A DNA stretch of 64,000 bases from assembly GCA_002269645.1 (NCBI GenBank), contig NIVC01001315.1, positions 198,703-262,702 of the forward strand. Direction: 5' to 3'. Within the stretch, counting starts at the first letter, position 1, and each line of letters opens with the position of its first letter. A program made the position numbers and the translations under genes. This document shows, piece after piece, positions 1 through 64,000 of the stretch. This DNA is from Macrostomum lignano. Its lineage: Eukaryota. The notes beneath the pieces were generated by a model. It did not search any database, was not told the DNA's origin, and was given only the letters and a program-made list of their open reading frames with translations.

Positions 1-860
1 ATGAGCTGCACGAATTCTTCGCCGCCATCGTGAACGCGCTGACACTCCCGCTGCCAGACAATCCGACGCTGTCGGAGACGCCGCCGGATACAGCCCGAGA
101 CACCGTCGCCGGAGGAGGAGAGCTTTAGCATAGTCCCGGTAAGCACAGCCGACGTTTTGAGGCTTGCCCAATTGTCGCCGGGCAGGAAAGCGCTGGGTAC
201 TGACACTAGTTAAGTCGCCAGAGTAATGAACCGGCCGCGTGCTCTTCGGCTAGGATCGGCGCCCAACGAATGGACCACGGAATACATCGCAGCTATTCCT
301 CAGAAGCCGCGCATCACAACCTTGAGGAGTATCAGCTAGGGCATCTGCCTTCGGTCGTGGAGTAGTGGCGCAGATTCTGGCTTTTCGCTGAGGCATCGAA
401 GAGGCGCGGATACGCTAGCAGATCCTGATGTTATCTTGGGGATTCGCAGATACAGATTTACAGATTTGTGGATTATGTATTCGTCGGTGGATAAGTACAC
501 GTGCTGCGCTCCCAATAATGGTGCCAAATCAGCTGGTTTCCGCCATCATGGCGATGTGCTGTGACACGAAACTGCGTGTCAACACCGGACGGCCAATCGA
601 GACCGTTCTGCTTTACAAAGCCGAGGCTTCTGGACGCTGACAGCTGTGGACTCAATCGAATAGCCAGATCAAGCGGCGCACGCTGGCCTGCTACTCGTCG
701 ACTTCAAGATCGGCGACAAACGAGTTCCAACGCGGCACCTGCACTGTATCATCGCACCGGCCCAGAGCGTCCAAGCGACCTGTTGTGCCATCGGCGACTC
801 CAACTGGTTTTATGTTTCTGTCAATGGTCGTTCCTTCTATTAACTTATAACTAATCCTTT
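1..860 (+). pseudogene. Decayed non-LTR (LINE, RTE-like) reverse transcriptase fragment
   Basis: Frameshifted translation gives STADVLRLAQLSPGRKALGTD (cf. EV..AI..LK.GKAPGPD), EWTTEYIAAIPQKP (cf. P.EW....I..IPK) and ETVLLY.AE.WTLT (cf. VLLYG.ETWTL). Multiple stops and shifts; runs off the window start. Confidence 0.6.
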
Positions 861-1327
861 CCACTATCCCCAGCTCCATCAACAGTATTCAGGGCCTCGC
901 GACTATGGCAATTTAAATATAATTTAAACGCAAGAACTGACACAGCATTTTTTTTGATTTAAATTACAGATTTCTGATTTAATTTTCTCAATTTGCTTCA
1001 ATTTCTTATTTATTTCAAGTGCATCGATACCAGAATCAAAGCAAATAATTGGTTAGCTTCAACATGCACGACTGATTAGCAGTTTGCAACAGATGTAATC
1101 ATGCAATAGCGGACACTAGAATTGAAATAAAAGGCGGAAAGATGCTTAGATGAAGGTGCGATCAATATAGAGTTTTCTGTTGTGTTAGGATTATGATTTG
1201 TGTGTGGATAATTGGACTGATTGGCTTACGCACAATAACAAGTGGATTAGAGGAAGCGGAATAAAACTTTGACATGCGAATGTCTTTCACGTTTCAGTCT
1301 TCTGGCTTGAATTCAGTGACCACGATA

Positions 1328-1687
1328 TTAGTGATGATGGTCGTCATGGTGGTGATGACCGTCATGATGATGGTGATGACCGACATGGTGGTGGTGATGG
1401 TCGTCATGTTGATGGAGATGACCGTCATGGTGGTGATGATGGTCGTCATGGTGACCGTCATGTTGGTGGTGATGGTCGTCGTGGTGGTGATGACCATCAT
1501 AGTGGTGGCGATAGCCTTCATGGTGGTGGTGATGACCGTCATGGAGGTGGTGATGGTCGTCATGGTGGTGGCCGTCATTGGCTAGTTCGAAGAGCATCTC
1601 GCCAGTACTGATGGCGTCTGCCTTGGTCAGCAGGGCAGCGGCGCTCATCAGGCCGACTGCCAGAAGTGCGATCAAATACGAGCTCAT
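1328..1687 (-). CDS. Secreted histidine-rich peptide (119 aa, single exon)
   Basis: ATG in gcaATGa context. Hydrophobic signal peptide MSSYLIALLAVGLMSAAALLTKADA with an A-D-A cleavage-like site. The last 82 aa contain 49 His in (D/E)G-Hn-DD-Hn modules. AATAAA on the minus strand at 1009-1014. Confidence 0.75.
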   Translation of the reverse strand: MSSYLIALLAVGLMSAAALLTKADAISTGEMLFELANDGHHHDDHHHLHDGHHHHHEGYRHHYDGHHHHDDHHHQHDGHHDDHHHHHDGHLHQHDDHHHHHVGHHHHHDGHHHHDDHHH

Positions 1688-2649
1688 TGCTGTAGCGGCG
1701 TTTCGGGTGGTCCTATGCCAGTGAAAAACGTGGTGCTCTCGTATCTAGCAGATTCGGAAATTAGCTCAAATGCTGCAGCAGCTCTCACTTAAACTGCTGC
1801 GCTTGAGACTCAGCCCATCGAACCTGTCTCCACAGTCCAGTTTTGTTTGTGTAAAAAAACCCTGGCGTTGATGCCACAAATACGTATATGGCAATGAAAC
1901 GAAATTAACTAGTGGCTTCTTTAAACAGATATTTGTTTTTTTCAATGTATTTTTAAAATTAATAGACTTTAAGAAGCAGCACACCTGAGAACTGCTGATG
2001 TCCCCCATTGCTTAGTTGTATCAGATGTATGTAAATTAGGCATGCAAAACCATTTAACAACAACAACGCATGATTTGCTCATGAATTCGTATGCACTGTG
2101 CCAGTAAGCCAGATGGCCATTTATGCACAGCTGAGTGTGTTTTGCACACGCACCTTACATACATAGAGTGGAGCTATGATGGCTGAATGATGATCATGTT
2201 CTGACTTTATCTTTCACTTAATGACGAGGCAAAATCTAAAATTTACTATATAAACCAGAATAATTGCATGGTTCTACAACAGTACCTGTGTGGGAAAATG
2301 ACAACCATCAATTTAGCACAGCTGTATACAGTGTGTACGTATTTTCAATTCACAAATATGAATTATTTGATAAATAATTATGAAGAATTTTCCCCATTTC
2401 GGCTAGCTACTGTATTCCTTATTTAATTATTTAGAGACAAGACAAGCCTCGAAGAATGAAATATAGCCCAAAAGAATCGGTAACATAGCTTCCGTAGCTT
2501 AGAAACTATAGAAGACAGCAGTGAAACCAGAAATTTTCGTTCAAGAAACAGATAGTTTTGAGCCTGGAAAATGAAACAACAAAATGAAAAGTTTCAAACT
2601 GATTCTCACTGTTCTAGAATCGGGAATAAGCCAATCCTGATAAGATAAC

Positions 2650-3487
2650 TGTGACGTTGTCAGTTTAAGGTGGTCCCGAAAAGGGCCGTTGGACTGCTGT
2701 TTCTTTATAGTTTCAACCCTTCAGTTTCACCGTTTCAACTAAACTTTTCCATTTGTTTATTGCGACGTTTACTTGTAGTAGTGCCCAACGATTTGTGGCA
2801 ATTTCTAATTCACTGTATATTTTGCTATCCTCTCTCGCGACCGTATAAAATTGGCACGATCGATAATTTCAAGTTCTCTCGCCAGCCAATGAAAACCACT
2901 CGTGCTTCGCGCTCCCCCCCTCTGCGCTCCTTTATTAAACCCCCCGCCTGGCGGCGGGCACTCCTCACTCTTCCTCGTCTCCCTGCTCGTCCCTGTTCTT
3001 GTGTTCTGTGTTCTCTCTCCTTAGGCTTGCCTCCGTCCCGTCTGGCTTGCCTAGCCTTGTCTAGCCTTGTTTTCCTTCTCCCTGTCTGGCTGCCTCGAGC
3101 CTCCTTACCTCAAGCCACGGCTGACGCCAACTTCGCCACTGCTCATCCGCCTGCCTACTACGTCTCACTGCCTTCACTGTACTCATTGCCATTGATCATC
3201 ACGTTACGTCGCCATTATATCACTCGTCTGTCGCTTGAACTCGCATCCAATTTACCTTAAAAGAAACCATTGTTGCAGCCGCCAGTGCCCAGAAAGCAAT
3301 AGTTTGTTATTTGCCAGTAACAACCAAACTTACTATTTACATTGATAATAAAAACGACTACGGCAGTTTCCTGCCCTTATTGCCAAGTGCTCCGCTACAC
3401 CATCCACTTCGCCTAAGTTGACTTCAACTTATTTTGGGACTAAAACGGCCCTTTTAAGGGTCACGGCCAACATCAAATAACGTGACA
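2650..3487. mobile_element. Solo LTR (838 bp) of an LTR retrotransposon
   Basis: Starts TGTGACGTT and ends AACGTGACA (TG...CA, imperfect inverted termini including aaaagggccgtt/aacggccctttt). Exact 5-bp TSD ATAAC at 2645-2649 and 3488-3492. TATAAAA at 2844 and AATAAA at 3347. Confidence 0.8.
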
Positions 3488-3492
3488 ATAAC

Positions 3493-3600
3493 AATCAGAA
3501 TCTGCTAGCGTATCCGCGCCTCTTCGATGACTTGGCGAAAAGCCAGGATCTGCACCACTACTCCACGACATTAAGACAGTATAGGCAGATGCGCGCCCTG
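3493..3600 (-). pseudogene. Second fragment of the same LINE, inverted relative to 335-435
   Basis: tctgctagcgtatccgcgcctcttcgatg...gcgaaaagcca.gatctgc.ccactactccacgac matches the reverse complement of about 335-430. Confidence 0.7.
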
Positions 3601-4164
3601 ATAATCGTAGAAAATAAAAACATTTTGGTGGATTGTTTAGTATAGTAGGTAAACGGAGTGGAATAATGGTCAGACACTCGTGCGCTAACGCACAGCGATG
3701 GTTGAATGGATTAATAATTATATAATGGATATAGCTCGTAATTATTTATCCATTAAAGTATAGTTATACACAAAGTATAGAGCGGTCACGTGCTGCGACC
3801 GCTGATTCTTTAGCATTGTTTTTCTGGATTGTTCTGCATAAAATGTGCAAACAACGATCGTCAAATTGCTAAACAATACATTGCAATGCATAAAAATGTG
3901 AATAGCTAGCTAATGATCGTCAAATTGCTCGAAAATGTATGAATAAAATTAAACACTTCATTCTCCAACATTTTTGAAACAATTGTCGATCACCACATTT
4001 AAATTTTTTTAAAATCAAACAAAAATGAAAAACCAAGTCTGCTAATATACTTCTAGGCTTTCCAAAATTATAAGTAAAAGGTTTTAGGGCCTATCTATCT
4101 TTAAAAAATCATTCTTAAAATAAAATTATCAAAAAACGGAATTCAGTCAAATGCTGCTGCAGAT

Positions 4165-4806
4165 GGGGGGGGGGTTTTCACAAACTCGAAATTTCACAAC
4201 GTCGAAAGCACCTTCTTTCACAAGGTCGAAATTCACAAGGTCGAAATTTCATAACATCGAAAACTCAAATAGCAGCCACTTTCACAAGGTCGAAACTTCA
4301 CAAGGTCGAAATTTCACAACATCGAAAACTTTAGCAAAGGACTTCATAAGGTCGAAAATTCACAAGGTCGAAATTTCACAACATCGAAAAGTCGAAAAGC
4401 AGCCACTTTCTACAACGTTTTTCTACAACGTAGAAAACTACTGTATGGTTCTTGATAGATAAAATTTTCGACTTTGTGAAATTTCGAGCTTATGAAGTTT
4501 CGACCTTGTGAAAGTGGCTGCACTTGAGTTTTCGATGTTATGAAATTTCGACCTTGTGAAATTTCGACCTTATGAAATCTCTTGCTAGATTTTTCGATGT
4601 TGTGAAATTTCGACCTTGGGAAGTTTCGACCTTGTGAAAGTGGCTGCTATTTGAGTTTTCGATGTTGTGAAGTTTCGACCTTGTGAAAGTGACTGCTATT
4701 TGAGTTTTCGATGTTGTGAAATTTCGACCTTATGAAATTTCGACCTTATGAAGTCTCTTGCTAAAGTTTTCGATGTTGTGAAATTTCGACCTTGTGAAAG
4801 CACCCC
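4165..4806. mobile_element. Foldback-type non-autonomous element with arms of cacaaggtcgaaattt repeats
   Basis: Left-arm repeats (4180-4440) are inverted in the right arm (4465-4800). Termini gggg...tttcac / gtgaaagcacccc. Flanking direct repeat CTGCAGAT at 4157-4164 and 4807-4814. Confidence 0.7.
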
Positions 4807-6609
4807 CTGCAGATTATGATCTTGGAATTCTTTGAATTCTTGTTAAAGGCATCAGAGGTCAGGACACATATTCTTTCCAATATATTTAATCCCCTTAGCA
4901 TGTCATAATCTCTTAGGCTTAGCCGCGGCATAGGTACCTAATTCTGCAAAAGTTCTCACCAAGTTGGCAAATCGAAACAAAACAAAACTGAGTTGAAACA
5001 TCTATATCTTTTGCACATATCCCAACTACAGGCCTAATGCGATCACACTCATACGTCTTGACAATTATCATATAGTAATAGAATGGCATGGGTGCAGTTG
5101 AATACGTCGTGCTACTTATTAAATAAATATCTGAGAAAACTCGTGGCGAGCTACCAATCTATTTGATCTTTTACTAATCAGTCTTATTAAAGGTAAGCCT
5201 TAGTAGGGTCAAGGTACTCGTACTCTAGGACTAGTGTTCCGCCGTAATTACGGATACGATTACGGAAAACTACGGGGCGGGAACAAAACTGCCGTAATTT
5301 TGGTTACGGATTACGGTTATTGTTGAAAGGGGCAGTTACGGAACGACTATGGGATTACTGCCAGGAGGACGCTTTTCACGAATTTTCCCGTAGCGTAATT
5401 GAAGTTAAATTTTTTCAATACGAATTGTTGCATTTCTTCTTGCAAAAAGTATAAAGTATAATATTTAAAAAATTAAATCTCTAATTTTTTGCCTGTCGTG
5501 TTTGAAATGAAATACAAGTTACCATGGTAGTTTGTTTAAATCGAGAAATAATGTTCGCATTTTAATAAAGTGACTTTGGGCCTTCCAATTTAAAATGTAC
5601 TAGATTGAACGCGATTCGTGAGACGTGAACGGGTGGTAAACCTGACATGATTTATTGGATTGGGGATTAGCTATTTGATTTTTATAAACTTTAAATGTCA
5701 ACTTTTTTGCTCTGTAGTTGGAGTTTTCAATTTTATACCCTCTTTTTGTCTCGTTTTTGAGAAACAAGCACTCTATGATGTGATATGTGTTTATGTTGCA
5801 TATTGAAAATTAAATTGCCAGTTTTGAAGATCTCGACAATCTATGGGAAGGTAGTTTTTACATGTGGTACGTGTTACAAATCTACATGTTTTTTTACATC
5901 GTTTTCCTTACTATGTCTATTCCTAATTTTTGTTATATTACGGCTACAGTTGTCAGTTACAGGAAACTAGGTGATTATAGAGAAGTGGGCACCAAAATGG
6001 CAGTAAAATATGGGTACAGTTAGGCCATAGTTCGGAAGAGGGCATGTACGCCGGAAATTTCCGGGGTACAGTCAAGAAATTTGGCGTACATGTTGGCGTA
6101 CAAATAGTAATTTTCTAAGGCTTTTGGCGTACATGTTTAACCATGATTACTAATTTGGTGTGTAACATGCACCAAAAAATAAAAAATTCGTAACCTAGTG
6201 AAATCAATAACAGTTACAAAGTCGTTCATTATGCATTTACTGTAAAATTTCACGATTGATGCAGAACTGACTTCCGTGTTTTTTGCTTGTGGTGAAGTTG
6301 TAATTTTAACAAAAAATGCACAAATTTTACTTAAATTTTATAAATAAACTGTTGTACATATAAATCTGTCACTTTTTAATAGTTCTTGCTGATAAATAAA
6401 AAAGTTACTTTCCGTTTTCAACATTGACAATTTAAAATTAAATATCGATATCACTAGTCCAGCTAGGTAATGTTTTTATCGGGCCGTTTTGGGCTGAGAC
6501 ATTTGATATTCCTGATAGATACAACTCCGGACATTCATTTAGGTTGTATCGGACTCAAATGCGCGAGTCATCCCAACCTTCGCGGCCCAGCGCGGTTCCT
6601 TGGATGCCC

Positions 6610-8760
6610 GTCAAAACGGCCACACGCGGAACGGCCACACGACAAAACGGCCACACCGTTAAAACGGCCACACGACAAAACGGCCACATAAAACAAAAAG
6701 GGTTGCAGATCGACTGCTCATGAGATCCAGCTCATGACATCAAAATGCAAAAGAAGTGAATGCATTGAGATATTGTGAAATTTATGTAGGCCGAAAAGGA
6801 TCCGAAAGGAAGCACCAGAGAAGCGAAGACGAAATTGTATTTTATGGAGCGACCAGCAGTTATGCAAATTTTTAAAAGATGCTAAAATAGTTATGTAAGA
6901 AAGTTAAAAAATGCTAAAATGGTTCACAAAGTATCACAAAGTAAAATTTACCACAAAAGTTAAAAAGTTAGGAGCTTGAATGTCACTCGAAGCTGCACTA
7001 AAAAATTCCCGTTGCAATCATCTCCAGCAGCTGCATGCTCTCAGCAGTGATCTCCTGCGCCTGAAATCGGCTCCATGCCTGGATCACACAGGCGTGCGTT
7101 CGTTGGCAGCTTTTCTTCTGTCGGCGGTACAACTTGCCGTGACTAAGTAGCTTTCGCTGAGCTGGCACGACTTTGACCTCCTCGATCGATCTGCAAGCAG
7201 CTGCAGTAGCTGGTACAGAGGGTACTGGCCATGCCGGCGTCCTCTTGTATTAATCCTCTGGTGCCAGCCTTCAACGTCGTTGTTAGTTCGGATGGCGAGT
7301 GCAAAGGTTCACCACGTGGACGGTGGAAATGTGGCTGTTGCCGTGATCCAATTGCGCTCTACGTACTCGAGCCACTCTCCCAAAGGCCCATTCAGGTGAG
7401 CAGGTGAGCAGGCAGATCGCAGCTGTTCGAAGTTTGGCAGAATATCATTTGATGGCAGGTAAGCCAGGGCCATCACCTTTCTGCAGAATCTGCGCAGTGA
7501 GTAGGACACTGCGTAGCTGCGTGCAAGGCCAAGCTGCTGCAGATGGCGATACAGTGCTTGGCAACTCGAAGTCGATGGTCTTTGGTTCTTTTGGTCGATC
7601 TTTTTGTCTGGCTCGCTGCACCATCCGAACCAGAGCAGCTTGGCTCCGAGACCCGTCGACTCCAGCAGGGTCTGATGCCTGCCTGTAAAATGGTAAATTT
7701 TGATTGATTGACTGACTGATTGATTGATTGATTGATTGACTGATCGATTGATTGATTTACCTAGCTTCAACAATTTCCGCAGCTGGATGGAATAGCTGCC
7801 GCTTGCCATCTGCCTTCAAATCGCGCCACAATGCCACCTGCTCAGCTGTGACGCCAGGTGCGAAGTGGTTGTGCTCGGCGCGATTATTGGTGAAAGTGCC
7901 ACCACTCTCAATAACACTTGCTGAGCAGTTCCTGATGCTGCACCTCCAGTACCTCTTCTTCGCTCGTCGGAATTTTTTAACGAAAGTGAATCCAAGATTG
8001 GAAATCAGAGTGGCCTTGCCCTTCTGTGATCCTTCTTCTACTACAACAAAAGCCTCTTCCTCTTCTTCCAGTACTGTTGAAAGCTCCAGCTCAATTGTTG
8101 GTTCGTCAATGCCAACATCCAATTCCGTGCTATGCAACGGAAACAAGCTGTCTACAAGTGTCTCAGAGTCAGCCTCGAGGCCTGAAATGTAGAGAATTGG
8201 AATGTAGAAAAAAATCTGCTTTAGCTCAACTTCACATGCATCGACTTACCTAAACCTTCTGTAACAACTTCAGGTGCGTCAGATGCTGGTAACCTTATTC
8301 GCAAACGTAAGGCAGGTCGCTCCTCAGCAGCTAAGCTGGGTTCCGCTGCCGCACTGTGCTCAGCAGCTAAGCTGGGTTCCGCTGCGGCACTGTGCTCAGC
8401 AGCTGAGCTGGGTGCTAGCAGGCAATTTGGACAAAACCATGGCATCGTCTCATTCTTCATGGCATTGTAGCAGCAGATTTACAATAATTACCAATTACAG
8501 TTAATTCAAATAATTACAACTATAACAGCATACTATAAATAGCAACTCACCTTTCAGACAAAGTCGATGCAGTGCCATCTGCTGCAGCGATCGCAGCACA
8601 ATGCATGCTGGCGGGGTCTGACTCTAAGTAGACACTTTGGACAACTGTCGTCCATTGTTAAAAATGAAAAATGAAAAAAAAAATTATTACATCGTGTGGC
8701 CGTTTTGTCGTGTGGCCGTTTTGTCGTGTGGCCGTTCCGCGTGTGGCCGTGTGGCCGTGT
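6610..8760 (-). mobile_element. Mutator-like (MULE) transposon, inner element
   Basis: Repeat-built inverted termini acggccacacgcggaacggccacacgacaaaacggccacac at 6610-6690 and its reverse complement at 8690-8760, enclosing the transposase pseudogene. No TSD found. Confidence 0.7.
7000..8655 (-). pseudogene. Degenerate PHD-FLYWCH-MULE transposase
   Basis: PHD halves MDDSCPKC...ALCCDRCSRW.HRLC and YNAMKNETMPWFCPNC. FLYWCH finger SQKGKATLISNLGFTF...YWRCSIRNCSA...HNH (7757-8146 ORF). MULE C-terminal motifs DFE, ALAYLP...EYVERNW...FPPSTW and RTNNDVEGWHQRIN (about 7250-7290). Frameshifts present; first catalytic Asp and CxFH not found. Confidence 0.8.
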
Positions 8761-9039
8761 AAATGTAATATATTTACATAGAAGACAAATTTAATAACTG
8801 CACTGTAAACGACAACGTCACAAAGATACATGGCGTACATCGGCGTACACAAAAAAAATTGGTAGTTTTTTTTTTCCGGGGTACATACAGAGTGTTCCGA
8901 ACTATGGCAGTTAGGCAACTTAATTTGTTGTATGGCCAATACCCGCAAAGCACATTGCTGTGCTTGTGTTGCTTGCACTTGCAAGTTGCTAATTATATGT
9001 TACTGGAAAATATTTGGTAGGTAATGACAAATTGACAAC

Positions 9040-9230
9040 CAGGGACAGATCCAGAAAGGGAGGGCCAAGGGGTAGGGGGGCCATGGCCATCATGGCTCCT
9101 CTCAGCTGCAGCCAAAAAAAATTTGGTCATTTTTTGGCCTGCTACTATGCCAGGTCTATTTTCAAATATAGGGTTATAGTGCTTGGTATAGCTTAGCCCC
9201 TTCCTCAAAAATTTTCTGGATCTGCACCTG
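9040..9230. mobile_element. hAT-like MITE (191 bp)
   Basis: TIRs cagggacagatccagaaa / ttttctggatctgcacctg. Degenerate 8-bp TSD ttgacaac / atgacaat. Confidence 0.65.
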
Positions 9231-9786
9231 ATGACAATAGGTTGGTTGTAATTTTGTATTGGTGTGTGAATGCCTTAAAAACTTTTCGCACTACACTCAT
9301 TAATACTGTTCTCCCTCTATAGGCTAGACAATCTATCAGAGCTAAAAATCCCTTATGATAATGAATTTTTTTCAAAAAAATGTTTATTTCTGGCACAAAT
9401 TTTCCTGAGTATTGCAGTACACTAGACTAATGTCAGGGTTCTGGATTGTAGAATAGTGTATACTGGAGCAAAAATCTTATTCTAAAGTTATAATCTAGAA
9501 AATAATCAAATAACTAAACTAAAGTTTTCAGTGATAAAAATTTTTTTAAATAATTTTTTTATATAATGTTGTTGATTTAATTGTATAATTTTTTATCATT
9601 GACTCTTTATTTAATACTAAATTTGTCTTAAGTTTGCATAAAAATGTCAATATTAATATTTATATTATTCATATTAGTGTATTACATAATAATACATTTT
9701 ATTAGTATTAAAATTTATATGCAATGCATTCCAAAATTTATATATTTTTTCTATGGCAAAACTTATAGGCCTCTGCTACCTATATT

Positions 9787-11067
9787 AGGGACTTCAGTGA
9801 GTTATAAGAAGTGCGTGCCAATGGCAAAAAAGTAAGAAAAAAGTCCAATTTTTCAAGGGCGATTTTAAAGAAACTATAGAAGCCAGGATGAAAGTAAAAT
9901 ATGCATTTAAAAGGTAAAAAGGAGCTCTTTCAAATGACACCAACTGCAAGTCTAGCTTTGTTATACTTTTTGCACTGTCTATTTTTAAAGTTGACCATTT
10001 TTTAGGAGGAATATAAAATTGAAGCCAAAATGAATAAAAAAACAGTGGTTCAGAAAATGCTTTTTCTTAGCTGCAATGTGTTTCTTATAATGGAAACAAA
10101 GGTTTTATAGTGTAAAGGGATAATTTAGAAACATTTTTCTGGTGTTAAAAAAAATTTTTTTTTTCTTTTAATGCCCATATGGCTCTATGCAAAATTTCAA
10201 ATCCAAAATTTTCCATGAAATCCTTTTCCTGCATTGTTTCTCTTTATATTTTTCATTACCTATTGACAATACAAGCACAGTAAAAAAAACCGCTTGCCAA
10301 TAGCTATAGGCGCAAAAATTTTGTGGAGGTTTCTTTTTTTGATACGTTTACATGTAAAATACCCATTGAAACGTGTATTTCGTGTTTTTTGTGAGACTCT
10401 GCCTTCCGGCAAACTAGTTCTCTGTGTCATTTAACTAATTCTGCTATGCTGAACACGATAGGCAAAACCGTTTTTTAATAAACCCATGCGCAAAGCCTGT
10501 ACAGCACATTACATTGCAGTTGGGGTGTCTGTCATGCATTAAAAATTTAGGGCAAGAAGTAGAATAGTATTATAGTAGGTAAAAACCTGAACAAAATGAC
10601 ACTAGCCTTGTATAAATTAAGCAAGCAGAACAGATGCTATTGTATTTTTAAAATTGCAATCATTGCGTATCTGGTTAAAATAGTCAAAATTTCATACACC
10701 CATCCTGTTTCAATTAGCTTAGCAACTTGGGCATATAAAATAATATTAAAATATATAATTCATACAATTAACACTAAAAAACTGAACAAAATGACACCAA
10801 GCACAGTCATTTTGGTTGGCTAGAAAATTAATTACAAGTGTTCAAAGACAAAAAGCCAACTTTTTGGCCAAAAATGATCACAAACCGTAATGTAAAAATT
10901 CCATTGGCTAAAGGCACAAATCGGGGTTACTAAAATAGCTGTAGTTTCCTTATTACTCAACCAAATCACTAAAGTTTGGCCATTTTGGAAATGGGAAAGT
11001 AAGATCTATCTAGTGAAATAGCAGCCTATAACAATTTCTGAAATTTAATTTTCTCACTGAAGTGCCT
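9787..11067. mobile_element. AT-rich non-autonomous TIR element (MULE-like by TSD length)
   Basis: 15-bp TIRs agggacttcagtgag / ctcactgaagtgcct (1 mismatch). 9-bp TSD acctatatt (9778-9786) / acctatata (11068-11076). No coding capacity. Confidence 0.65.
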
Positions 11068-12537
11068 ACCTATATATCATAAAAATGGCAAAATATATAT
11101 GCCAACTTTAAAAGAGTTCATTAATGAATTTTTTATTTACATTTAACCTTCTAGAGCCTAGGAACTTTGCAGAGCATAAAACCTAAATTGCATGCCTAGC
11201 ACAATAAATTGCCTAGGATAAGCAAAGTGATAGCCATCTATGAATGCAGTATAAGCATTAGTAATGAGTGCTAGTAAACTTGTCAACTTTTTTGTCAACT
11301 GGCCTAGCTGTATAGTAAATTTGTCAATTGGTAAATTCATCAACTAGTAAATTCCTCAATACAGTACAGTATATACAGCTATCTCAGTGCACAGATAAAA
11401 CAGATTAATAAAAACAATGAGCTGAGATGTGTCATTATAATGCTGGTTTTTAGGCACAGGACATGACAATTGTCAATTGTGACAATGCCTGCCTTTACTG
11501 TTGCCAGATTGGCATTGTCAATTGCTGGGTCTTTGCTAGATTGACTGGATAAGAGACAGTAGCGCACTGCAGCACCTAGCAGTCTGCCATGTATATCATA
11601 ATCAAATATGAGATATAATAAAATAAAAAACAATGAAACCAAGAATCTTCCATTTCAATAACTAGCTAGGGGACTGCCATTAATTGTTCTAGGATCCCAA
11701 TCCTAATCAATTTTAATAAATGTAATTTAAAAAAAAGTATTATTTAATCAACTTTTTATCCACTATTTATCCAATTACACACTATACAAACTCTGGTAAA
11801 CTTGTCAACACAGTTGACAAATAAAAAGTTGATAAGTTTACCCAGATAAGGTAAAATTCCAAAGAACCTAGTATAATAGTGCAGGCCTATAAAAAATTCA
11901 AAGAAAAGCACACATATTTGATAGTGCAAATATACAGAAGCATTAAATCATTGATTAAAATGATATATGAATAAAATTGTCTATATATTGTTAGAAAGGG
12001 GTCATAGTAAAAAAGCAAATAGAAATGTTTGCAAAAAGTTTTTCTTGCAAATAAAATAACACCAATGCTATTATTATCTAAAAATTATAGAAACCTGAAT
12101 TAACATTCCTTATAGACATTGCAATTTTTTAATTATTGCTAAGTCATTAAAAAACGTTATTCTATATGTTATTTTATATTCTTATTAAACTGTGATACTT
12201 TCTAAGTATCTTTAAAGCATATCTATAAAAATCTTATTTCTTTATTCATCTTTAGCTAGGCCTATTTTTTATACTTTTATTTATATTGTTTTTAGTTATT
12301 ATAGTTGAAGCTTACATTAAAAAAGATAAGTTGAGATTTTTAGTCCGTTTGTTTTTTATTGGCAATTTTAATTTTATTGTTTTTCCTATTTTTTAATTGC
12401 TATGCGAAATATTCTAGGCTTTAGTATGTATTATGAATATATAAAAATGCTATAATATGGACTTTTTAATTTTGGTTCAAATTACTGTCAAAATCAAATC
12501 TTTGCTTATAATCCCACTTATTGATCTTCATTCATGT

Positions 12538-12718
12538 AGGGAATTAATTCCCCAGACAGTCGCAATTGCTAACCAGCTGCAGCAGGAATTAATTCCCCGG
12601 ACACTCGCAATCACTAACCAGCTGCAGCAGGGAATTAATTCCCCAGACACTCGCACTCGCTAACCAGCTGCAGCAGGGAATTAATTCCCCAGACACTCGC
12701 AATCGCTAACCAGCTGCA
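12538..12718. repeat. About 46-bp minisatellite, 4 copies, abutting the RPA43 ATG
   Basis: Unit gcagggaattaattccccagacactcgcaatcgctaaccagctgca; the last copy runs directly into the ATG at 12719. Confidence 0.9.
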
Positions 12719-13375
12719 ATGCCGCCATCTCCCGCTAAGCCAAAGCGCAAGCGGCGCCGCTCAGCTGCCTCCACAACCGAGGAGGCTGACTGGCCCAGCA
12801 GCCTGGCAACTGAGATGGAGAAGCCGCCGGCAGCTGCGCCAGCTGACGTAGAAGAAAAAGACGAAGGCGGCGAATGCTTTGAGCGGGTTCGCCGGGAGCT
12901 GACGATCCCGCTGCATCCCTGGCAGCTGGGCGGCGACGCCGGCGCCCTGGTGGCCGAGCAGCTCCGCTGCCGCCTGCACCGCCACGTGCCCAGCCTGGGC
13001 GGCATCCTGCACAGCGTAGACTCGCTGCGCCTCCTGGCCAGCGCTGATGCCGGCCGGCGCCGTCTGGCCGCCCCGCTGGTGGCCTGCGGCCCCAGCCTGG
13101 TGCAGTGCCCGGTGCGCCTCCGCCTGCACTGCCGCCTGTTCCGGCCGCGGCCCGGCCTCAGCCTGGCCTGCACAGTCACCGCCGTGCTGCCCGAGCTGCT
13201 GTCCTGCGTCTGCCACGGCGTCTACCAGGTCACCGTGGCCGTGCCGCCCGCCACCCCGACGCTGGCGCCAGGCGATCGAGTGTTGGCCAGGGTGGTCCGG
13301 GTTCGAACCCACAGCCGGCTGCAGGTCAGCGTGGAGGCGGAGTTCGTGGCCATCCTGCCGGACCGGGTGGACTGA
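12719..13375 (+). CDS. POLR1F: RNA polymerase I subunit RPA43 (218 aa, single exon)
   Basis: LTIPLHP...EQLRCRLHRHVPSLGGIL and LFRPRPGLSLACTVTAV...LSCVCHGVYQVTV resemble the RPA43/Rpb7-like N-domain and OB fold (IFCPEPGQKLMGIVNKV...IGCLVHGCFNASI). GC-rich codon bias; AATAAA about 50 bp after the stop. Confidence 0.75.
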   Translation: MPPSPAKPKRKRRRSAASTTEEADWPSSLATEMEKPPAAAPADVEEKDEGGECFERVRRELTIPLHPWQLGGDAGALVAEQLRCRLHRHVPSLGGILHSVDSLRLLASADAGRRRLAAPLVACGPSLVQCPVRLRLHCRLFRPRPGLSLACTVTAVLPELLSCVCHGVYQVTVAVPPATPTLAPGDRVLARVVRVRTHSRLQVSVEAEFVAILPDRVD

Positions 13376-14084
13376 CAGCCTGGAAAATCGCATTTTTGCA
13401 TGCTTTGAACTGAACGTAAATGATAAATAAATAAAAGTACGCGCTGTTCTTTCAATCAAATATCGATGTATGTCTTTTTTAATTATCTACTGTCACTCCT
13501 ACAGCTAGCTATGCTGCTACAGCGGGATCAACATTAACCCTTTAGCTTATCTTCATCGCTTTTACCCAGGATTCTGCTTTCTTCACGTTGGTGACTACTA
13601 CCCGATCGTGCAGAAAAATCAGATTGTTTTTTTGAGATAATTTTGCGAATCATTCAACTTCTGGTTCTTTCCCATTCGCTTCAATAATGTCCCGAATTCC
13701 CCCTGCGACTCCCACAATTCCCTCTGAAGCCGTTAAAACCGTTACCGGGACAAGAATCGCTAAATAGTCATTGCAAATCACTCACTGCTGGCCCTAGCGA
13801 CTTTAGGGTGACTCTTGTGACTTTTTAACAACTCAAAGAGGGCTGTAATGCAATGGATTTGTAGAAGCTTATAAATAGTCCAAGAGTCCGTGTTGAGTGC
13901 CTAACTTTGTACTCACTCAAGTAGACTAAATAGAGCGGCTATAAATGCGAAATGCGCTTTAGACGCGACTCAGTAATTCTACAGCGACTCTGGCACGTCT
14001 CAGATTCGACTCAGAGTCGATTCGGCCCCTGCGGCGCCTCCCAGCTCAGAGTCGCAGACAATAAAACGACTCAAAATGACTCGA

Positions 14085-14535
14085 TTCCCCCAAACCCCTC
14101 TGAAGAATCTCCTGCATTCCCCTTGTGATTCCCCCAATTGCTCTTGAAGAATCTCCTGCATTCCCCTTGTGATTCCCCCAATTCCTCTTGAAGAATCTCC
14201 TGCATTCCCCTTGTGATTCCCCCAATTCCTCTTGAAGAATCTCCTGCATTCCCCTTGTGATTCCCCCAATTCCTCCTGAAGAATCTCCTGCATTCCCCTT
14301 GTGATTCCCCCAATTCCTCTTGAAGAATCTCCTGCATTCCCCTTGTGATTCCCCCAAACCCTTCTGAAGAATCTCCTGCATTCCCCTTGTGATTCCCCCA
14401 ATTGCTCTTGAAGAATCTCCTGCATTCCCCTTGTGATTCCCCCAATTCCTCTTGAAGAATCTCCTGCATTCCCCTTGTGATTCCCCCAAATCCTCTTGAA
14501 GAATCTCCTGCATTCCCCTTGTGATTCCCTCAATT
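14085..14535. repeat. 44-bp minisatellite, about 10 copies, upstream of NEMP1
   Basis: Unit gaagaatctcctgcattccccttgtgattcccccaattcctctt. Confidence 0.95.
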
Positions 14536-14667
14536 CCTGCTGAAAATGGTGCTAACACGGGAGTTTTATCAGTCTGCTTTAGCCGGCAGCCCTGCAGATA
14601 TTCCCTTTCTGTTATCCATTGTTCCTGCAATCCTCTGGCATTCCCTAGCAACAAAAGTTCATCCAGC

Positions 14668-17478
14668 ATGAATTGGCGGTGCCCGAATCCGCTGCTGCTG
14701 CTGCTGTCGCTGCTGCTTTTTCATCGCCTCGACGGCACTCTGGCGGCTCAGCGCGATAGGCCGCTGATCTTCCAGCTTGGCAGCCAGCCAATCACCATCA
14801 GGCGCGATTCGGTCTCGCTGGCTGGCGATTGGACACAGCGGCTCTGCGTGTTCTGCTCGCCCGGCCTGCCCGCCCACCCGCGCTTCGCCTTCCACGGCGC
14901 CTCGATGCGCATCTCGCTGGCGTCGTCCAATTCGGCGGCGCCGCGCCTCTTCCTCGGGACGAACGAGAGCGATGTTACTGACCGGGTGCGGCAGGCCTCG
15001 GAGGCCTCGCTGTTCCACCGGCTGCTCCTGCCGGCCGCCTTCCGTGACGGATTTTTCTGGGAGCCGCTGATGGCCGCTCGGCGGGCTTTTCTCGGCCCGC
15101 TGGCGCTGCCGCTGCCGCTGCTGGAGCCGTCCTGCGCCGGCGTGCTGATCGAAGGCAAGGAGGAGCCGCCGAGGGCCATCGGTGCGTCCGCAGCAGGGCC
15201 TGCCGCCCATGGTGCTGGGGATCTTGGCTGCAGGGATGAACCTGGGAAATTGGTCCCCAATCTAGGTATATTGATCCCCAATCTAGGGATACTGATCCCC
15301 AATCTAGGAATATTGATCCCTAATCTAGGAATATTGATCCCCAATCTAGGGATATTGATTCCAATCTAGGGATATTGATCCCCAATCTAGAGATATTGAT
15401 CCCCAATCTAGGAATATTGATACCCAATCAAGGGATTTTGATCCCCAATCTAGGGATACTGGTCCCCAATCTAGGGATATTGATCCCCAATCTAGGGATA
15501 TTGATCCCCAATCCTTGGATATTGATCCCCAATCTAGGGATATTGATCCCCAATCTAGAGATACTGATCCCTAATCTAGGGATATTGATCCCCAATCTAG
15601 GGATTTCGATCTATACGACTATAAACAATAGATATGAATCACTAATCTTAGGATTATCGATACCAAATATATGGATTTTTCGCCTGAACTACCCGTAGAG
15701 ATGTTACTCGTATTCCCTATTCGGGAATACTAATCCCAGTCAGGGGATATTCCTCAATCTCCCCAACCCGGCACCGCAGCAGAAGGCGACGCCGCCGTCT
15801 ACACTGTGCGCGCCGTCGCCGGCCTCAGCCTCGCCCGCCTTGCCGCATTCGTCATCGGCTGCGGCCTGCTGGCCTGGGCGCCCGAACTCAGCCGCCGGGC
15901 CACCTTCCACTACGCTGGCGGCGCCATGGCCGGCGTCCTGCTGTCTGCGGCGCTCCTGGTGCTGCTGCTCAACCGCCTGCTGCCGCTGCGCCGCCTCTTT
16001 TGGCCGCTCTTCCTGGCCAGCGCTGCCGGCGCCGGCGCCATCTGGACTTTCGCCGCCGCGCACGCCGCCGAACTCGCTGAGCGGCACTGGACGACTCTGT
16101 CTGCCTACCTGGCCTGCTCTGCCGGCCTCTCCGTGGTCATCTGCTACTGGCTGGGGCCCGTCACCAGCCAGCGGACTTTCCGCCTGCTGGAGATCGCGCT
16201 GAGGGCCCTGGCGCTCCTCTGCATGCTGGCCTCCTGTCAGGTATGACCTCTGTCCGATTCCCACTACTGATCCCCTTCCACCTGCCTGATCCCATTCCAC
16301 CTGTCTGATCCCCTTCCACCTGCCTGATCCCCTTCCACCTGCCTGATCCCCTTCCACCTGCCTGATCCCCTTCCACCTGCCTGATCCCTTCCACCTGCCT
16401 GATCCCCTTCCACCTGCCTGATCCCCTTCCACCTGCTCGATTTCCGTTCTGACGCTTATCAGCTCCCCTACGCCCTCAGTTCTGGCAGGTATCAGGGGTG
16501 GCAGCGGTGGCAATCCTGCTGCGCGGCTTCTTGACATCCGCCGTGTCGGCCGTCGCGAAGGTCTCGATGTTACGCCTGCGCTGGGCGCTGTGGCAGCGCC
16601 TGGAGTCGGCCTTCTGGCGCTGCTGCCCCCGCTGGTTGCGACCGCTGCACCGGCGGCGCTGGCTGACCGAGGAAGACTTCAGCAGGCAGGGCCGCGAGTG
16701 CACTGAGGTGGCGCTGGAGCATCTGCGGCGGCACTGCGCCAGCCCCGACTGCGACGCCTGGCGGGTCAGCGCGCGCCTGCGGGACCCGGCCGGGTTCGCC
16801 CAGTTTGTGCAGGTGAGTGCTGTCACTGCTGTGCCAATGAGGCCTGTGCACCTCCTCACACATGGATACGGCAGGCAAGCAGTCACTTGAGTATAAATAT
16901 GAAATCAATACTCGCAGAAAAGCTGTGGGCACCGCGGAGCTACGGTGAGACCGATCTGCGCATTCCGCTGACTCCTGAGCACATACAGGCACATTCCGCT
17001 GACTCCTGAGCACATACAGGCACATTCCGCTGACTCCTGAGCACATACAGGCACGCCAATACTGTACAGAGGCACGCACTCATACACACGACAGCCCCAC
17101 ATAAATATAGCTGCGCACGGAATTGAACCAGGGGCCGTTGCGCAAGAGTCTGACGCAGTTACCGCTGCGGATGCTCTGCCAAGTATTGCGGAGCTCACAG
17201 CTCAAACACCCGGCGCACTTCAGGGCGGCAGCCACCTGCAGTCGCTGCTGGACTCCACGGACCTGTCTTCGGACAGCGACAGTTCGACCGTGGCCCCCGC
17301 CGCCACCACCTCTTCGCCGGCTCCCAACGGATGGAAGGCCACGCCCGGTTCGACGCGCGCCCCCGCAGTGAACGGCAACGGATGTGCGCGAGGCGCCCGC
17401 ATGGCGCCGTCCGCGACTCAGATTCGGCAGAGGCGGCCAGTTCTGGACGAGTCGGACGACGGCTCCCTCACTGACTGA
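14668..17478 (+). CDS. NEMP1: Nuclear envelope integral membrane protein NEMP1/TMEM194 (about 517 aa)
   Basis: Exons 14668-15181, 15780-16240, 16489-16812 and 17224-17478, GT-AG and frame-continuous. Signal peptide; TM region with FHYAGG..AGVLLS and GPVTSQRT; hallmark RRWLTEEDFSRQG...ALEHLRRHCASPDCDAWRVSARLRDPAGFAQFVQGGSHL. In-frame alternative acceptors at 15783/15786 and 16480. Confidence 0.9.
15250..15605. repeat. 21-bp minisatellite, NEMP1 intron 1
   Basis: Unit gatccccaatctagggatatt, about 17 copies. Confidence 0.95.
16265..16437. repeat. 19-bp minisatellite, NEMP1 intron 2
   Basis: Unit gatccccttccacctgcct, about 9 copies. Confidence 0.95.
16960..17052. repeat. 31-bp repeat x3, NEMP1 intron 3
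   Basis: Unit gcacattccgctgactcctgagcacatacag. Confidence 0.9.
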
Positions 17479-18300
17479 GCTGGGGTGTCCGGTGGCTCCC
17501 TCACTGACTGAGCTGGGGTGTCCAGTCCAGTGGCTCCCTCACTGACTGAGCTGGGGTGTCCGGTGGCTCCCTCACTGACTGAGCTGGGGTGTCCGGTGGC
17601 TCCCTCACTGACTGAGCTGGGGTGTCCGGTGGCTCCCTCACTGACTGAGCTGGGGTGTCCGGTGGCTCCCTCACTGACTGAGCTGGGGTGTCCAGTGGCT
17701 CCCTCACTGACTGAGCTGGGGTGTCCGGTGGCTCCCTCACTGACTGAGCTGGGGTGTCCGGTGGCTCCCTCACTGACTGAGCTGGGGTGTCCAGTGGCTC
17801 CCTCACTGACTGAGCTGGGGTGTCCGGTGGCTCCCTCACTGACTGAGCTGGGGTGTCCGGTGGCTCCCTCACTGACTGAGCTGGGGTGTCCGGTGGCTCC
17901 CTCACTGACTGAGCTGGGGTGTCCAGTCCAGTGGCTCCCTCACTGACTGAGCTGGGGTGTCCGGTGGCTCCCTCACTGACTGAGCTGGGGTGTCCGGTGG
18001 CTCCCTCACTGACTGAGCTGGGGTGTCCAGTCCAGTGGCTCCCTCACTGACTGAGCTGGGGTGTCCAGTGGCTCCCTCACTGACTGAGCTGGGGTGTCCG
18101 GTGGCTCCCTCACTGACTGAGCTGGGGTGTCCAGTGGCTCCCTCACTGACTGAGCTGGGGTGTCCGGTGGCTCCCTCACTGACTGAGCTGGGGTGTCCGG
18201 TGGCTCCCTCACTGACTGAGCTAGGGTGTCCAGTCCAGTGGCTCCCTCACTGACTGAGCTGGGATGTCCGGTGGCTCCCTCACTGACAGAGCTGGGATGT
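17461..18300. repeat. 33-bp minisatellite beginning inside the last NEMP1 codons
   Basis: Unit ggctccctcactgactgagctggggtgtccggt, about 25 copies, with occasional +5 bp ccagt variants. Confidence 0.95.
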
Positions 18301-18799
18301 CCTATTTCTATTTCGCAAATTTGCACATTTTCTCTTCCGCCCAGAATCCAGCAGTTTAGTGTTGTGGATTTGGCACTTGAGCGAAGTTGCTTGTATTCTA
18401 ATCTCTTGTTTATTTTGGCAATTATCAATTTTCTATTACCGTAACTTTTGCATTCAGTCAGTATAGATGAGTGCTAATGTTCTGACTAATTTTGCATTTC
18501 TCTCATGTACAAATGATTTGATATTGGCCAGGGTCCCAGTGAGCCAGCTGTTTGGTTGTGACCTACATGTACTTGCATGGCTTTATTGAACGAACACAGT
18601 TGAAAGCACGGACTTCATCTTGCTTGATGTTTGATCGTTAAGGAGAAAATACAGCGGGCACAGTGCAATAGCCGTTCTATTTTTCTATTAATGTGCGTGG
18701 CTTATCAAATTTGCTGGTCTGCTACTCAAAACTGATGAAATTAATCACGAAAAAACGTTTCCCAACAAGATTGTCGTTGATTGTTGATTGTCGGGTCAT

Positions 18800-19055
18800 C
18801 ATCTTGTGGCGACATCCAGGGGTGACATCCTGGGGCCGCCATTTTGGGGTGACATCCTGGGGTAACATCCTGGGGTAGTACATCTTGGGGTGACATCCCG
18901 GGGTAACATCCTGGGGTAGTGATATCCCGGGGTAACATCCTGGGGTGACATCCTGGGGTGACGGCATCCTGGATTGGCATTCTATCGGGACATCTTTCGG
19001 GTGAAATCTTGGCGTGACATCCTGGGGTAGTACATCTTGGGGTGACATCTTAGAG
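18800..19055. repeat. Degenerate 13-14-bp repeat
   Basis: Recurrent ggggtgacatcct / ggggtaacatcct. Confidence 0.8.
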
Positions 19056-19931
19056 TGACATCGTAAGACACACTATCGTAGGGTCGCTAGCAGCTTATTG
19101 GGGAACTGCTAAGATTGCGACCAAAGGAGCTGAACCTGCTGTGCAGGGATTGCCAGGGGCTGGCGCGACAGTTTTTGCCCCCCTGGCTACACCTAGCGTG
19201 GTAACTGCGGAGGTTCCAGAGTAAAAAATGTGATGCTGGGGATGCATGTAAAACTGTAAAAGCCACTAGAATAAACACGCACGCTGACTAGCCTCACAAC
19301 ACTTAAAGCTTTGCTCAAGAAGAGCGATGCGCTTTGTAAAAGCAGTGGCAGCAACGCAGAACTGTTTTTGCATTTTATCAGTTATGCTGAAAACTGGAGT
19401 CAGCCGGTGCGATATGCCACAGAATGGGAGAGAAAGGGCGATAAAACAGCTGTAAAATAAAATAATATATTAAAAACTTTCTATCGAGTCTACTGCTCTG
19501 AGTTAGGCAGTAGTATGGTCAGCATTCGCATTGCCAGAATTAAAAAATAATGCAATAACAAATCTAAAAAGACAAAAAATCTCTAAACTTGTGTACGCGG
19601 TTAAAAATGTGTGCGGGAGTGGCGATACAGTAAATAATAAAGCACAAAAATCAAAGCAGGGTGAAACTCCAATAACAGTTTGAATATGGGAAAATGGTTT
19701 GTATCGACAGGATGGGCGAAGCCAAAACAGAATTGGATTCGCTGCCCACTTGATCAGATAAAGATTTATGAACGAGGTTACAGCAAATTGTTTAAGCAAT
19801 AGGACTAGATAATTGTGTATAGTAGCCATCAGCTCAATATCACAGCTCAATCAACCGCTATCCCAGCTGTATCAACCGCTATCCAAACTCAATCAACCGC
19901 TATCCCAGCTCGATTGAGATCAGATGTGCCG

Positions 19932-22900
19932 TCACACCGCAGTCTCCCTGAACACGCAGATTGTGGTGCCGTCCCGGCGCACGTGGGCGTACACCGCCCC
20001 GTTGCGGTCCGTCAGCTTCACCTGTACGCCCGGCTGGTCGAGCAGCCGGCTGAGCAGCGGCGGGGACGGCATGTCGGCGGGGTCCAGGATGCAGCCGGCG
20101 GCATCGGCTGTTGGGGGGGGGGGAAGGAAGGCAAGCGGTTTGTCTGAGAAATTGGCATCTAGTAGAACACTGCATGCCACTAAGAATCTCACTTAAGGCT
20201 AGCAGTCATCCGCATGGGAATTAAGATAACAATTAAGAATACTATTTGAGCAAGAGAGACATGAGGAGTGGGAGAAGAGACAGGCGACGGAGGGGGAGAG
20301 ACAGGCGGGGGGAGACAGGCGGGGGAGACAGGCAGGGGAGACAGGCGGAGGAGACAGGCAGTGAGGAGAGGAGACAGGCGGGGGAGGGGGAGAGACAGGC
20401 ACTGAGGGGAGGAGACAGGCGGTGAGGGAATGAGACAGGCGGTGAGGGAATTAGACAGGCGGGGGAGACAGGCGGAGGAGACATGCAGTGAGGGGAGGAG
20501 ACAGGCGGGGGAGACAGGCGGAGGAGACAGGCGGGGGAGACAGGCGGAGGAGACAGGCGGGGGAGACAGGCGGAGGAGACAGGCGGGGGAGACAGGCGGA
20601 GGAGACAGGCACTGAGGAGAGGAGACAGGCGGGGGAGGGGGAGAGACAGGCAGTGAGGGGAAGAGACAGGCAGGGGAGGGGAGGAGACAGGCGGTGAGGG
20701 GAGGAGACAGGCGGTGAGGGGAGGAGACAGGCGGTGAGGGGAGGAGACAGGCGGTGAGGGGAGGAGACAGGCAGTGAGGGGAGAAGACAGGCGGAGGAGA
20801 CAGGCGGGGGAGGGGAAGAGACAGGCACTGAGGGGAGGAGACAGGCGGTGAGGGAATGAGACAGGCGGTGAGGGAATGAGACAGGCGGTGAGGGAAGGAG
20901 ACAGGCGGTGAGGGAAGGAGACAGGCACTGAGGGGAGGAGACAGGCGGTGAGGGAATGAGACAGGCGGTGAGGGAATGAGACAGGCGGTGAGGGAAGGAG
21001 ACAGGCGGTGAGGGAAGGAGACAGGCGGTGAGGGAAGGAGACAGGCGGTGAGGGGAGGAGACAGGCGGTGAGGGAAGGAGACAGGCGGTGAGGGAATTAG
21101 ACAGGCGGGGGAGGGGAAGAGACAGGCACTGAGGGGAGGAGACAGGCGGTGAGGGAATGAGACAGGCGGTGAGGGGAGGAGACAGGCGGTGAGGGAAGGA
21201 GACAGGCGGTGAGGGGAGGAGACAGGCACTGAGGGGAGACAGGCGGTGAGGGAAGGAGACAGGCGGTGAGGGAATTAGACAGGCGGGGAGGGGGAGAGAC
21301 AGGCACTGAGGGGAGGAGACAGGCGGTGAGGGAAGGAGACAGGCGGTGAGGGGAGGAGACAGGCGGTGAGGGAAGGAGACAGGCGGTGAGGGGAGGAGAC
21401 AGGCACTGAGGGGAGACAGGCGGTGAGGGAAGGAGACAGGCGGTGAGGGAATTAGACAGGCGGGGGAGGGGGAGAGACAGGCACTGAGGGGAGGAGACAG
21501 GCGGTGAGGGAAGGAGACAGGCGGTGAGGGAAGGAGACAGGCGGTGAGGGAATGAGACAGGCGGTGAGGGAAGGAGACAGGCGGTGAGGGAATGAGACAG
21601 GCGGTGAGGGAAGGAGACAGGCGGTGAGGGAAGGAGACAGGCGGTGAGGGGAGGAGACAGGCGGTGAGGGGAGACAGGAGGTGAAAGAGACAGACAGAGT
21701 TGAATAAAGTCAGCATAAAATTCAAGACAGTCAAAATCCAATAAAAGTACAGCATGATGCTGTTTGCGACTTAATGGTGTGCGAACTCAAGGCGAGCCTC
21801 AAGTTGCCGGCACTCCAGCAGGCCGGCTCAGACAATTAGTTGCCAATCAATAATAGAAGACCCTTGAGATGCTACTGCAAGTAAACTAAATGCTAAAAAC
21901 TCTAAGAAAACAATTGAGGAAAACAGAAGAGGAGAGAAGCAAAGTACAGATTAGGGCGGGAGTAAATTGGGAGGCAGAAAAAGCAAAAACCTACTCGGTC
22001 ACAGCTCACTGTGGCTTTCTTCTGAAAGAGAATGTCATCAATCAATGTTTAGTCATCTGTTTAGGCAATGCGGACTAAGGCTTTGGGTAGCAACTGGCAA
22101 CACACTCAATGCTGAGAAAAGTACATATGCACGATAAATGCACCAAAACACCCAGTCTAGTGCGTGCCACTGGTTCATTAATTACTCCTCCTGACCTCCA
22201 GACTCGGGCTATACTGGTTCGATTCTAGAAATTCTTTAAAGTACTCAGTCTTCAAGTAATACATGTACCAGCTACAGGTGTACCATGCAGCTACAGGTGT
22301 ACCAGCTACAGGTGTACCAGCTACAGGTGCACCAGCTACAGGTGCACCAGCTAGAGGTGCACCAGCTACAGGTGTACCAGCTACAGGTGCACCAGCTACA
22401 GGTGTACCAGCTACAGGTGCACCAGCTACAGGTGCACCAGCTAGAGGTGCACCAGCTACAGGTGTACCAGCTACAGGTGCACCAGCTACAGGTGTACCAG
22501 CTACAGGTGCACCAGCTACAGGTGCACCAGCTACAAGTGCACCAGCTATAAGTGCACCAGCTACAGGTGCACCAGCTACAGGGTGCACCAGCTACCGACA
22601 ACACAGCTACAGGTGCACCAGCTACAGGTGCACCAGCTACAAGTGCACCAGCTACAGGTGCACCAGCTAGAGGTGCACCAGCTACAGGTGTACCAGCTAC
22701 AGGTGCACCAGCTACAAGTGCACCAGCTACAGGGTGCACCAGCTACAGGGTGCACCAGCTACCGACAACACAGCTACAGGTGTACACAAACAGCCTGGTG
22801 GACCATCGGAACTCCAACTTTGCTGGTCCTTACCTTCGGCATCTGCCGCGGTGCACAGCAGGGTGGAGAGGAACACGGGCTTGTGGTCGCCCAGGCAGTC

Positions 22901-25900
22901 GTCCAGGCCGAGGACGGCGTACTGAGTCGGCTGGTCAGGCGGGCACAGCAGGGCGCGCCGGGCGGAGTGGCTGCAGAGCACGCGGTCGCACCAGCCGGGC
23001 AGGCGGGTGGCCATGTAGTCGGTGGCCGCGCCCGGCGCCTGGCAGTCCTCGCTGAACGGGTAGGTCGGCGGGAAGGTCACGGGGAACTCAAACAGGTGCT
23101 GGTCGAACGATTTCAGCTCGAAGTCGAGTTCGTTAAGCTGCGATGGGGGCGGCAGTGAGGTATGCGGGGAGCTGCGGCCATGCAGTGATGCAAGTGCTTC
23201 AGCCACACACCATTCGCACATCAGTCACACATCATTATCACATAATTCATATTATCATCATTCATCATCTCATCATCTGATTCATCATTATCACATCAGT
23301 CACATAATTATCACATCAGTCGCACATCATTATCACATCAGTTGCACATCATTAACACATAATTCATACATCAGTCCCACACCATTCGCACATCATGCAC
23401 GCAGCACAGTCTCACCCAGCAGTTCTTGTTCTCATAGAACTCATTAGCGCCGTTGTCCGAGCGCCGCTCGAACAGCTTCTTGCCCACCGACAGCAGGCAG
23501 CCGCCGTTCTCGCCGTTACCGGCGGCCAGGAAGTCGACGCGGCTCGGCCGGCCGCTCTTGTCCGACTGCTCCCGCCGCTCGGCGCCGTCCGCGACCGCCT
23601 GTGCAAGAAAAGACGGAAGCATGAGCCGAGGGGAATTCCACAGGGGAATAGGGGACCTGAGACTGGGGGAATTCCACAGGGGAATAGGGGACCTGAGCCT
23701 GGGGTAATTCCACAGGGGAATTGGGGACCTGAGCCTGGGGGAATTCCACAGGGGAATAGGGGACCTGAGACTGGGGGAATTCCACAGGGGAATAGGGGAC
23801 CTGAGCCTGGGGTAATTCCACAGGGGAATTGGGGACCTGAGCCTGGGGGGATTCCACAGACGAAATGGGGACCTGAGCCTGGGGGAATTCCACAGGGGAA
23901 TTGGGGACCTGAGCCTGGGGGAATTCCACAGACGAAATGGGGACCTGAGCCTGGGGGAATTCCACAGACGAAATGGGGACCTGAGCCTGGGGGAATTCCA
24001 CAGGGGAATAGGGGACCTGAGCCTGGGGGAATTCCACAGGGGAATAGGGGACCTGAGCCTGGGGGAATTCCACAGGGGAATAGGGGACCTGAGCCTGGGG
24101 GAATTCCACAGGGGAATTGGGGACCTGAGCCTGGGGGAATTCCACAGGGGAATTGGGGACCTGAGCCTGGGGGAATTCCACAGGGGAATAGGGGAGCTGA
24201 GCCTGGGGGAATTCCACAGGGGAATAGGGGACCTGAGCCTGGGGGAATTCCACAGGGAAATTGGGGAGCTGAGCCCGAGGGAATTCCACAGGGAAATTGG
24301 GGAGCTGAGCCTGGGGGAATTCCATAGGGGAATTGGGGAGCTGAGCCTGGGGGAATTCCACAGGGGAATAGGGGACCTGAGCCTGGGGGAATTCCACAGG
24401 GGAATAGGGGAGCTGAGCCTGGGGGAATTCCACAGGGGAATAGGGGAGCTGAGCCCGAGCTGTCCGCAGTATTTCACAGGCAAACATTGGCAAAACTCGG
24501 AGGCCCAACCCTGAGATAGCCGACCATGTCCAGGCGGAAGTTAAAGTCGCCGAACAGAAAGGTCGGGAGTTCGATGCTCGCCGACCCGTTGAGCAGCTGG
24601 TCGAGCGTCCAGTTGAAAGCGCCGCGTCTGAAGTCCGCGTAGATGGACGGCGTCTGCGGGACGGAACGGCTGCTATGATTGGATATCTGCCGCCTGTGAC
24701 TACTGGATATCTGCCGTCTGTTACTACTGGATATCTGCCGCCTGTGACTACTGGACATTTGCCGTCTGTGACTACTGGATATCTGCCGTCTGTGACTACT
24801 GGATATCTGCCGTCTGTGACTACTGGATATCTGCCGTCTGTGACTACTGGATATCTGCCGTCTGTGACTACTGGATATCTGCCGTCTGTGACTACGGGAT
24901 ATTTGCCGCCTGTGACTACGGGATATTTGCCGTCTGTGACTACGGGATATCTGCCGTCTGTGACTACTGGATATCTGCCGCCTGTGGCTACTTGATAACT
25001 GACATTTATTACTACTGGATATCTGCCGCCTGTGACTACTGGACATTTGCCGTCTGTGACTACTGGATATCTGCCGTCTGTGACTACTGGATATCTGCCG
25101 TCTGTTACTACTGGATATCTGCCGTCTGTGACTACTGGATATCTGCCGTCTTTGACTACGGGATATCTGCCGCCTGTGACTACTGGATATCTGCCGCCTG
25201 TGGCTACTGGATAACTGACATTTATTACTCTGGATAACTGACATTTATTACTCTGGATAACTGACATTTATTACTCTGGATAACTGACATTTATTACTCT
25301 GGATAACTGACATTTATTACTCTGGATAACTGACATATATTACTCTGGATAACTGACATTTATTACTCTGGATAACTGACATTTATTACTACTGGATAAC
25401 TGACATTTATTACTCTGGATAACTGACATTTATTACTCTGGATAACTGACATTTATTACTCTGGATAACTGACATTTATTACTCTGGATAACTGACATTT
25501 ATTACTCTGGATAACTGACATTTATTACTCTGGATAACTGACATTTATTACTCTGGATAACTGACATTTATTACTCTGGATAACTGACATTTATTACTCT
25601 GGATAACTGACATTTATTACTCTGGATAACTGACATTTATTACTCTGGATAACTGACATTTATTACTCTGGATAACTGACATTTATTACTCTGGATAACT
25701 GACATTTATTACTACTGGATAACTGACATTTATTACTCTGGATAACTGACATTTATTACTACTGGATAACTGACATTTATTACTCTGGATAACTGACATT
25801 TATTACTCTGGATAACTGACATTTATTACTCTGGATAACTGACATTTATTACTCTGGATAACTGACATTTATTACTCTGGATAACTGACATTTATTACTC

Positions 25901-28900
25901 TGGATAACTGACATTTATTACTCTGGATAACTGACATTTATTACTCTGGATAACTGACATTTATTACTCTGGATAACTGACATTTATTACTCTGGATAAC
26001 TGACATTTATTACTCTGGATAACTGACATTTATTACTCTGGATAACTGACATTTATTACTCTGGATAACTGACATTTATTACTCTGGATAACTGACATTT
26101 ATTACTCTGGATAACTGACATTTATTACTCTGGATAACTGACATTTATTACTCTGGATAACTGACATTTATTACTCTGGATAACTGACATTTATTACTCT
26201 GGATAACTGACATTTATTACTCTGGATAACTGACATTTATTACTACTGGATAACTGACATTTATTACTACTGGATAACTGACATTTATTACTCTGGATAA
26301 CTGACATTTATTACTCTGGATAACTGACATTTATTACTCTGGATAACTGACATTTATTACTCTGGATAACTGACATTTATTACTCTGGATAACTGACATT
26401 TATTACTCTGGATAACTGACATTTATTACTCTGGATAACTGACATTTATTACTACTGGATAACTGACATTTATTACTCTGGATAACTGACATTTATTACT
26501 CTGGATAACTGACATTTATTACTCTGGATAACTGACATTTATTACTACTGGATAACTGACATTTATTACTACTGGATAACTGCCGTCTGTGACATCCACA
26601 TCCTGCAGAGTAACTGCCACATCCTATGGGATAACTATAACATCATATAAAATTATATCTGCCTACTGGATGACTGCCCTATAAATAGAACAATGCTTCT
26701 GCGATATCTGCCTATCTGCCAAACTTACCCGAGACATGCTCTCCAGATTTGAGTCGTCGTGAAAGAGGTGCACATTGACTAAGTCAAAGCTAAGCCGCCC
26801 CACCTGCCAGCGGGTGCGCATGTAGCCTTTGCGAGACCAGGTGCGCTGCGGGCCGAACGGGAGGGTGGGAGCTGCAGGGCCGATTGATATTAAACTGGGG
26901 TAGCACCCGGCACCGGGTGAATAAGGGGCTGAGGTAGGCTAGCACCAGGTGCACATGAGCCCAGGTGGGCTAGCACCAGGTGCACATGAGCCCAGGTGGG
27001 CTAGCACCAGGTGCACATGAGCCCAGGTGGGCTAGCACCAGGTGCACATGACAAATGCAAACACCAATGACAACACACATAGCAGACAACACACATGGCA
27101 GACAACTCACATTGGGAAAAAGTTCCAATGGAAATTTCTGCTTGTCCTTTTCGCCCACCGATTCGATGGAACCGTCGTAGACCTGAAAGCAACGTCGGCG
27201 TGCGTTACATGACAAGATTTCAACGAGAGAACTTTATAATCGTATGAGAGAAAAGGAGCAATACGAAGGTAAAGATTCAGATCCTCAGTTGCTGGGCCAG
27301 CCTCCCAGATCCCCAGTCGCTGGGCCAGCCTCCCAGATCCTCAGTTGCTGGGCCAGCCTCCCAGATCCCCAGTCGCTGGGCCAGCCTCCCAGATCCTCAG
27401 TTGCTGGGCCAGCCTCCCAGATCCCCAGTCGCTGGGCCAGCCTCCCAGATCCTCAGTTGCTGGGCCAGCCTCCCAGATCCCCAGTCGCTGGGCCAGCCTC
27501 CCAGATCCTCAGTTGCTGGGCCAGCCTCCCAGATCCCCAGTCGCTGGGCCAGTCCCCCAGATCCTCAGTTGCTGGGCCAGCCTCCCAGATCCTCAGTCGC
27601 TGGGCCAGTCCCCCAGATCCTCAGTTGCTGGGCCAGCCTCCCAGATCCTCAGTTGCTGGGCCAGTCCCCCAGATCCTCAGTTGCTGGGCCGCCCTATCAG
27701 ATCCTCAGTTGCTGGGCCGCCCTATCAGATCCTCAGTTGCTGGGCCGCCCTATCAGATCCTCAGTTGTTGGGCCGCCCTATCAGATCCTCAGTTGCTGGG
27801 CCGCCCTATCAGATCCCCTGTCGCTGGGCCAGCTTCCCAGATCCCCAGTCGCTAGGCCTCGCTCCTGACTCTTTCTAATTAATCAATCCAGCACAATATC
27901 GTAAAAGCCGCAGCCTCGGCGTGCTGCAATACGGACGAGGCGATCCCAGCGCATCAGCTGGAGCCGCCAGAAGGCAAAAATCTGGCAGCCGTTTTTGGCA
28001 GACGGGTTTGAGCCGTTGCTGGGGCTCCGGGCGGCTTAGAGATTAATGGCTGGGGTTTGGCCTCGCAGACTCAGTGGGGAATCAAAAGTGCACGGGAGAA
28101 CTCAGAGTTCGGAGCAGAGCAGAGACGATGGCTGCTCAAATATTTATTGACATCGGGCTGGCTTTGAAGAGCCGAGAGAGGCGTCAGTCCGCCTGGAGCG
28201 GGTCGATAGCCAAAGGCAAGTCAAACAGATCCGGGTGGAAGCAGATTTCGGAGTGCAAAGAAGCCACATATCTCGGAGCAGACTCTGCAGTATCAGATGG
28301 CGCGGATATAAAAGAGCCACCATGTCAGACAATCCGGGTCAGATTTTCAGTGTGGGTCAGGGTGAGATTCTCAGTGTGGGTCAGGGTCAGATTCTCAGTG
28401 TGGGTCAGGGTCAGATTCTCAGTGTGGGTCAGGGTGAGATTCTCAGTGTGGGTCAGGGTCAGATTCTCAGTGTGGGTCAGGGTGAGGTTCTCAGTGTGGG
28501 TCAGGGTCAGATTCTCATTGTGGGTCAGGGTGAGATTCTCAGTGTGGGTCAGGGTGAGATTATCAGTGTGGGTCAGGGTGAGATTCTCGGTGTGGGTCAG
28601 GGTGAGATTCTCAGTGTGGGTCAGGGTGAGATTCTCAGTGTGGGTCAGGGTGAGATTCTCAGTGTGGGTCAGGGTGAGATTCTCAGTGTGGGTCAGGGTC
28701 AGGGTGAGATTCTCAGTGTGGGTCAGGGTCAGGGTGAGATTCTCAGTGTGGGTCAGGGTCAGGGTGAGATTCTCAGTGTGGGTCAGGGTGAGTTTCTCAA
28801 TGTGGGTCAGGGTGAGATTCTCAGTGTGGGTCAGGGTGAGATTCTCAGTGTGGGTCAGGGTGAGATTCTCAGTGTGGGTCAGGGTGAGATTCTCAGTGTG

Positions 28901-31900
28901 GGTCAGGGTGAGATTCTCAGTGTGGGTCAGGGTGAGATTCTCAGTGTGGGTCAGGGTGAGATTCTCAGTGTGGGTCAGGGTCAGGGTGAGATTCTCAGTG
29001 TGGGTCAGGGTGAGATTCTCAGTGTGGGTCAGGGTGAGATTTTCAATAATTATCAATACCATGGGTTCTCAGTTGGGTTCAAAATAAACCTGAATGTCCG
29101 TCACGAGAGCTCCCAGACTCACCTTGGTGTCTTTAACGTTGACAAAGTCGGAGCTGGCGAAGTCCCAGATGCGGATGTCAACAACTCGCGAGTGTACGAA
29201 GTAAAGCGAGCCCAGGGCCTGTGGAGGGATGGGATCAGTGAGTCATGGCTCTGTGGGATCAGTGAGTCATGGCTATATGGGTGCTGTGGGCGATATATCT
29301 ATGGGTGGTGTCGGTTTTTATAACTCTGTAGATTTTGTGAGCCTGTGTGTGACGGTCATGGCTCTTTGATGGTTGGGTCATGGCTCTGTGCTGTCTAAGA
29401 ATGTGTGATTCTCGTTTCTGTGGTCCACAACAGACTCAGAGCCAGCACGAACCGTAAAGGTTTCAGCAGTTTTGAAGTCTTCATCTAGGAATATGCGAAC
29501 TCTGTCATAGCTGTTTAGGTCTGGCGACGCCAGGAGATCTCTGCAAAATTGATTACAGGTGAGTCATTGATAAATGCCAATATCATTCAAAATCAACTAA
29601 TTCCTTACTAAAGCAATAAATCAATCAATCTCCTCCCCATTGATCATCAATCAATCAATCGATCTGCTCGCCCATCGATCATCAATCAATCAATCTGCTA
29701 GCCCATCGATCATCAATCAATAAATCTGCTAGCCCATCGATCATCAATCAATCAATCAATCTGCTCGCCCACCGATCATCAATCAATCAATCTGCTCGCC
29801 CATCGATCATCAATCAATCAATCTGCTCGCCCACCGATCATCAATTAATTAGTCTGCTCGCCCATCGATCATCAATCAATCAATCAATCTGCTCGCCCAC
29901 CGAGCATCAATTAATCAATCTCCTCCTCATCGATCATCAATCAATCAATCAGTCTGCTCGCCCATCGATCATCAATCAATCAATCAATCTGCTCGCCCAC
30001 CGATCATCAATTAATCAATCTGCTCGCCCACCGATCATCAATCAATCAATCTGCTCGCCCACCGATCATCAATTAATCAATCTGCTCGCCCACCGATCAT
30101 CAATTAATCAATCTGCTCGCCCATTGATCAACAATCAATCAATCAGTCTGCTCGCCCACCGATCATCAATCAATCAATCAATCTGCTCGCCCACCGATCA
30201 TCAATCAATCAATCTGCTCGCCCACCGATCATCAATCAATCAATCTGCTTGCCCACCGATCATCAATTAATCATTCTGCTCGCCCATTGATCATCAATCA
30301 ATCAATCTGCTCGCCCACCGATCATCAATCAATCAATCTGCTCGCCCACCGATCATCATCAATCAATCAATCTGCTCGCCCATCGATCATCAATCAATCA
30401 GTCTGCTCGCCCATCGATCATCAATCAATCTCCTCCTCATCGATCATCAATCAATCAATCAATCTGCTCGCCCATTGATCATCAATCAATCAATCTGCTC
30501 GCCCATCGATCATCAATCAATCAATCAATCTGCTCGCCCATTGATCATCAATCAATCAATCTGCTCGCCCATCGATCATCAATCAATCAATCTGCTCGCC
30601 CATCGATCATCAATCAATCAATCAATCTGCTCGCCCATTGATCATCAATCAATCAATCTGCTTGCCCATCGATCATCAATCAATCAATCTGCTCGCCCAT
30701 CGATCATCAATCAATCAATCAATCTGCTCGCCCATTGATCATCAATCAATCAATCTGCTCGCCCGCCGATCATCAATCAATCAGTCTGCTCGCCCATCGA
30801 TCATCAATCAATCAATCAATCTGCTCGCCCACCGATCATCAATCAATCAATCTGCTCGCCCACCGATCATCAATCAATCAATCTGCTTGCCCACCGATCA
30901 TCAATTAATCATTCTGCTCGCCCATTGATCATCAATCAATCAATCTGCTCGCCCACCGATCATCAATCAATCAATCTGCTCGCCCACCGATCATCAATCA
31001 ATCAATCTGCTCGCCCATCGATCATCAATCAATCAATCAATCTGCTCGCCCACCGATCATCAATCAATCAATCAATCTGCTTGCCCACCGATCATCAATT
31101 AATCATTCTGCTCGCCCACCGATCATCAATCAATCAGTCTGCTCGCCCATCGATCATCAATCAATCAATCAATCTGCTCGCCCACCGATCATCAATCAAT
31201 CAGTCTGCTCGCCCATCGATCATCAATCAATCAATCAATCTGCTCGCCCACCGATCATCAATCAATCAATCTGCTCGCCCACCGATCATCAATCAATCAA
31301 TCTGCTCGCCCATCGATCATCAATCAATCAATCAATCTGCTCGCCCACCGATCATCAATCAATCAATCAATCTGCTTGCCCACCGATCATCAATTAATCA
31401 TTCTGCTCGCCCATTGATCATCAATCAATCAGTCTGCTCGCCCACCGATCATCAATCATCACAGTAATCTTACTGAATCCACTTTTTCACGTTCGGCATT
31501 GACTGGGCAAAGTTTTTACCGCCGACCTCCTGGCAGTGCAGAGCGATGAAGTCGGGGTCTTTGTCCCTGACGACCTGCATAATTGGCAGTTTGTGCACTC
31601 TTGACATCCAGATATCAAATACCCTCGGCAAAATGTTAAAGTTTCCACCCCGGAAACCAGTGGGCAACTTTTTTCTCAGATCTCAGAGCCGCAAGTGACG
31701 CAATTTACACCAGGCCCGCGGTTCTCGTCTCAAAGGTGGGCGATGGTGCGATTCGCGTCACAAAGCCCTACTTTAGGAGAAGGAAGTCTCCAGTCTGGCT
31801 AGAGTTAGATTAAACCTGCCCCTTGTTGACCACCGGTTTCGAGATGGTAAACTTTGTCGAGAATAGCTTAAATTTTTAAACATGCAGCATAATTTTTGTT

Positions 31901-32497
31901 TGTTTTAAACAACGCACCTGATAGAACTGATTCAGCCACTTCTTGAAGAGGTTCTCGGGCTAAAATTTGAAATGTGATTCTAGAGATAGGGAGGACAGGC
32001 AGTACAGTTCACGAATTTAAAACAGTTGTTATAATTTTTTACATCTGTTAGAAGATTGATTCAAATATTTTATAGAATTTTAAAGTTTTGCTATGGAAAA
32101 AAGGTATGGTTGTAAAGATTTATAGCAAATCCCAGATGTTTATAAGGATGTAATATGAACAGTCTGATGCAAATTAGCTACTAGTAAAAATCCATGAAAA
32201 TTATATCTATAGAATAGTTTAGTTATAAACACAAAATACTCTATTAGTTTAAAAATGAACTAAAAAAGTACAAATAACAAACCTAAATCAATGTCAATGA
32301 CATCATCAGTTATTAACTAGATTGTTGTTTAATGTTTTAATGAAATTATGTTAAAAACAAAGTAAAACCTATATTAAATAAATCAATCAACCAGGATGAT
32401 CATACTAAAATTTATTTGCCTTATCAGCAATAGCACTTACATCATCAAACAATGATCCGACATTTGCTGAGATAAGAAGGGTTTTAAGGTTTTTCAT
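19932..32497 (-). CDS. INPP5A: Type I inositol-1,4,5-trisphosphate 5-phosphatase (about 459 aa, 11 coding exons)
   Basis: Exons 32497-32441, 31959-31918, 31574-31474, 29540-29453, 29218-29123, 27182-27111, 26845-26729, 24653-24510, 23598-23416, 23137-22834 and 20107-19932; all GT-AG with matching phases, 1380 nt in total. Motifs [86 protein letters not shown] and GDHKPV. Confidence 0.95.
20270..21690. repeat. Purine-rich 17-21-bp minisatellite, INPP5A intron 10
   Basis: Core gagacaggcggtgaggg(a/g)ag. Confidence 0.95.
22262..22790. repeat. 15-bp minisatellite, INPP5A intron 10
   Basis: Unit accagctacaggtg(c/t). Confidence 0.95.
23625..24460. repeat. 33-bp minisatellite, INPP5A intron 8
   Basis: Unit ggggacctgagcctgggggaattccacaggggaat-type, about 25 copies. 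Confidence 0.95.
24680..26582. repeat. Compound 24-bp then 23-bp minisatellite, INPP5A intron 7
   Basis: atctgccgtctgtgactactggat (24680-25215) grading into ggataactgacatttattactct (25205-26582). Confidence 0.95.
26935..27050. repeat. 31-bp repeat, INPP5A intron 6
   Basis: Unit gcaccaggtgcacatgagcccaggtgggcta, about 3.5 copies. Confidence 0.9.
27278..27855. repeat. 28-bp minisatellite, INPP5A intron 5
   Basis: Unit cctcccagatcctcagttgctgggccag, about 20 copies. Confidence 0.95.
28335..29045. repeat. 24-bp minisatellite, INPP5A intron 5
   Basis: Unit gattctcagtgtgggtcagggtga, with +6 bp variants. Confidence 0.95.
29615..31460. repeat. (TCAA)n-containing minisatellite, INPP5A intron 3
   Basis: Unit ctgctcgccca(c/t)cgatca(tcaa)2-4t, variable length. 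Confidence 0.95.
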
Positions 32498-33315
32498 TGC
32501 AAGAGACTGTGCCTTGTAACTTGAATACATTTTAAATTCTAATCTAATACTGCATTGTTGGTAATAAGAAATGACAATGCAACTACGACAACAGATACCA
32601 AAATGCAACGTTTTTTAAAGACTTTATTTTGAACTGATCCCACTTTTGCGTTTTAAAGAAAATTTTATCCCTTTCAAATAAAGCGTTTTATAAAGTAGAC
32701 AAATGATGCTGCGTTTCTTACAGTCCAGCTAAGTATACTTAAAATGAATACAGAAGTGGCAAATTTAATAAAAAGAAACACTTAAAAAACGAGGAACAAT
32801 TACTTCGAATCAGTCAAATAAATGTAATGTATTTCATAAAACTGTATTTGTGACTTTAAAACGTTAGGTATCGTACCTCAAAGACCAAACATTACAGTTT
32901 TTCATGGAATATTTTTTGTATTTTGATATTTTCAATTGAACTTTGCTGAATTTTCGCTTAGTTATTTACCAGTTTTGATTGCAGTTTACTTTATATCAAA
33001 AACACACTACAAGGGTTTACTCTAAAGCTTATTTTATTTCTTGTGTATTCTTCAATGTCTATTTTTTCGTTTGTTATATTTTGTTAAATTTACATTGCTA
33101 CCGTAAAACTAGCATCGTTTGATTATAGCTATAAGTATACGAGTATATTAATAGTAAACCTCTTAAATTTCCTCTTAAAGGTTTTCTTAGTAAAATTTGT
33201 GTACGTTAATACTTTACTGGTTGCTAAATCAAACCCTGAACTCAAACCAAATACAAATTGACATGGAAAGCCGATCCTGTGCGGACTGTACTACTGTACA
33301 TGTAGTGCTCTGACA

Positions 33316-34394
33316 GGGTCCACCCCAACTGCCAGCCGGAAAACTGCCAGCTGGAAAACTGCGAGCCGACAACTGCCAGCCGGAAAACTGCCAGCCGACA
33401 ATTGCCAGCCGACAACTGCCAGTCGACAACTGCCAGTCGACAATTGCCAGCCGAGAAAACTGCCAGCCGGAAAACTGCCAGCCGACAACTGCCAGTCGAC
33501 AATTGCCAGTCGACAATTGCCAGCCGAGAAAACTGCCAGCCGGAAAACTGCCAGCCGACAACTGCCAGTCGACAACTGCCAGCCGACAAGTTCTAGATAA
33601 TTGAATCTACTGTAGCCTACTTATTAGCTAAGTAAAAAGCACGAAACTGTTTGGCTAGTAAAAGGCTTGTGGGGTAGCCTTAAATGTCGCCCTTCCCTTC
33701 CCTAAATTTTTCAGATTTTCTGTAATGCCTATTGTAAATATTTCTGTATTGAAAGTTTATTTACTTTATTATTTAATTTGCGATTGCGATTACTATATGA
33801 CGCAATCCTAGATAAGTCTATTAAATTACTTTACTTAAATAAAGCTTTCAAAGAAAGAGCAAAGGCTACCTAAAATACGAAATTTGAATGCCTTCTCCTT
33901 CACATCCATACTTCTAATGGAAATCTGAAAAATTTAGGGAATGGAAGGGCGACATTTAAGGCTACCCCACAAGCCTTTTGCTAGCCAAACAGTTTCGTGC
34001 TTTTTACTTAGCTAATAAGTAGGCTACAGTAGATTCAATTATCTAGAACTTGTCGGCTGGCAGTTGTCGGCTGGCAGATTTCTCGGCTGGCAGTTGTCGG
34101 CTGGCAGTTTTCCGGCTGGCAGTTTTCTCGGCTGACAATTGTCGACTGGCAATTGTCGACTGGCAGTTGTCGGCTGGCAGTTTTCCGGCTGGCAGTTTTC
34201 TCGGCTGGCAATTGTCGGCTGACAGTTGTCGGCTGGGAGTTGTCGGCTGGCAATTGTCGGCTGGCAGTTGTCGACTGGCAGTTGTCGGCTGGCAATTGTC
34301 GGCTGGGAGTTGTCGGCTGGCAATTGTCGGCTGGCAGTTTTCCGGCTGGCAGTTGTCGGCTGGCAGTTTTCCGGCTGGCAGTTGGGGTGCTCCC
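33316..34394. mobile_element. Foldback/MULE-type non-autonomous element (1079 bp palindrome)
   Basis: Arms are near-perfect inverted copies (aactgccagccgac repeats plus about 125 bp of unique sequence). Termini gggtccaccccaac / gttggggtgctccc. Exact 9-bp TSD GCTCTGACA at 33307-33315 and 34395-34403. Confidence 0.85.
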
Positions 34395-35010
34395 GCTCTG
34401 ACATTCATCAGGACAAAACTGATTCTGCAGTGGGCATTCGATAGTTTTCTTGAGATTTTACTTTTTACAATAAACCAATCACAATGCAGTCACAATTTAA
34501 ATGCGTGTAGTAATGCAGGCCTCATGTAAGCTTTGCTTTACAAGTCCGCTGAATACATTGTAAATGCGCATGCTAACCCAATTGCATAGATTACCGCAAA
34601 AATGTTCTTCTTGAACAAATTTATAAAATTAAGACGCAAATTGAATAGGGCAAAATCAGTCATGGCAACCGGCCGCTTGTAGCCAAGCTCACCGATGGAA
34701 TCCGGAGCCGCGTACATGCACGTAACTTTTTACTTAATAGAAGATTGGTACCTGAACGACAGTCAATAATCAAGTGGTTTTAGATAAGCACCTCGAGAAG
34801 TATTCGTATGGTCCTTCAGATGAAAACTTCGGACTAAGCCAATTAAAGTTCTTAAAAAGTATATTTTCATAAGAAAACCAGTATAAAGTGTTTTGTTGTT
34901 CCAATTAGACATTTTTGCTGAAAAATTAAAATAATCAACTTGTATATATAGTAAGAGTCTAGAGTCGCTAACTATCTGCAATTTAGAGTTTCTCCTGGTT
35001 GAATTTCAGA

Positions 35011-37073
35011 TCACACAGGAGTGACACCTTTCACTGCCTTATTGTACTTAAAGAACAAAAAGCCCAGAGCGGCCCCGGTGAGGAGGTTCGTGGGCAGCAA
35101 AACGCCCAGAGTGATTGCCGCGGCCGTGTTGAAAACGAAGTTGCAGCTGGGGACCGGACCAATCGGTGGCCTTGTGCTGGGCTCAGGCGTTGCCGTTGTG
35201 GCGGTGGTCGTGGTCGAGGTCGTTGTCGAGGTCATGGCCGTGGTGGTGGGAGAAGACTCAACCAGAGTGTTTACATAGTTAAGCGTTTGATCCCAGAAGC
35301 CGCAGTCGTCACGTCGGAAGCCATACGGCACGTTGTAGCTCGACGCAAAAGTTTCAAGGTCGATAGTGAAGTTGTGGTAGAACCGGTGGCTGCTGTTGTA
35401 CTTGGCCCAGACTTCCTCCTCGTCCCTAGGCACGGGATCGCCCGTCTCAACAAACTTGGCCAGGTAGTCCATCATGCGGACAGACAGATCGGCCTGCTCG
35501 GGTTTTACGATCGGAGCATCGTCGGTCGGGTTTCCGAAGAAGTAGTACGCGTCCGAGCCGTGAGAGGCGCCGATGTAGTTGGGTGTGTTGTCCTGCTCCG
35601 AGAACACGTAGAAGTAGACGTCGTTCGACGTTCCCTGCATTAAAAAATAGTTCGAAAATGCTGCAATCATACACTGCTCAGAGTTGCATGACTAGTTAAA
35701 GCGATATTACAGATGCTAGATAAGCTAACCTGGTTCTTCTCGGACATCTTCTCGGCGAACTCGTTCGCAGCGCTCACGAAGAGCCGATCAGAGGCTCCAT
35801 CCAGCCACCGCTTGTACTGCGCCGGTCCCGATGGGTTTCCGAAGTCCGTCAGTCGGTCGTACATCACATTCTGTCCAGTAACGCTCAGTAGGTCCGGTTG
35901 CCTCTCGTAGTACCTGAACTGGTCCCGGAGCACTCTCTCATAAGTGGCCCTGTCAGCCAGCTGGTCCTGTGTGAGCTTCTGCGACTCCAGGCTGCGCTCA
36001 ACGTACACAGCAGCTTCTGCATTCGTCACTCCAATCATGAGACTCATCCCCTCAAAACGACCATTACGGAAGGCCTCAATGGGATCCTCCTTGATGTAGT
36101 CACCGTCGATGACTGGAGGAAACTCGACGCCCTGGAACAGACGGTTGTAGTTAAGCTGCTCGTTGACAAGCTTCTCGGGGGAAACCTCACGAAGGCACTG
36201 GATTGTGGCATTGAAGTCGCCCTGATCCGGAAGAGGGCAGCTGAGCTGACGGACGGCAAAGTCCAAGTGAAGCCTCTCTACTAGGCTGGTGTCGTTCCGC
36301 ACCGACCAGAAGACCATCGGAGAGCCGCCCAGCATGACGGCTCGCTTGAAGTACGTCTTCGTATTATCGTTCAGCATGTGGTACCCGACGGCTGCAGCTC
36401 CGGCGTCCAGACCCATCAGCGTCACCGTCTGCAGGTTTCCTCCGAACCTCTCGATGTTTTTATGCACGAACTCGAGTCCCAAGGCCTGATCTTTCAAGCC
36501 CATGTTTCCAGGCGCCACGGTAGAACTGAGTCGAAGAAAGCCGAGTACGCCAAGTCGGTACTGGAGACTCACGGTGACGATCGACTCGTGGGCTGTTAGA
36601 ACACGGCCCGAATTGATTTCTTCGATGATGGAGCCGGTCTCGAAGCGGCCTCCATGGATCCACACGAGCACTGGGTAGCTTCCGGGGTTCGAGGAGGTTC
36701 CGTTGTACGGCGTCCAGATGTTGGCAGCGATGCAGCTCTCCGACATGGACTGGTAGTCTCCGCTCGCTCCGGGGTCTTGGTAGCACCTGCGGTCGAAATC
36801 GAGCACATCCTGGACGAAGTCCCAATTGGTGAAGACGGGATGAGCAAATCGAAACTCTCCGGTGGGAACCTTGGCGAAGTTGATGCCGAGGAAGGAACCG
36901 ATGTGTACCATGTTTTTGTCTCCAGATCCTTTTGTCTCAATCACGGCGCCTCTGATAGGGCCTTGAGTTGTGGTGACGTTGAGGTACCGCACGATGGTGA
37001 AGTTCCTCTGGGCAGAGACCGCCGCGGCTGACAGAGCCAGCAGCAGCAGCAGGGTAGTGAGGGTCGATTCCAT
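35011..37073 (-). CDS. Cholinesterase-like (carboxylesterase type B) type I membrane protein A, catalytic Ser replaced (about 655 aa)
   Basis: Exons 37073-35730 and 35634-35011. Signal peptide; FLGINFAKVP.GEFRF, VLVWIHGGRF, QYRLGVLGFL, GNMGLKDQALGL, nucleophile elbow GLDAG (for GESAG), GASHGSD; Thr-rich stalk; TM helix; tail KYNKAVKGVTPV. Confidence 0.9.
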
Positions 37074-37310
37074 GGCCAGTCTGTGTGGTGTGAGAGGTCT
37101 CTGGATCTGCTCCGCGGCCTCTGGCTCGGGCGAACGCAGCTAATATTTCTGCGCTGATTAGATACTGTAAGTTTGTTTTTAGTAACCAAGGCAACTAGAA
37201 TTTTAACTTTTATTGATAAGGCCTTAGTAGACATATTGGTCTTCGCTCAGAGGCGCATTTGGTTTCACAAAAATTAATTTTGGAAACGCCACTCAATACC
37301 AGCAATTTCG

Positions 37311-39346
37311 ATGGCATCGACCCTCACTACCCTGCTGCTGCTGCTGGCTCTGTCAGCCGCGGCGGTCTCTGCCCAGAGGAACTTCACCATCGTGCGGTAC
37401 CTCAACGTCACCACAACTCAAGGCCCTATCAGAGGCGCCGTGATTGAGACAAAAGGATCTGGAGACAAAAACATGGTACACATCGGTTCCTTCTTGGGCA
37501 TCAACTTCGCCAAGGTTCCCACTGGAGAGTTTCGATTTGCTCATCCCGTCTTCACTAAGTGGGACTTCGTCCAGGATGTGCTCGATTTCGACCGCAGGTG
37601 CTACCAAGACCCCGGAGCGAGCGGAGACTACCAGACCATGTCGGAGAGCTGCATCGCTGCCAACATCTGGACGCCGTACAACGGAACCTCCTCGAACCCC
37701 GGAAGCTACCCAGTGCTTGTGTGGATCCATGGAGGCCGCTTCGAGACCGGCTCCATCATCGAAGAAATCAATTCGGGCCGTGTTCTAACAGCCCACGAGT
37801 CGATCGTCACCGTGAGTCTCCAGTACCGACTTGGCGTACTCGGCTTTCTTCGACTCAGCTCTACCGTGGCGCCTGGAAACATGGGCTTGAAGGATCAGGC
37901 CTTGGGACTCGAGTTCGTGCATAAAAACATCGAGAGGTTCGGAGGAAACCTGCAGACGGTGACGCTGATGGGTCTGGACGCCGGAGCTGCAGCCGTCGGG
38001 TACCACATGCTGAACGACAATACGAAGACGTACTTCAAGCGAGCCGTCATGCTGGGCGGCTCTCCGATGGTCTTCTGGTCGGTGCGCCAAAGCACAACCG
38101 ACGTGGAGAGGCTTCACGCAAAATTCGCCAGGGAGAAGCTGAACTGCGATCCTGATCGACTCGGTCTTGATGAAGCATTGAAGTGCTTGCGAGAAGTGGG
38201 TCCCGAGGCACTGATTAATGCTCAAAAAGAGTTCATCAAGGATTTTCAAGGTATTGAGTTTCCCCCGGTGATCGACGGTGACTACATCAAGGAGGACCCG
38301 GTTGTGGCGCTGCGAGGCCTCCGATTCGAACCAAAGCAGCTAATTATTGGCTTCACAAACTCAGAGGCCGCTACTTACGTAGAGTCATCGCTTCGTGACA
38401 AGGGTTGGTCAAAGGAGGATCTTCAGGATCCCGCCAAGTACCGCAGCGTTATCGAGGACAACTTCCGCACCTACGAGCGAGAGCCGGACATCATGTCTAC
38501 CGCCGCCCGCAAGTTCATGACTGACAGATTCACCAGCTTTAGCAATCCTTCCGCTGAAGTCAACTTCCGGCGATGGCTCGATGCCGCCTCGGACCGCCTG
38601 TTCGTCTGCGCAGCCAACGAGTTCGCGGATCTTTCTACGCGGGTGACCGGTCAGGTGAGGGTTCCTTCAGTGCGCTTTTTTTTGTGTGTACATGTATACA
38701 AGGACTCCTGCAAACAATAATGATTCAGTTTCCATCCAAGTTCGCCTTGTATCAAACATCCATCTACTTATTTCAGTCGGTGGACGTCTACTTCTACGTG
38801 TTCTCCGAGCAAGACAACACACCCAACTACGTCGGCGCCTCCCATGGCTCGGACGCGTACTACTTCTTCGGAAACCCGACCGACGATGCGCCGATCGTGT
38901 CGCCTGAGCAGGCCCAGCTGTCCGTCCGCATGATGGACTACCTGTCCAGGTTCGTGGCTACCGGGGACCCGGTGCCCAGGGACAACGACAGGGTCTGGGC
39001 CAAGTTCAACATCAGCCAGAAGTACTACCACAACTTCACCGCCGATTCAAGCGCCGGTTACAACATCAAATACGGTTTTCACCGCGATGACTGCGGCTTC
39101 TGGGACAAGACGCTGAAGTACGTCAACAGTCTCCAGTCAACGGCGCTAGCCCCAGCACCAGAGGATGTCCCGAAGGTCCGCGTAGTCCGAGACGTTCACA
39201 CTAACCTGACCTTAAATGAAGCGGGGATCTGCGATAATGTCGTGAACGCCACCACCCTGGCCATCATGATCCCCCTGCTCATCAGCAATGTTGCCCTGCT
39301 GGGCGCGCTGGTGTGGCTCCTGATCAAGTACAACTCGCTGGGCTGA
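37311..39346 (+). CDS. Cholinesterase-like type I membrane protein B, catalytic Ser replaced (about 637 aa)
   Basis: Exons 37311-38654 and 38777-39346. Same intron position (after codon 448) and same motifs as paralog A, including GLDAG. TM helix LAIMIPLLISNVALLGALVWLLI; tail KYNSLG. Confidence 0.9.
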
Positions 39347-40551
39347 GCTGGCGGTTTGAGCAGTCGAAACTGAGCGGATTTGACTTTCTAACTAACAATG
39401 TAGAGTGCACTGCACGAGCTCGTTCTTAGATTTATACATTTATTTATATATCTATACATATCGGTTTCAAACAAGGCTATTTGAGACGCGCTTAATAGGT
39501 AAACTAATTCGAGAAATTGATAATCTGTTTTTTTTCCAACGACCAACTCTTCAATGTTCCAACCAAACAAATAAATTTTATAAATTTTATATTTCCGTTT
39601 CTTAGTGAGGTGGTTTTTTAGTGAGTAAAATTACCAACAAAGACTGGTCCTTGTGTCAAGTTTCACTTCTTCTGTAGCACTTCATCTCTACATTTTTTAA
39701 TCCCTAGTCTAATGGGACCACGTTTAGTGACACCTTTGCTTTGCCTGCAGTTTTGAGCATTCATATATGGCAGCAAGCACAACTCTAAAGACTTCGCTAA
39801 GGTTAGCCAAGACAGCAACCATTGACAACACCAGCCATCAGGCAGGTTCGATCAGAGAGAAAAGCGCAGCGCCTCCACGGGGGCAAGTAGCGGTTGCCAG
39901 TAGCAACCGGTGGCAACAAAACTCTCTCTGGGGTGGCCTGTCGCTTATCTTAAGGGAATTTCAAGCGGTCCAAATCTCAAGTGGCGCGCACTGACATGCT
40001 TAAGAATACTTTTTTGCCCCCCTCACGCATCTTGCAGATAAGCGGAGCCGCAGCTGATGCCCCAGCTGGCACCACTCGGCTCGGAGCCGCCTTCGGGTCA
40101 GGCCGCGCCACCCCCCCCCCTATCAGCTCCTCCGACAGTAGAGAGAATTTTCTCTCTCGCCGTCTGCATTTGAAACTTTCTGCCGCTGCTTCGATAGGGC
40201 GCATTACTTTTAGAGGCCATCAGCCGTTATCTCGGTTCACTGTTCAATATTTTTCAAGTTTCACCTGCCCGCAGGTTGCTGCAGAAGTGGTTTTATCTTC
40301 TACAGAGTTTCATATCAGCGGGTCTACAGCAGTCAGCTATTGCAATTTGATCTTGACATTCTAGATTCAACCAGATTTTACTGCTCAAAATTTTTATCAA
40401 CACTTTTGTTGGCGAGTCTAAGTTTTCTCTTAGACATGAACTTTTAAAACTTGGATACGCAGTGGTGGCAAAAGTCAGCAAACAATCCTGTTTTGATTCG
40501 AGGAGCATGCAGGCTGATCCCAGACCATCTCTCCTCATCTAAGGTCAAACT

Positions 40552-41072
40552 TTGACACATCCCAACTCTGACACATCCCAACTCTGGCACATCCCAACTC
40601 TGGCATATCCCAACTCTGACACATCCCAACTCTGACACATCCCAACTCTGACACATCACAACTCTGACACATCCCAACTCTGACACATCCCAACTCTGAC
40701 ACATCACAACTCTGACACATCCCAACTCTGACACATCCCAACTCTGACACATCCCAACTCTGACACATCCCAACTCTGACACATCCCAACTCTGACACAT
40801 CCCAACTCTAGCACATCCCAACTCTGACACATCCCAACTCTGACACATCACAACTCTGACACATCACAACTCTGACACATCCCAACTCTGACACATCCCA
40901 ACTCTGACACATCCCAACTCTGACACATCCCAAGTCTGACACATCCCAACTCTGACACATCCCAACTCTGACACATCCCAACTCTGACACATCCCAACTC
41001 TGACACATCCCAACTCTGACGCATCCCAACTCTGACACATCCCAACTCTGACGCATCCCAACTCTGACACAT
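40552..41072. repeat. 16-bp minisatellite
   Basis: Unit cacatcccaactctga, about 32 copies. Confidence 0.95.
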
Positions 41073-41767
41073 TACTTTATTTCTTTTCCCCACCAAAATT
41101 CAAAATTCGGTGTGTCACTAAAAGCTGAAAGTTACTACTGCAGCTGGTTCTGGAGCAGTAGTGCGAATTGAGTCCACCTCGCTGTCTTCAATATTCAGCC
41201 TGGGAGGCGCCTCACCTCCATGCATCCCGAATTACGCAACGGAGTTGAGCAGTGTAGCAGAACCTCAATGCCAGGTGTGCGGGAGCAGCCTGAGCGGCCA
41301 TAAAGGCAGAAGTCACCTCCGCTCTCACTCAGGTGGCGCCAAAGCTCGGCACCCATGTTGAGCATGACTCACTGGGCCTTTGCTATGAGATTTTCGTGAG
41401 GTCGCCTTTGATAAACTACACGGCAGGTTCTGGTAATTGGAGTCGGGGCCGCCGCTTGTCTCCTCCCCCCTTTGTCCTCGGCTGATCCCCGCAAATCGTC
41501 CGAGGCCCCCCAGCCCCGCCTCTGTGGGCAGCGGAGAATCTTGGAGGATCGGCGGGCAGGAAATTCCCTGTGCAACGGAGTCGCGTGCGGGCAATAAAGG
41601 GGAAAATCTGCGGGGATCACAAAGGTGGGAGGAGACCAAGAGGAGAAGGGGTGGGGCAGAGGAGAGCCGGATCGGAGGAAGAGGCTATGGGGATAAAAAG
41701 GCAGTTCAGGTGCTCCATTTCTGCTTGTCATGCGTGGCTGCGGCACGTGAGGCTAGAGATGGACTGT

Positions 41768-42027
41768 TGAGTGAGTGAGTGAGTGAGTGAGTGAGTGAGT
41801 GAGTGAGTGAGTGAGTGAGTGAGTGAGTGAGTGAGTGAGTGAGTGAGTGAGTGAGTGAGTGAGTGAGTGAGTGAGTGAGTGAGTGTGTGAGTGAGTGAGT
41901 GAGTGAGTGAGTGAGTGAGTGAGTGAGTGAGTGAGTGAGTGAGTGAGTGAGTGAGTGAGTGAGTGAGTGAGTGAGTGAGTGAGTGAGTGAGTGAGTGAGT
42001 GAGTGTGTGAGTGAGTGAGTGAGTGAG
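41768..42027. repeat. (GAGT)n microsatellite
   Basis: About 65 tetranucleotide copies. Confidence 0.95.
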
Positions 42028-43772
42028 AAGGCAGCAATTAGATTGGCAGTGAGGAATTAAATAACCAGCCAGCTGCTGAGTGCAGCTTCATCATCATAAT
42101 CCATCAATAGCCTGGACTATGCCTGGCGCAATGCCTCCACTCTGAAATTGCATTTTTCGTATTTATGCGAAATATTCGAGTATTCGAGCTCGCCGAGCAG
42201 TCGAACCTATCGCCGTCGAATAGCGCTCAGAAAATGAGATGCCGAGGCGGAGAGTCGATGGATGACGCAATCAGGGGGGGGGCGATGCTGCGCAGCCTGC
42301 GGGGACTTTGGCGGCGCTGTAATTGGATTTGGCGCAGCCCGAACCCTGCGGCTACTTGAGCTGGGAAATAATTCCCCCCGCCAGCCCGCTCGCTCGAGAC
42401 GCAGACGGACAGCCAAACTCTGCGATGCGGAGTGTGAGACCATCTGACAGCATCTGACAGCGGAACCTGCCGCCTCCGTGGGGAACTTGGCGATTGGTTT
42501 TGACGCGGGAAATCGGCTGAGGCGTCGCGGCGCCGGTAATGCGCGCCCGGGCAGGAAATGAATGGGAAAGCTGGCTGGTGACAAGGACAAAGACACAAGA
42601 ACCTGGACAAAGACTGATTGGAAGATTGCGGCTGGCTTCCCCGCCCCTTTCCTTGCCTTCCCCCCCCCGGGTCACGGAAGCCGCAACTCCGTTGTCTGGG
42701 TGAAATTGGATTCAACCCGGCATTCGGGAGAGCTGAGAGATGAGGCGCGGGTCGGCCGTGACTCACCGGGCCGGGTGAGACAATCGGCAGTCCGTCAGCG
42801 CCAGCGAAATTGAATTCGGCGTGAAATCGGCCGCCCTCATCAGCTTATCAGCCCGGCAGGCCGCAGAAGTGCGCCGAGGCCGCCCCGCCGAAATTCGATC
42901 AGTCCAGCGCGCGAGGTCGCCAGCGAACTGAAAAAGCGGCGGCGCGGGGACACTTAAAAGGTCTGTGACCCTCCCCGACCCCTCCCGACCCCCTCACTGC
43001 AGAATGGTTCAGAGCTTTTATTCAACTAAATTCTCGCCGAAAGTTCGAGAGCTCAAAGAGGGGTCGGGTGAGGCGAGAAAATCTATCGAGTGCCGGGGCT
43101 CAGGCAGGCAGCCTGAGAGCTGAGAGAAAAAGCCTGATTTTCCTAGAAACTGTCAATCAAAGCGCCGGCATTCGCTCACAGGCCAGCTTTGAGCCGGGCA
43201 AAGGAAGTGAAAATGCAAAGCCGGGGTGCCTTCTTCATCAGGGCAGCTCGGGACACAGCGCGAAAGACTGAAAGTCACAAGAGCCCGGCTGCTCAAAGTC
43301 AAGACCTTCAGCCCCTTCCCGGTGCTCAAGGCGGCCCGAATCCCGGGGATTTTTGCTCAGTTCTCAAGATTCTTCGCGGCCTTCTAGGTGCGCGAAAGAA
43401 ACTCGAATTGATGAAGCTGGCTGCCACGGAGGCTAGGGGGGGGGGGCTCAAACCTGCTAATTGTCGGGCGGGAAGAAAGCGGAGGGGATCAAACATCGAA
43501 AGTGGGAGAATAAGGGGAGCTGCACTGCATGGGGGCGGTTCGGTTCTCGCCTGGAGTCGGGAAAGTAAAATGATGGGGCTGCGGTTGCATAACCGGCCCT
43601 TCTGGCCCCCCCCTCAGTAGCCGCATTTTCGAGTGCCCCCCTCCAGCCCCGATGACTGGCCGGCCCACTTGAGTCGGGAGTGACTTGCGCCAGGGAGATC
43701 CGGGATGCAGAACTGGGTTGGAAGCTCCTACATTTACCTTAGGACTCATGCATATTTCTGGAAACTTCAGTT

Positions 43773-44110
43773 TTTGGGCCAGCCTCCCAGATCCTCAGCT
43801 GCTGGGCCAGCCTCCCAGATCCTCAGTAGCTGGGCCGGCCTCCCAGATCCTCAGCTGCTGGGCCGGCCTCCCAGATCCTCAGTTGTTAGACCAGCCTCCC
43901 AGAACCTCAGTAGCTGGGCCGGCCTCCCAGATCCTCAGCTGCTGGGCCGGCCTCCCAGATCCTCAGTTGTTAGACCAGCCTCCCAGAACCTCAGTAGCTG
44001 GGCCGGCCTCCCAGATCCTCAGCTGCTGGGCCGGCCTCCCAGATCCTCAGCTGCTGGGCCGGCCTCCCAGATCCTCAGTTGCTGTACCAGCCTCCCAGAT
44101 ACTCAGTTGT
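43773..44110. repeat. 28-bp-family minisatellite (same family as 27278-27855)
   Basis: Core gggcc(a/g)gcctcccagatcctcag(c/t)tgct. Confidence 0.9.
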
Positions 44111-44573
44111 TACCGACAAGCTTCAAGCTTTTCACAAGCAAACAAGCTTCAGTCCTACTTATTGAAAAGTCACGTTTTACTTGTCATTATTTGTCAGGCC
44201 AGTAAAAGTAGCAAATTGATGGGTTTAAAATTGCATTGATTTAGCCCGGCCGAACTCGATCCCATCCCAATATCGCACTGGAGTGGCGCTCCAGACTTAA
44301 GATCTGGAACTCCTGGAGAGAAGCTGGAAAGAATAATGGGCTACGGCTGGAGTGGGAAAATATCCCTTCTCCAAATTTTAAAGCCCCTTACAACCCCGTG
44401 AGTGGGTGAGAATGAGAGGCAGCAAATGGGAGCTGCCGCCCTCCCCCCAGGCCCTCCTCATTGCCGAGGAAACCCCGAGAAAAAAATATCGCTCGCTTAG
44501 GCAGGACCGGCGCCCAGTCAGACGGAGCAAAATCTCCTGTCCCCCGCCTTGCTCCTAGAAGCACACTGGCAAG

Positions 44574-45263
44574 ATGGCTCCGTTGGAGTTCCTCCCGCTA
44601 CTCCTGACCATCCTCCTCTGCGCCCGCGCTGCCGCCGGTTCCAGCGACCGGAGCTCCTTTGACGACGCGTCCGCCTGCGCCCAGCGACCGCCTCCGCGCC
44701 GCAGCCTGACGGAGCGCGTGGGAGGGAAAGTCGTGCGCCAGGAGGTCGAGTTGCGACAGACGGCGGTGCACGGCTGCGTGTGGGCGCTGCCGGGGGGCAA
44801 CCGCACCGACTACACCTTGGCGGGCCGCTGCCTGCGCGTCAGCGCCACCATCAGCGTCAGCGAGGAGGACGGCGCCGGCGGCTTTTGGAGGTCGCGCGCA
44901 GTGGCGCCGGCCGACGCCGAGCCGGCGGACCCGCGCCTGACCGGCAAGTGCCGCCTCCGCCGCTCCGTGGACTGCCGTCTGCACCCGGTGGCCTTCTGGG
45001 ACCCGCGGCTGCCCTGCGACGAGGCGGCGGCCCTCCGCTGCGCGCAGCTGCCGCGGCTTCACTGGCGCCTGCTGGCGGGCCGCAACGTCAGCCAGACGCT
45101 GATCAGCCTGGTGACTTCGGGGCTGCGCGCCAGAGACGGTGCCGCCTGCGAGTGGGCGCTGCTGGGCGGCTGGGCCGGCGACTTCACTCGCTGGTGGGCA
45201 GCGCCGAGCAGCCGTGCGCGCGGTGCCGCGGCGGCGGCGGCGGCGGCATCGCTGACTGCGTAG
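44574..45263 (+). CDS. Orphan secreted Cys-containing protein (229 aa ORF; true C-terminus uncertain)
   Basis: aagATGg start, signal peptide MAPLEFLPLLLTILLCARAAA, gene-like GC3 bias, several Cys and two N-glycosylation sequons (NRT, NVS). No family recognised. Confidence 0.55.
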   Translation: MAPLEFLPLLLTILLCARAAAGSSDRSSFDDASACAQRPPPRRSLTERVGGKVVRQEVELRQTAVHGCVWALPGGNRTDYTLAGRCLRVSATISVSEEDGAGGFWRSRAVAPADAEPADPRLTGKCRLRRSVDCRLHPVAFWDPRLPCDEAAALRCAQLPRLHWRLLAGRNVSQTLISLVTSGLRARDGAACEWALLGGWAGDFTRWWAAPSSRARGAAAAAAAASLTA

Positions 45264-45637
45264 CTCCAACGTCGCCGCCTTCGCCACCGCGGATGGGCTG
45301 CGCGGCGCGGCTTGGACCCGACTGCCGCCTGCACCTCACCGCCGCTGACGACCCCGAAGCCGCCTGCCGCCGCTCAAGCCAGCAGCCGCTTCCAGCGTCG
45401 TCGGCGAAGGCGCCAGCAGGGGCAGCGGAGGCGGCGGCAACGGCGGCGACTCCACCGTGGAAGTTGCGGCGACTTCGGCGCTCTTAAGTGCCGTGCTGGC
45501 TGGCTCGTTAGCCGCCAACCTGCGGGCTCTCTGATGAGGGACCAGCCTCTCGGCCTTTTGGCCTTTCAGCTGCTGCTGCTCGGAACTTGGAGACTTCTTT
45601 CGCGTGCTGCCTGCTGCAGCTGATTGATTCCACTGGG

Positions 45638-45950
45638 TGAATGTTCACCCGCGTGTATACAGGTTCTATCTGAATGTTCACCCTCATCCATACAGACTCT
45701 ATCTGAATGTTCACCCGCATGTATACAGACTCTATCTGAATGTTCACCCGCATGCATACAGACTCTATCTGAATGTTCACCCGCACGTATACAGACTCTA
45801 TCTGAATGTTCACCCGCATGTATACAGACTCTGTCTGAATGTTCACCCGCATGCATACAGACTCTATCTGAATGTTCACCCGCATGCATACAGACTCTGT
45901 CTGAATGTTCACCCGCATGCATACAGACTCTGTCTGAATGTTCACCCGCG
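45638..45950. repeat. 33-bp minisatellite
   Basis: Unit ctgaatgttcacccgcatgcatacagactctat, about 9-10 copies. Confidence 0.95.
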
Positions 45951-47504
45951 TACGTAGCCATGTACATCCGAAACCCACTGATCCACAATACCAGGTATTT
46001 ATGCACGTTTTTCTGTCTCAGCAATTCATATTTATGCTGATTGCAAGCTCTGTCTGCTCACTGCGCTTCAACCTGTATTCGAATACCTCATGGCACCCGC
46101 AGCACTTCAAGATCCCGGACATCGCAGCTCTTGCTTAAATCATGCCTAAACTGCAGCTGTGTACCGAATCCTCGCACAATAAATTTGTTAATTACAAAAT
46201 AGGCAGAATTTCTTCATTTCACTTTATTTGAGTCGATGAGACCATCCCCAGGAAATCCGACTCAAATTACCGGCTCAAAGATAAACGGCCACTTTAGCAG
46301 CGTGGATCTGCAAATCTGGGCTAAGCGTCGAGCTGAGGAGAAAAATTTGAGTCAACAAAAAATCTATGAATGACGTAAGCGTCTCAGCCGGTGGTCTTGG
46401 CTGAGCCGAACTGGCAGAAATCTGTCAAGTTTTTTTTGCGAAAAATTTGAGCTGCGCGTCCCCGCGGCTTAGGAAGGCCGGATGCTCGGGTTTTCAATCT
46501 CTAATTTCTCCCCACACGCAGCTCTTCCAGCTTTCACGCTCCGGTGGAGGGGGTGGATGGAGTCTGCTCGGTGCCCCAGTGGCAGTGTCCTAACGGCCGT
46601 GAAATCCTATATATTATACTCCATATTTGAGGCGCTTGGCAAACCTTGGCTGGCCGCGATATGAACTGCGAGTTCTGTCAACACCGTCTGGCACCTTCTT
46701 CTTTCTCCTCTTCAGTCAATTTGGTTTCCCGGCGCGCAAGCAGCGATCCAGCGCTGCATTCCTTGATGTCACTAACTGCATGTGACTGCCATGTCAGTTA
46801 GACTATTTTGGTCAAATATTCCTATTTCGTTTTTACTCTACCTGCAGTTTAACCAACTTATCGATGTTATTATTATTTTACCTTTCCTTATCAGCTAAAA
46901 TTGATGCCTCAAGGCTTACGGGGGGAATTGCTGATATGGCAAGGCTTGGGGGCATTGCTAAGACACAAAGGCTGAGGTCAGAAGCACATGTACGAGTACA
47001 TTCTTTGTTTGCTTCCCAACGGGGGGAGTAGATTACTAGACTATATACTAAAATCGTTTATCGGTAGGTAGGTAGGTAGGTAGGTGTGTGTGTGATCGAT
47101 TTTAGAAATATAAATCAACTAAAATTGATGCTTGCTTCCACCTATAATTACTACTGGTAATAGCATGTTAGTAGGCAAAAACGCATGTAACTTTATAAAA
47201 TTCCAGATGCCGCAAAAAATTCGCTAAAAATCCGTTCTCAAAATCAGATAAGAACTTGCTGCCATGCAGTTTTGGAATCGCCAGGCGCTGGGGGGAATTC
47301 TAACGGAGCAGCGCAACTCTCAGCTGTCTTATCATTTAGAGGCCCGGCTTTCCAGCGACTGCGGCTTCTTCTACAGTCAGGGGTTCGGCCTCCATGCATG
47401 CAAACATGCAAACATGCAATGAACCCTATATAACTGGCTAACGGGTTCTTTGCAACTTCACAATCTGGCCTGCTAATGGTTTATGTCTTCTCTCTTCTCT
47501 CCTC

Positions 47505-48355
47505 TCATCTCCCCCCCATTTCTCTTCTCCCCTCATTTCTCCTCCCCCCTCATCTCCCCTCTTTTCATCTCTACTCTTTAATTATCTATCCTCTCCTCTC
47601 ATCTCCCCTCTCCCCTCTTCTCTCCACTCCCCTGATCTCCCCTCTCCCCTCATCTCTCCTCTCCCCTCATCTCTCCTCTCCCCTCATCTCTCCTCTCCTC
47701 ATCTCTCCTCTCCCCTCATCTCTCCTCTCCCCTCATCTCTCCTCTCCCCTCCTCTCTCCTCTCCTCATCTCTCCTCTCCCCTCATCTCTCCTGTCCCTTC
47801 GTCTCTCCTCTCTAATCATCTATCCTCTCATCTCATCTCTCCCAACTCCAATCATCTCTGCTCACTCCCACAATTTCTCCTCTCTCTCTCCTCTCTCCTC
47901 TCCCCTCATCTCTCCTCTCCCTTCATCTCTCCTCTCCCCTCTTCTCTCCCCTCCTCCCTCCTCTCCTCATCTCTCCTCTCCTCATCTCTCCTCTGTCCTC
48001 TCCCCTCATCTCTCCTGTCCCTTCATCTCTCCTCTCTAATCATCTATCCTCTCATCTCATCTCTCCCAACTCCAATCATCTCTTCTCACTCCCATAATTT
48101 CTCCTCTCTCTCCCTTCTCTCCTTTCTCGTCTTATCTATCCTCTCTCCCCTAATCTCTTTTCTCTCCCCTCATCTCTCCTCTCCCCTCCTCTCTCCTCTC
48201 CCCTCGTCTCTCCTCTCCCCTCATCTCTCCTCTCCCCTCCTCTCCTCTCCCCTCCTCTCTCCGCTCCTCATCTCTCCTCTCCCCTCATCTCTCCTCTCCC
48301 CTCTTCTCTCCTGTTCTTTCCTCTTCTCTCTCCTCCATTCCTTCTCCTTTCCTCT
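47505..48355. repeat. Polypyrimidine low-complexity tract
   Basis: Recurrent ctctcctctcccctcat. Confidence 0.9.
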
Positions 48356-48754
48356 CTCATCTGGCTCGCAGTCATGAGCTGGATTCTTTATCTGGCCCTT
48401 AATAAGGCCCTTAATGTAAGTTTGCCGACCCCTTTTCTAATCAAATGCGAATCCAGTCTGTGAGGACCAGCTGGACTTTGGCCGTTAAAATTATTTGACA
48501 ATATTTTCAACGGTTCTCTGCGGAGAAATTCTGCACGAAGAGTTGCCGCAAACGGAAAGTACTGGGCGGTAAAGTTTTTCTTTCTCAATTTGACTTTAGC
48601 AGTTTTGCAAAGAACTGTGGGTTGAATGCCAGTACACACAGTCTGAAAAGCAAAGAATCGTGTCTTATCTACAGGGCAAGCAGGGGTTGCAGACCCTGAA
48701 GCTTCAGGTTGAGTAAGATTAGGAGATAGTACCCCTGAGAAGGGTTTTGGACCC

Positions 48755-49185
48755 CTGAAAGCTTCAGGTGAGTAAAAGCTGAAGTCCTAAAGCTTCAGGT
48801 GAGTAAAAGCTGAAGTCCTAAAGCTTCAGGTGAGTAAAAGCTGAAGTCCTAAAGCTTCAGGTGAGTAAAAGCTGAAGTCCTAAAGCTTCAGGTGAGTAAA
48901 AGCTGAAGTCCTAAAGCTTCAGGGTGAACAGCAGTTGATTCCCTTAAAGCTTCAGGGTGAACAGCAGTTGATTCCCTTGAAGCTTCAGGGTGAACAGCAG
49001 TTGATTCCCTTGAAGCTTCAGGGTGAACAGCAGTTGATTCCCTTAAAGCTTAAGGGTGAACAGCAGTTGATTCCCTTGAAGCTTCGGGTGAACAGCAGTT
49101 GATTCCCTTAAAGCTTCGGGTGAACAGCAGTTGATCCCCTTAAAGCTTCAGGGTGAACAGCAGTTGATTCAAAGCTTCAGGGTAA
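48755..49185. repeat. Compound 31-bp then 33-bp minisatellite upstream of MTHFR
   Basis: gcttcaggtgagtaaaagctgaagtcctaaa x5, then gcttcagggtgaacagcagttgattcccttaaa x8. Confidence 0.95.
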
Positions 49186-49686
49186 ACATAACTTTAAGCC
49201 TTCCTGAAGCTTCATTGTGAGTAAAAATCAGTCACTTGTCGTCACTATTGCCGGGGCCTCCACTTTGGTTCGAATAATTAGTTGGGGAATTTCCATTAGC
49301 AAGCGAGCGCATCGCTAGATCGGATGAAAATCAGCCCCCCCCCGACCTTGAGCGGGGGTTGCACGCGGGCGAGGCGAGGCGGGAAATTCCTGCCCAGCAA
49401 ACAATGTAGTGTACATACATTCAATGTACATTGCGGTTATCTTGAAAATCAGGGGCTTATCAAGGGAGCCCCTCGGCCGCTCAGATAAGTTCTAAATTTA
49501 GAAACGCAAGTCCCTAAAAAGAAATAGCGGGGAGAGGGTGGCTGAGTTTGATTTTGAAGAATTTTCCACTACCCCAGACAGCGTGGAAATCCTTCGCCTG
49601 GCCTAATTTTCTCAACTATAAATGCCAGTCAGTCAGTCAGGAAATTCTCAACCAAAGCAATATACATTCCTAGAAAACTCTGCGCC

Positions 49687-52600
49687 ATGCCAGAAAACTC
49701 GAGCTCCGTTGCCAAGATGCCGGCTAAAGAGAAGCTCCAGCAGGAGGAGCAGGAGCGGCCGCAGCCGCCAACCAGCCGCCAGTACCGCCCGCTGGCCACC
49801 CGCATCCGCCGCCGCATTGAGAAGGGCCGGCGCTGGTTCTCCTGCGAGTTCTTCCCGCCGCGCACCCCGGCGGCCGCTGTGAACCTCGTCTCCAAGTTCG
49901 ACAGCTTCGCCAGGGGCCGGCCGCTGTTCTGCGACGTCACCTGGCACCCGGCCGGAAACCCGGCGGGCGACTCACCCACCTCATCTACCTCGGTGAGAAT
50001 CTCTGGATACTGTGAATTCGACTGGTTTTGTCTAGCATTTAAGAATAACACCCAGCCTTCTCTACTTCTTTATGTAGCATTTCGAGTACTTTTGTGTCTT
50101 CCTGGCGCCTTCTGTGCCTTACTAGCGCAATAATGGCACCTGCTGTGACTCATTGACATCTTGTGTGTCTTCATGGCGCCTTGTGTCTCCATGGTGATGG
50201 CACCTTTTTTATCACCATGGCTACTTGTGTCTCATTAGCATTTTGTGTGTCTCCATGGCGCTTTGTATCTCCATGGCACTTTGCACCTCCATGACACTTT
50301 CTGTCTCCATGGCATCTTCTGTCTCCATGGCATCTGTCTCCATGGCACCCTGTGTCTCGTTAGCATCTTGTGTCTCCATGGCGTCTTGTGTGTCTCCCTA
50401 AAGCTTAATGTATTCTTCTGTAGCATACTGTCTCCCTGGGCAGTTTGTGTTTCCCTGACGCCTCTACAACAGGATCTAAATTGCAGTCTCCCGCCTCATT
50501 GCCCTGCGCCAGGTGGCCTCCGCCATGCTGAACTACTGCGGCATCGACACCGTGCTGCACCTGACCTGCGTCGGCCAGACCGAGGCTCGGCTGGTGCGCG
50601 TGCTGGATCGCGCAAAGTCGCTCGGACTCAAAAACATCCTGGCGCTGCGCGGCGACCTGCCCGAAGACGCCGACGGCAACCCAGGCGGCGCCTCAGCCGC
50701 GGCCATCGGCGGCCCGGCCTTTGCCAGCGACCTGGTGCGGCTGATCCGGCGGCGCTATGGCAGCTTCTTCTGCATCGGCGTGGCCGGCTACCCGGCGGGC
50801 CACCCGGAGGCCGCCAGCTACGCCGAGGACCTGCGCCGGCTGAAGGAGAAGGTTGGGGCGGGTTCTGTGCTGAGCACATGGCTGAGTCACTGCTCACAGC
50901 TGCTCACAGCTGTTAATAAGGCAGCTGTTAATTCTTGGGTTTCTCTGCTCAAATTTGTACTTGTCTGTCTCCCTCTTCTCCCTTCTCCCCTTCCTCCCTT
51001 CTCCCCTTCCTCCCTTCTCCCCTTCCTCCCTTCTCCCCTTCCTCCCTTCTCCCCTTCCTCCCTTCTCCCCTTCCTCCCTTCTCCCCTTCCTCCCTTCTCC
51101 CCTTCCTCCCTTCTCCCCTTCCTCCCTTCTCCCCTTCCTCCCTTCTCCCCTTCCTCCCTTCTCCCCTTCCTCCCTTCTCCCCTTCCTCCCTTCTCCCCTT
51201 CCTCCCTTCTCCCCTTCCTCCCTTCTCCCCTTCCTCCCTTCTCCCCTTCCTCCCTTCTCCCCTTCCTCCCTTCTCCCCTTCCTCCCTTCTCGCCTTCCTC
51301 CCTTCTCCCCTTCCTCCCTTCTCCCCTTCCTCCCTTCTCCCCTTCCTCCCTTCTCCCCTTCCTCCCTTCTCCCCTTCCTCCCTTCTCGCCTTCCTCCCTT
51401 CTCCCCTTCCTCCCTTCTCCCCTTCCTCCCTTCTCCCCTTCCGCCCTTCTCGCCTTCCTCCCTTCTCCCCTTCCGCCCTTCTCCCCTTCCTCCCTTCTCG
51501 CCTTCCTCCCTTCTCCCCTTCCTCCCTTCTCCCCTTCCTCCCTTCTCGCCTTCCTCCCTTCTCCCCTTCCTCCCTTCTCCCCTTCCTCCCTTCTCGCCTT
51601 CCTCCCTTCTCCCCTTCCGCCCTTCTCCCCTTCCGCCCTTCTCGCCTTCCTCCCTTCTCCCCTTCCGCCCTTCTCCCCTTCCGCCCTTCTCGCCTTCCTC
51701 CCTTCTCCCCTTCCTCCCTTCTCCCCTTCCTCCCTTCTCCCCTTCCGCCCTTCTCCCCTTCCGCCCTTCTCCCTCCTCCCCTTTCTTCTCCCTTCTCCAT
51801 CTCTTTTCACCAAACAAAAACAACTCGTCTGACTTCTGATCTTTCTAAGAAATAGCCTACTAAGAATAAGAGTAGCTGCTAAGCTACTAAGAGTAGCTAG
51901 TACAGAATTTCAAGCAATTTTCTTATAGGGTGTGCGTTAGAAGTTGCGCACTGATAGTTGAAAATAAAATCGAGCTGTGTGTCCACTGAGTTACTGGCTG
52001 ACTCAGCTGACTCAGAGTCTCAGCTGACTCAGACTCAGCAACCGGCCCGAAGTCACGAGCAGACTCGAATTCCCCCTCACGCAGGTGGACGCCGGCGGCG
52101 AGTTCATCATCACGCAGCTGTTCTTCGAGTCGGCCGACTTCCTCCGCTTCGTGTCCGACTGCCGGCGGGTCGGCATCGACTGCCCCATCATCCCCGGCGT
52201 GCTTCCCGTGCAGGGCTACCAGTCCCTGCGCCACATCGTCAAGCTGTCCAAGCTGACGGTCCCGGACAGCATGCTGCGCGTAATCGAGCCGATCCGAGAC
52301 AACGACGAGGCCATTCGCAACTACGGCATCGCGCAGTGCACGCAGATGTGCCAGGAGCTTCTGCAGAGCGGCCAGGTGCACGGTAAGACCCAGTCGGCCA
52401 TTGAGTATTGGGACCATGGTAGGAATAGTTTCCCGAAATCAAAAGTATTATTAGAACAGCTGATGCGTTTTCTTGGAAATTCGTCTTGCAAGTGTCCAGT
52501 CTAGCTCATGGCTAACTAAAGACAAAATATTGACCTACAAGTTTGTCCGAGGTTGACTCACAAGTTTGTCCGAGGTTGACTCACAAGTTTGTCCGAGGTT

Positions 52601-55600
52601 GACTCACAAGTTTGTCCGAGGTTGACTCACAAGTTTGTCCGAGGTTGACTCACAAGTTTGTCCGAGGTTGACTCACAAGTTTGTCCGAGGTTGACTCACA
52701 AGTTTGTCCGAGGTTGACTCACAAGTTTGTCCGAGGTTGACTCACAAGTTTGTCCGAGGTTGACTCACAAGTTTTCAGAGGTTGACTCAAGCTTATCAGA
52801 GGTTGACTCAAGCTTATCAAAGGTTGACTTAAGCTTATCAGAGGTTGACTCAAGCTTATCAAAGGTTGACTCAAGCTTATCAGAGGTTGACTCAAGCTTA
52901 TCAGAGGTTGACTCAAGCTTATCAGAGGTTGACTCAAGCTTATCAAAGGTTGACTCAAGCTTATCAGAGGTTGACTCAAGCTTATCAGAGGTTGACTCAA
53001 GCGTATCAGAGGTTGACTCAAGCTTATCAGAGGTTGACTCAAGCTTATCAAAGGTTGACTCAAGCATATCAGAGGTTGACTCAAGCTTATCAGAGGTTGA
53101 CTCAAGCTTATCAAAGGTTGACTCAAGCTTATCAGAGGTTGACTCAAGCTTATCAGAGGTTGACTCAAGCTTATCAGAGGTTGACTCAAGCTTATCAGAG
53201 GTTGACTCAAGCTTATCAAAGGTTGACTCAAGCTTATCAGAGGTTGACTCAAGCTTATCAGAGGTTGACTCAAGCTTATCAGAGGTTGACTCAAGCTTAT
53301 CAAAGGTTGACTCAAGCTTATCAGAGGTTGACTCAAGCTTATCAGAGGTTGACTCAAGCTTATCAAAGGTTGACTCAAGCTTATCAGAGGTTGACTCAAG
53401 CTTATCAGAGGTTGACTCAAGCTTATCAGAGGTTGACTCAAGCTTATCAAAGGTTGACTCAAGCTTATCAGAGGTTGACTCAAGCTTATCAGAGGTTGAC
53501 TCAAGCTTATCAAAGGTTGACTCAAGCGTATCAGAGGTTGACTCAAGCTTATCAGAGGTTGACTCAAGCATATCAGAGGTTGACTCAAGCTTATCAGAGG
53601 TTGACTCAAGCTTATCAGAGGTTGACTCAAGCGTATCAGAGGTTGACTCAAGCTTATCAGAGGTTGACTCAAGCTTATCAGAGGTTGACTCAAGCTTATC
53701 AAAGGTTGACTCAAGCTTATCAAAGGTTGACTCAAGCGTATCAGAGGTTGACTCAAGCTTATCAGAGGTTGACTCACAAGTTTGCAAAATTTGCGGCGTT
53801 CCTAGAAGCGAAGCAAAGTTCCCGGCTCTCTTAGAAAATCTCGACCTAATTTTTTACGGTCATATTTCAACTATACTCTAAAAGTACAAAAATACCCCCG
53901 CGCAGGCATTCACTTCTACACGCTGAACCGGGACGCGGCGACCATCCGCATTTTGAAGAACATCGGGCTCTGGCGCGAGGATCTGCCTCGGCCGTTGCCA
54001 TGGCAACCGTCCGCCAATTACGAGCGCTGCGCCGAGGCCGTGCGACCCGTGTTCTGGTCCCGGCGGCCCACCAGCTACGTGCACCGGACCCGGCACTGGG
54101 ATGACTATCCCCACGGCCGGTGGGGCTCCGAGTGTGCCGAGATTGGCGAGCTCAGGGACTATTATTTGTTTTACCTGACTGGTGAGTCCGACCGGGTTCG
54201 AACCCTGGGTCAGTCAGTCAGTCAGTCAGTCAGTCAGTCAGTCAGTCAGTCAGTCAGTCAGTCAGTCAGTTAGTCAGTCAGTCAGTCAGTCAGTCAGTCA
54301 GTCAGTCAGTCAGTCAGTCAGTCAGTTAGTCAGTCAGTCAGTTAGTCAGTCAGTCAGTCAGTCAGTCAGTCAGTCAGTCAGTCAGTCAGTCAGTCAGTCA
54401 GTCAGTCAGTCAGTCAGTCAGTCAGCCACCGCCATCCCGCAGTCCGCGCCAGCAAGCAGGAGCGGCTCCGCATGTGGGGCAGCGAGCCGACCAGCGAGCC
54501 GGACATCTGGCGGGTGTTCGCCAGCCACCTGTCCGGGAAACCAGTCAGCCCGGACGGTGTCCGAGTCACCCGGCTGCCCTGGGGCGACGAGGAGCCGCTG
54601 CCGTCTTCGTCGGAGTCCAGCGAGGCGGCGAAGGCGCGGCAGCGGCTGGCCGGTCTGAGCGAGCGCGGCCTGCTGGCCACCAACCACCTGCTGCGGGTGA
54701 ACGGCGCCAGCAGCGACCACCCGGTGCACGGCTGGGGCGGCTCCGGCGGCTTCGTGTACCAGCGAGCCTACCTGGAGTTTTTCCTGCCCGGCTGCCGGCT
54801 GCCAGCGCTGCAGGTGAGCCGCGGCAGTTCGAGCTCGGCTGAGCAGGGCAGTGCTGAGTCTGAACTCGGCCAGTTTATCTGAGTGTCTGAACTCGGCCAG
54901 TTTATCTGAGTGTCTGAACTCGGCCAGTTTATCTGAGTGTCTGAACTCGGCCAGTTTATCTGAGTGTCTGAACTCGGCCAGTTTATCTGAGTGTCTGAAC
55001 TCGGCCAGTTTATCTGAGTGTCTGAACTCGGCCAGTTTATCTGAGTGTCTGAACTCGGCCAGTTTATCTGAGTGTCTGAACTCGGCCAGTTTATCTGAGT
55101 GTCTGAACTCGGCCAGTTTATCTGAGTGTCTGAACTCGGCCAGTTTATCTGAGTGTCTGAACTCGGCCAGTTTATCTGAGTGTCTGAACTCGGCCAGTTT
55201 ATCTGAGTGTCTGAACTCGGCCAGTTTATCTGAGTGTCTGAACTCGGCCAGTTTATCTGAGTGTCTGAACTCGGCTAGTCAAGGATTTTAAGCAAATCTC
55301 AGCAGCTATCTCAGGTTCGAATCCCACTTTTTGACGCATCTTCACCTCCCCTGCAGTCGGCACTGAGCAGCCACGGTGGCGGCCGCGTGAGCTTCCACAT
55401 CGCCGACCGGTCGGGCAACGTCAACTTGGCGAACTTCTCGGAGCCCATCGCCCTCACCTGGGGCGTCTTCCCCGCCTCGGAGGTCGCTCAGCCCACCGTC
55501 TGCGACGGCGCCGCCTTCCTGGCCTGGCGGGACGAGGCCTTCGCCCTGTGGACGGAGGAGTGGGGCCGCCTGTACGAGGAGGGCTCGCCGAGCCGCCGCC

Positions 55601-55737
55601 TGATCGAGTCGGTGGCCGAGACCTACCTGCTGGTGGCGCTGGTGGACAATGACTTCACTGAGGACAGCGTCTTGTGGGACCTGACTGACCAGGTGGCCCG
55701 GGCGGCCGACGGCTCGGACGAGGTGGAGCTCGCTTGA
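49687..55737 (+). CDS. MTHFR: Methylenetetrahydrofolate reductase (about 656 aa, 6 exons)
   Basis: Exons 49687-49992, 50513-50851, 52085-52382, 53906-54181, 54443-54813 and 55357-55737; GT-AG with matching phases, 1971 nt. Motifs [96 protein letters not shown] and TWGVFP. Confidence 0.97.
50160..50400. repeat. Degenerate ctccatggc repeats, MTHFR intron 1
   Basis: Recurrent gtctccatggc(a/g). Confidence 0.7.
50965..51795. repeat. 17-bp polypyrimidine minisatellite, MTHFR intron 2
   Basis: Unit ctccccttcctcccttc-type. Confidence 0.95.
52538..53782. repeat. Compound 23-bp then 21-bp minisatellite, MTHFR intron 3
   Basis: caagtttgtccgaggttgactca x about 10, then gaggttgactcaagcttatca x about 47. 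Confidence 0.95.
54208..54426. repeat. (CAGT)n microsatellite, MTHFR intron 4
   Basis: Fills most of the 261-bp intron. Confidence 0.95.
54856..55277. repeat. 27-bp minisatellite, MTHFR intron 5
   Basis: Unit tctgaactcggccagtttatctgagtg, about 15 copies. Confidence 0.95.
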
Positions 55738-55744
55738 AAGCTTG

Positions 55745-56175
55745 TTCACCTGGGCTGGCTCACCTGGGCTGGCTCACCTGGGCTAGCTCACCTGGGCTGA
55801 CTCACCTGGGCTGGCTCACCTGGGCTGGCTCACCTGGGCTAGCTCACCTGGGCTGACTCACCTGGGCTGGCTCACCTGGGCTGGCTCACCTGGGCTAGCT
55901 CACCTGGGCTGACTCACCTAGGCTGGCTCACCTGAGCTAGCTCACTTGGGCTCGCTCACTTGAAGGCTAGCTCACATTAGGGTTAGCTTACCTGAGGGTT
56001 AGCTCACATGAGGGTTAGCTCACATGAGGGTTAGCTCACATGAGGGTTAGCTCACATGAGGGTTAGCTCACATGAGGGTTAGCTCACATGAGGGTTAGCT
56101 CACATGAGGGTTAGCTCACATGAGGGTTAGCTCACATGAGGGTTAGCTCACATGAGGGTTAGCTCACATGAGGGC
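55745..56175. repeat. 14-bp then 16-bp minisatellite just after the MTHFR stop
   Basis: ctcacctgggctgg followed by gagggttagctcacat. Confidence 0.9.
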
Positions 56176-56415
56176 TAACTAGCGAGAATAGGACTACGTA
56201 ACTCTGTTTTTTTTTCAATTTTTATGATTTATTGTATATTTTGCAAATTTTCAAGGCCACGATAAGTTTTAATCAAGCGTGTTACGTGCTGCGATTCATG
56301 ACGAATTTGTTTGCAATTTTTCCATTTTGTATATATACTTGCACTTTTAACTTGTGCCTTAGCGACGTGCTGATTCAAGTTCGGGATCGAACGCTCGTTT
56401 TTTCTTCGAACGCTC

Positions 56416-56517
56416 GTCAGTCAGTCAGTCAGTCAGTCAGTCAGTCAGTCAGGCAGTCAGTCAGTCAGTCAGTCAGTCAGTCAGTCAGTCAGTCAGTCAG
56501 GCAGTCAGTCAGTCAGT
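56416..56517. repeat. (CAGT)n microsatellite
   Basis: About 25 copies. Confidence 0.95.
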
Positions 56518-56967
56518 CGAGCTTGAAAGTGACTGAGCCGGATTCCACATAGCCGCAACAAAACAAATATCTGATTAATCAGAAAATAAGTAAAATTCTA
56601 GGAATTCGGCAACAACTGAAAAGCGCAGCTACTTACAGTAGTATAGGGCACAGCTGACTCTGAAACTGCACATGATTTACGCAGAGAATGGGACTGAGGG
56701 ACAGCCAAACTGATTGATATGCTGCTAGGAGTAAGGAGTTTTTGACAGATAAGTGCAGATTGAGTTCTACAAGTATTCCAGCTGTTCTCGGTTCAGAACG
56801 TAAAAAAAGCACAGAAAAGAAAGCAGACAGGAAACTGCGCCTGCGGCTCAGTTCCAACCCACGAAAGTGGCATCCAGCGCCCTCAACGCAAGAGGAAAAT
56901 CTAATACCTTAACAACAGAGCCCTCATCCCTAAGCGATCAGAAACCAGCCGAATTAATTAGAATCTC

Positions 56968-57865
56968 ATCCACAGCTACAGAATCTCACCCATAGCTACA
57001 GAATCTCATCCACAGCTACAGAATCTCATCCACAGCAATAGAATCTCACCCACAGCTACAGAATCTCACCCATAGCTACAGAATCTCATCCACAGCAATA
57101 GAATCTCACCCACAGCTACAGAATCTCACCCACAGCTACAGAATCTCACCCATAGCTATAGAATCTCAGCCATAGCTACAGAATCTCACCCATAGCTATA
57201 GAATCTCACCCATAACTACAGAATCTCACCCATAGCTATAGAATCTCACCCATAGCTACAGAATCTCAACCATAGCTATAGAATCTCACCCATAGCTATA
57301 GAATCTCACCCATAGCTATAGAATCTCACCCATAGCTACAGAATCTCACCCATAGCTATAGAATCTCACCCATAGCTATAGAATCTCACCCATAGCTACA
57401 GAATCTCACCCATAGCTACAGAATCTCACCCATAGCTATAGAATCTCACCCATAGCTATAGAATCTCACCCATAGCTACAGAATCTCACCCATAGCTATA
57501 GAATCTCACCCATAGCTATAGAATCTCACCCATAGCTATAGAATCTCACCCACAGCTACAGAATCTCACCCATAGCTATAGAATCTCACCCACAGCAATT
57601 TAATCTCACACATAGCTATATAATCTCACCCACAGCAACAGAATCTCACCCACAGACAGAATCTCACACACAGCAACAGAATTTCAGCCACAGCTACAGA
57701 ATCTCACCCACAGCTACAGACAGAATCTCACCCACAGCAATTGAATCTCACCCATAGCTACAGAATCTCACACACAGCAACAGAATCTCACCCACAGCAA
57801 CAGAATCTCACCCATAGCTACAGAATCTCACCCACAGCAATTGAATCTCACCCACAGCAACAGAA
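56968..57865. repeat. 20-bp minisatellite downstream of Kv-beta
   Basis: Unit (c/t)agaatctcacccatagcta, about 44 copies. Confidence 0.95.
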
Positions 57866-58019
57866 CCCCTGAGACCCAGTTGAGTTATAAAAGGCGCTCC
57901 AGCCGCAGCAGCAGTTCCAAGCCCATCAAAGGTGCTCATAAGATGATTGGCAGCAATGTCGGGGTCAGCCCGCGCGGATTACCAAGAGCGACGGTCAGGC
58001 CGGGGACACCCCGTGGCGA

Positions 58020-60595
58020 TCACCTGCGCGGATTCGCCGTCGAGGTTTGCGCGGCACCGGAGGCCGAAGGCGGCTGGCCCGACTTTGACTGCGCCACGGG
58101 CTTGTTCGCTGAAATGTTCAATGGCGAGGTAAATGTCTTCAAGGAGCTTTCAAGGAGAACTCTGGATCTGGAAAATCTTCAGAAAAGGAATCGGAAGTCT
58201 TGATTTTGCAGGGGGGAATTTATCGTCTTTGATCGATCAATTTATCGGAATTTATCGAGATTCCTGTGTATCGGCAATAAAATCGATAATATAAAATTGA
58301 GATTTGATGAAAATCGATTGTGCTTCTTAGAAAACTAATGCTTCACACAAATCCTGAAAGGTGTCAAAAAATGACCCCAAGCTCTTCTAAAATTCGGTTC
58401 TTAAGATTCTTGAGATAGAGATTCTTAAAATAATGGTGGAAATTACTATGAGTAAAAATTAATCAATTTTCTTATAAATTCGACCGAGATTCCCAGAAAT
58501 TCCAGCGTGATTTTGTTTAAATTGATAAACTTTCCTAGAAAACTAAGCAAGATTGTCAGAAAATTGACCAGGGTTCCATAGAGACTCCAAGAAAGCCATC
58601 GCCATCCCGCCAGCCCCGCAGCCGCACCCAGAATCCGGTCGATCTCGGCCATGAGCGCCGCGGTCAGCTTAGGCACCACCGGCAGGGCGCAGATGTTCTC
58701 GTACAGCTGCTCGGCCGAGCTCGCGCCCAGCAGCACGCAGCTGGCGTGGCCGCTCCGCACGCACCAGGCGATGGCCAGCTGGGCCAGCGTGCAGTCCAGG
58801 TGGGTCGCCACCTCGGCGAGCTCCTTGAGCTTTGCCTGTTGCTGCCGGCCCTCCTCGCTGAGGATTTTATCGCGCAGCCAGGAGTAGCTGAATAAGTACA
58901 AAGGCGGGGACTGCTGAGCTTTATTAAAACACTGCACGTGACTCACTCCTTGAGCGAGGCCCTCGAGTATACGCGCACTCTATCAAGCATCACGTGACTC
59001 ACCCCTTGAGCGAGGCCCTCGAGTACACGCGCACTCTATCAAGCATCACGTGACTCACCCCTTGAGCGAGGCCCTCGAGTACACGCGCACTCTATCAAGC
59101 ATCACGTGACTCACCCCTTGAGCGAGGCCCTCGAGTACGCGCGCACTCTATCAAGCATCACGTGACTCACCCCTTGAGCGAGGCCCTCGAGTACACGCGC
59201 ACTCTATCAAGCATCACGTGACTCACCCCTTGAGCGAGGCCCTCGAGTACGCGCGCACTCTATCAAGCATCACGTGACTCACCCCTTGAGCGATGCCCTC
59301 GAGTACACGCGCACTCTATCAAGCATCACGTGACTCACTCCTTGAGCGAGGCCCTCGAGTATACGCGCACTCTATCAAGCATCACGTGACTCACCCCTTG
59401 AGCGAGGCCCTCGAGTACACGCGCACTCTATCAAGCATCACGTGACTCACCCCTTGAGCGATGCCCTCGAGTACACGTGCACTCTATCAAGCATCACGTG
59501 ACTCACCCCTTGAGCGAGGCCCTCGAGTACACGCGCACTCTATCAAGCATCACGTGACTCACCCCTTGAGCGAGGCCCTCGAGTACACGTGCACTCTATC
59601 AAGCATCACGTGACTCACCCCTTGAGCGAGGCCCTCGAGTACACGCGCACTCTATCAAGCATCACGTGACTCACCCCTTGAGCGAGGCCCTCGAGTACAC
59701 GGGCACTCCGTCGTCGTACTTGCCGGACAGAATGCCGCAGGCCAACGGGCTCCAGACCACGGCGCCCAGGCCCAGCTTGGCGAATAGCTCGGGCATCTGC
59801 AGCTCCAGCTTCTCCCGCTGGAACATGTGGTACTCGACCTGCTCCGCCACCGGGGGGATCAGGTTGAACTGCCGCGCCACCGAGTGCGCCTCCATGATCT
59901 CCATGGGAGACCAGCTGCCGGTGGGGGGGGATGACGCTCAACAATGTCCAGAACATCGAACAAGAAGATAAACGTGGAAAAAACGGAAGAAAGGCCCAAG
60001 CGCTACCCACCGCGAGGTGCCCCAGTAGAAGGCCCAGCCGCGGTCGATGCAGAAGCTGAAGGCGCGCACGATCTCCTCCATGGGGGTGAGCGGGTCTGGC
60101 CGGTTGGCGAACACAATGTCCACATAGTCCAGCTGCAGCCGCTGCAGGCAGGCCTGCAGGCCCTCCACGATGTGCTTGCGGGACAGGCCGCGCTCCGTCT
60201 CCGCCTTGCCGCCCCAGAAAATCTTGGTGGACACGGTGTAGGAGGAGCGGCGCCAGCCGGCCTGCAGCGGGTGGGACACGGGTGGGGGTGGCAACGCAGC
60301 TGACGCTGGCACCAACTCTCCCGAGTCATGGGGTTCGCGTACGAGAAGCCGAACTGAGGCCAGAGCGATCTACTTACCTTAATAGGAGCCTGCGAACCTA
60401 AGCACTGCGCATGTACTCAACTCTGACATGAGACAAAAGTGCAAATCGGGGATCAGACCGGATCAGCTCAACAAACCTTTCGCAGCAGGCGGCCCAGCAG
60501 CAGCTCGGCCCGGCCGGCCGCGTAAACCTCGGCCGTGTCAAAGAAGTTGATGCCGCAGGCGTAGGCCAGGGTCAGGATGTCCTCCGCCACCGAGT
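58020..60595 (-). CDS. KCNAB2: Voltage-gated K+ channel beta subunit (Kv-beta/Hyperkinetic, aldo-keto reductase); 5' exon(s) not located
   Basis: Exons 60595-60477, 60261-60011, 59914-59675, 58887-58628 and 58108-58020, phases consistent. Motifs [91 protein letters not shown] and EIDRILANKP. Tetrad D/Y/K/N intact. The symbol denotes the family; which vertebrate paralog is closest cannot be resolved. Confidence 0.93.
58935..59700. repeat. 56-bp minisatellite spanning a Kv-beta exon/intron boundary
   Basis: Unit gtgactcaccccttgagcgaggccctcgagtacacgcgcactctatcaagcatcac; actcac (minus-strand GTGAGT) at 58941+56k, k=0..13. Confidence 0.97.
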
Positions 60596-60889
60596 CTGCG
60601 GGTGTGGGGTTGAGGATGTTGAGGTTAGCCGTGAGAAGGCGGCTAACAGTAGCAATAACTGCGGGACGGCTTCGGCTCACAACCAGCGCAGGGGCGATTG
60701 ACTGTCCATTCCGCAGACACGCAATCATACATACGCTCACACTGGGTGTACAGCGGTTCTGACTTTCTAATCGTCAGAGATGTACACCCTCTGTGCCTTG
60801 GGGTTGGCCCTCATGGCTGTGCATCCAAGCAAATTTTTGAGCACAAGTCCCAAATGAATGCGTCGCGCACGGAACTAGGGGTTCGAGAG

Positions 60890-61911
60890 GCAGAGTTAGA
60901 GAGAGTGAGAGGGTGAGAGAGAGTGAGAGAGTCAGATAGAGAGTGAGAGGGAGAGAGAGATAGAGAGAGAGGGAGAGAGAGAGGGAGAGAGGGAGAGAGA
61001 GAGGGAGAGAGAGAGGGAGAGAGAGGGAGAGAGAGGGAGAGAGAGAGGGAGAGAGGGGAGAGAGAGGGAGAGAGAGAGGGAGATAGAGGGAGAGAGAGAG
61101 AGGGAGAGAGAGAGGGAGAGAGAGGGAGAGAGAGAGGGAGAGAGAGAGGCAGAGTTAGAGAGAGTGAGAGGGTGAGAGAGAGTGAGAGAGTCAGATAGAG
61201 AGTGAGAGGGAGAGAGAGATAGAGAGAGAGGAAGAGAGAGAGGGGGAGAGAGAGGGAGAGAGGCAGAGAGAGAGGGAGAGAGAGAGGGAGAGAGAGGGAG
61301 AGAGAGAGGGAGAGAGAGAGGGAGAGAGAGGTAGAGAGAGAGAGAAGAGAGGTCACGGCGTGTTTAAAAAAATCAAAAGACTTAATTAATTTAATATGGG
61401 CTACCGGTTTCGAGCCTCTGGGCTCTTCGTTCAGAGGGAGAGAGAGGGAGAGAGAGAGGGAGAGAGAGGGAGAGAGAGGGAGAGAGAGAGGGAGATAGAG
61501 GGAGAGAGAGAGGGAGATAGAGGGAGAGAGAGGGAGAGAGAGAGGGAGAGAGAGAGGCAGAGTTAGAGAGAGTGAGAGGGTGAGAGAGAGTGAGAGAGTC
61601 AGATAGAGAGTGAGAGGGAGAGAGAGATAGAGAGAGAGGGAGAGAGAGAGGGAGAGAGGGAGAGAGAGAGGGAGAGAGAGAGAGAGAGAGGGAGAGAGAG
61701 GGAGAGAGAGAGGGAGAGAGAGAGGCAGAGTTAGAGAGAGTGAGAGGGTGAGAGAGAGTGAGAGAGTCAGATAGAGAGTGAGAGGGAGAGAGAGATAGAG
61801 AGAGAGGGAGAGAGAGAGGGGGAGAGAGGGGAGAGAGGGAGAGAGAGAGGGGAGAGAGAGGAAAGAGGGAGAGAGAGAGGGAGAGAGAGAGGAGAGAGAG
61901 GGAGAGAGAGG

Positions 61912-61942
<31 letters not shown>

Positions 61943-61964
61943 GGGAGAGAGAGGGTGAGAGATG

Positions 61965-61998
<34 letters not shown>

Positions 61999-62157
61999 GG
62001 GAGAGAGGGAGAGAGAGAGGGAGAGAGAGAGGGAGAGAGAGGGAGAGAGAGGGAGAGAGAGGGAGAGAGAGAGGGAGAGAGAGAGGGAGAGAGAGGGAGA
62101 AAGAGAGAGAGAGAGAGAGGCAGAGAGAGGGTGAGAGAGAGAGAGGGTGAGAGATGG

Positions 62158-62188
<31 letters not shown>

Positions 62189-62340
62189 GGGAGAGAGAGG
62201 GAGAGAGAGAGGGAGAGAGAGAGGCAGAGTTAGAGAGAGTGAGAGGGTGAGAGAGAGTGAGAGAGTCAGATAGAGAGAGAGGGAGAGAGAGAGGGAGAGA
62301 GGGAGAGAGAGAGGGAGAGAGAGGAGAGAGAGAGGAGGGG

Positions 62341-62371
<31 letters not shown>

Positions 62372-62507
62372 GGGAGAGAGAGAGGGAGAGAGAGGGTGAG
62401 AGATGGAGAGAGAGAGAGAGAGAGGGAGAGAGAGAGGGAGAGAGGAGAGAGAGAGGGAGAGAGAGGAGAGAGAGAGGGAGAGAGAGGGAGAGAGAGAGGG
62501 AGAGAGA

Positions 62508-62561
<54 letters not shown>

Positions 62562-62905
62562 GGCAGAGAGAGGGTGAGAGAGAGAGAGGGAGAGAGAGGG
62601 AGAGAGAGGGAGAGAGAGGGAGATAGAGGGAGAGAGAGAGAGGGAGAGAGAGGGAGAGAGAGGGAGAGAGAGAGGGAGACAGAGAGAGGCAGAGTTAGAG
62701 AGAGTGAGAGGGTGAGAGAGAGTGAGAGAGTCAGATAGAGAGTGAGAGGGAGAGAGAGATAGAGAGAGAGGGAGAGAGAGAGGGAGAGAGGGAGAGAGAG
62801 AGGGGAGAGAGAGAGCGAGAGAGGGAGAAGGAGAGAGAGAGGGGGGAGAGAGGGAGAGAGAGGGAGAGAGAGGGAGAGAGAGAGGGAGAGAGAGAGAGAG
62901 AGGAG
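60890..62905. repeat. GA-rich low-complexity tract with a recurring ~75-bp module
   Basis: (GA)n/(GGGAGAGAGA)n with repeated ggcagagttagagagagtgagagggtgagagagagtgagagagtcagatagag; interrupted at about 61345-61432. Confidence 0.95.
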
Positions 62906-63634
62906 GGCGCCTCCAATCTCAGGCACGGACGCGGTACATGTAAAAAGGACAAACAAGTCAAGATGATTTAAGTTGCCGATATTTCGAATTAGGTAAATTC
63001 TTCGTCAGGGCAAGTGAAAAGTAGCGACAAGTGGTGTTGTAAAAGTTATTAAATAGGCGGGTTAGAGGGGAGAGAGAGTAGGCAGGTAGATAGAGAGCGT
63101 ACGGTATGTACACTTGGTGTGAGTCGATAAAACACTATTACCGGTAGAGTTGAAAATGCAAAATAAAAAACAGTGCACAAATACCGGTAAAGTGAACCGC
63201 ACGTGGGCTGCAGCGATCCTACACACGAAATAAATAATGGAATAGTGCGACTGCACCGGTGTCTAAAAAGGGGAAAGAGTGACTCTAAACACTTTACAAA
63301 ATTGACCTCAATAAATAAATAAGCAGTAAATCAATAAATAAATAAATAAGGTGAAAGGCCCTCAAAAACTTAAAAAAGAGCAATTGTACGATAAGCAAAG
63401 AGTAAAAGTAAAAAAGTGTAATAAAAAGTACAGGGTGTCAAGAAACAATAGAAATGTTGATGCAGAATAAATGCTGATAATATACAAAAGCTGTGCTTGG
63501 GCTAGCGATGAGAATAAAAAAATTTTCTAAGAAAGGAGCAATAAAAGGCTTGGTAGGTATCGGCACGGTCTGACAAGGTAAGTAGTAGGGAAAGTGAAGT
63601 AAAAAATCAAAAGGAAAAATAAAAAATTCAATCA

Positions 63635-64000
63635 GTGGTGACTCCAGTCGACTGGACAGAGCAGCTGCCGGAGGTTCCGCCCTTTGGTGTAGCGGGCAGC
63701 ACCGGCGCCTCGCAGCACCGGGCCACGCGGTCCTTCACCGCGGCCACCAGGGCGTCCGACCTCGCACAATGGGGCAGGATCAGCGGGATGGCCGGGTTGT
63801 GCAGCGTGCCGGCAAGCTCGTTGACGCCGCCCGTGCGGGGTTTGAGTCTTTTAACACCTCGATGACTTGGCCTCGTGGCGCTGCCGCCGCTCGTTCGCTC
63901 TGGGGTCCCGTGCCGTCACGAGACAGATGCCGGTGAAGGCGAAGTCCGCCAAGACTGTGGCCATCACTGGTGAAATGGCGGGCCACCGGGAGTGTCACGG
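63635..64000 (-). pseudogene. Penelope-like retroelement GIY-YIG endonuclease C-terminal fragment (frameshifted)
   Basis: Stitched frames give LPVARHFTSDGHSL/ADFAFTGICLV...ERRQRHEAK/IEVLKTQTPHG/VNEL, resembling the PLE pattern PVA.HF...GHS...R...E..I..L.T..P.GLN. Runs off the window end. Confidence 0.55.

What the first reader, a model, noticed from the sequence alone, without database searches (positions are those of the whole stretch)
1328..1687. Secreted peptide with 49 His in 82 residues: candidate metal-binding or structural biomaterial protein
Seen: signal peptide, a short acidic spacer, then DG-Hn-DD-Hn modules made almost only of H, D and G, with no Cys. Established: His-rich secreted proteins bind Zn, Cu, Ni or heme and harden or coacervate (Nereis jaw Nvjp-1, squid-beak HBPs, mussel byssal His domains, Plasmodium HRP2, Helicobacter Hpn). 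Inference: a lineage-specific, pH/metal-switchable secretion (adhesive, mucus/rhabdite, stylet, eggshell or metal detoxification). The paired Asp/His pattern is unusual.
Basis: partly seen in the sequence, partly recalled or inferred. Interest (0 to 1): 0.7.

Follow-up and report, generated by a model that had tools for sequence, protein, structure and literature searches.

The report
Flatworm secreted histidine-rich repeat protein
A small gene of the flatworm Macrostomum lignano, unannotated at this copy and apparently read in the wrong frame at its duplicate in GenBank, most likely encodes a secreted, disordered protein that is half histidine: a probable metal-binding, pH-switching secretion whose role in the animal is unknown.

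Summary
Window 1328-1687 (-) is a 119-aa ORF with a signal-peptide-like N-terminus, a 12-aa spacer and an 82-aa tail of 49 His, 16 Asp and 8 Gly with no Cys, built from 13 alternating DG-Hn/DD-Hn modules.

The window is the last 64 kb of Macrostomum lignano contig NIVC01001315.1 (Mlig_3_7). A duplicated locus, NIVC01001659.1, carries an intact 121-aa copy that is 94% identical and differs by three in-frame indels. GenBank's transcript-derived annotation calls a same-strand gene there, but in the overlapping Thr/Met/Ile frame. Generic codon scoring favours that frame, so I read it as a mis-framing.

The His frame is supported by four things:
- It starts at the first AUG.
- It has a signal peptide.
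- Its 38 unique N-terminal codons match the codon-position GC profile of neighbouring genes.
- Differences between internal repeats are biased to third positions.

No relative turned up in HMMER, Pfam or PDB searches.

Best reading: a lineage-specific, secreted, disordered His/Asp protein. It should chelate Zn/Ni/Cu, and its calculated charge flips from about +27 at pH 5.5 to about -17 at pH 8. Tissue and physiological role are untested. It is a new member of a known kind, of moderate interest.

The parts
1328..1687 (-). Complete single-exon CDS in the His frame: 119 aa plus TAA. Equals NIVC01001315.1:200030-200389.
   Evidence: ORF list and residue counts. The mapping of window to contig comes from a 100% match of L002 to window 2719-23375. 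Neither this protein nor the two other ORFs over the array are on record at this copy.
1613..1687 (-). Predicted cleavable signal peptide, residues 1-25 (MSSYLIALLAVGLMSAAALLTKADA | ISTG).
   Evidence: My rule-based filter for a hydrophobic core plus small residues at -3 and -1 passed 7 of 119 ATG-ORFs in the window. Three of the other six are known secreted or membrane proteins: two esterases and NEMP exon 1. AlphaFold2 models a helix over residues 2-37. SignalP was not available.
1577..1612 (-). Non-repetitive spacer, residues 26-37 (ISTGEMLFELAN).
   Evidence: Identical in the L004 copy. Together with the signal peptide, GC at codon positions 1/2/3 is 0.58/0.42/0.71, against 0.57/0.41/0.69 in the esterase genes. 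Codon log-odds is +14.3 bits in this frame and 1.3 or less in the other five.
1331..1576 (-). His/Asp/Gly tail, residues 38-119: 13 modules of [D/E/V][G/D]-H(2-5), alternating DG and DD. Holds 49 His.
   Evidence: AlphaFold2 gives no secondary structure and pLDDT of about 50.
1342..1571 (.). Underlying diverged tandem DNA array with periods of 21, 42 and 114 nt.
   Evidence: Tandem Repeats Finder reports 70-82% matches. The two 114-nt half-repeats are 80.5% identical and differ at codon positions 1/2/3 by 5/7/12 bases.
1294..1578 (-). Overlapping alternative-frame ORF (94 aa, Thr/Met/Ile-rich). Its counterpart in the duplicate locus (L004 2346-2639) is the frame the annotation calls. Judged not to be the real product.
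   Evidence: Generic codon log-odds is +47 bits for this frame against -10.5 for the His frame, which would explain the annotation pipeline's choice. The silent C/T changes of the His frame become Thr/Ile changes at codon position 2 in this frame.
1009..1014 (-). Candidate poly(A) signal AATAAA, 314 nt after the stop codon.
   Evidence: Pattern scan only. The 3' flank as far as aligned (window 1150-1327) is identical in L004.
1713..1728 (-). Pyrimidine tract plus AG (TTTTTCACTGGCATAG), ending 26 nt before the ATG. A possible cis- or SL trans-splice acceptor.
   Evidence: Pattern scan only. 38.8% of M. lignano genes are trans-spliced (PMC5730564). Inference.

Best explanation
This is a real, lineage-restricted, single-exon gene of Macrostomum lignano, present in at least two duplicated genomic copies.

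Translation starts at the first AUG. The 25-residue signal peptide takes the product into the secretory pathway. After cleavage, a protein of about 94 aa and 11.5 kDa is released, and it is intrinsically disordered.

The mature chain is 52% His and 17% Asp. Its 13 alternating DG-Hn and DD-Hn modules put runs of imidazoles next to carboxylates. It should therefore bind many borderline divalent metal ions per chain (Zn2+, Ni2+, Cu2+, Co2+). Scaling from Hpn (own knowledge), the number would be of the order of ten.

Its net charge should titrate steeply around pH 6-7. It would be polycationic in an acidic secretory granule and polyanionic in seawater.

Shown here: the ORF and its anatomy, the organism, the second in-frame copy, a same-strand gene call at that copy, and the coding-type composition of the unique N-terminus.

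Inferred: secretion, disorder, metal binding and the charge switch.

Unknown: the cell type and the physiological role. That role could be metal buffering or sequestration outside the cell, or a metal- or pH-controlled component of a glandular secretion.
For: - ORF and composition.
- Organism and exact position: window = NIVC01001315.1:198703-262702 of GCA_002269645.1.
- Second copy: L004 2380-2745 (-), 121 aa and 94% identical. The three indels of 3, 12 and 21 nt all keep the frame, and the start and stop are kept. Among 75 non-coding indels between the same two loci, only 21% are multiples of 3.
- Transcription: a gene is called on the same strand over the L004 array. The other calls in these loci are GenBank BOX15 models, and that annotation derives from RNA-seq transcript assemblies plus TransDecoder (PMC5730564).
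- Frame:
  - The unique 38 N-terminal codons have GC1/2/3 of 0.58/0.42/0.71, matching the esterase genes (0.57/0.41/0.69). They sit inside flanks of 35-38% GC. Codon log-odds is +14.3 bits, against 1.3 or less in the other five frames.
  - Within 320 nt upstream, the only ATG is a 2-codon uORF at -131. Position -3 is G here, against C for the alternative-frame ATG.
  - Differences between the internal half-repeats fall 5/7/12 on codon positions 1/2/3, with pN 0.14 and pS 0.52.
  - 78 of 81 third positions in the tail are pyrimidines, which is exactly the His/Asp codon boundary.
- Signal peptide: 7 of 119 control ORFs pass my filter. Three of the other six are known secreted or membrane proteins.
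- Disorder: AlphaFold2 gives coil at pLDDT of about 50 after residue 37.
- Charge: about +27 at pH 5.5 and about -17 at pH 8.0, with a calculated pI of 6.7.
Against: - I saw no RNA-seq reads and no peptides. Transcription is inferred from a gene call at the 97%-identical duplicate, and that call uses a different frame.
- The tool did not show the locus tag of the 97-aa call. That it is a GenBank BOX15 model is my inference from the other calls in the same loci.
- At this copy none of the three ORFs over the array is on record as a gene product. No protein with this N-terminus was found in the collection, which holds UniRef and NCBI M. lignano proteins.
- Flanks are as conserved as the CDS between the two copies, so that comparison shows no selection. 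The four clean substitutions inside the array are all non-synonymous in the His frame: L/H, Y/H, H/Y and H/Q. Two of them are silent in the alternative frame.
- The statistics are weak. The third-position excess has p = 0.068. The synonymous/non-synonymous Fisher p of 0.0009 is not corrected for transition bias.
- In-frame indels are mechanically favoured in an array with 3-nt periodicity.
- The signal-peptide call rests on my own simple rules.
- Generic codon scoring disfavours the His frame overall, at -10.5 bits.
Confidence: 0.6

Rival explanations
1. The locus is a non-coding or untranslated minisatellite. It would be one more of the many tandem arrays of this genome, possibly transcribed as part of a non-coding RNA or UTR, and its open His frame with an upstream ATG would be fortuitous.
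For: - The window holds dozens of minisatellites that produce long spurious ORFs.
- Three of the six frames are open over this array.
- No gene product is on record at this copy, and no relatives were found anywhere.
- The flanks are conserved as well as the ORF is.
Against: - The ORF extends 114 nt beyond the array into unique sequence. That sequence has the codon-position GC profile of local genes and forms a 57% GC island within flanks of 35-38% GC.
- It starts at the first AUG with a signal-peptide pattern.
- A 3-nt indel inside that unique part keeps the frame in the second copy.
- The array is far more diverged (70-82%) than typical arrays of the window (mostly 85-99%), yet it is still open.
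- A protein-coding gene model was derived from transcripts at the duplicate.
Confidence: 0.17
2. The annotated frame is the true one. The locus would encode the 94-97 aa Thr/Met/Ile-rich protein (MTATTMTTITT...) and the His frame would be untranslated.
For: - The gene called at L004 2346-2639 (-) is this frame.
- Generic codon log-odds is +47 to +51 bits, against -10.5 for the His frame.
- Two of the four array substitutions between the copies are silent in this frame.
Against: - The opposite-strand Val/Met frame scores almost as high (+45 bits). The score therefore reflects composition rather than coding.
- This ORF starts at a downstream ATG with C at -3, after three earlier AUGs in the His frame.
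- It has no unique N-terminal part.
- The commonest class of repeat differences, C/T at His-frame position 3, falls on its codon position 2 and swaps Thr for Ile at random.
- It is the shorter of the two overlapping ORFs.
Confidence: 0.05
3. The His-frame protein is real and secreted, but metal chelation is incidental. Two main jobs are possible.

(a) A pH-triggered charge-reversal peptide. It would pack or neutralise polyanionic cargo in acidic granules, then turn polyanionic in seawater and drive decondensation or de-adhesion.

(b) A nucleophile-rich substrate that is cross-linked by quinones in a tanned structure such as the eggshell.
For: - The calculated charge swings from about +27 at pH 5.5 to about -17 at pH 8.
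- For M. lignano detachment, a small negatively charged secreted releasing factor has been proposed and was not identified in that paper (PMC6410801).
- Flatworm eggshells are quinone-tanned and metal-containing (PMC2758302).
- His-catechol cross-links in insect cuticle and squid beak are established chemistry (own knowledge).
Against: - No expression data place the gene in adhesive organs, rhabdite glands or oocytes.
- With only 2 Tyr and no Lys in the mature chain, it cannot itself supply DOPA.
- Any protein with 49 His will bind metals, so the two readings are not exclusive.
Confidence: 0.18

Closest known systems
Plasmodium falciparum histidine-rich protein 2 (HRP2/HRP3)
   Same: Both have an N-terminal signal sequence followed by a tail made almost wholly of short tandem His-plus-Asp repeats. 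Both are exported. HRP2 binds Zn2+ and haem. Its array changes by gain and loss of repeat units, as seen here between the two copies. The HRP2 properties are from my own knowledge.
   Different: HRP2 repeats are Ala-rich (AHHAHHAAD type), with about 34% His. Here His is 60% of the tail, there is almost no Ala, and the frame is DG/DD. No sequence relationship was detectable. The organisms and biology are unrelated.
Helicobacter pylori Hpn and Hpn-like nickel-storage proteins
   Same: Both are very small proteins with extreme His content (Hpn about 47%) and are largely disordered. Hpn binds several Ni2+ per chain (own knowledge).
   Different: Hpn is bacterial and cytoplasmic, has no signal peptide, contains Cys pairs and Gln, and has no DG/DD module periodicity. 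Here there is no Cys and there is a signal peptide.
Vertebrate histidine-rich calcium-binding protein (HRC, Pfam PF10529 repeat)
   Same: HRC also has a signal peptide, lies in the lumen of the secretory pathway, and carries tandem repeats that combine His runs with acidic runs. It binds cations with high capacity (own knowledge).
   Different: HRC is large, and its repeats have long Glu/Asp stretches and HRHRGH motifs. Pfam-A returned no HRC repeat family even at E up to 10.
His/Gly-rich structural proteins of marine invertebrates (Nereis Nvjp-1, Glycera jaw protein, squid-beak HBPs, mussel His-rich domains)
   Same: These are secreted His-rich proteins of marine invertebrates. They are metal- or pH-triggered, through Zn or Cu hardening or coacervation (own knowledge; PMC13022425 for Zn and His in mussel glue).
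   Different: They are Gly-dominated, with 25-35% His, and carry Tyr/aromatic or coiled-coil parts that drive assembly. Here Gly is 10%, there are 2 Tyr, the mature chain is 94 aa and the charge is strongly acidic at seawater pH. That makes a load-bearing material role less likely.
His-rich secreted peptides of blood-feeding arthropods and metal-chelating antimicrobials (tick microplusin/hebraein, salivary His-rich peptides, histatins)
   Same: These are short, secreted, His-rich peptides proposed to act by sequestering Zn or Cu (own knowledge).
   Different: They are much less His-dense. Several are folded and Cys-stabilised, or cationic. They have no Asp-paired modular repeat.
His/Asp-rich loops of zinc transport proteins (bacterial ZnuA loop, ZIP/CDF His-rich loops)
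   Same: The local chemistry is the same: alternating His and Asp/Glu stretches that capture Zn2+ (own knowledge).
   Different: Those are loops of 10-30 residues inside folded proteins, not free-standing secreted polypeptides.

Membership tests
Secreted His-rich, intrinsically disordered metal-binding proteins (a functional class, not a homology family) | N-terminal signal peptide | tested here: met
   Uncharged 16-residue hydrophobic core followed by A-D-A | I. My rule-based filter passes 7 of 119 control ORFs, and three of the other six are known secreted or membrane proteins. The feature is kept in the L004 copy with a one-codon deletion. No SignalP was available, so this is a heuristic result.
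Secreted His-rich, intrinsically disordered metal-binding proteins (a functional class, not a homology family) | His content of about 25% or more in a low-complexity, repeat-built region | tested here: met
   49 His in 82 residues (60%), or 52% of the mature chain, in 13 modules.
Secreted His-rich, intrinsically disordered metal-binding proteins (a functional class, not a homology family) | Lack of a stable fold | tested here: met
   Single-sequence AlphaFold2 gives no secondary structure after residue 37, with pLDDT of about 50. This is a prediction only.
Secreted His-rich, intrinsically disordered metal-binding proteins (a functional class, not a homology family) | Demonstrated binding of Zn/Ni/Cu or haem | not testable with these tools
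   Needs ITC, IMAC or ICP-MS on recombinant or native protein.
Secreted His-rich, intrinsically disordered metal-binding proteins (a functional class, not a homology family) | The gene is expressed and translated in the His frame | tested here: inconclusive
   A same-strand gene is called at the 97%-identical duplicate, but with the CDS in another frame. The intrinsic coding signal favours the His frame. I inspected no reads or peptides.
Histidine-rich Ca-binding protein repeat (Pfam PF10529) and any other Pfam family | Match to the family profile at its gathering threshold | tested here: not met
   No Pfam-A family at E of 0.01 or less. At E up to 10 the only hit is a meaningless PFF1_TM match at 12 bits against a cut-off of 32.3.
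Homologues of HRP2, Hpn or any protein with a solved structure | Detectable sequence similarity | tested here: not met
   phmmer and word-seeded searches of 5.8 billion and 1.84 billion proteins gave 0 hits. PDB chains gave 0 hits at E up to 10. HMMER's composition correction probably suppresses purely compositional matches, so this shows no homology rather than no similar composition.
Gly/His-rich coacervating or metal-hardened biomaterial proteins (Nvjp-1, squid-beak HBP type) | Gly-dominated repeats with aromatic residues (GHGxY-type) in a long chain | tested here: not met
   Gly is 9.6% and there are 2 Tyr in a mature chain of 94 aa. The defining motif is taken from my own knowledge.

The most novel reading that the evidence does not exclude
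The protein could be a charge-reversing secretory peptide. It would be stored as a polycation in acidic gland vesicles and become a polyanion of about -17 on contact with seawater at pH 8. In that state it could compete with anionic partners for cationic Lys/Arg-rich partners such as Mlig-ap1. That would make it a candidate for the unidentified small negatively charged releasing factor proposed for duo-gland temporary adhesion in M. lignano (PMC6410801). More generally, it could be a pH-triggered decondensation trigger for rhabdite or mucus granules. Nothing here places the transcript in releasing glands. Only the calculated charge curve and the predicted secretion fit.
Probability: 0.04. Interest if true: 0.8.

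Novelty: new member of a known kind. Interest (0 to 1): 0.4.

Why it matters
If the gene is expressed as read here, M. lignano makes one of the most His-dense secreted proteins I know of: 60% His over 82 residues, against about 47% in Hpn and 34% in HRP2 (own knowledge). The animal allows RNAi, in situ hybridisation and stable transgenesis (PMC5730564). The in-vivo role of an extreme His/Asp secretion could therefore be tested directly, which is hard for the jaw, beak and byssus proteins that inspired the biomaterials work.

There is also a practical annotation lesson. Likelihood-based ORF callers score His-rich frames negatively and prefer an overlapping frame. Here the generic score is -10.5 bits for the His frame against +47 for the other. 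At the duplicate locus the annotation appears to carry the wrong frame, and at this locus no gene product is on record. Extreme-composition secreted proteins may be hidden in this way in transcriptome-derived annotations more generally.

Tried and rejected
**Homology searches, all empty**
- The full protein against 5.8 billion clustered proteins gave nothing. The 8000 word-sharing candidates all failed scoring.
- The N-terminal 40 aa alone found no candidate sharing three 5-mers.
- phmmer against 1.84 billion representatives gave 0 hits.
- Pfam gave nothing usable and PDB sequences gave nothing.
- Exact look-ups of the His-frame, alternative-frame and plus-strand products failed.

**Literature**
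- No paper in the library links Macrostomum to a His-rich protein.
- No paper prints motifs such as HHHDDHHH or DGHHHDDHHH.
- Searches for metal-exposure transcriptomics in M. lignano and for a flatworm His-rich eggshell protein gave nothing usable.

**Transposon cargo: rejected**
The 82-nt inverted repeat at 354-434 / 3488-3569 brackets the gene. It is just two fragments of a degenerate non-LTR reverse-transcriptase element in opposite orientation. The similarity does not extend further, and both duplicate loci, as far as each reaches, share the layout.

**A gene family in the neighbourhood: rejected**
No other His-rich ORF lies at the esterase-side homeologous locus L001. No other copy of the signal-peptide/spacer region occurs in the window or in L001-L004.

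**The third genomic copy: not reached**
On NIVC01000151.1 the fetched locus L003 stops about 280 nt short of where the gene should lie. I did not try to get round that.

**Other**
- The bacterial promoter/terminator scan does not apply to a eukaryote and showed nothing above shuffles.
- I did not run fold search, because a model at pLDDT 60 would give meaningless matches.
Full report
**1. What is in the sequence**

Window 1328-1687, minus strand, is an ATG-to-TAA ORF of 119 aa:

MSSYLIALLAVGLMSAAALLTKADAISTGEMLFELANDGHHHDDHHHLHDGHHHHHEGYRHHYDGHHHHDDHHHQHDGHHDDHHHHHDGHLHQHDDHHHHHVGHHHHHDGHHHHDDHHH

The last 82 residues contain 49 His, 16 Asp and 8 Gly, and the whole protein has no Cys. The tail splits into 13 modules that alternate between DG-Hn and DD-Hn, with one EG and one VG variant.

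His codons are 25 CAT and 24 CAC, and Asp is 16 GAC to 1 GAT. Tandem Repeats Finder sees a diverged array at 1342-1571 with periods of 21, 42 and 114 nt and 70-82% matches. It is not a simple trinucleotide repeat.

**2. Why an open frame alone means nothing here**

The 64-kb window is packed with minisatellites of period 13-56 nt. These generate 63 ORFs of 150 aa or more, mostly obvious repeat read-throughs. Over the His array itself three of the six frames are open. Besides the His frame there is a Thr/Met/Ile frame on the same strand (1294-1578) and a Val/Met frame on the other strand (1274-1585). The real question is therefore whether the His frame is a gene.

**3. Organism and exact location**

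Two head-to-head carboxylesterase ORFs at 35-39 kb match Macrostomum lignano proteins at up to 100% identity. The 218-aa ORF at 12719-13375 is an annotated gene on GenBank contig NIVC01001315.1 of assembly GCA_002269645.1 (Mlig_3_7). The fetched locus is 100% identical to window 2719-23375.

The window is therefore NIVC01001315.1:198703-262702, the end of the contig. The His ORF is at 200030-200389 on the complement strand.

**4. A second copy**

M. lignano is a recent polyploid with much duplicated sequence. PMC5730564 reports 180 Mb in blocks at least 95% identical.

The 90% cluster of the neighbouring 218-aa gene led to two duplicate loci. These are L003 (NIVC01000151.1) and L004 (NIVC01001659.1:3230-23886).

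- L004 aligns to window 1-2649 at 95.5%.
- It carries an intact His-frame ORF at 2380-2745 (-), 121 aa long.
- The two proteins are 94% identical.
- They differ by one codon deleted in the signal peptide (YLIALL against YFALL), a 4-codon HHDD indel, a 7-codon module indel, and the substitutions L/H, Y/H, H/Y and H/Q.
- All three indels keep the frame, and the start and stop are kept.

For comparison, only 16 of 75 indels in the non-coding alignment of the same two loci are multiples of three. Two of the three ORF indels lie in an array with 3-nt periodicity, where in-frame changes are mechanically favoured. Only the 3-nt indel in the unique signal-peptide sequence is an independent observation.

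The flanks are as conserved as the ORF, so this young duplication gives no dN/dS signal. L003 ends about 280 nt short of the expected third copy.

**5. Transcript evidence, and an apparent mis-annotation**

In L004 a gene of 97 residues is called at 2346-2639 (-). That is exactly the Thr/Met/Ile frame over the array. The other genes called in these loci are GenBank BOX15 models, so I take this one to be a GenBank model too. The tool did not show its locus tag.

According to the genome paper, that annotation was built from RNA-seq-derived StringTie/TACO transcripts, with coding potential estimated by TransDecoder. [quoted passage not shown] A CDS there implies that a same-strand transcript model exists at the duplicate. 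The repeat-overlap filter is one possible reason why no product is on record at the window's own copy, but I cannot check that.

I tested why the other frame would be chosen, using a codon table from three genes of this window. The His frame scores -10.5 bits overall: +15 for the unique N-terminus and -25.5 for the array, because His codons are rare in ordinary genes. The Thr/Met/Ile frame scores +47 to +51. The opposite-strand Val/Met frame scores +45. Two incompatible frames both score high, so the score reflects composition and not coding. A likelihood-based ORF caller would nevertheless pick the Thr/Met/Ile frame.

**6. Evidence that the His frame is the translated one**

(a) It is the only frame that runs from the array into unique sequence. 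Those 38 codons have GC at positions 1/2/3 of 0.58/0.42/0.71, almost identical to the esterase genes at 0.57/0.41/0.69. They form a 57% GC island between flanks of 35% and 38%. Their codon log-odds is +14.3 bits, against 1.3 or less in the five other frames.

(b) The ATG is the first AUG. Within 320 nt upstream there is only a two-codon uORF at -131. Position -3 is G. The alternative-frame ATG lies 106 nt further down, after two more in-frame His-frame AUGs, and has C at -3.

(c) The N-terminus has the pattern of a cleavable signal peptide. A crude filter of my own passes 7 of 119 ATG-ORFs of the window. The other six include the two esterases and the first exon of the annotated NEMP gene, so the filter mostly picks real secretory-pathway proteins.

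(d) The two 114-nt half-repeats differ at 5, 7 and 12 sites of codon positions 1, 2 and 3, with pN 0.14 against pS 0.52. The position-3 excess has p = 0.068. The synonymous/non-synonymous contrast has p = 0.0009 before any correction for transition bias, and the neutral ts/tv between the duplicates is only 1.29. In the alternative frame these same C/T changes fall on codon position 2 and swap Thr and Ile.

(e) 78 of the 81 third positions in the tail are pyrimidines, the exact boundary of the His and Asp codon pairs. The only exceptions are two CAA (Gln) and one GAA (Glu).

None of these is decisive alone. Together I put the probability of a real His-frame gene near 0.75.

**7. What the product should be like**

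Cleavage after Ala25 would leave 94 residues of 11.5 kDa, with 52% His, 17% Asp and 10% Gly, one Arg and no Lys or Cys. Single-sequence AlphaFold2 gives a helix over residues 2-37 and an unstructured tail at pLDDT of about 50.

A Henderson-Hasselbalch estimate with His pKa 6.5 gives the net charge:

| pH | Net charge |
|---|---|
| 5.5 | about +27 |
| 6.5 | about +6 |
| 7.0 | about -6 |
| 8.0 | about -17 |

Runs of 3-5 His flanked by Asp are classical ligand sets for Zn2+, Ni2+, Cu2+ and Co2+. This is established coordination chemistry, seen for example in Hpn, HRP2 and the ZnuA loops (own knowledge).

The mechanism I commit to is a secreted, disordered, multivalent chelator of divalent metals whose charge state flips between granule pH and seawater pH. 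Which physiological process uses this is not addressed by any result here.

**8. Comparison with known things**

No homologue exists in any library I could search. HMMER's composition correction probably suppresses purely compositional matches, so this says there is no homology. It does not say that no similar composition exists.

By architecture, the closest is P. falciparum HRP2: a signal sequence plus a His/Asp tandem-repeat tail with variable unit number. By density, it is H. pylori Hpn. By cellular compartment and His/acid alternation, it is vertebrate HRC, whose Pfam repeat family was not returned.

They are Gly- and aromatic-rich and much longer, and this peptide does not meet those features.

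It belongs to a known functional kind, the secreted His-rich disordered proteins, as a new and compositionally extreme lineage-restricted member.

**9. The most novel reading not excluded**

For M. lignano's duo-gland adhesion, a small negatively charged secreted releasing factor was proposed that would disengage the Lys/Arg-rich cohesive protein Mlig-ap1. That paper did not identify the factor (PMC6410801). A secreted peptide of about 94 aa carrying about -17 at seawater pH, but cationic while stored, has the right charge logic.

This is speculation without any expression evidence, and I give it about 4%.

**10. Verdict**

Gene status is likely and secretion is plausible. Metal and pH chemistry is inferred, and the biological role is open.
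- Novelty: a new member of a known kind.
- Interest is moderate (0.4). It is raised somewhat by the experimental tractability of the host animal and by the annotation artefact it exposes.

No step needed referral.

Noticed in passing
L004 2346-2639 (-) = NIVC01001659.1:5575-5868; window equivalent 1294-1578 (-): The CDS called at the duplicate locus is the Thr/Met/Ile frame that overlaps the His array. Generic codon scoring prefers it (+47 to +51 bits against -10.5), which suggests a systematic mis-framing of extreme-composition genes by likelihood-based ORF callers.
   Followed up: yes
window 35011-39346: Two carboxylesterase (PF00135) genes lie head to head with nearly identical signal peptides (MESTLTT... 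and MASTLTT...) and a 237-nt spacer. This looks like a recent inverted duplication. The same pair exists in the duplicate contig NIVC01000151.1 at 94% identity over 12.3 kb.
   Followed up: partly
window about 6025-8908: A stretch of about 2.9 kb is absent from both duplicate loci. It holds a FLYWCH zinc-finger ORF (7757-8146, PF04500, E = 2e-7) between 48-nt inverted repeats at 6609-6656 and 8710-8757. It is probably a terminal-inverted-repeat transposon insertion private to this copy.
   Followed up: partly
window 2650-3487: An 838-nt C-rich segment is present only in this copy. In L003 and L004, window position 2649 joins directly to 3488. It looks like an insertion about 1 kb upstream of the His gene.
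   Followed up: no
window 1-434 and 3488-3569: There is a degenerate fragment resembling non-LTR reverse transcriptase, judged by my reading of the translation. An 82-nt piece of it is repeated in inverted orientation on the other side of the His gene at 91% identity. It is not a transposon carrying the gene.
   Followed up: partly
window 12000-64000: Minisatellites are extremely dense: periods of 13-56 nt, arrays up to 2 kb, many 90-99% identical. They include arrays between exon-like ORFs of real genes. One is an Exo_endo_phos2 / inositol-phosphatase-like gene at about 22.7-25 kb (-). Another is NEMP at 14629-17478 (+). Read-through of these arrays creates long spurious ORFs.
   Followed up: partly
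window 44574-45263 (+): A 229-aa ORF has a good signal-peptide-like start (MAPLEFLPLLLTILLCARAAAGS...) and no Pfam match. It may be the first exon of an unannotated secreted protein.
   Followed up: no
window 1-12700 against L004: Outside the His ORF, the duplicated loci differ by 4.2%, with ts/tv of 1.29 and mostly 1-2-nt indels. The 2.6 kb around the His gene is closer (95.5%, and about 97-99% next to the ORF).
   Followed up: partly
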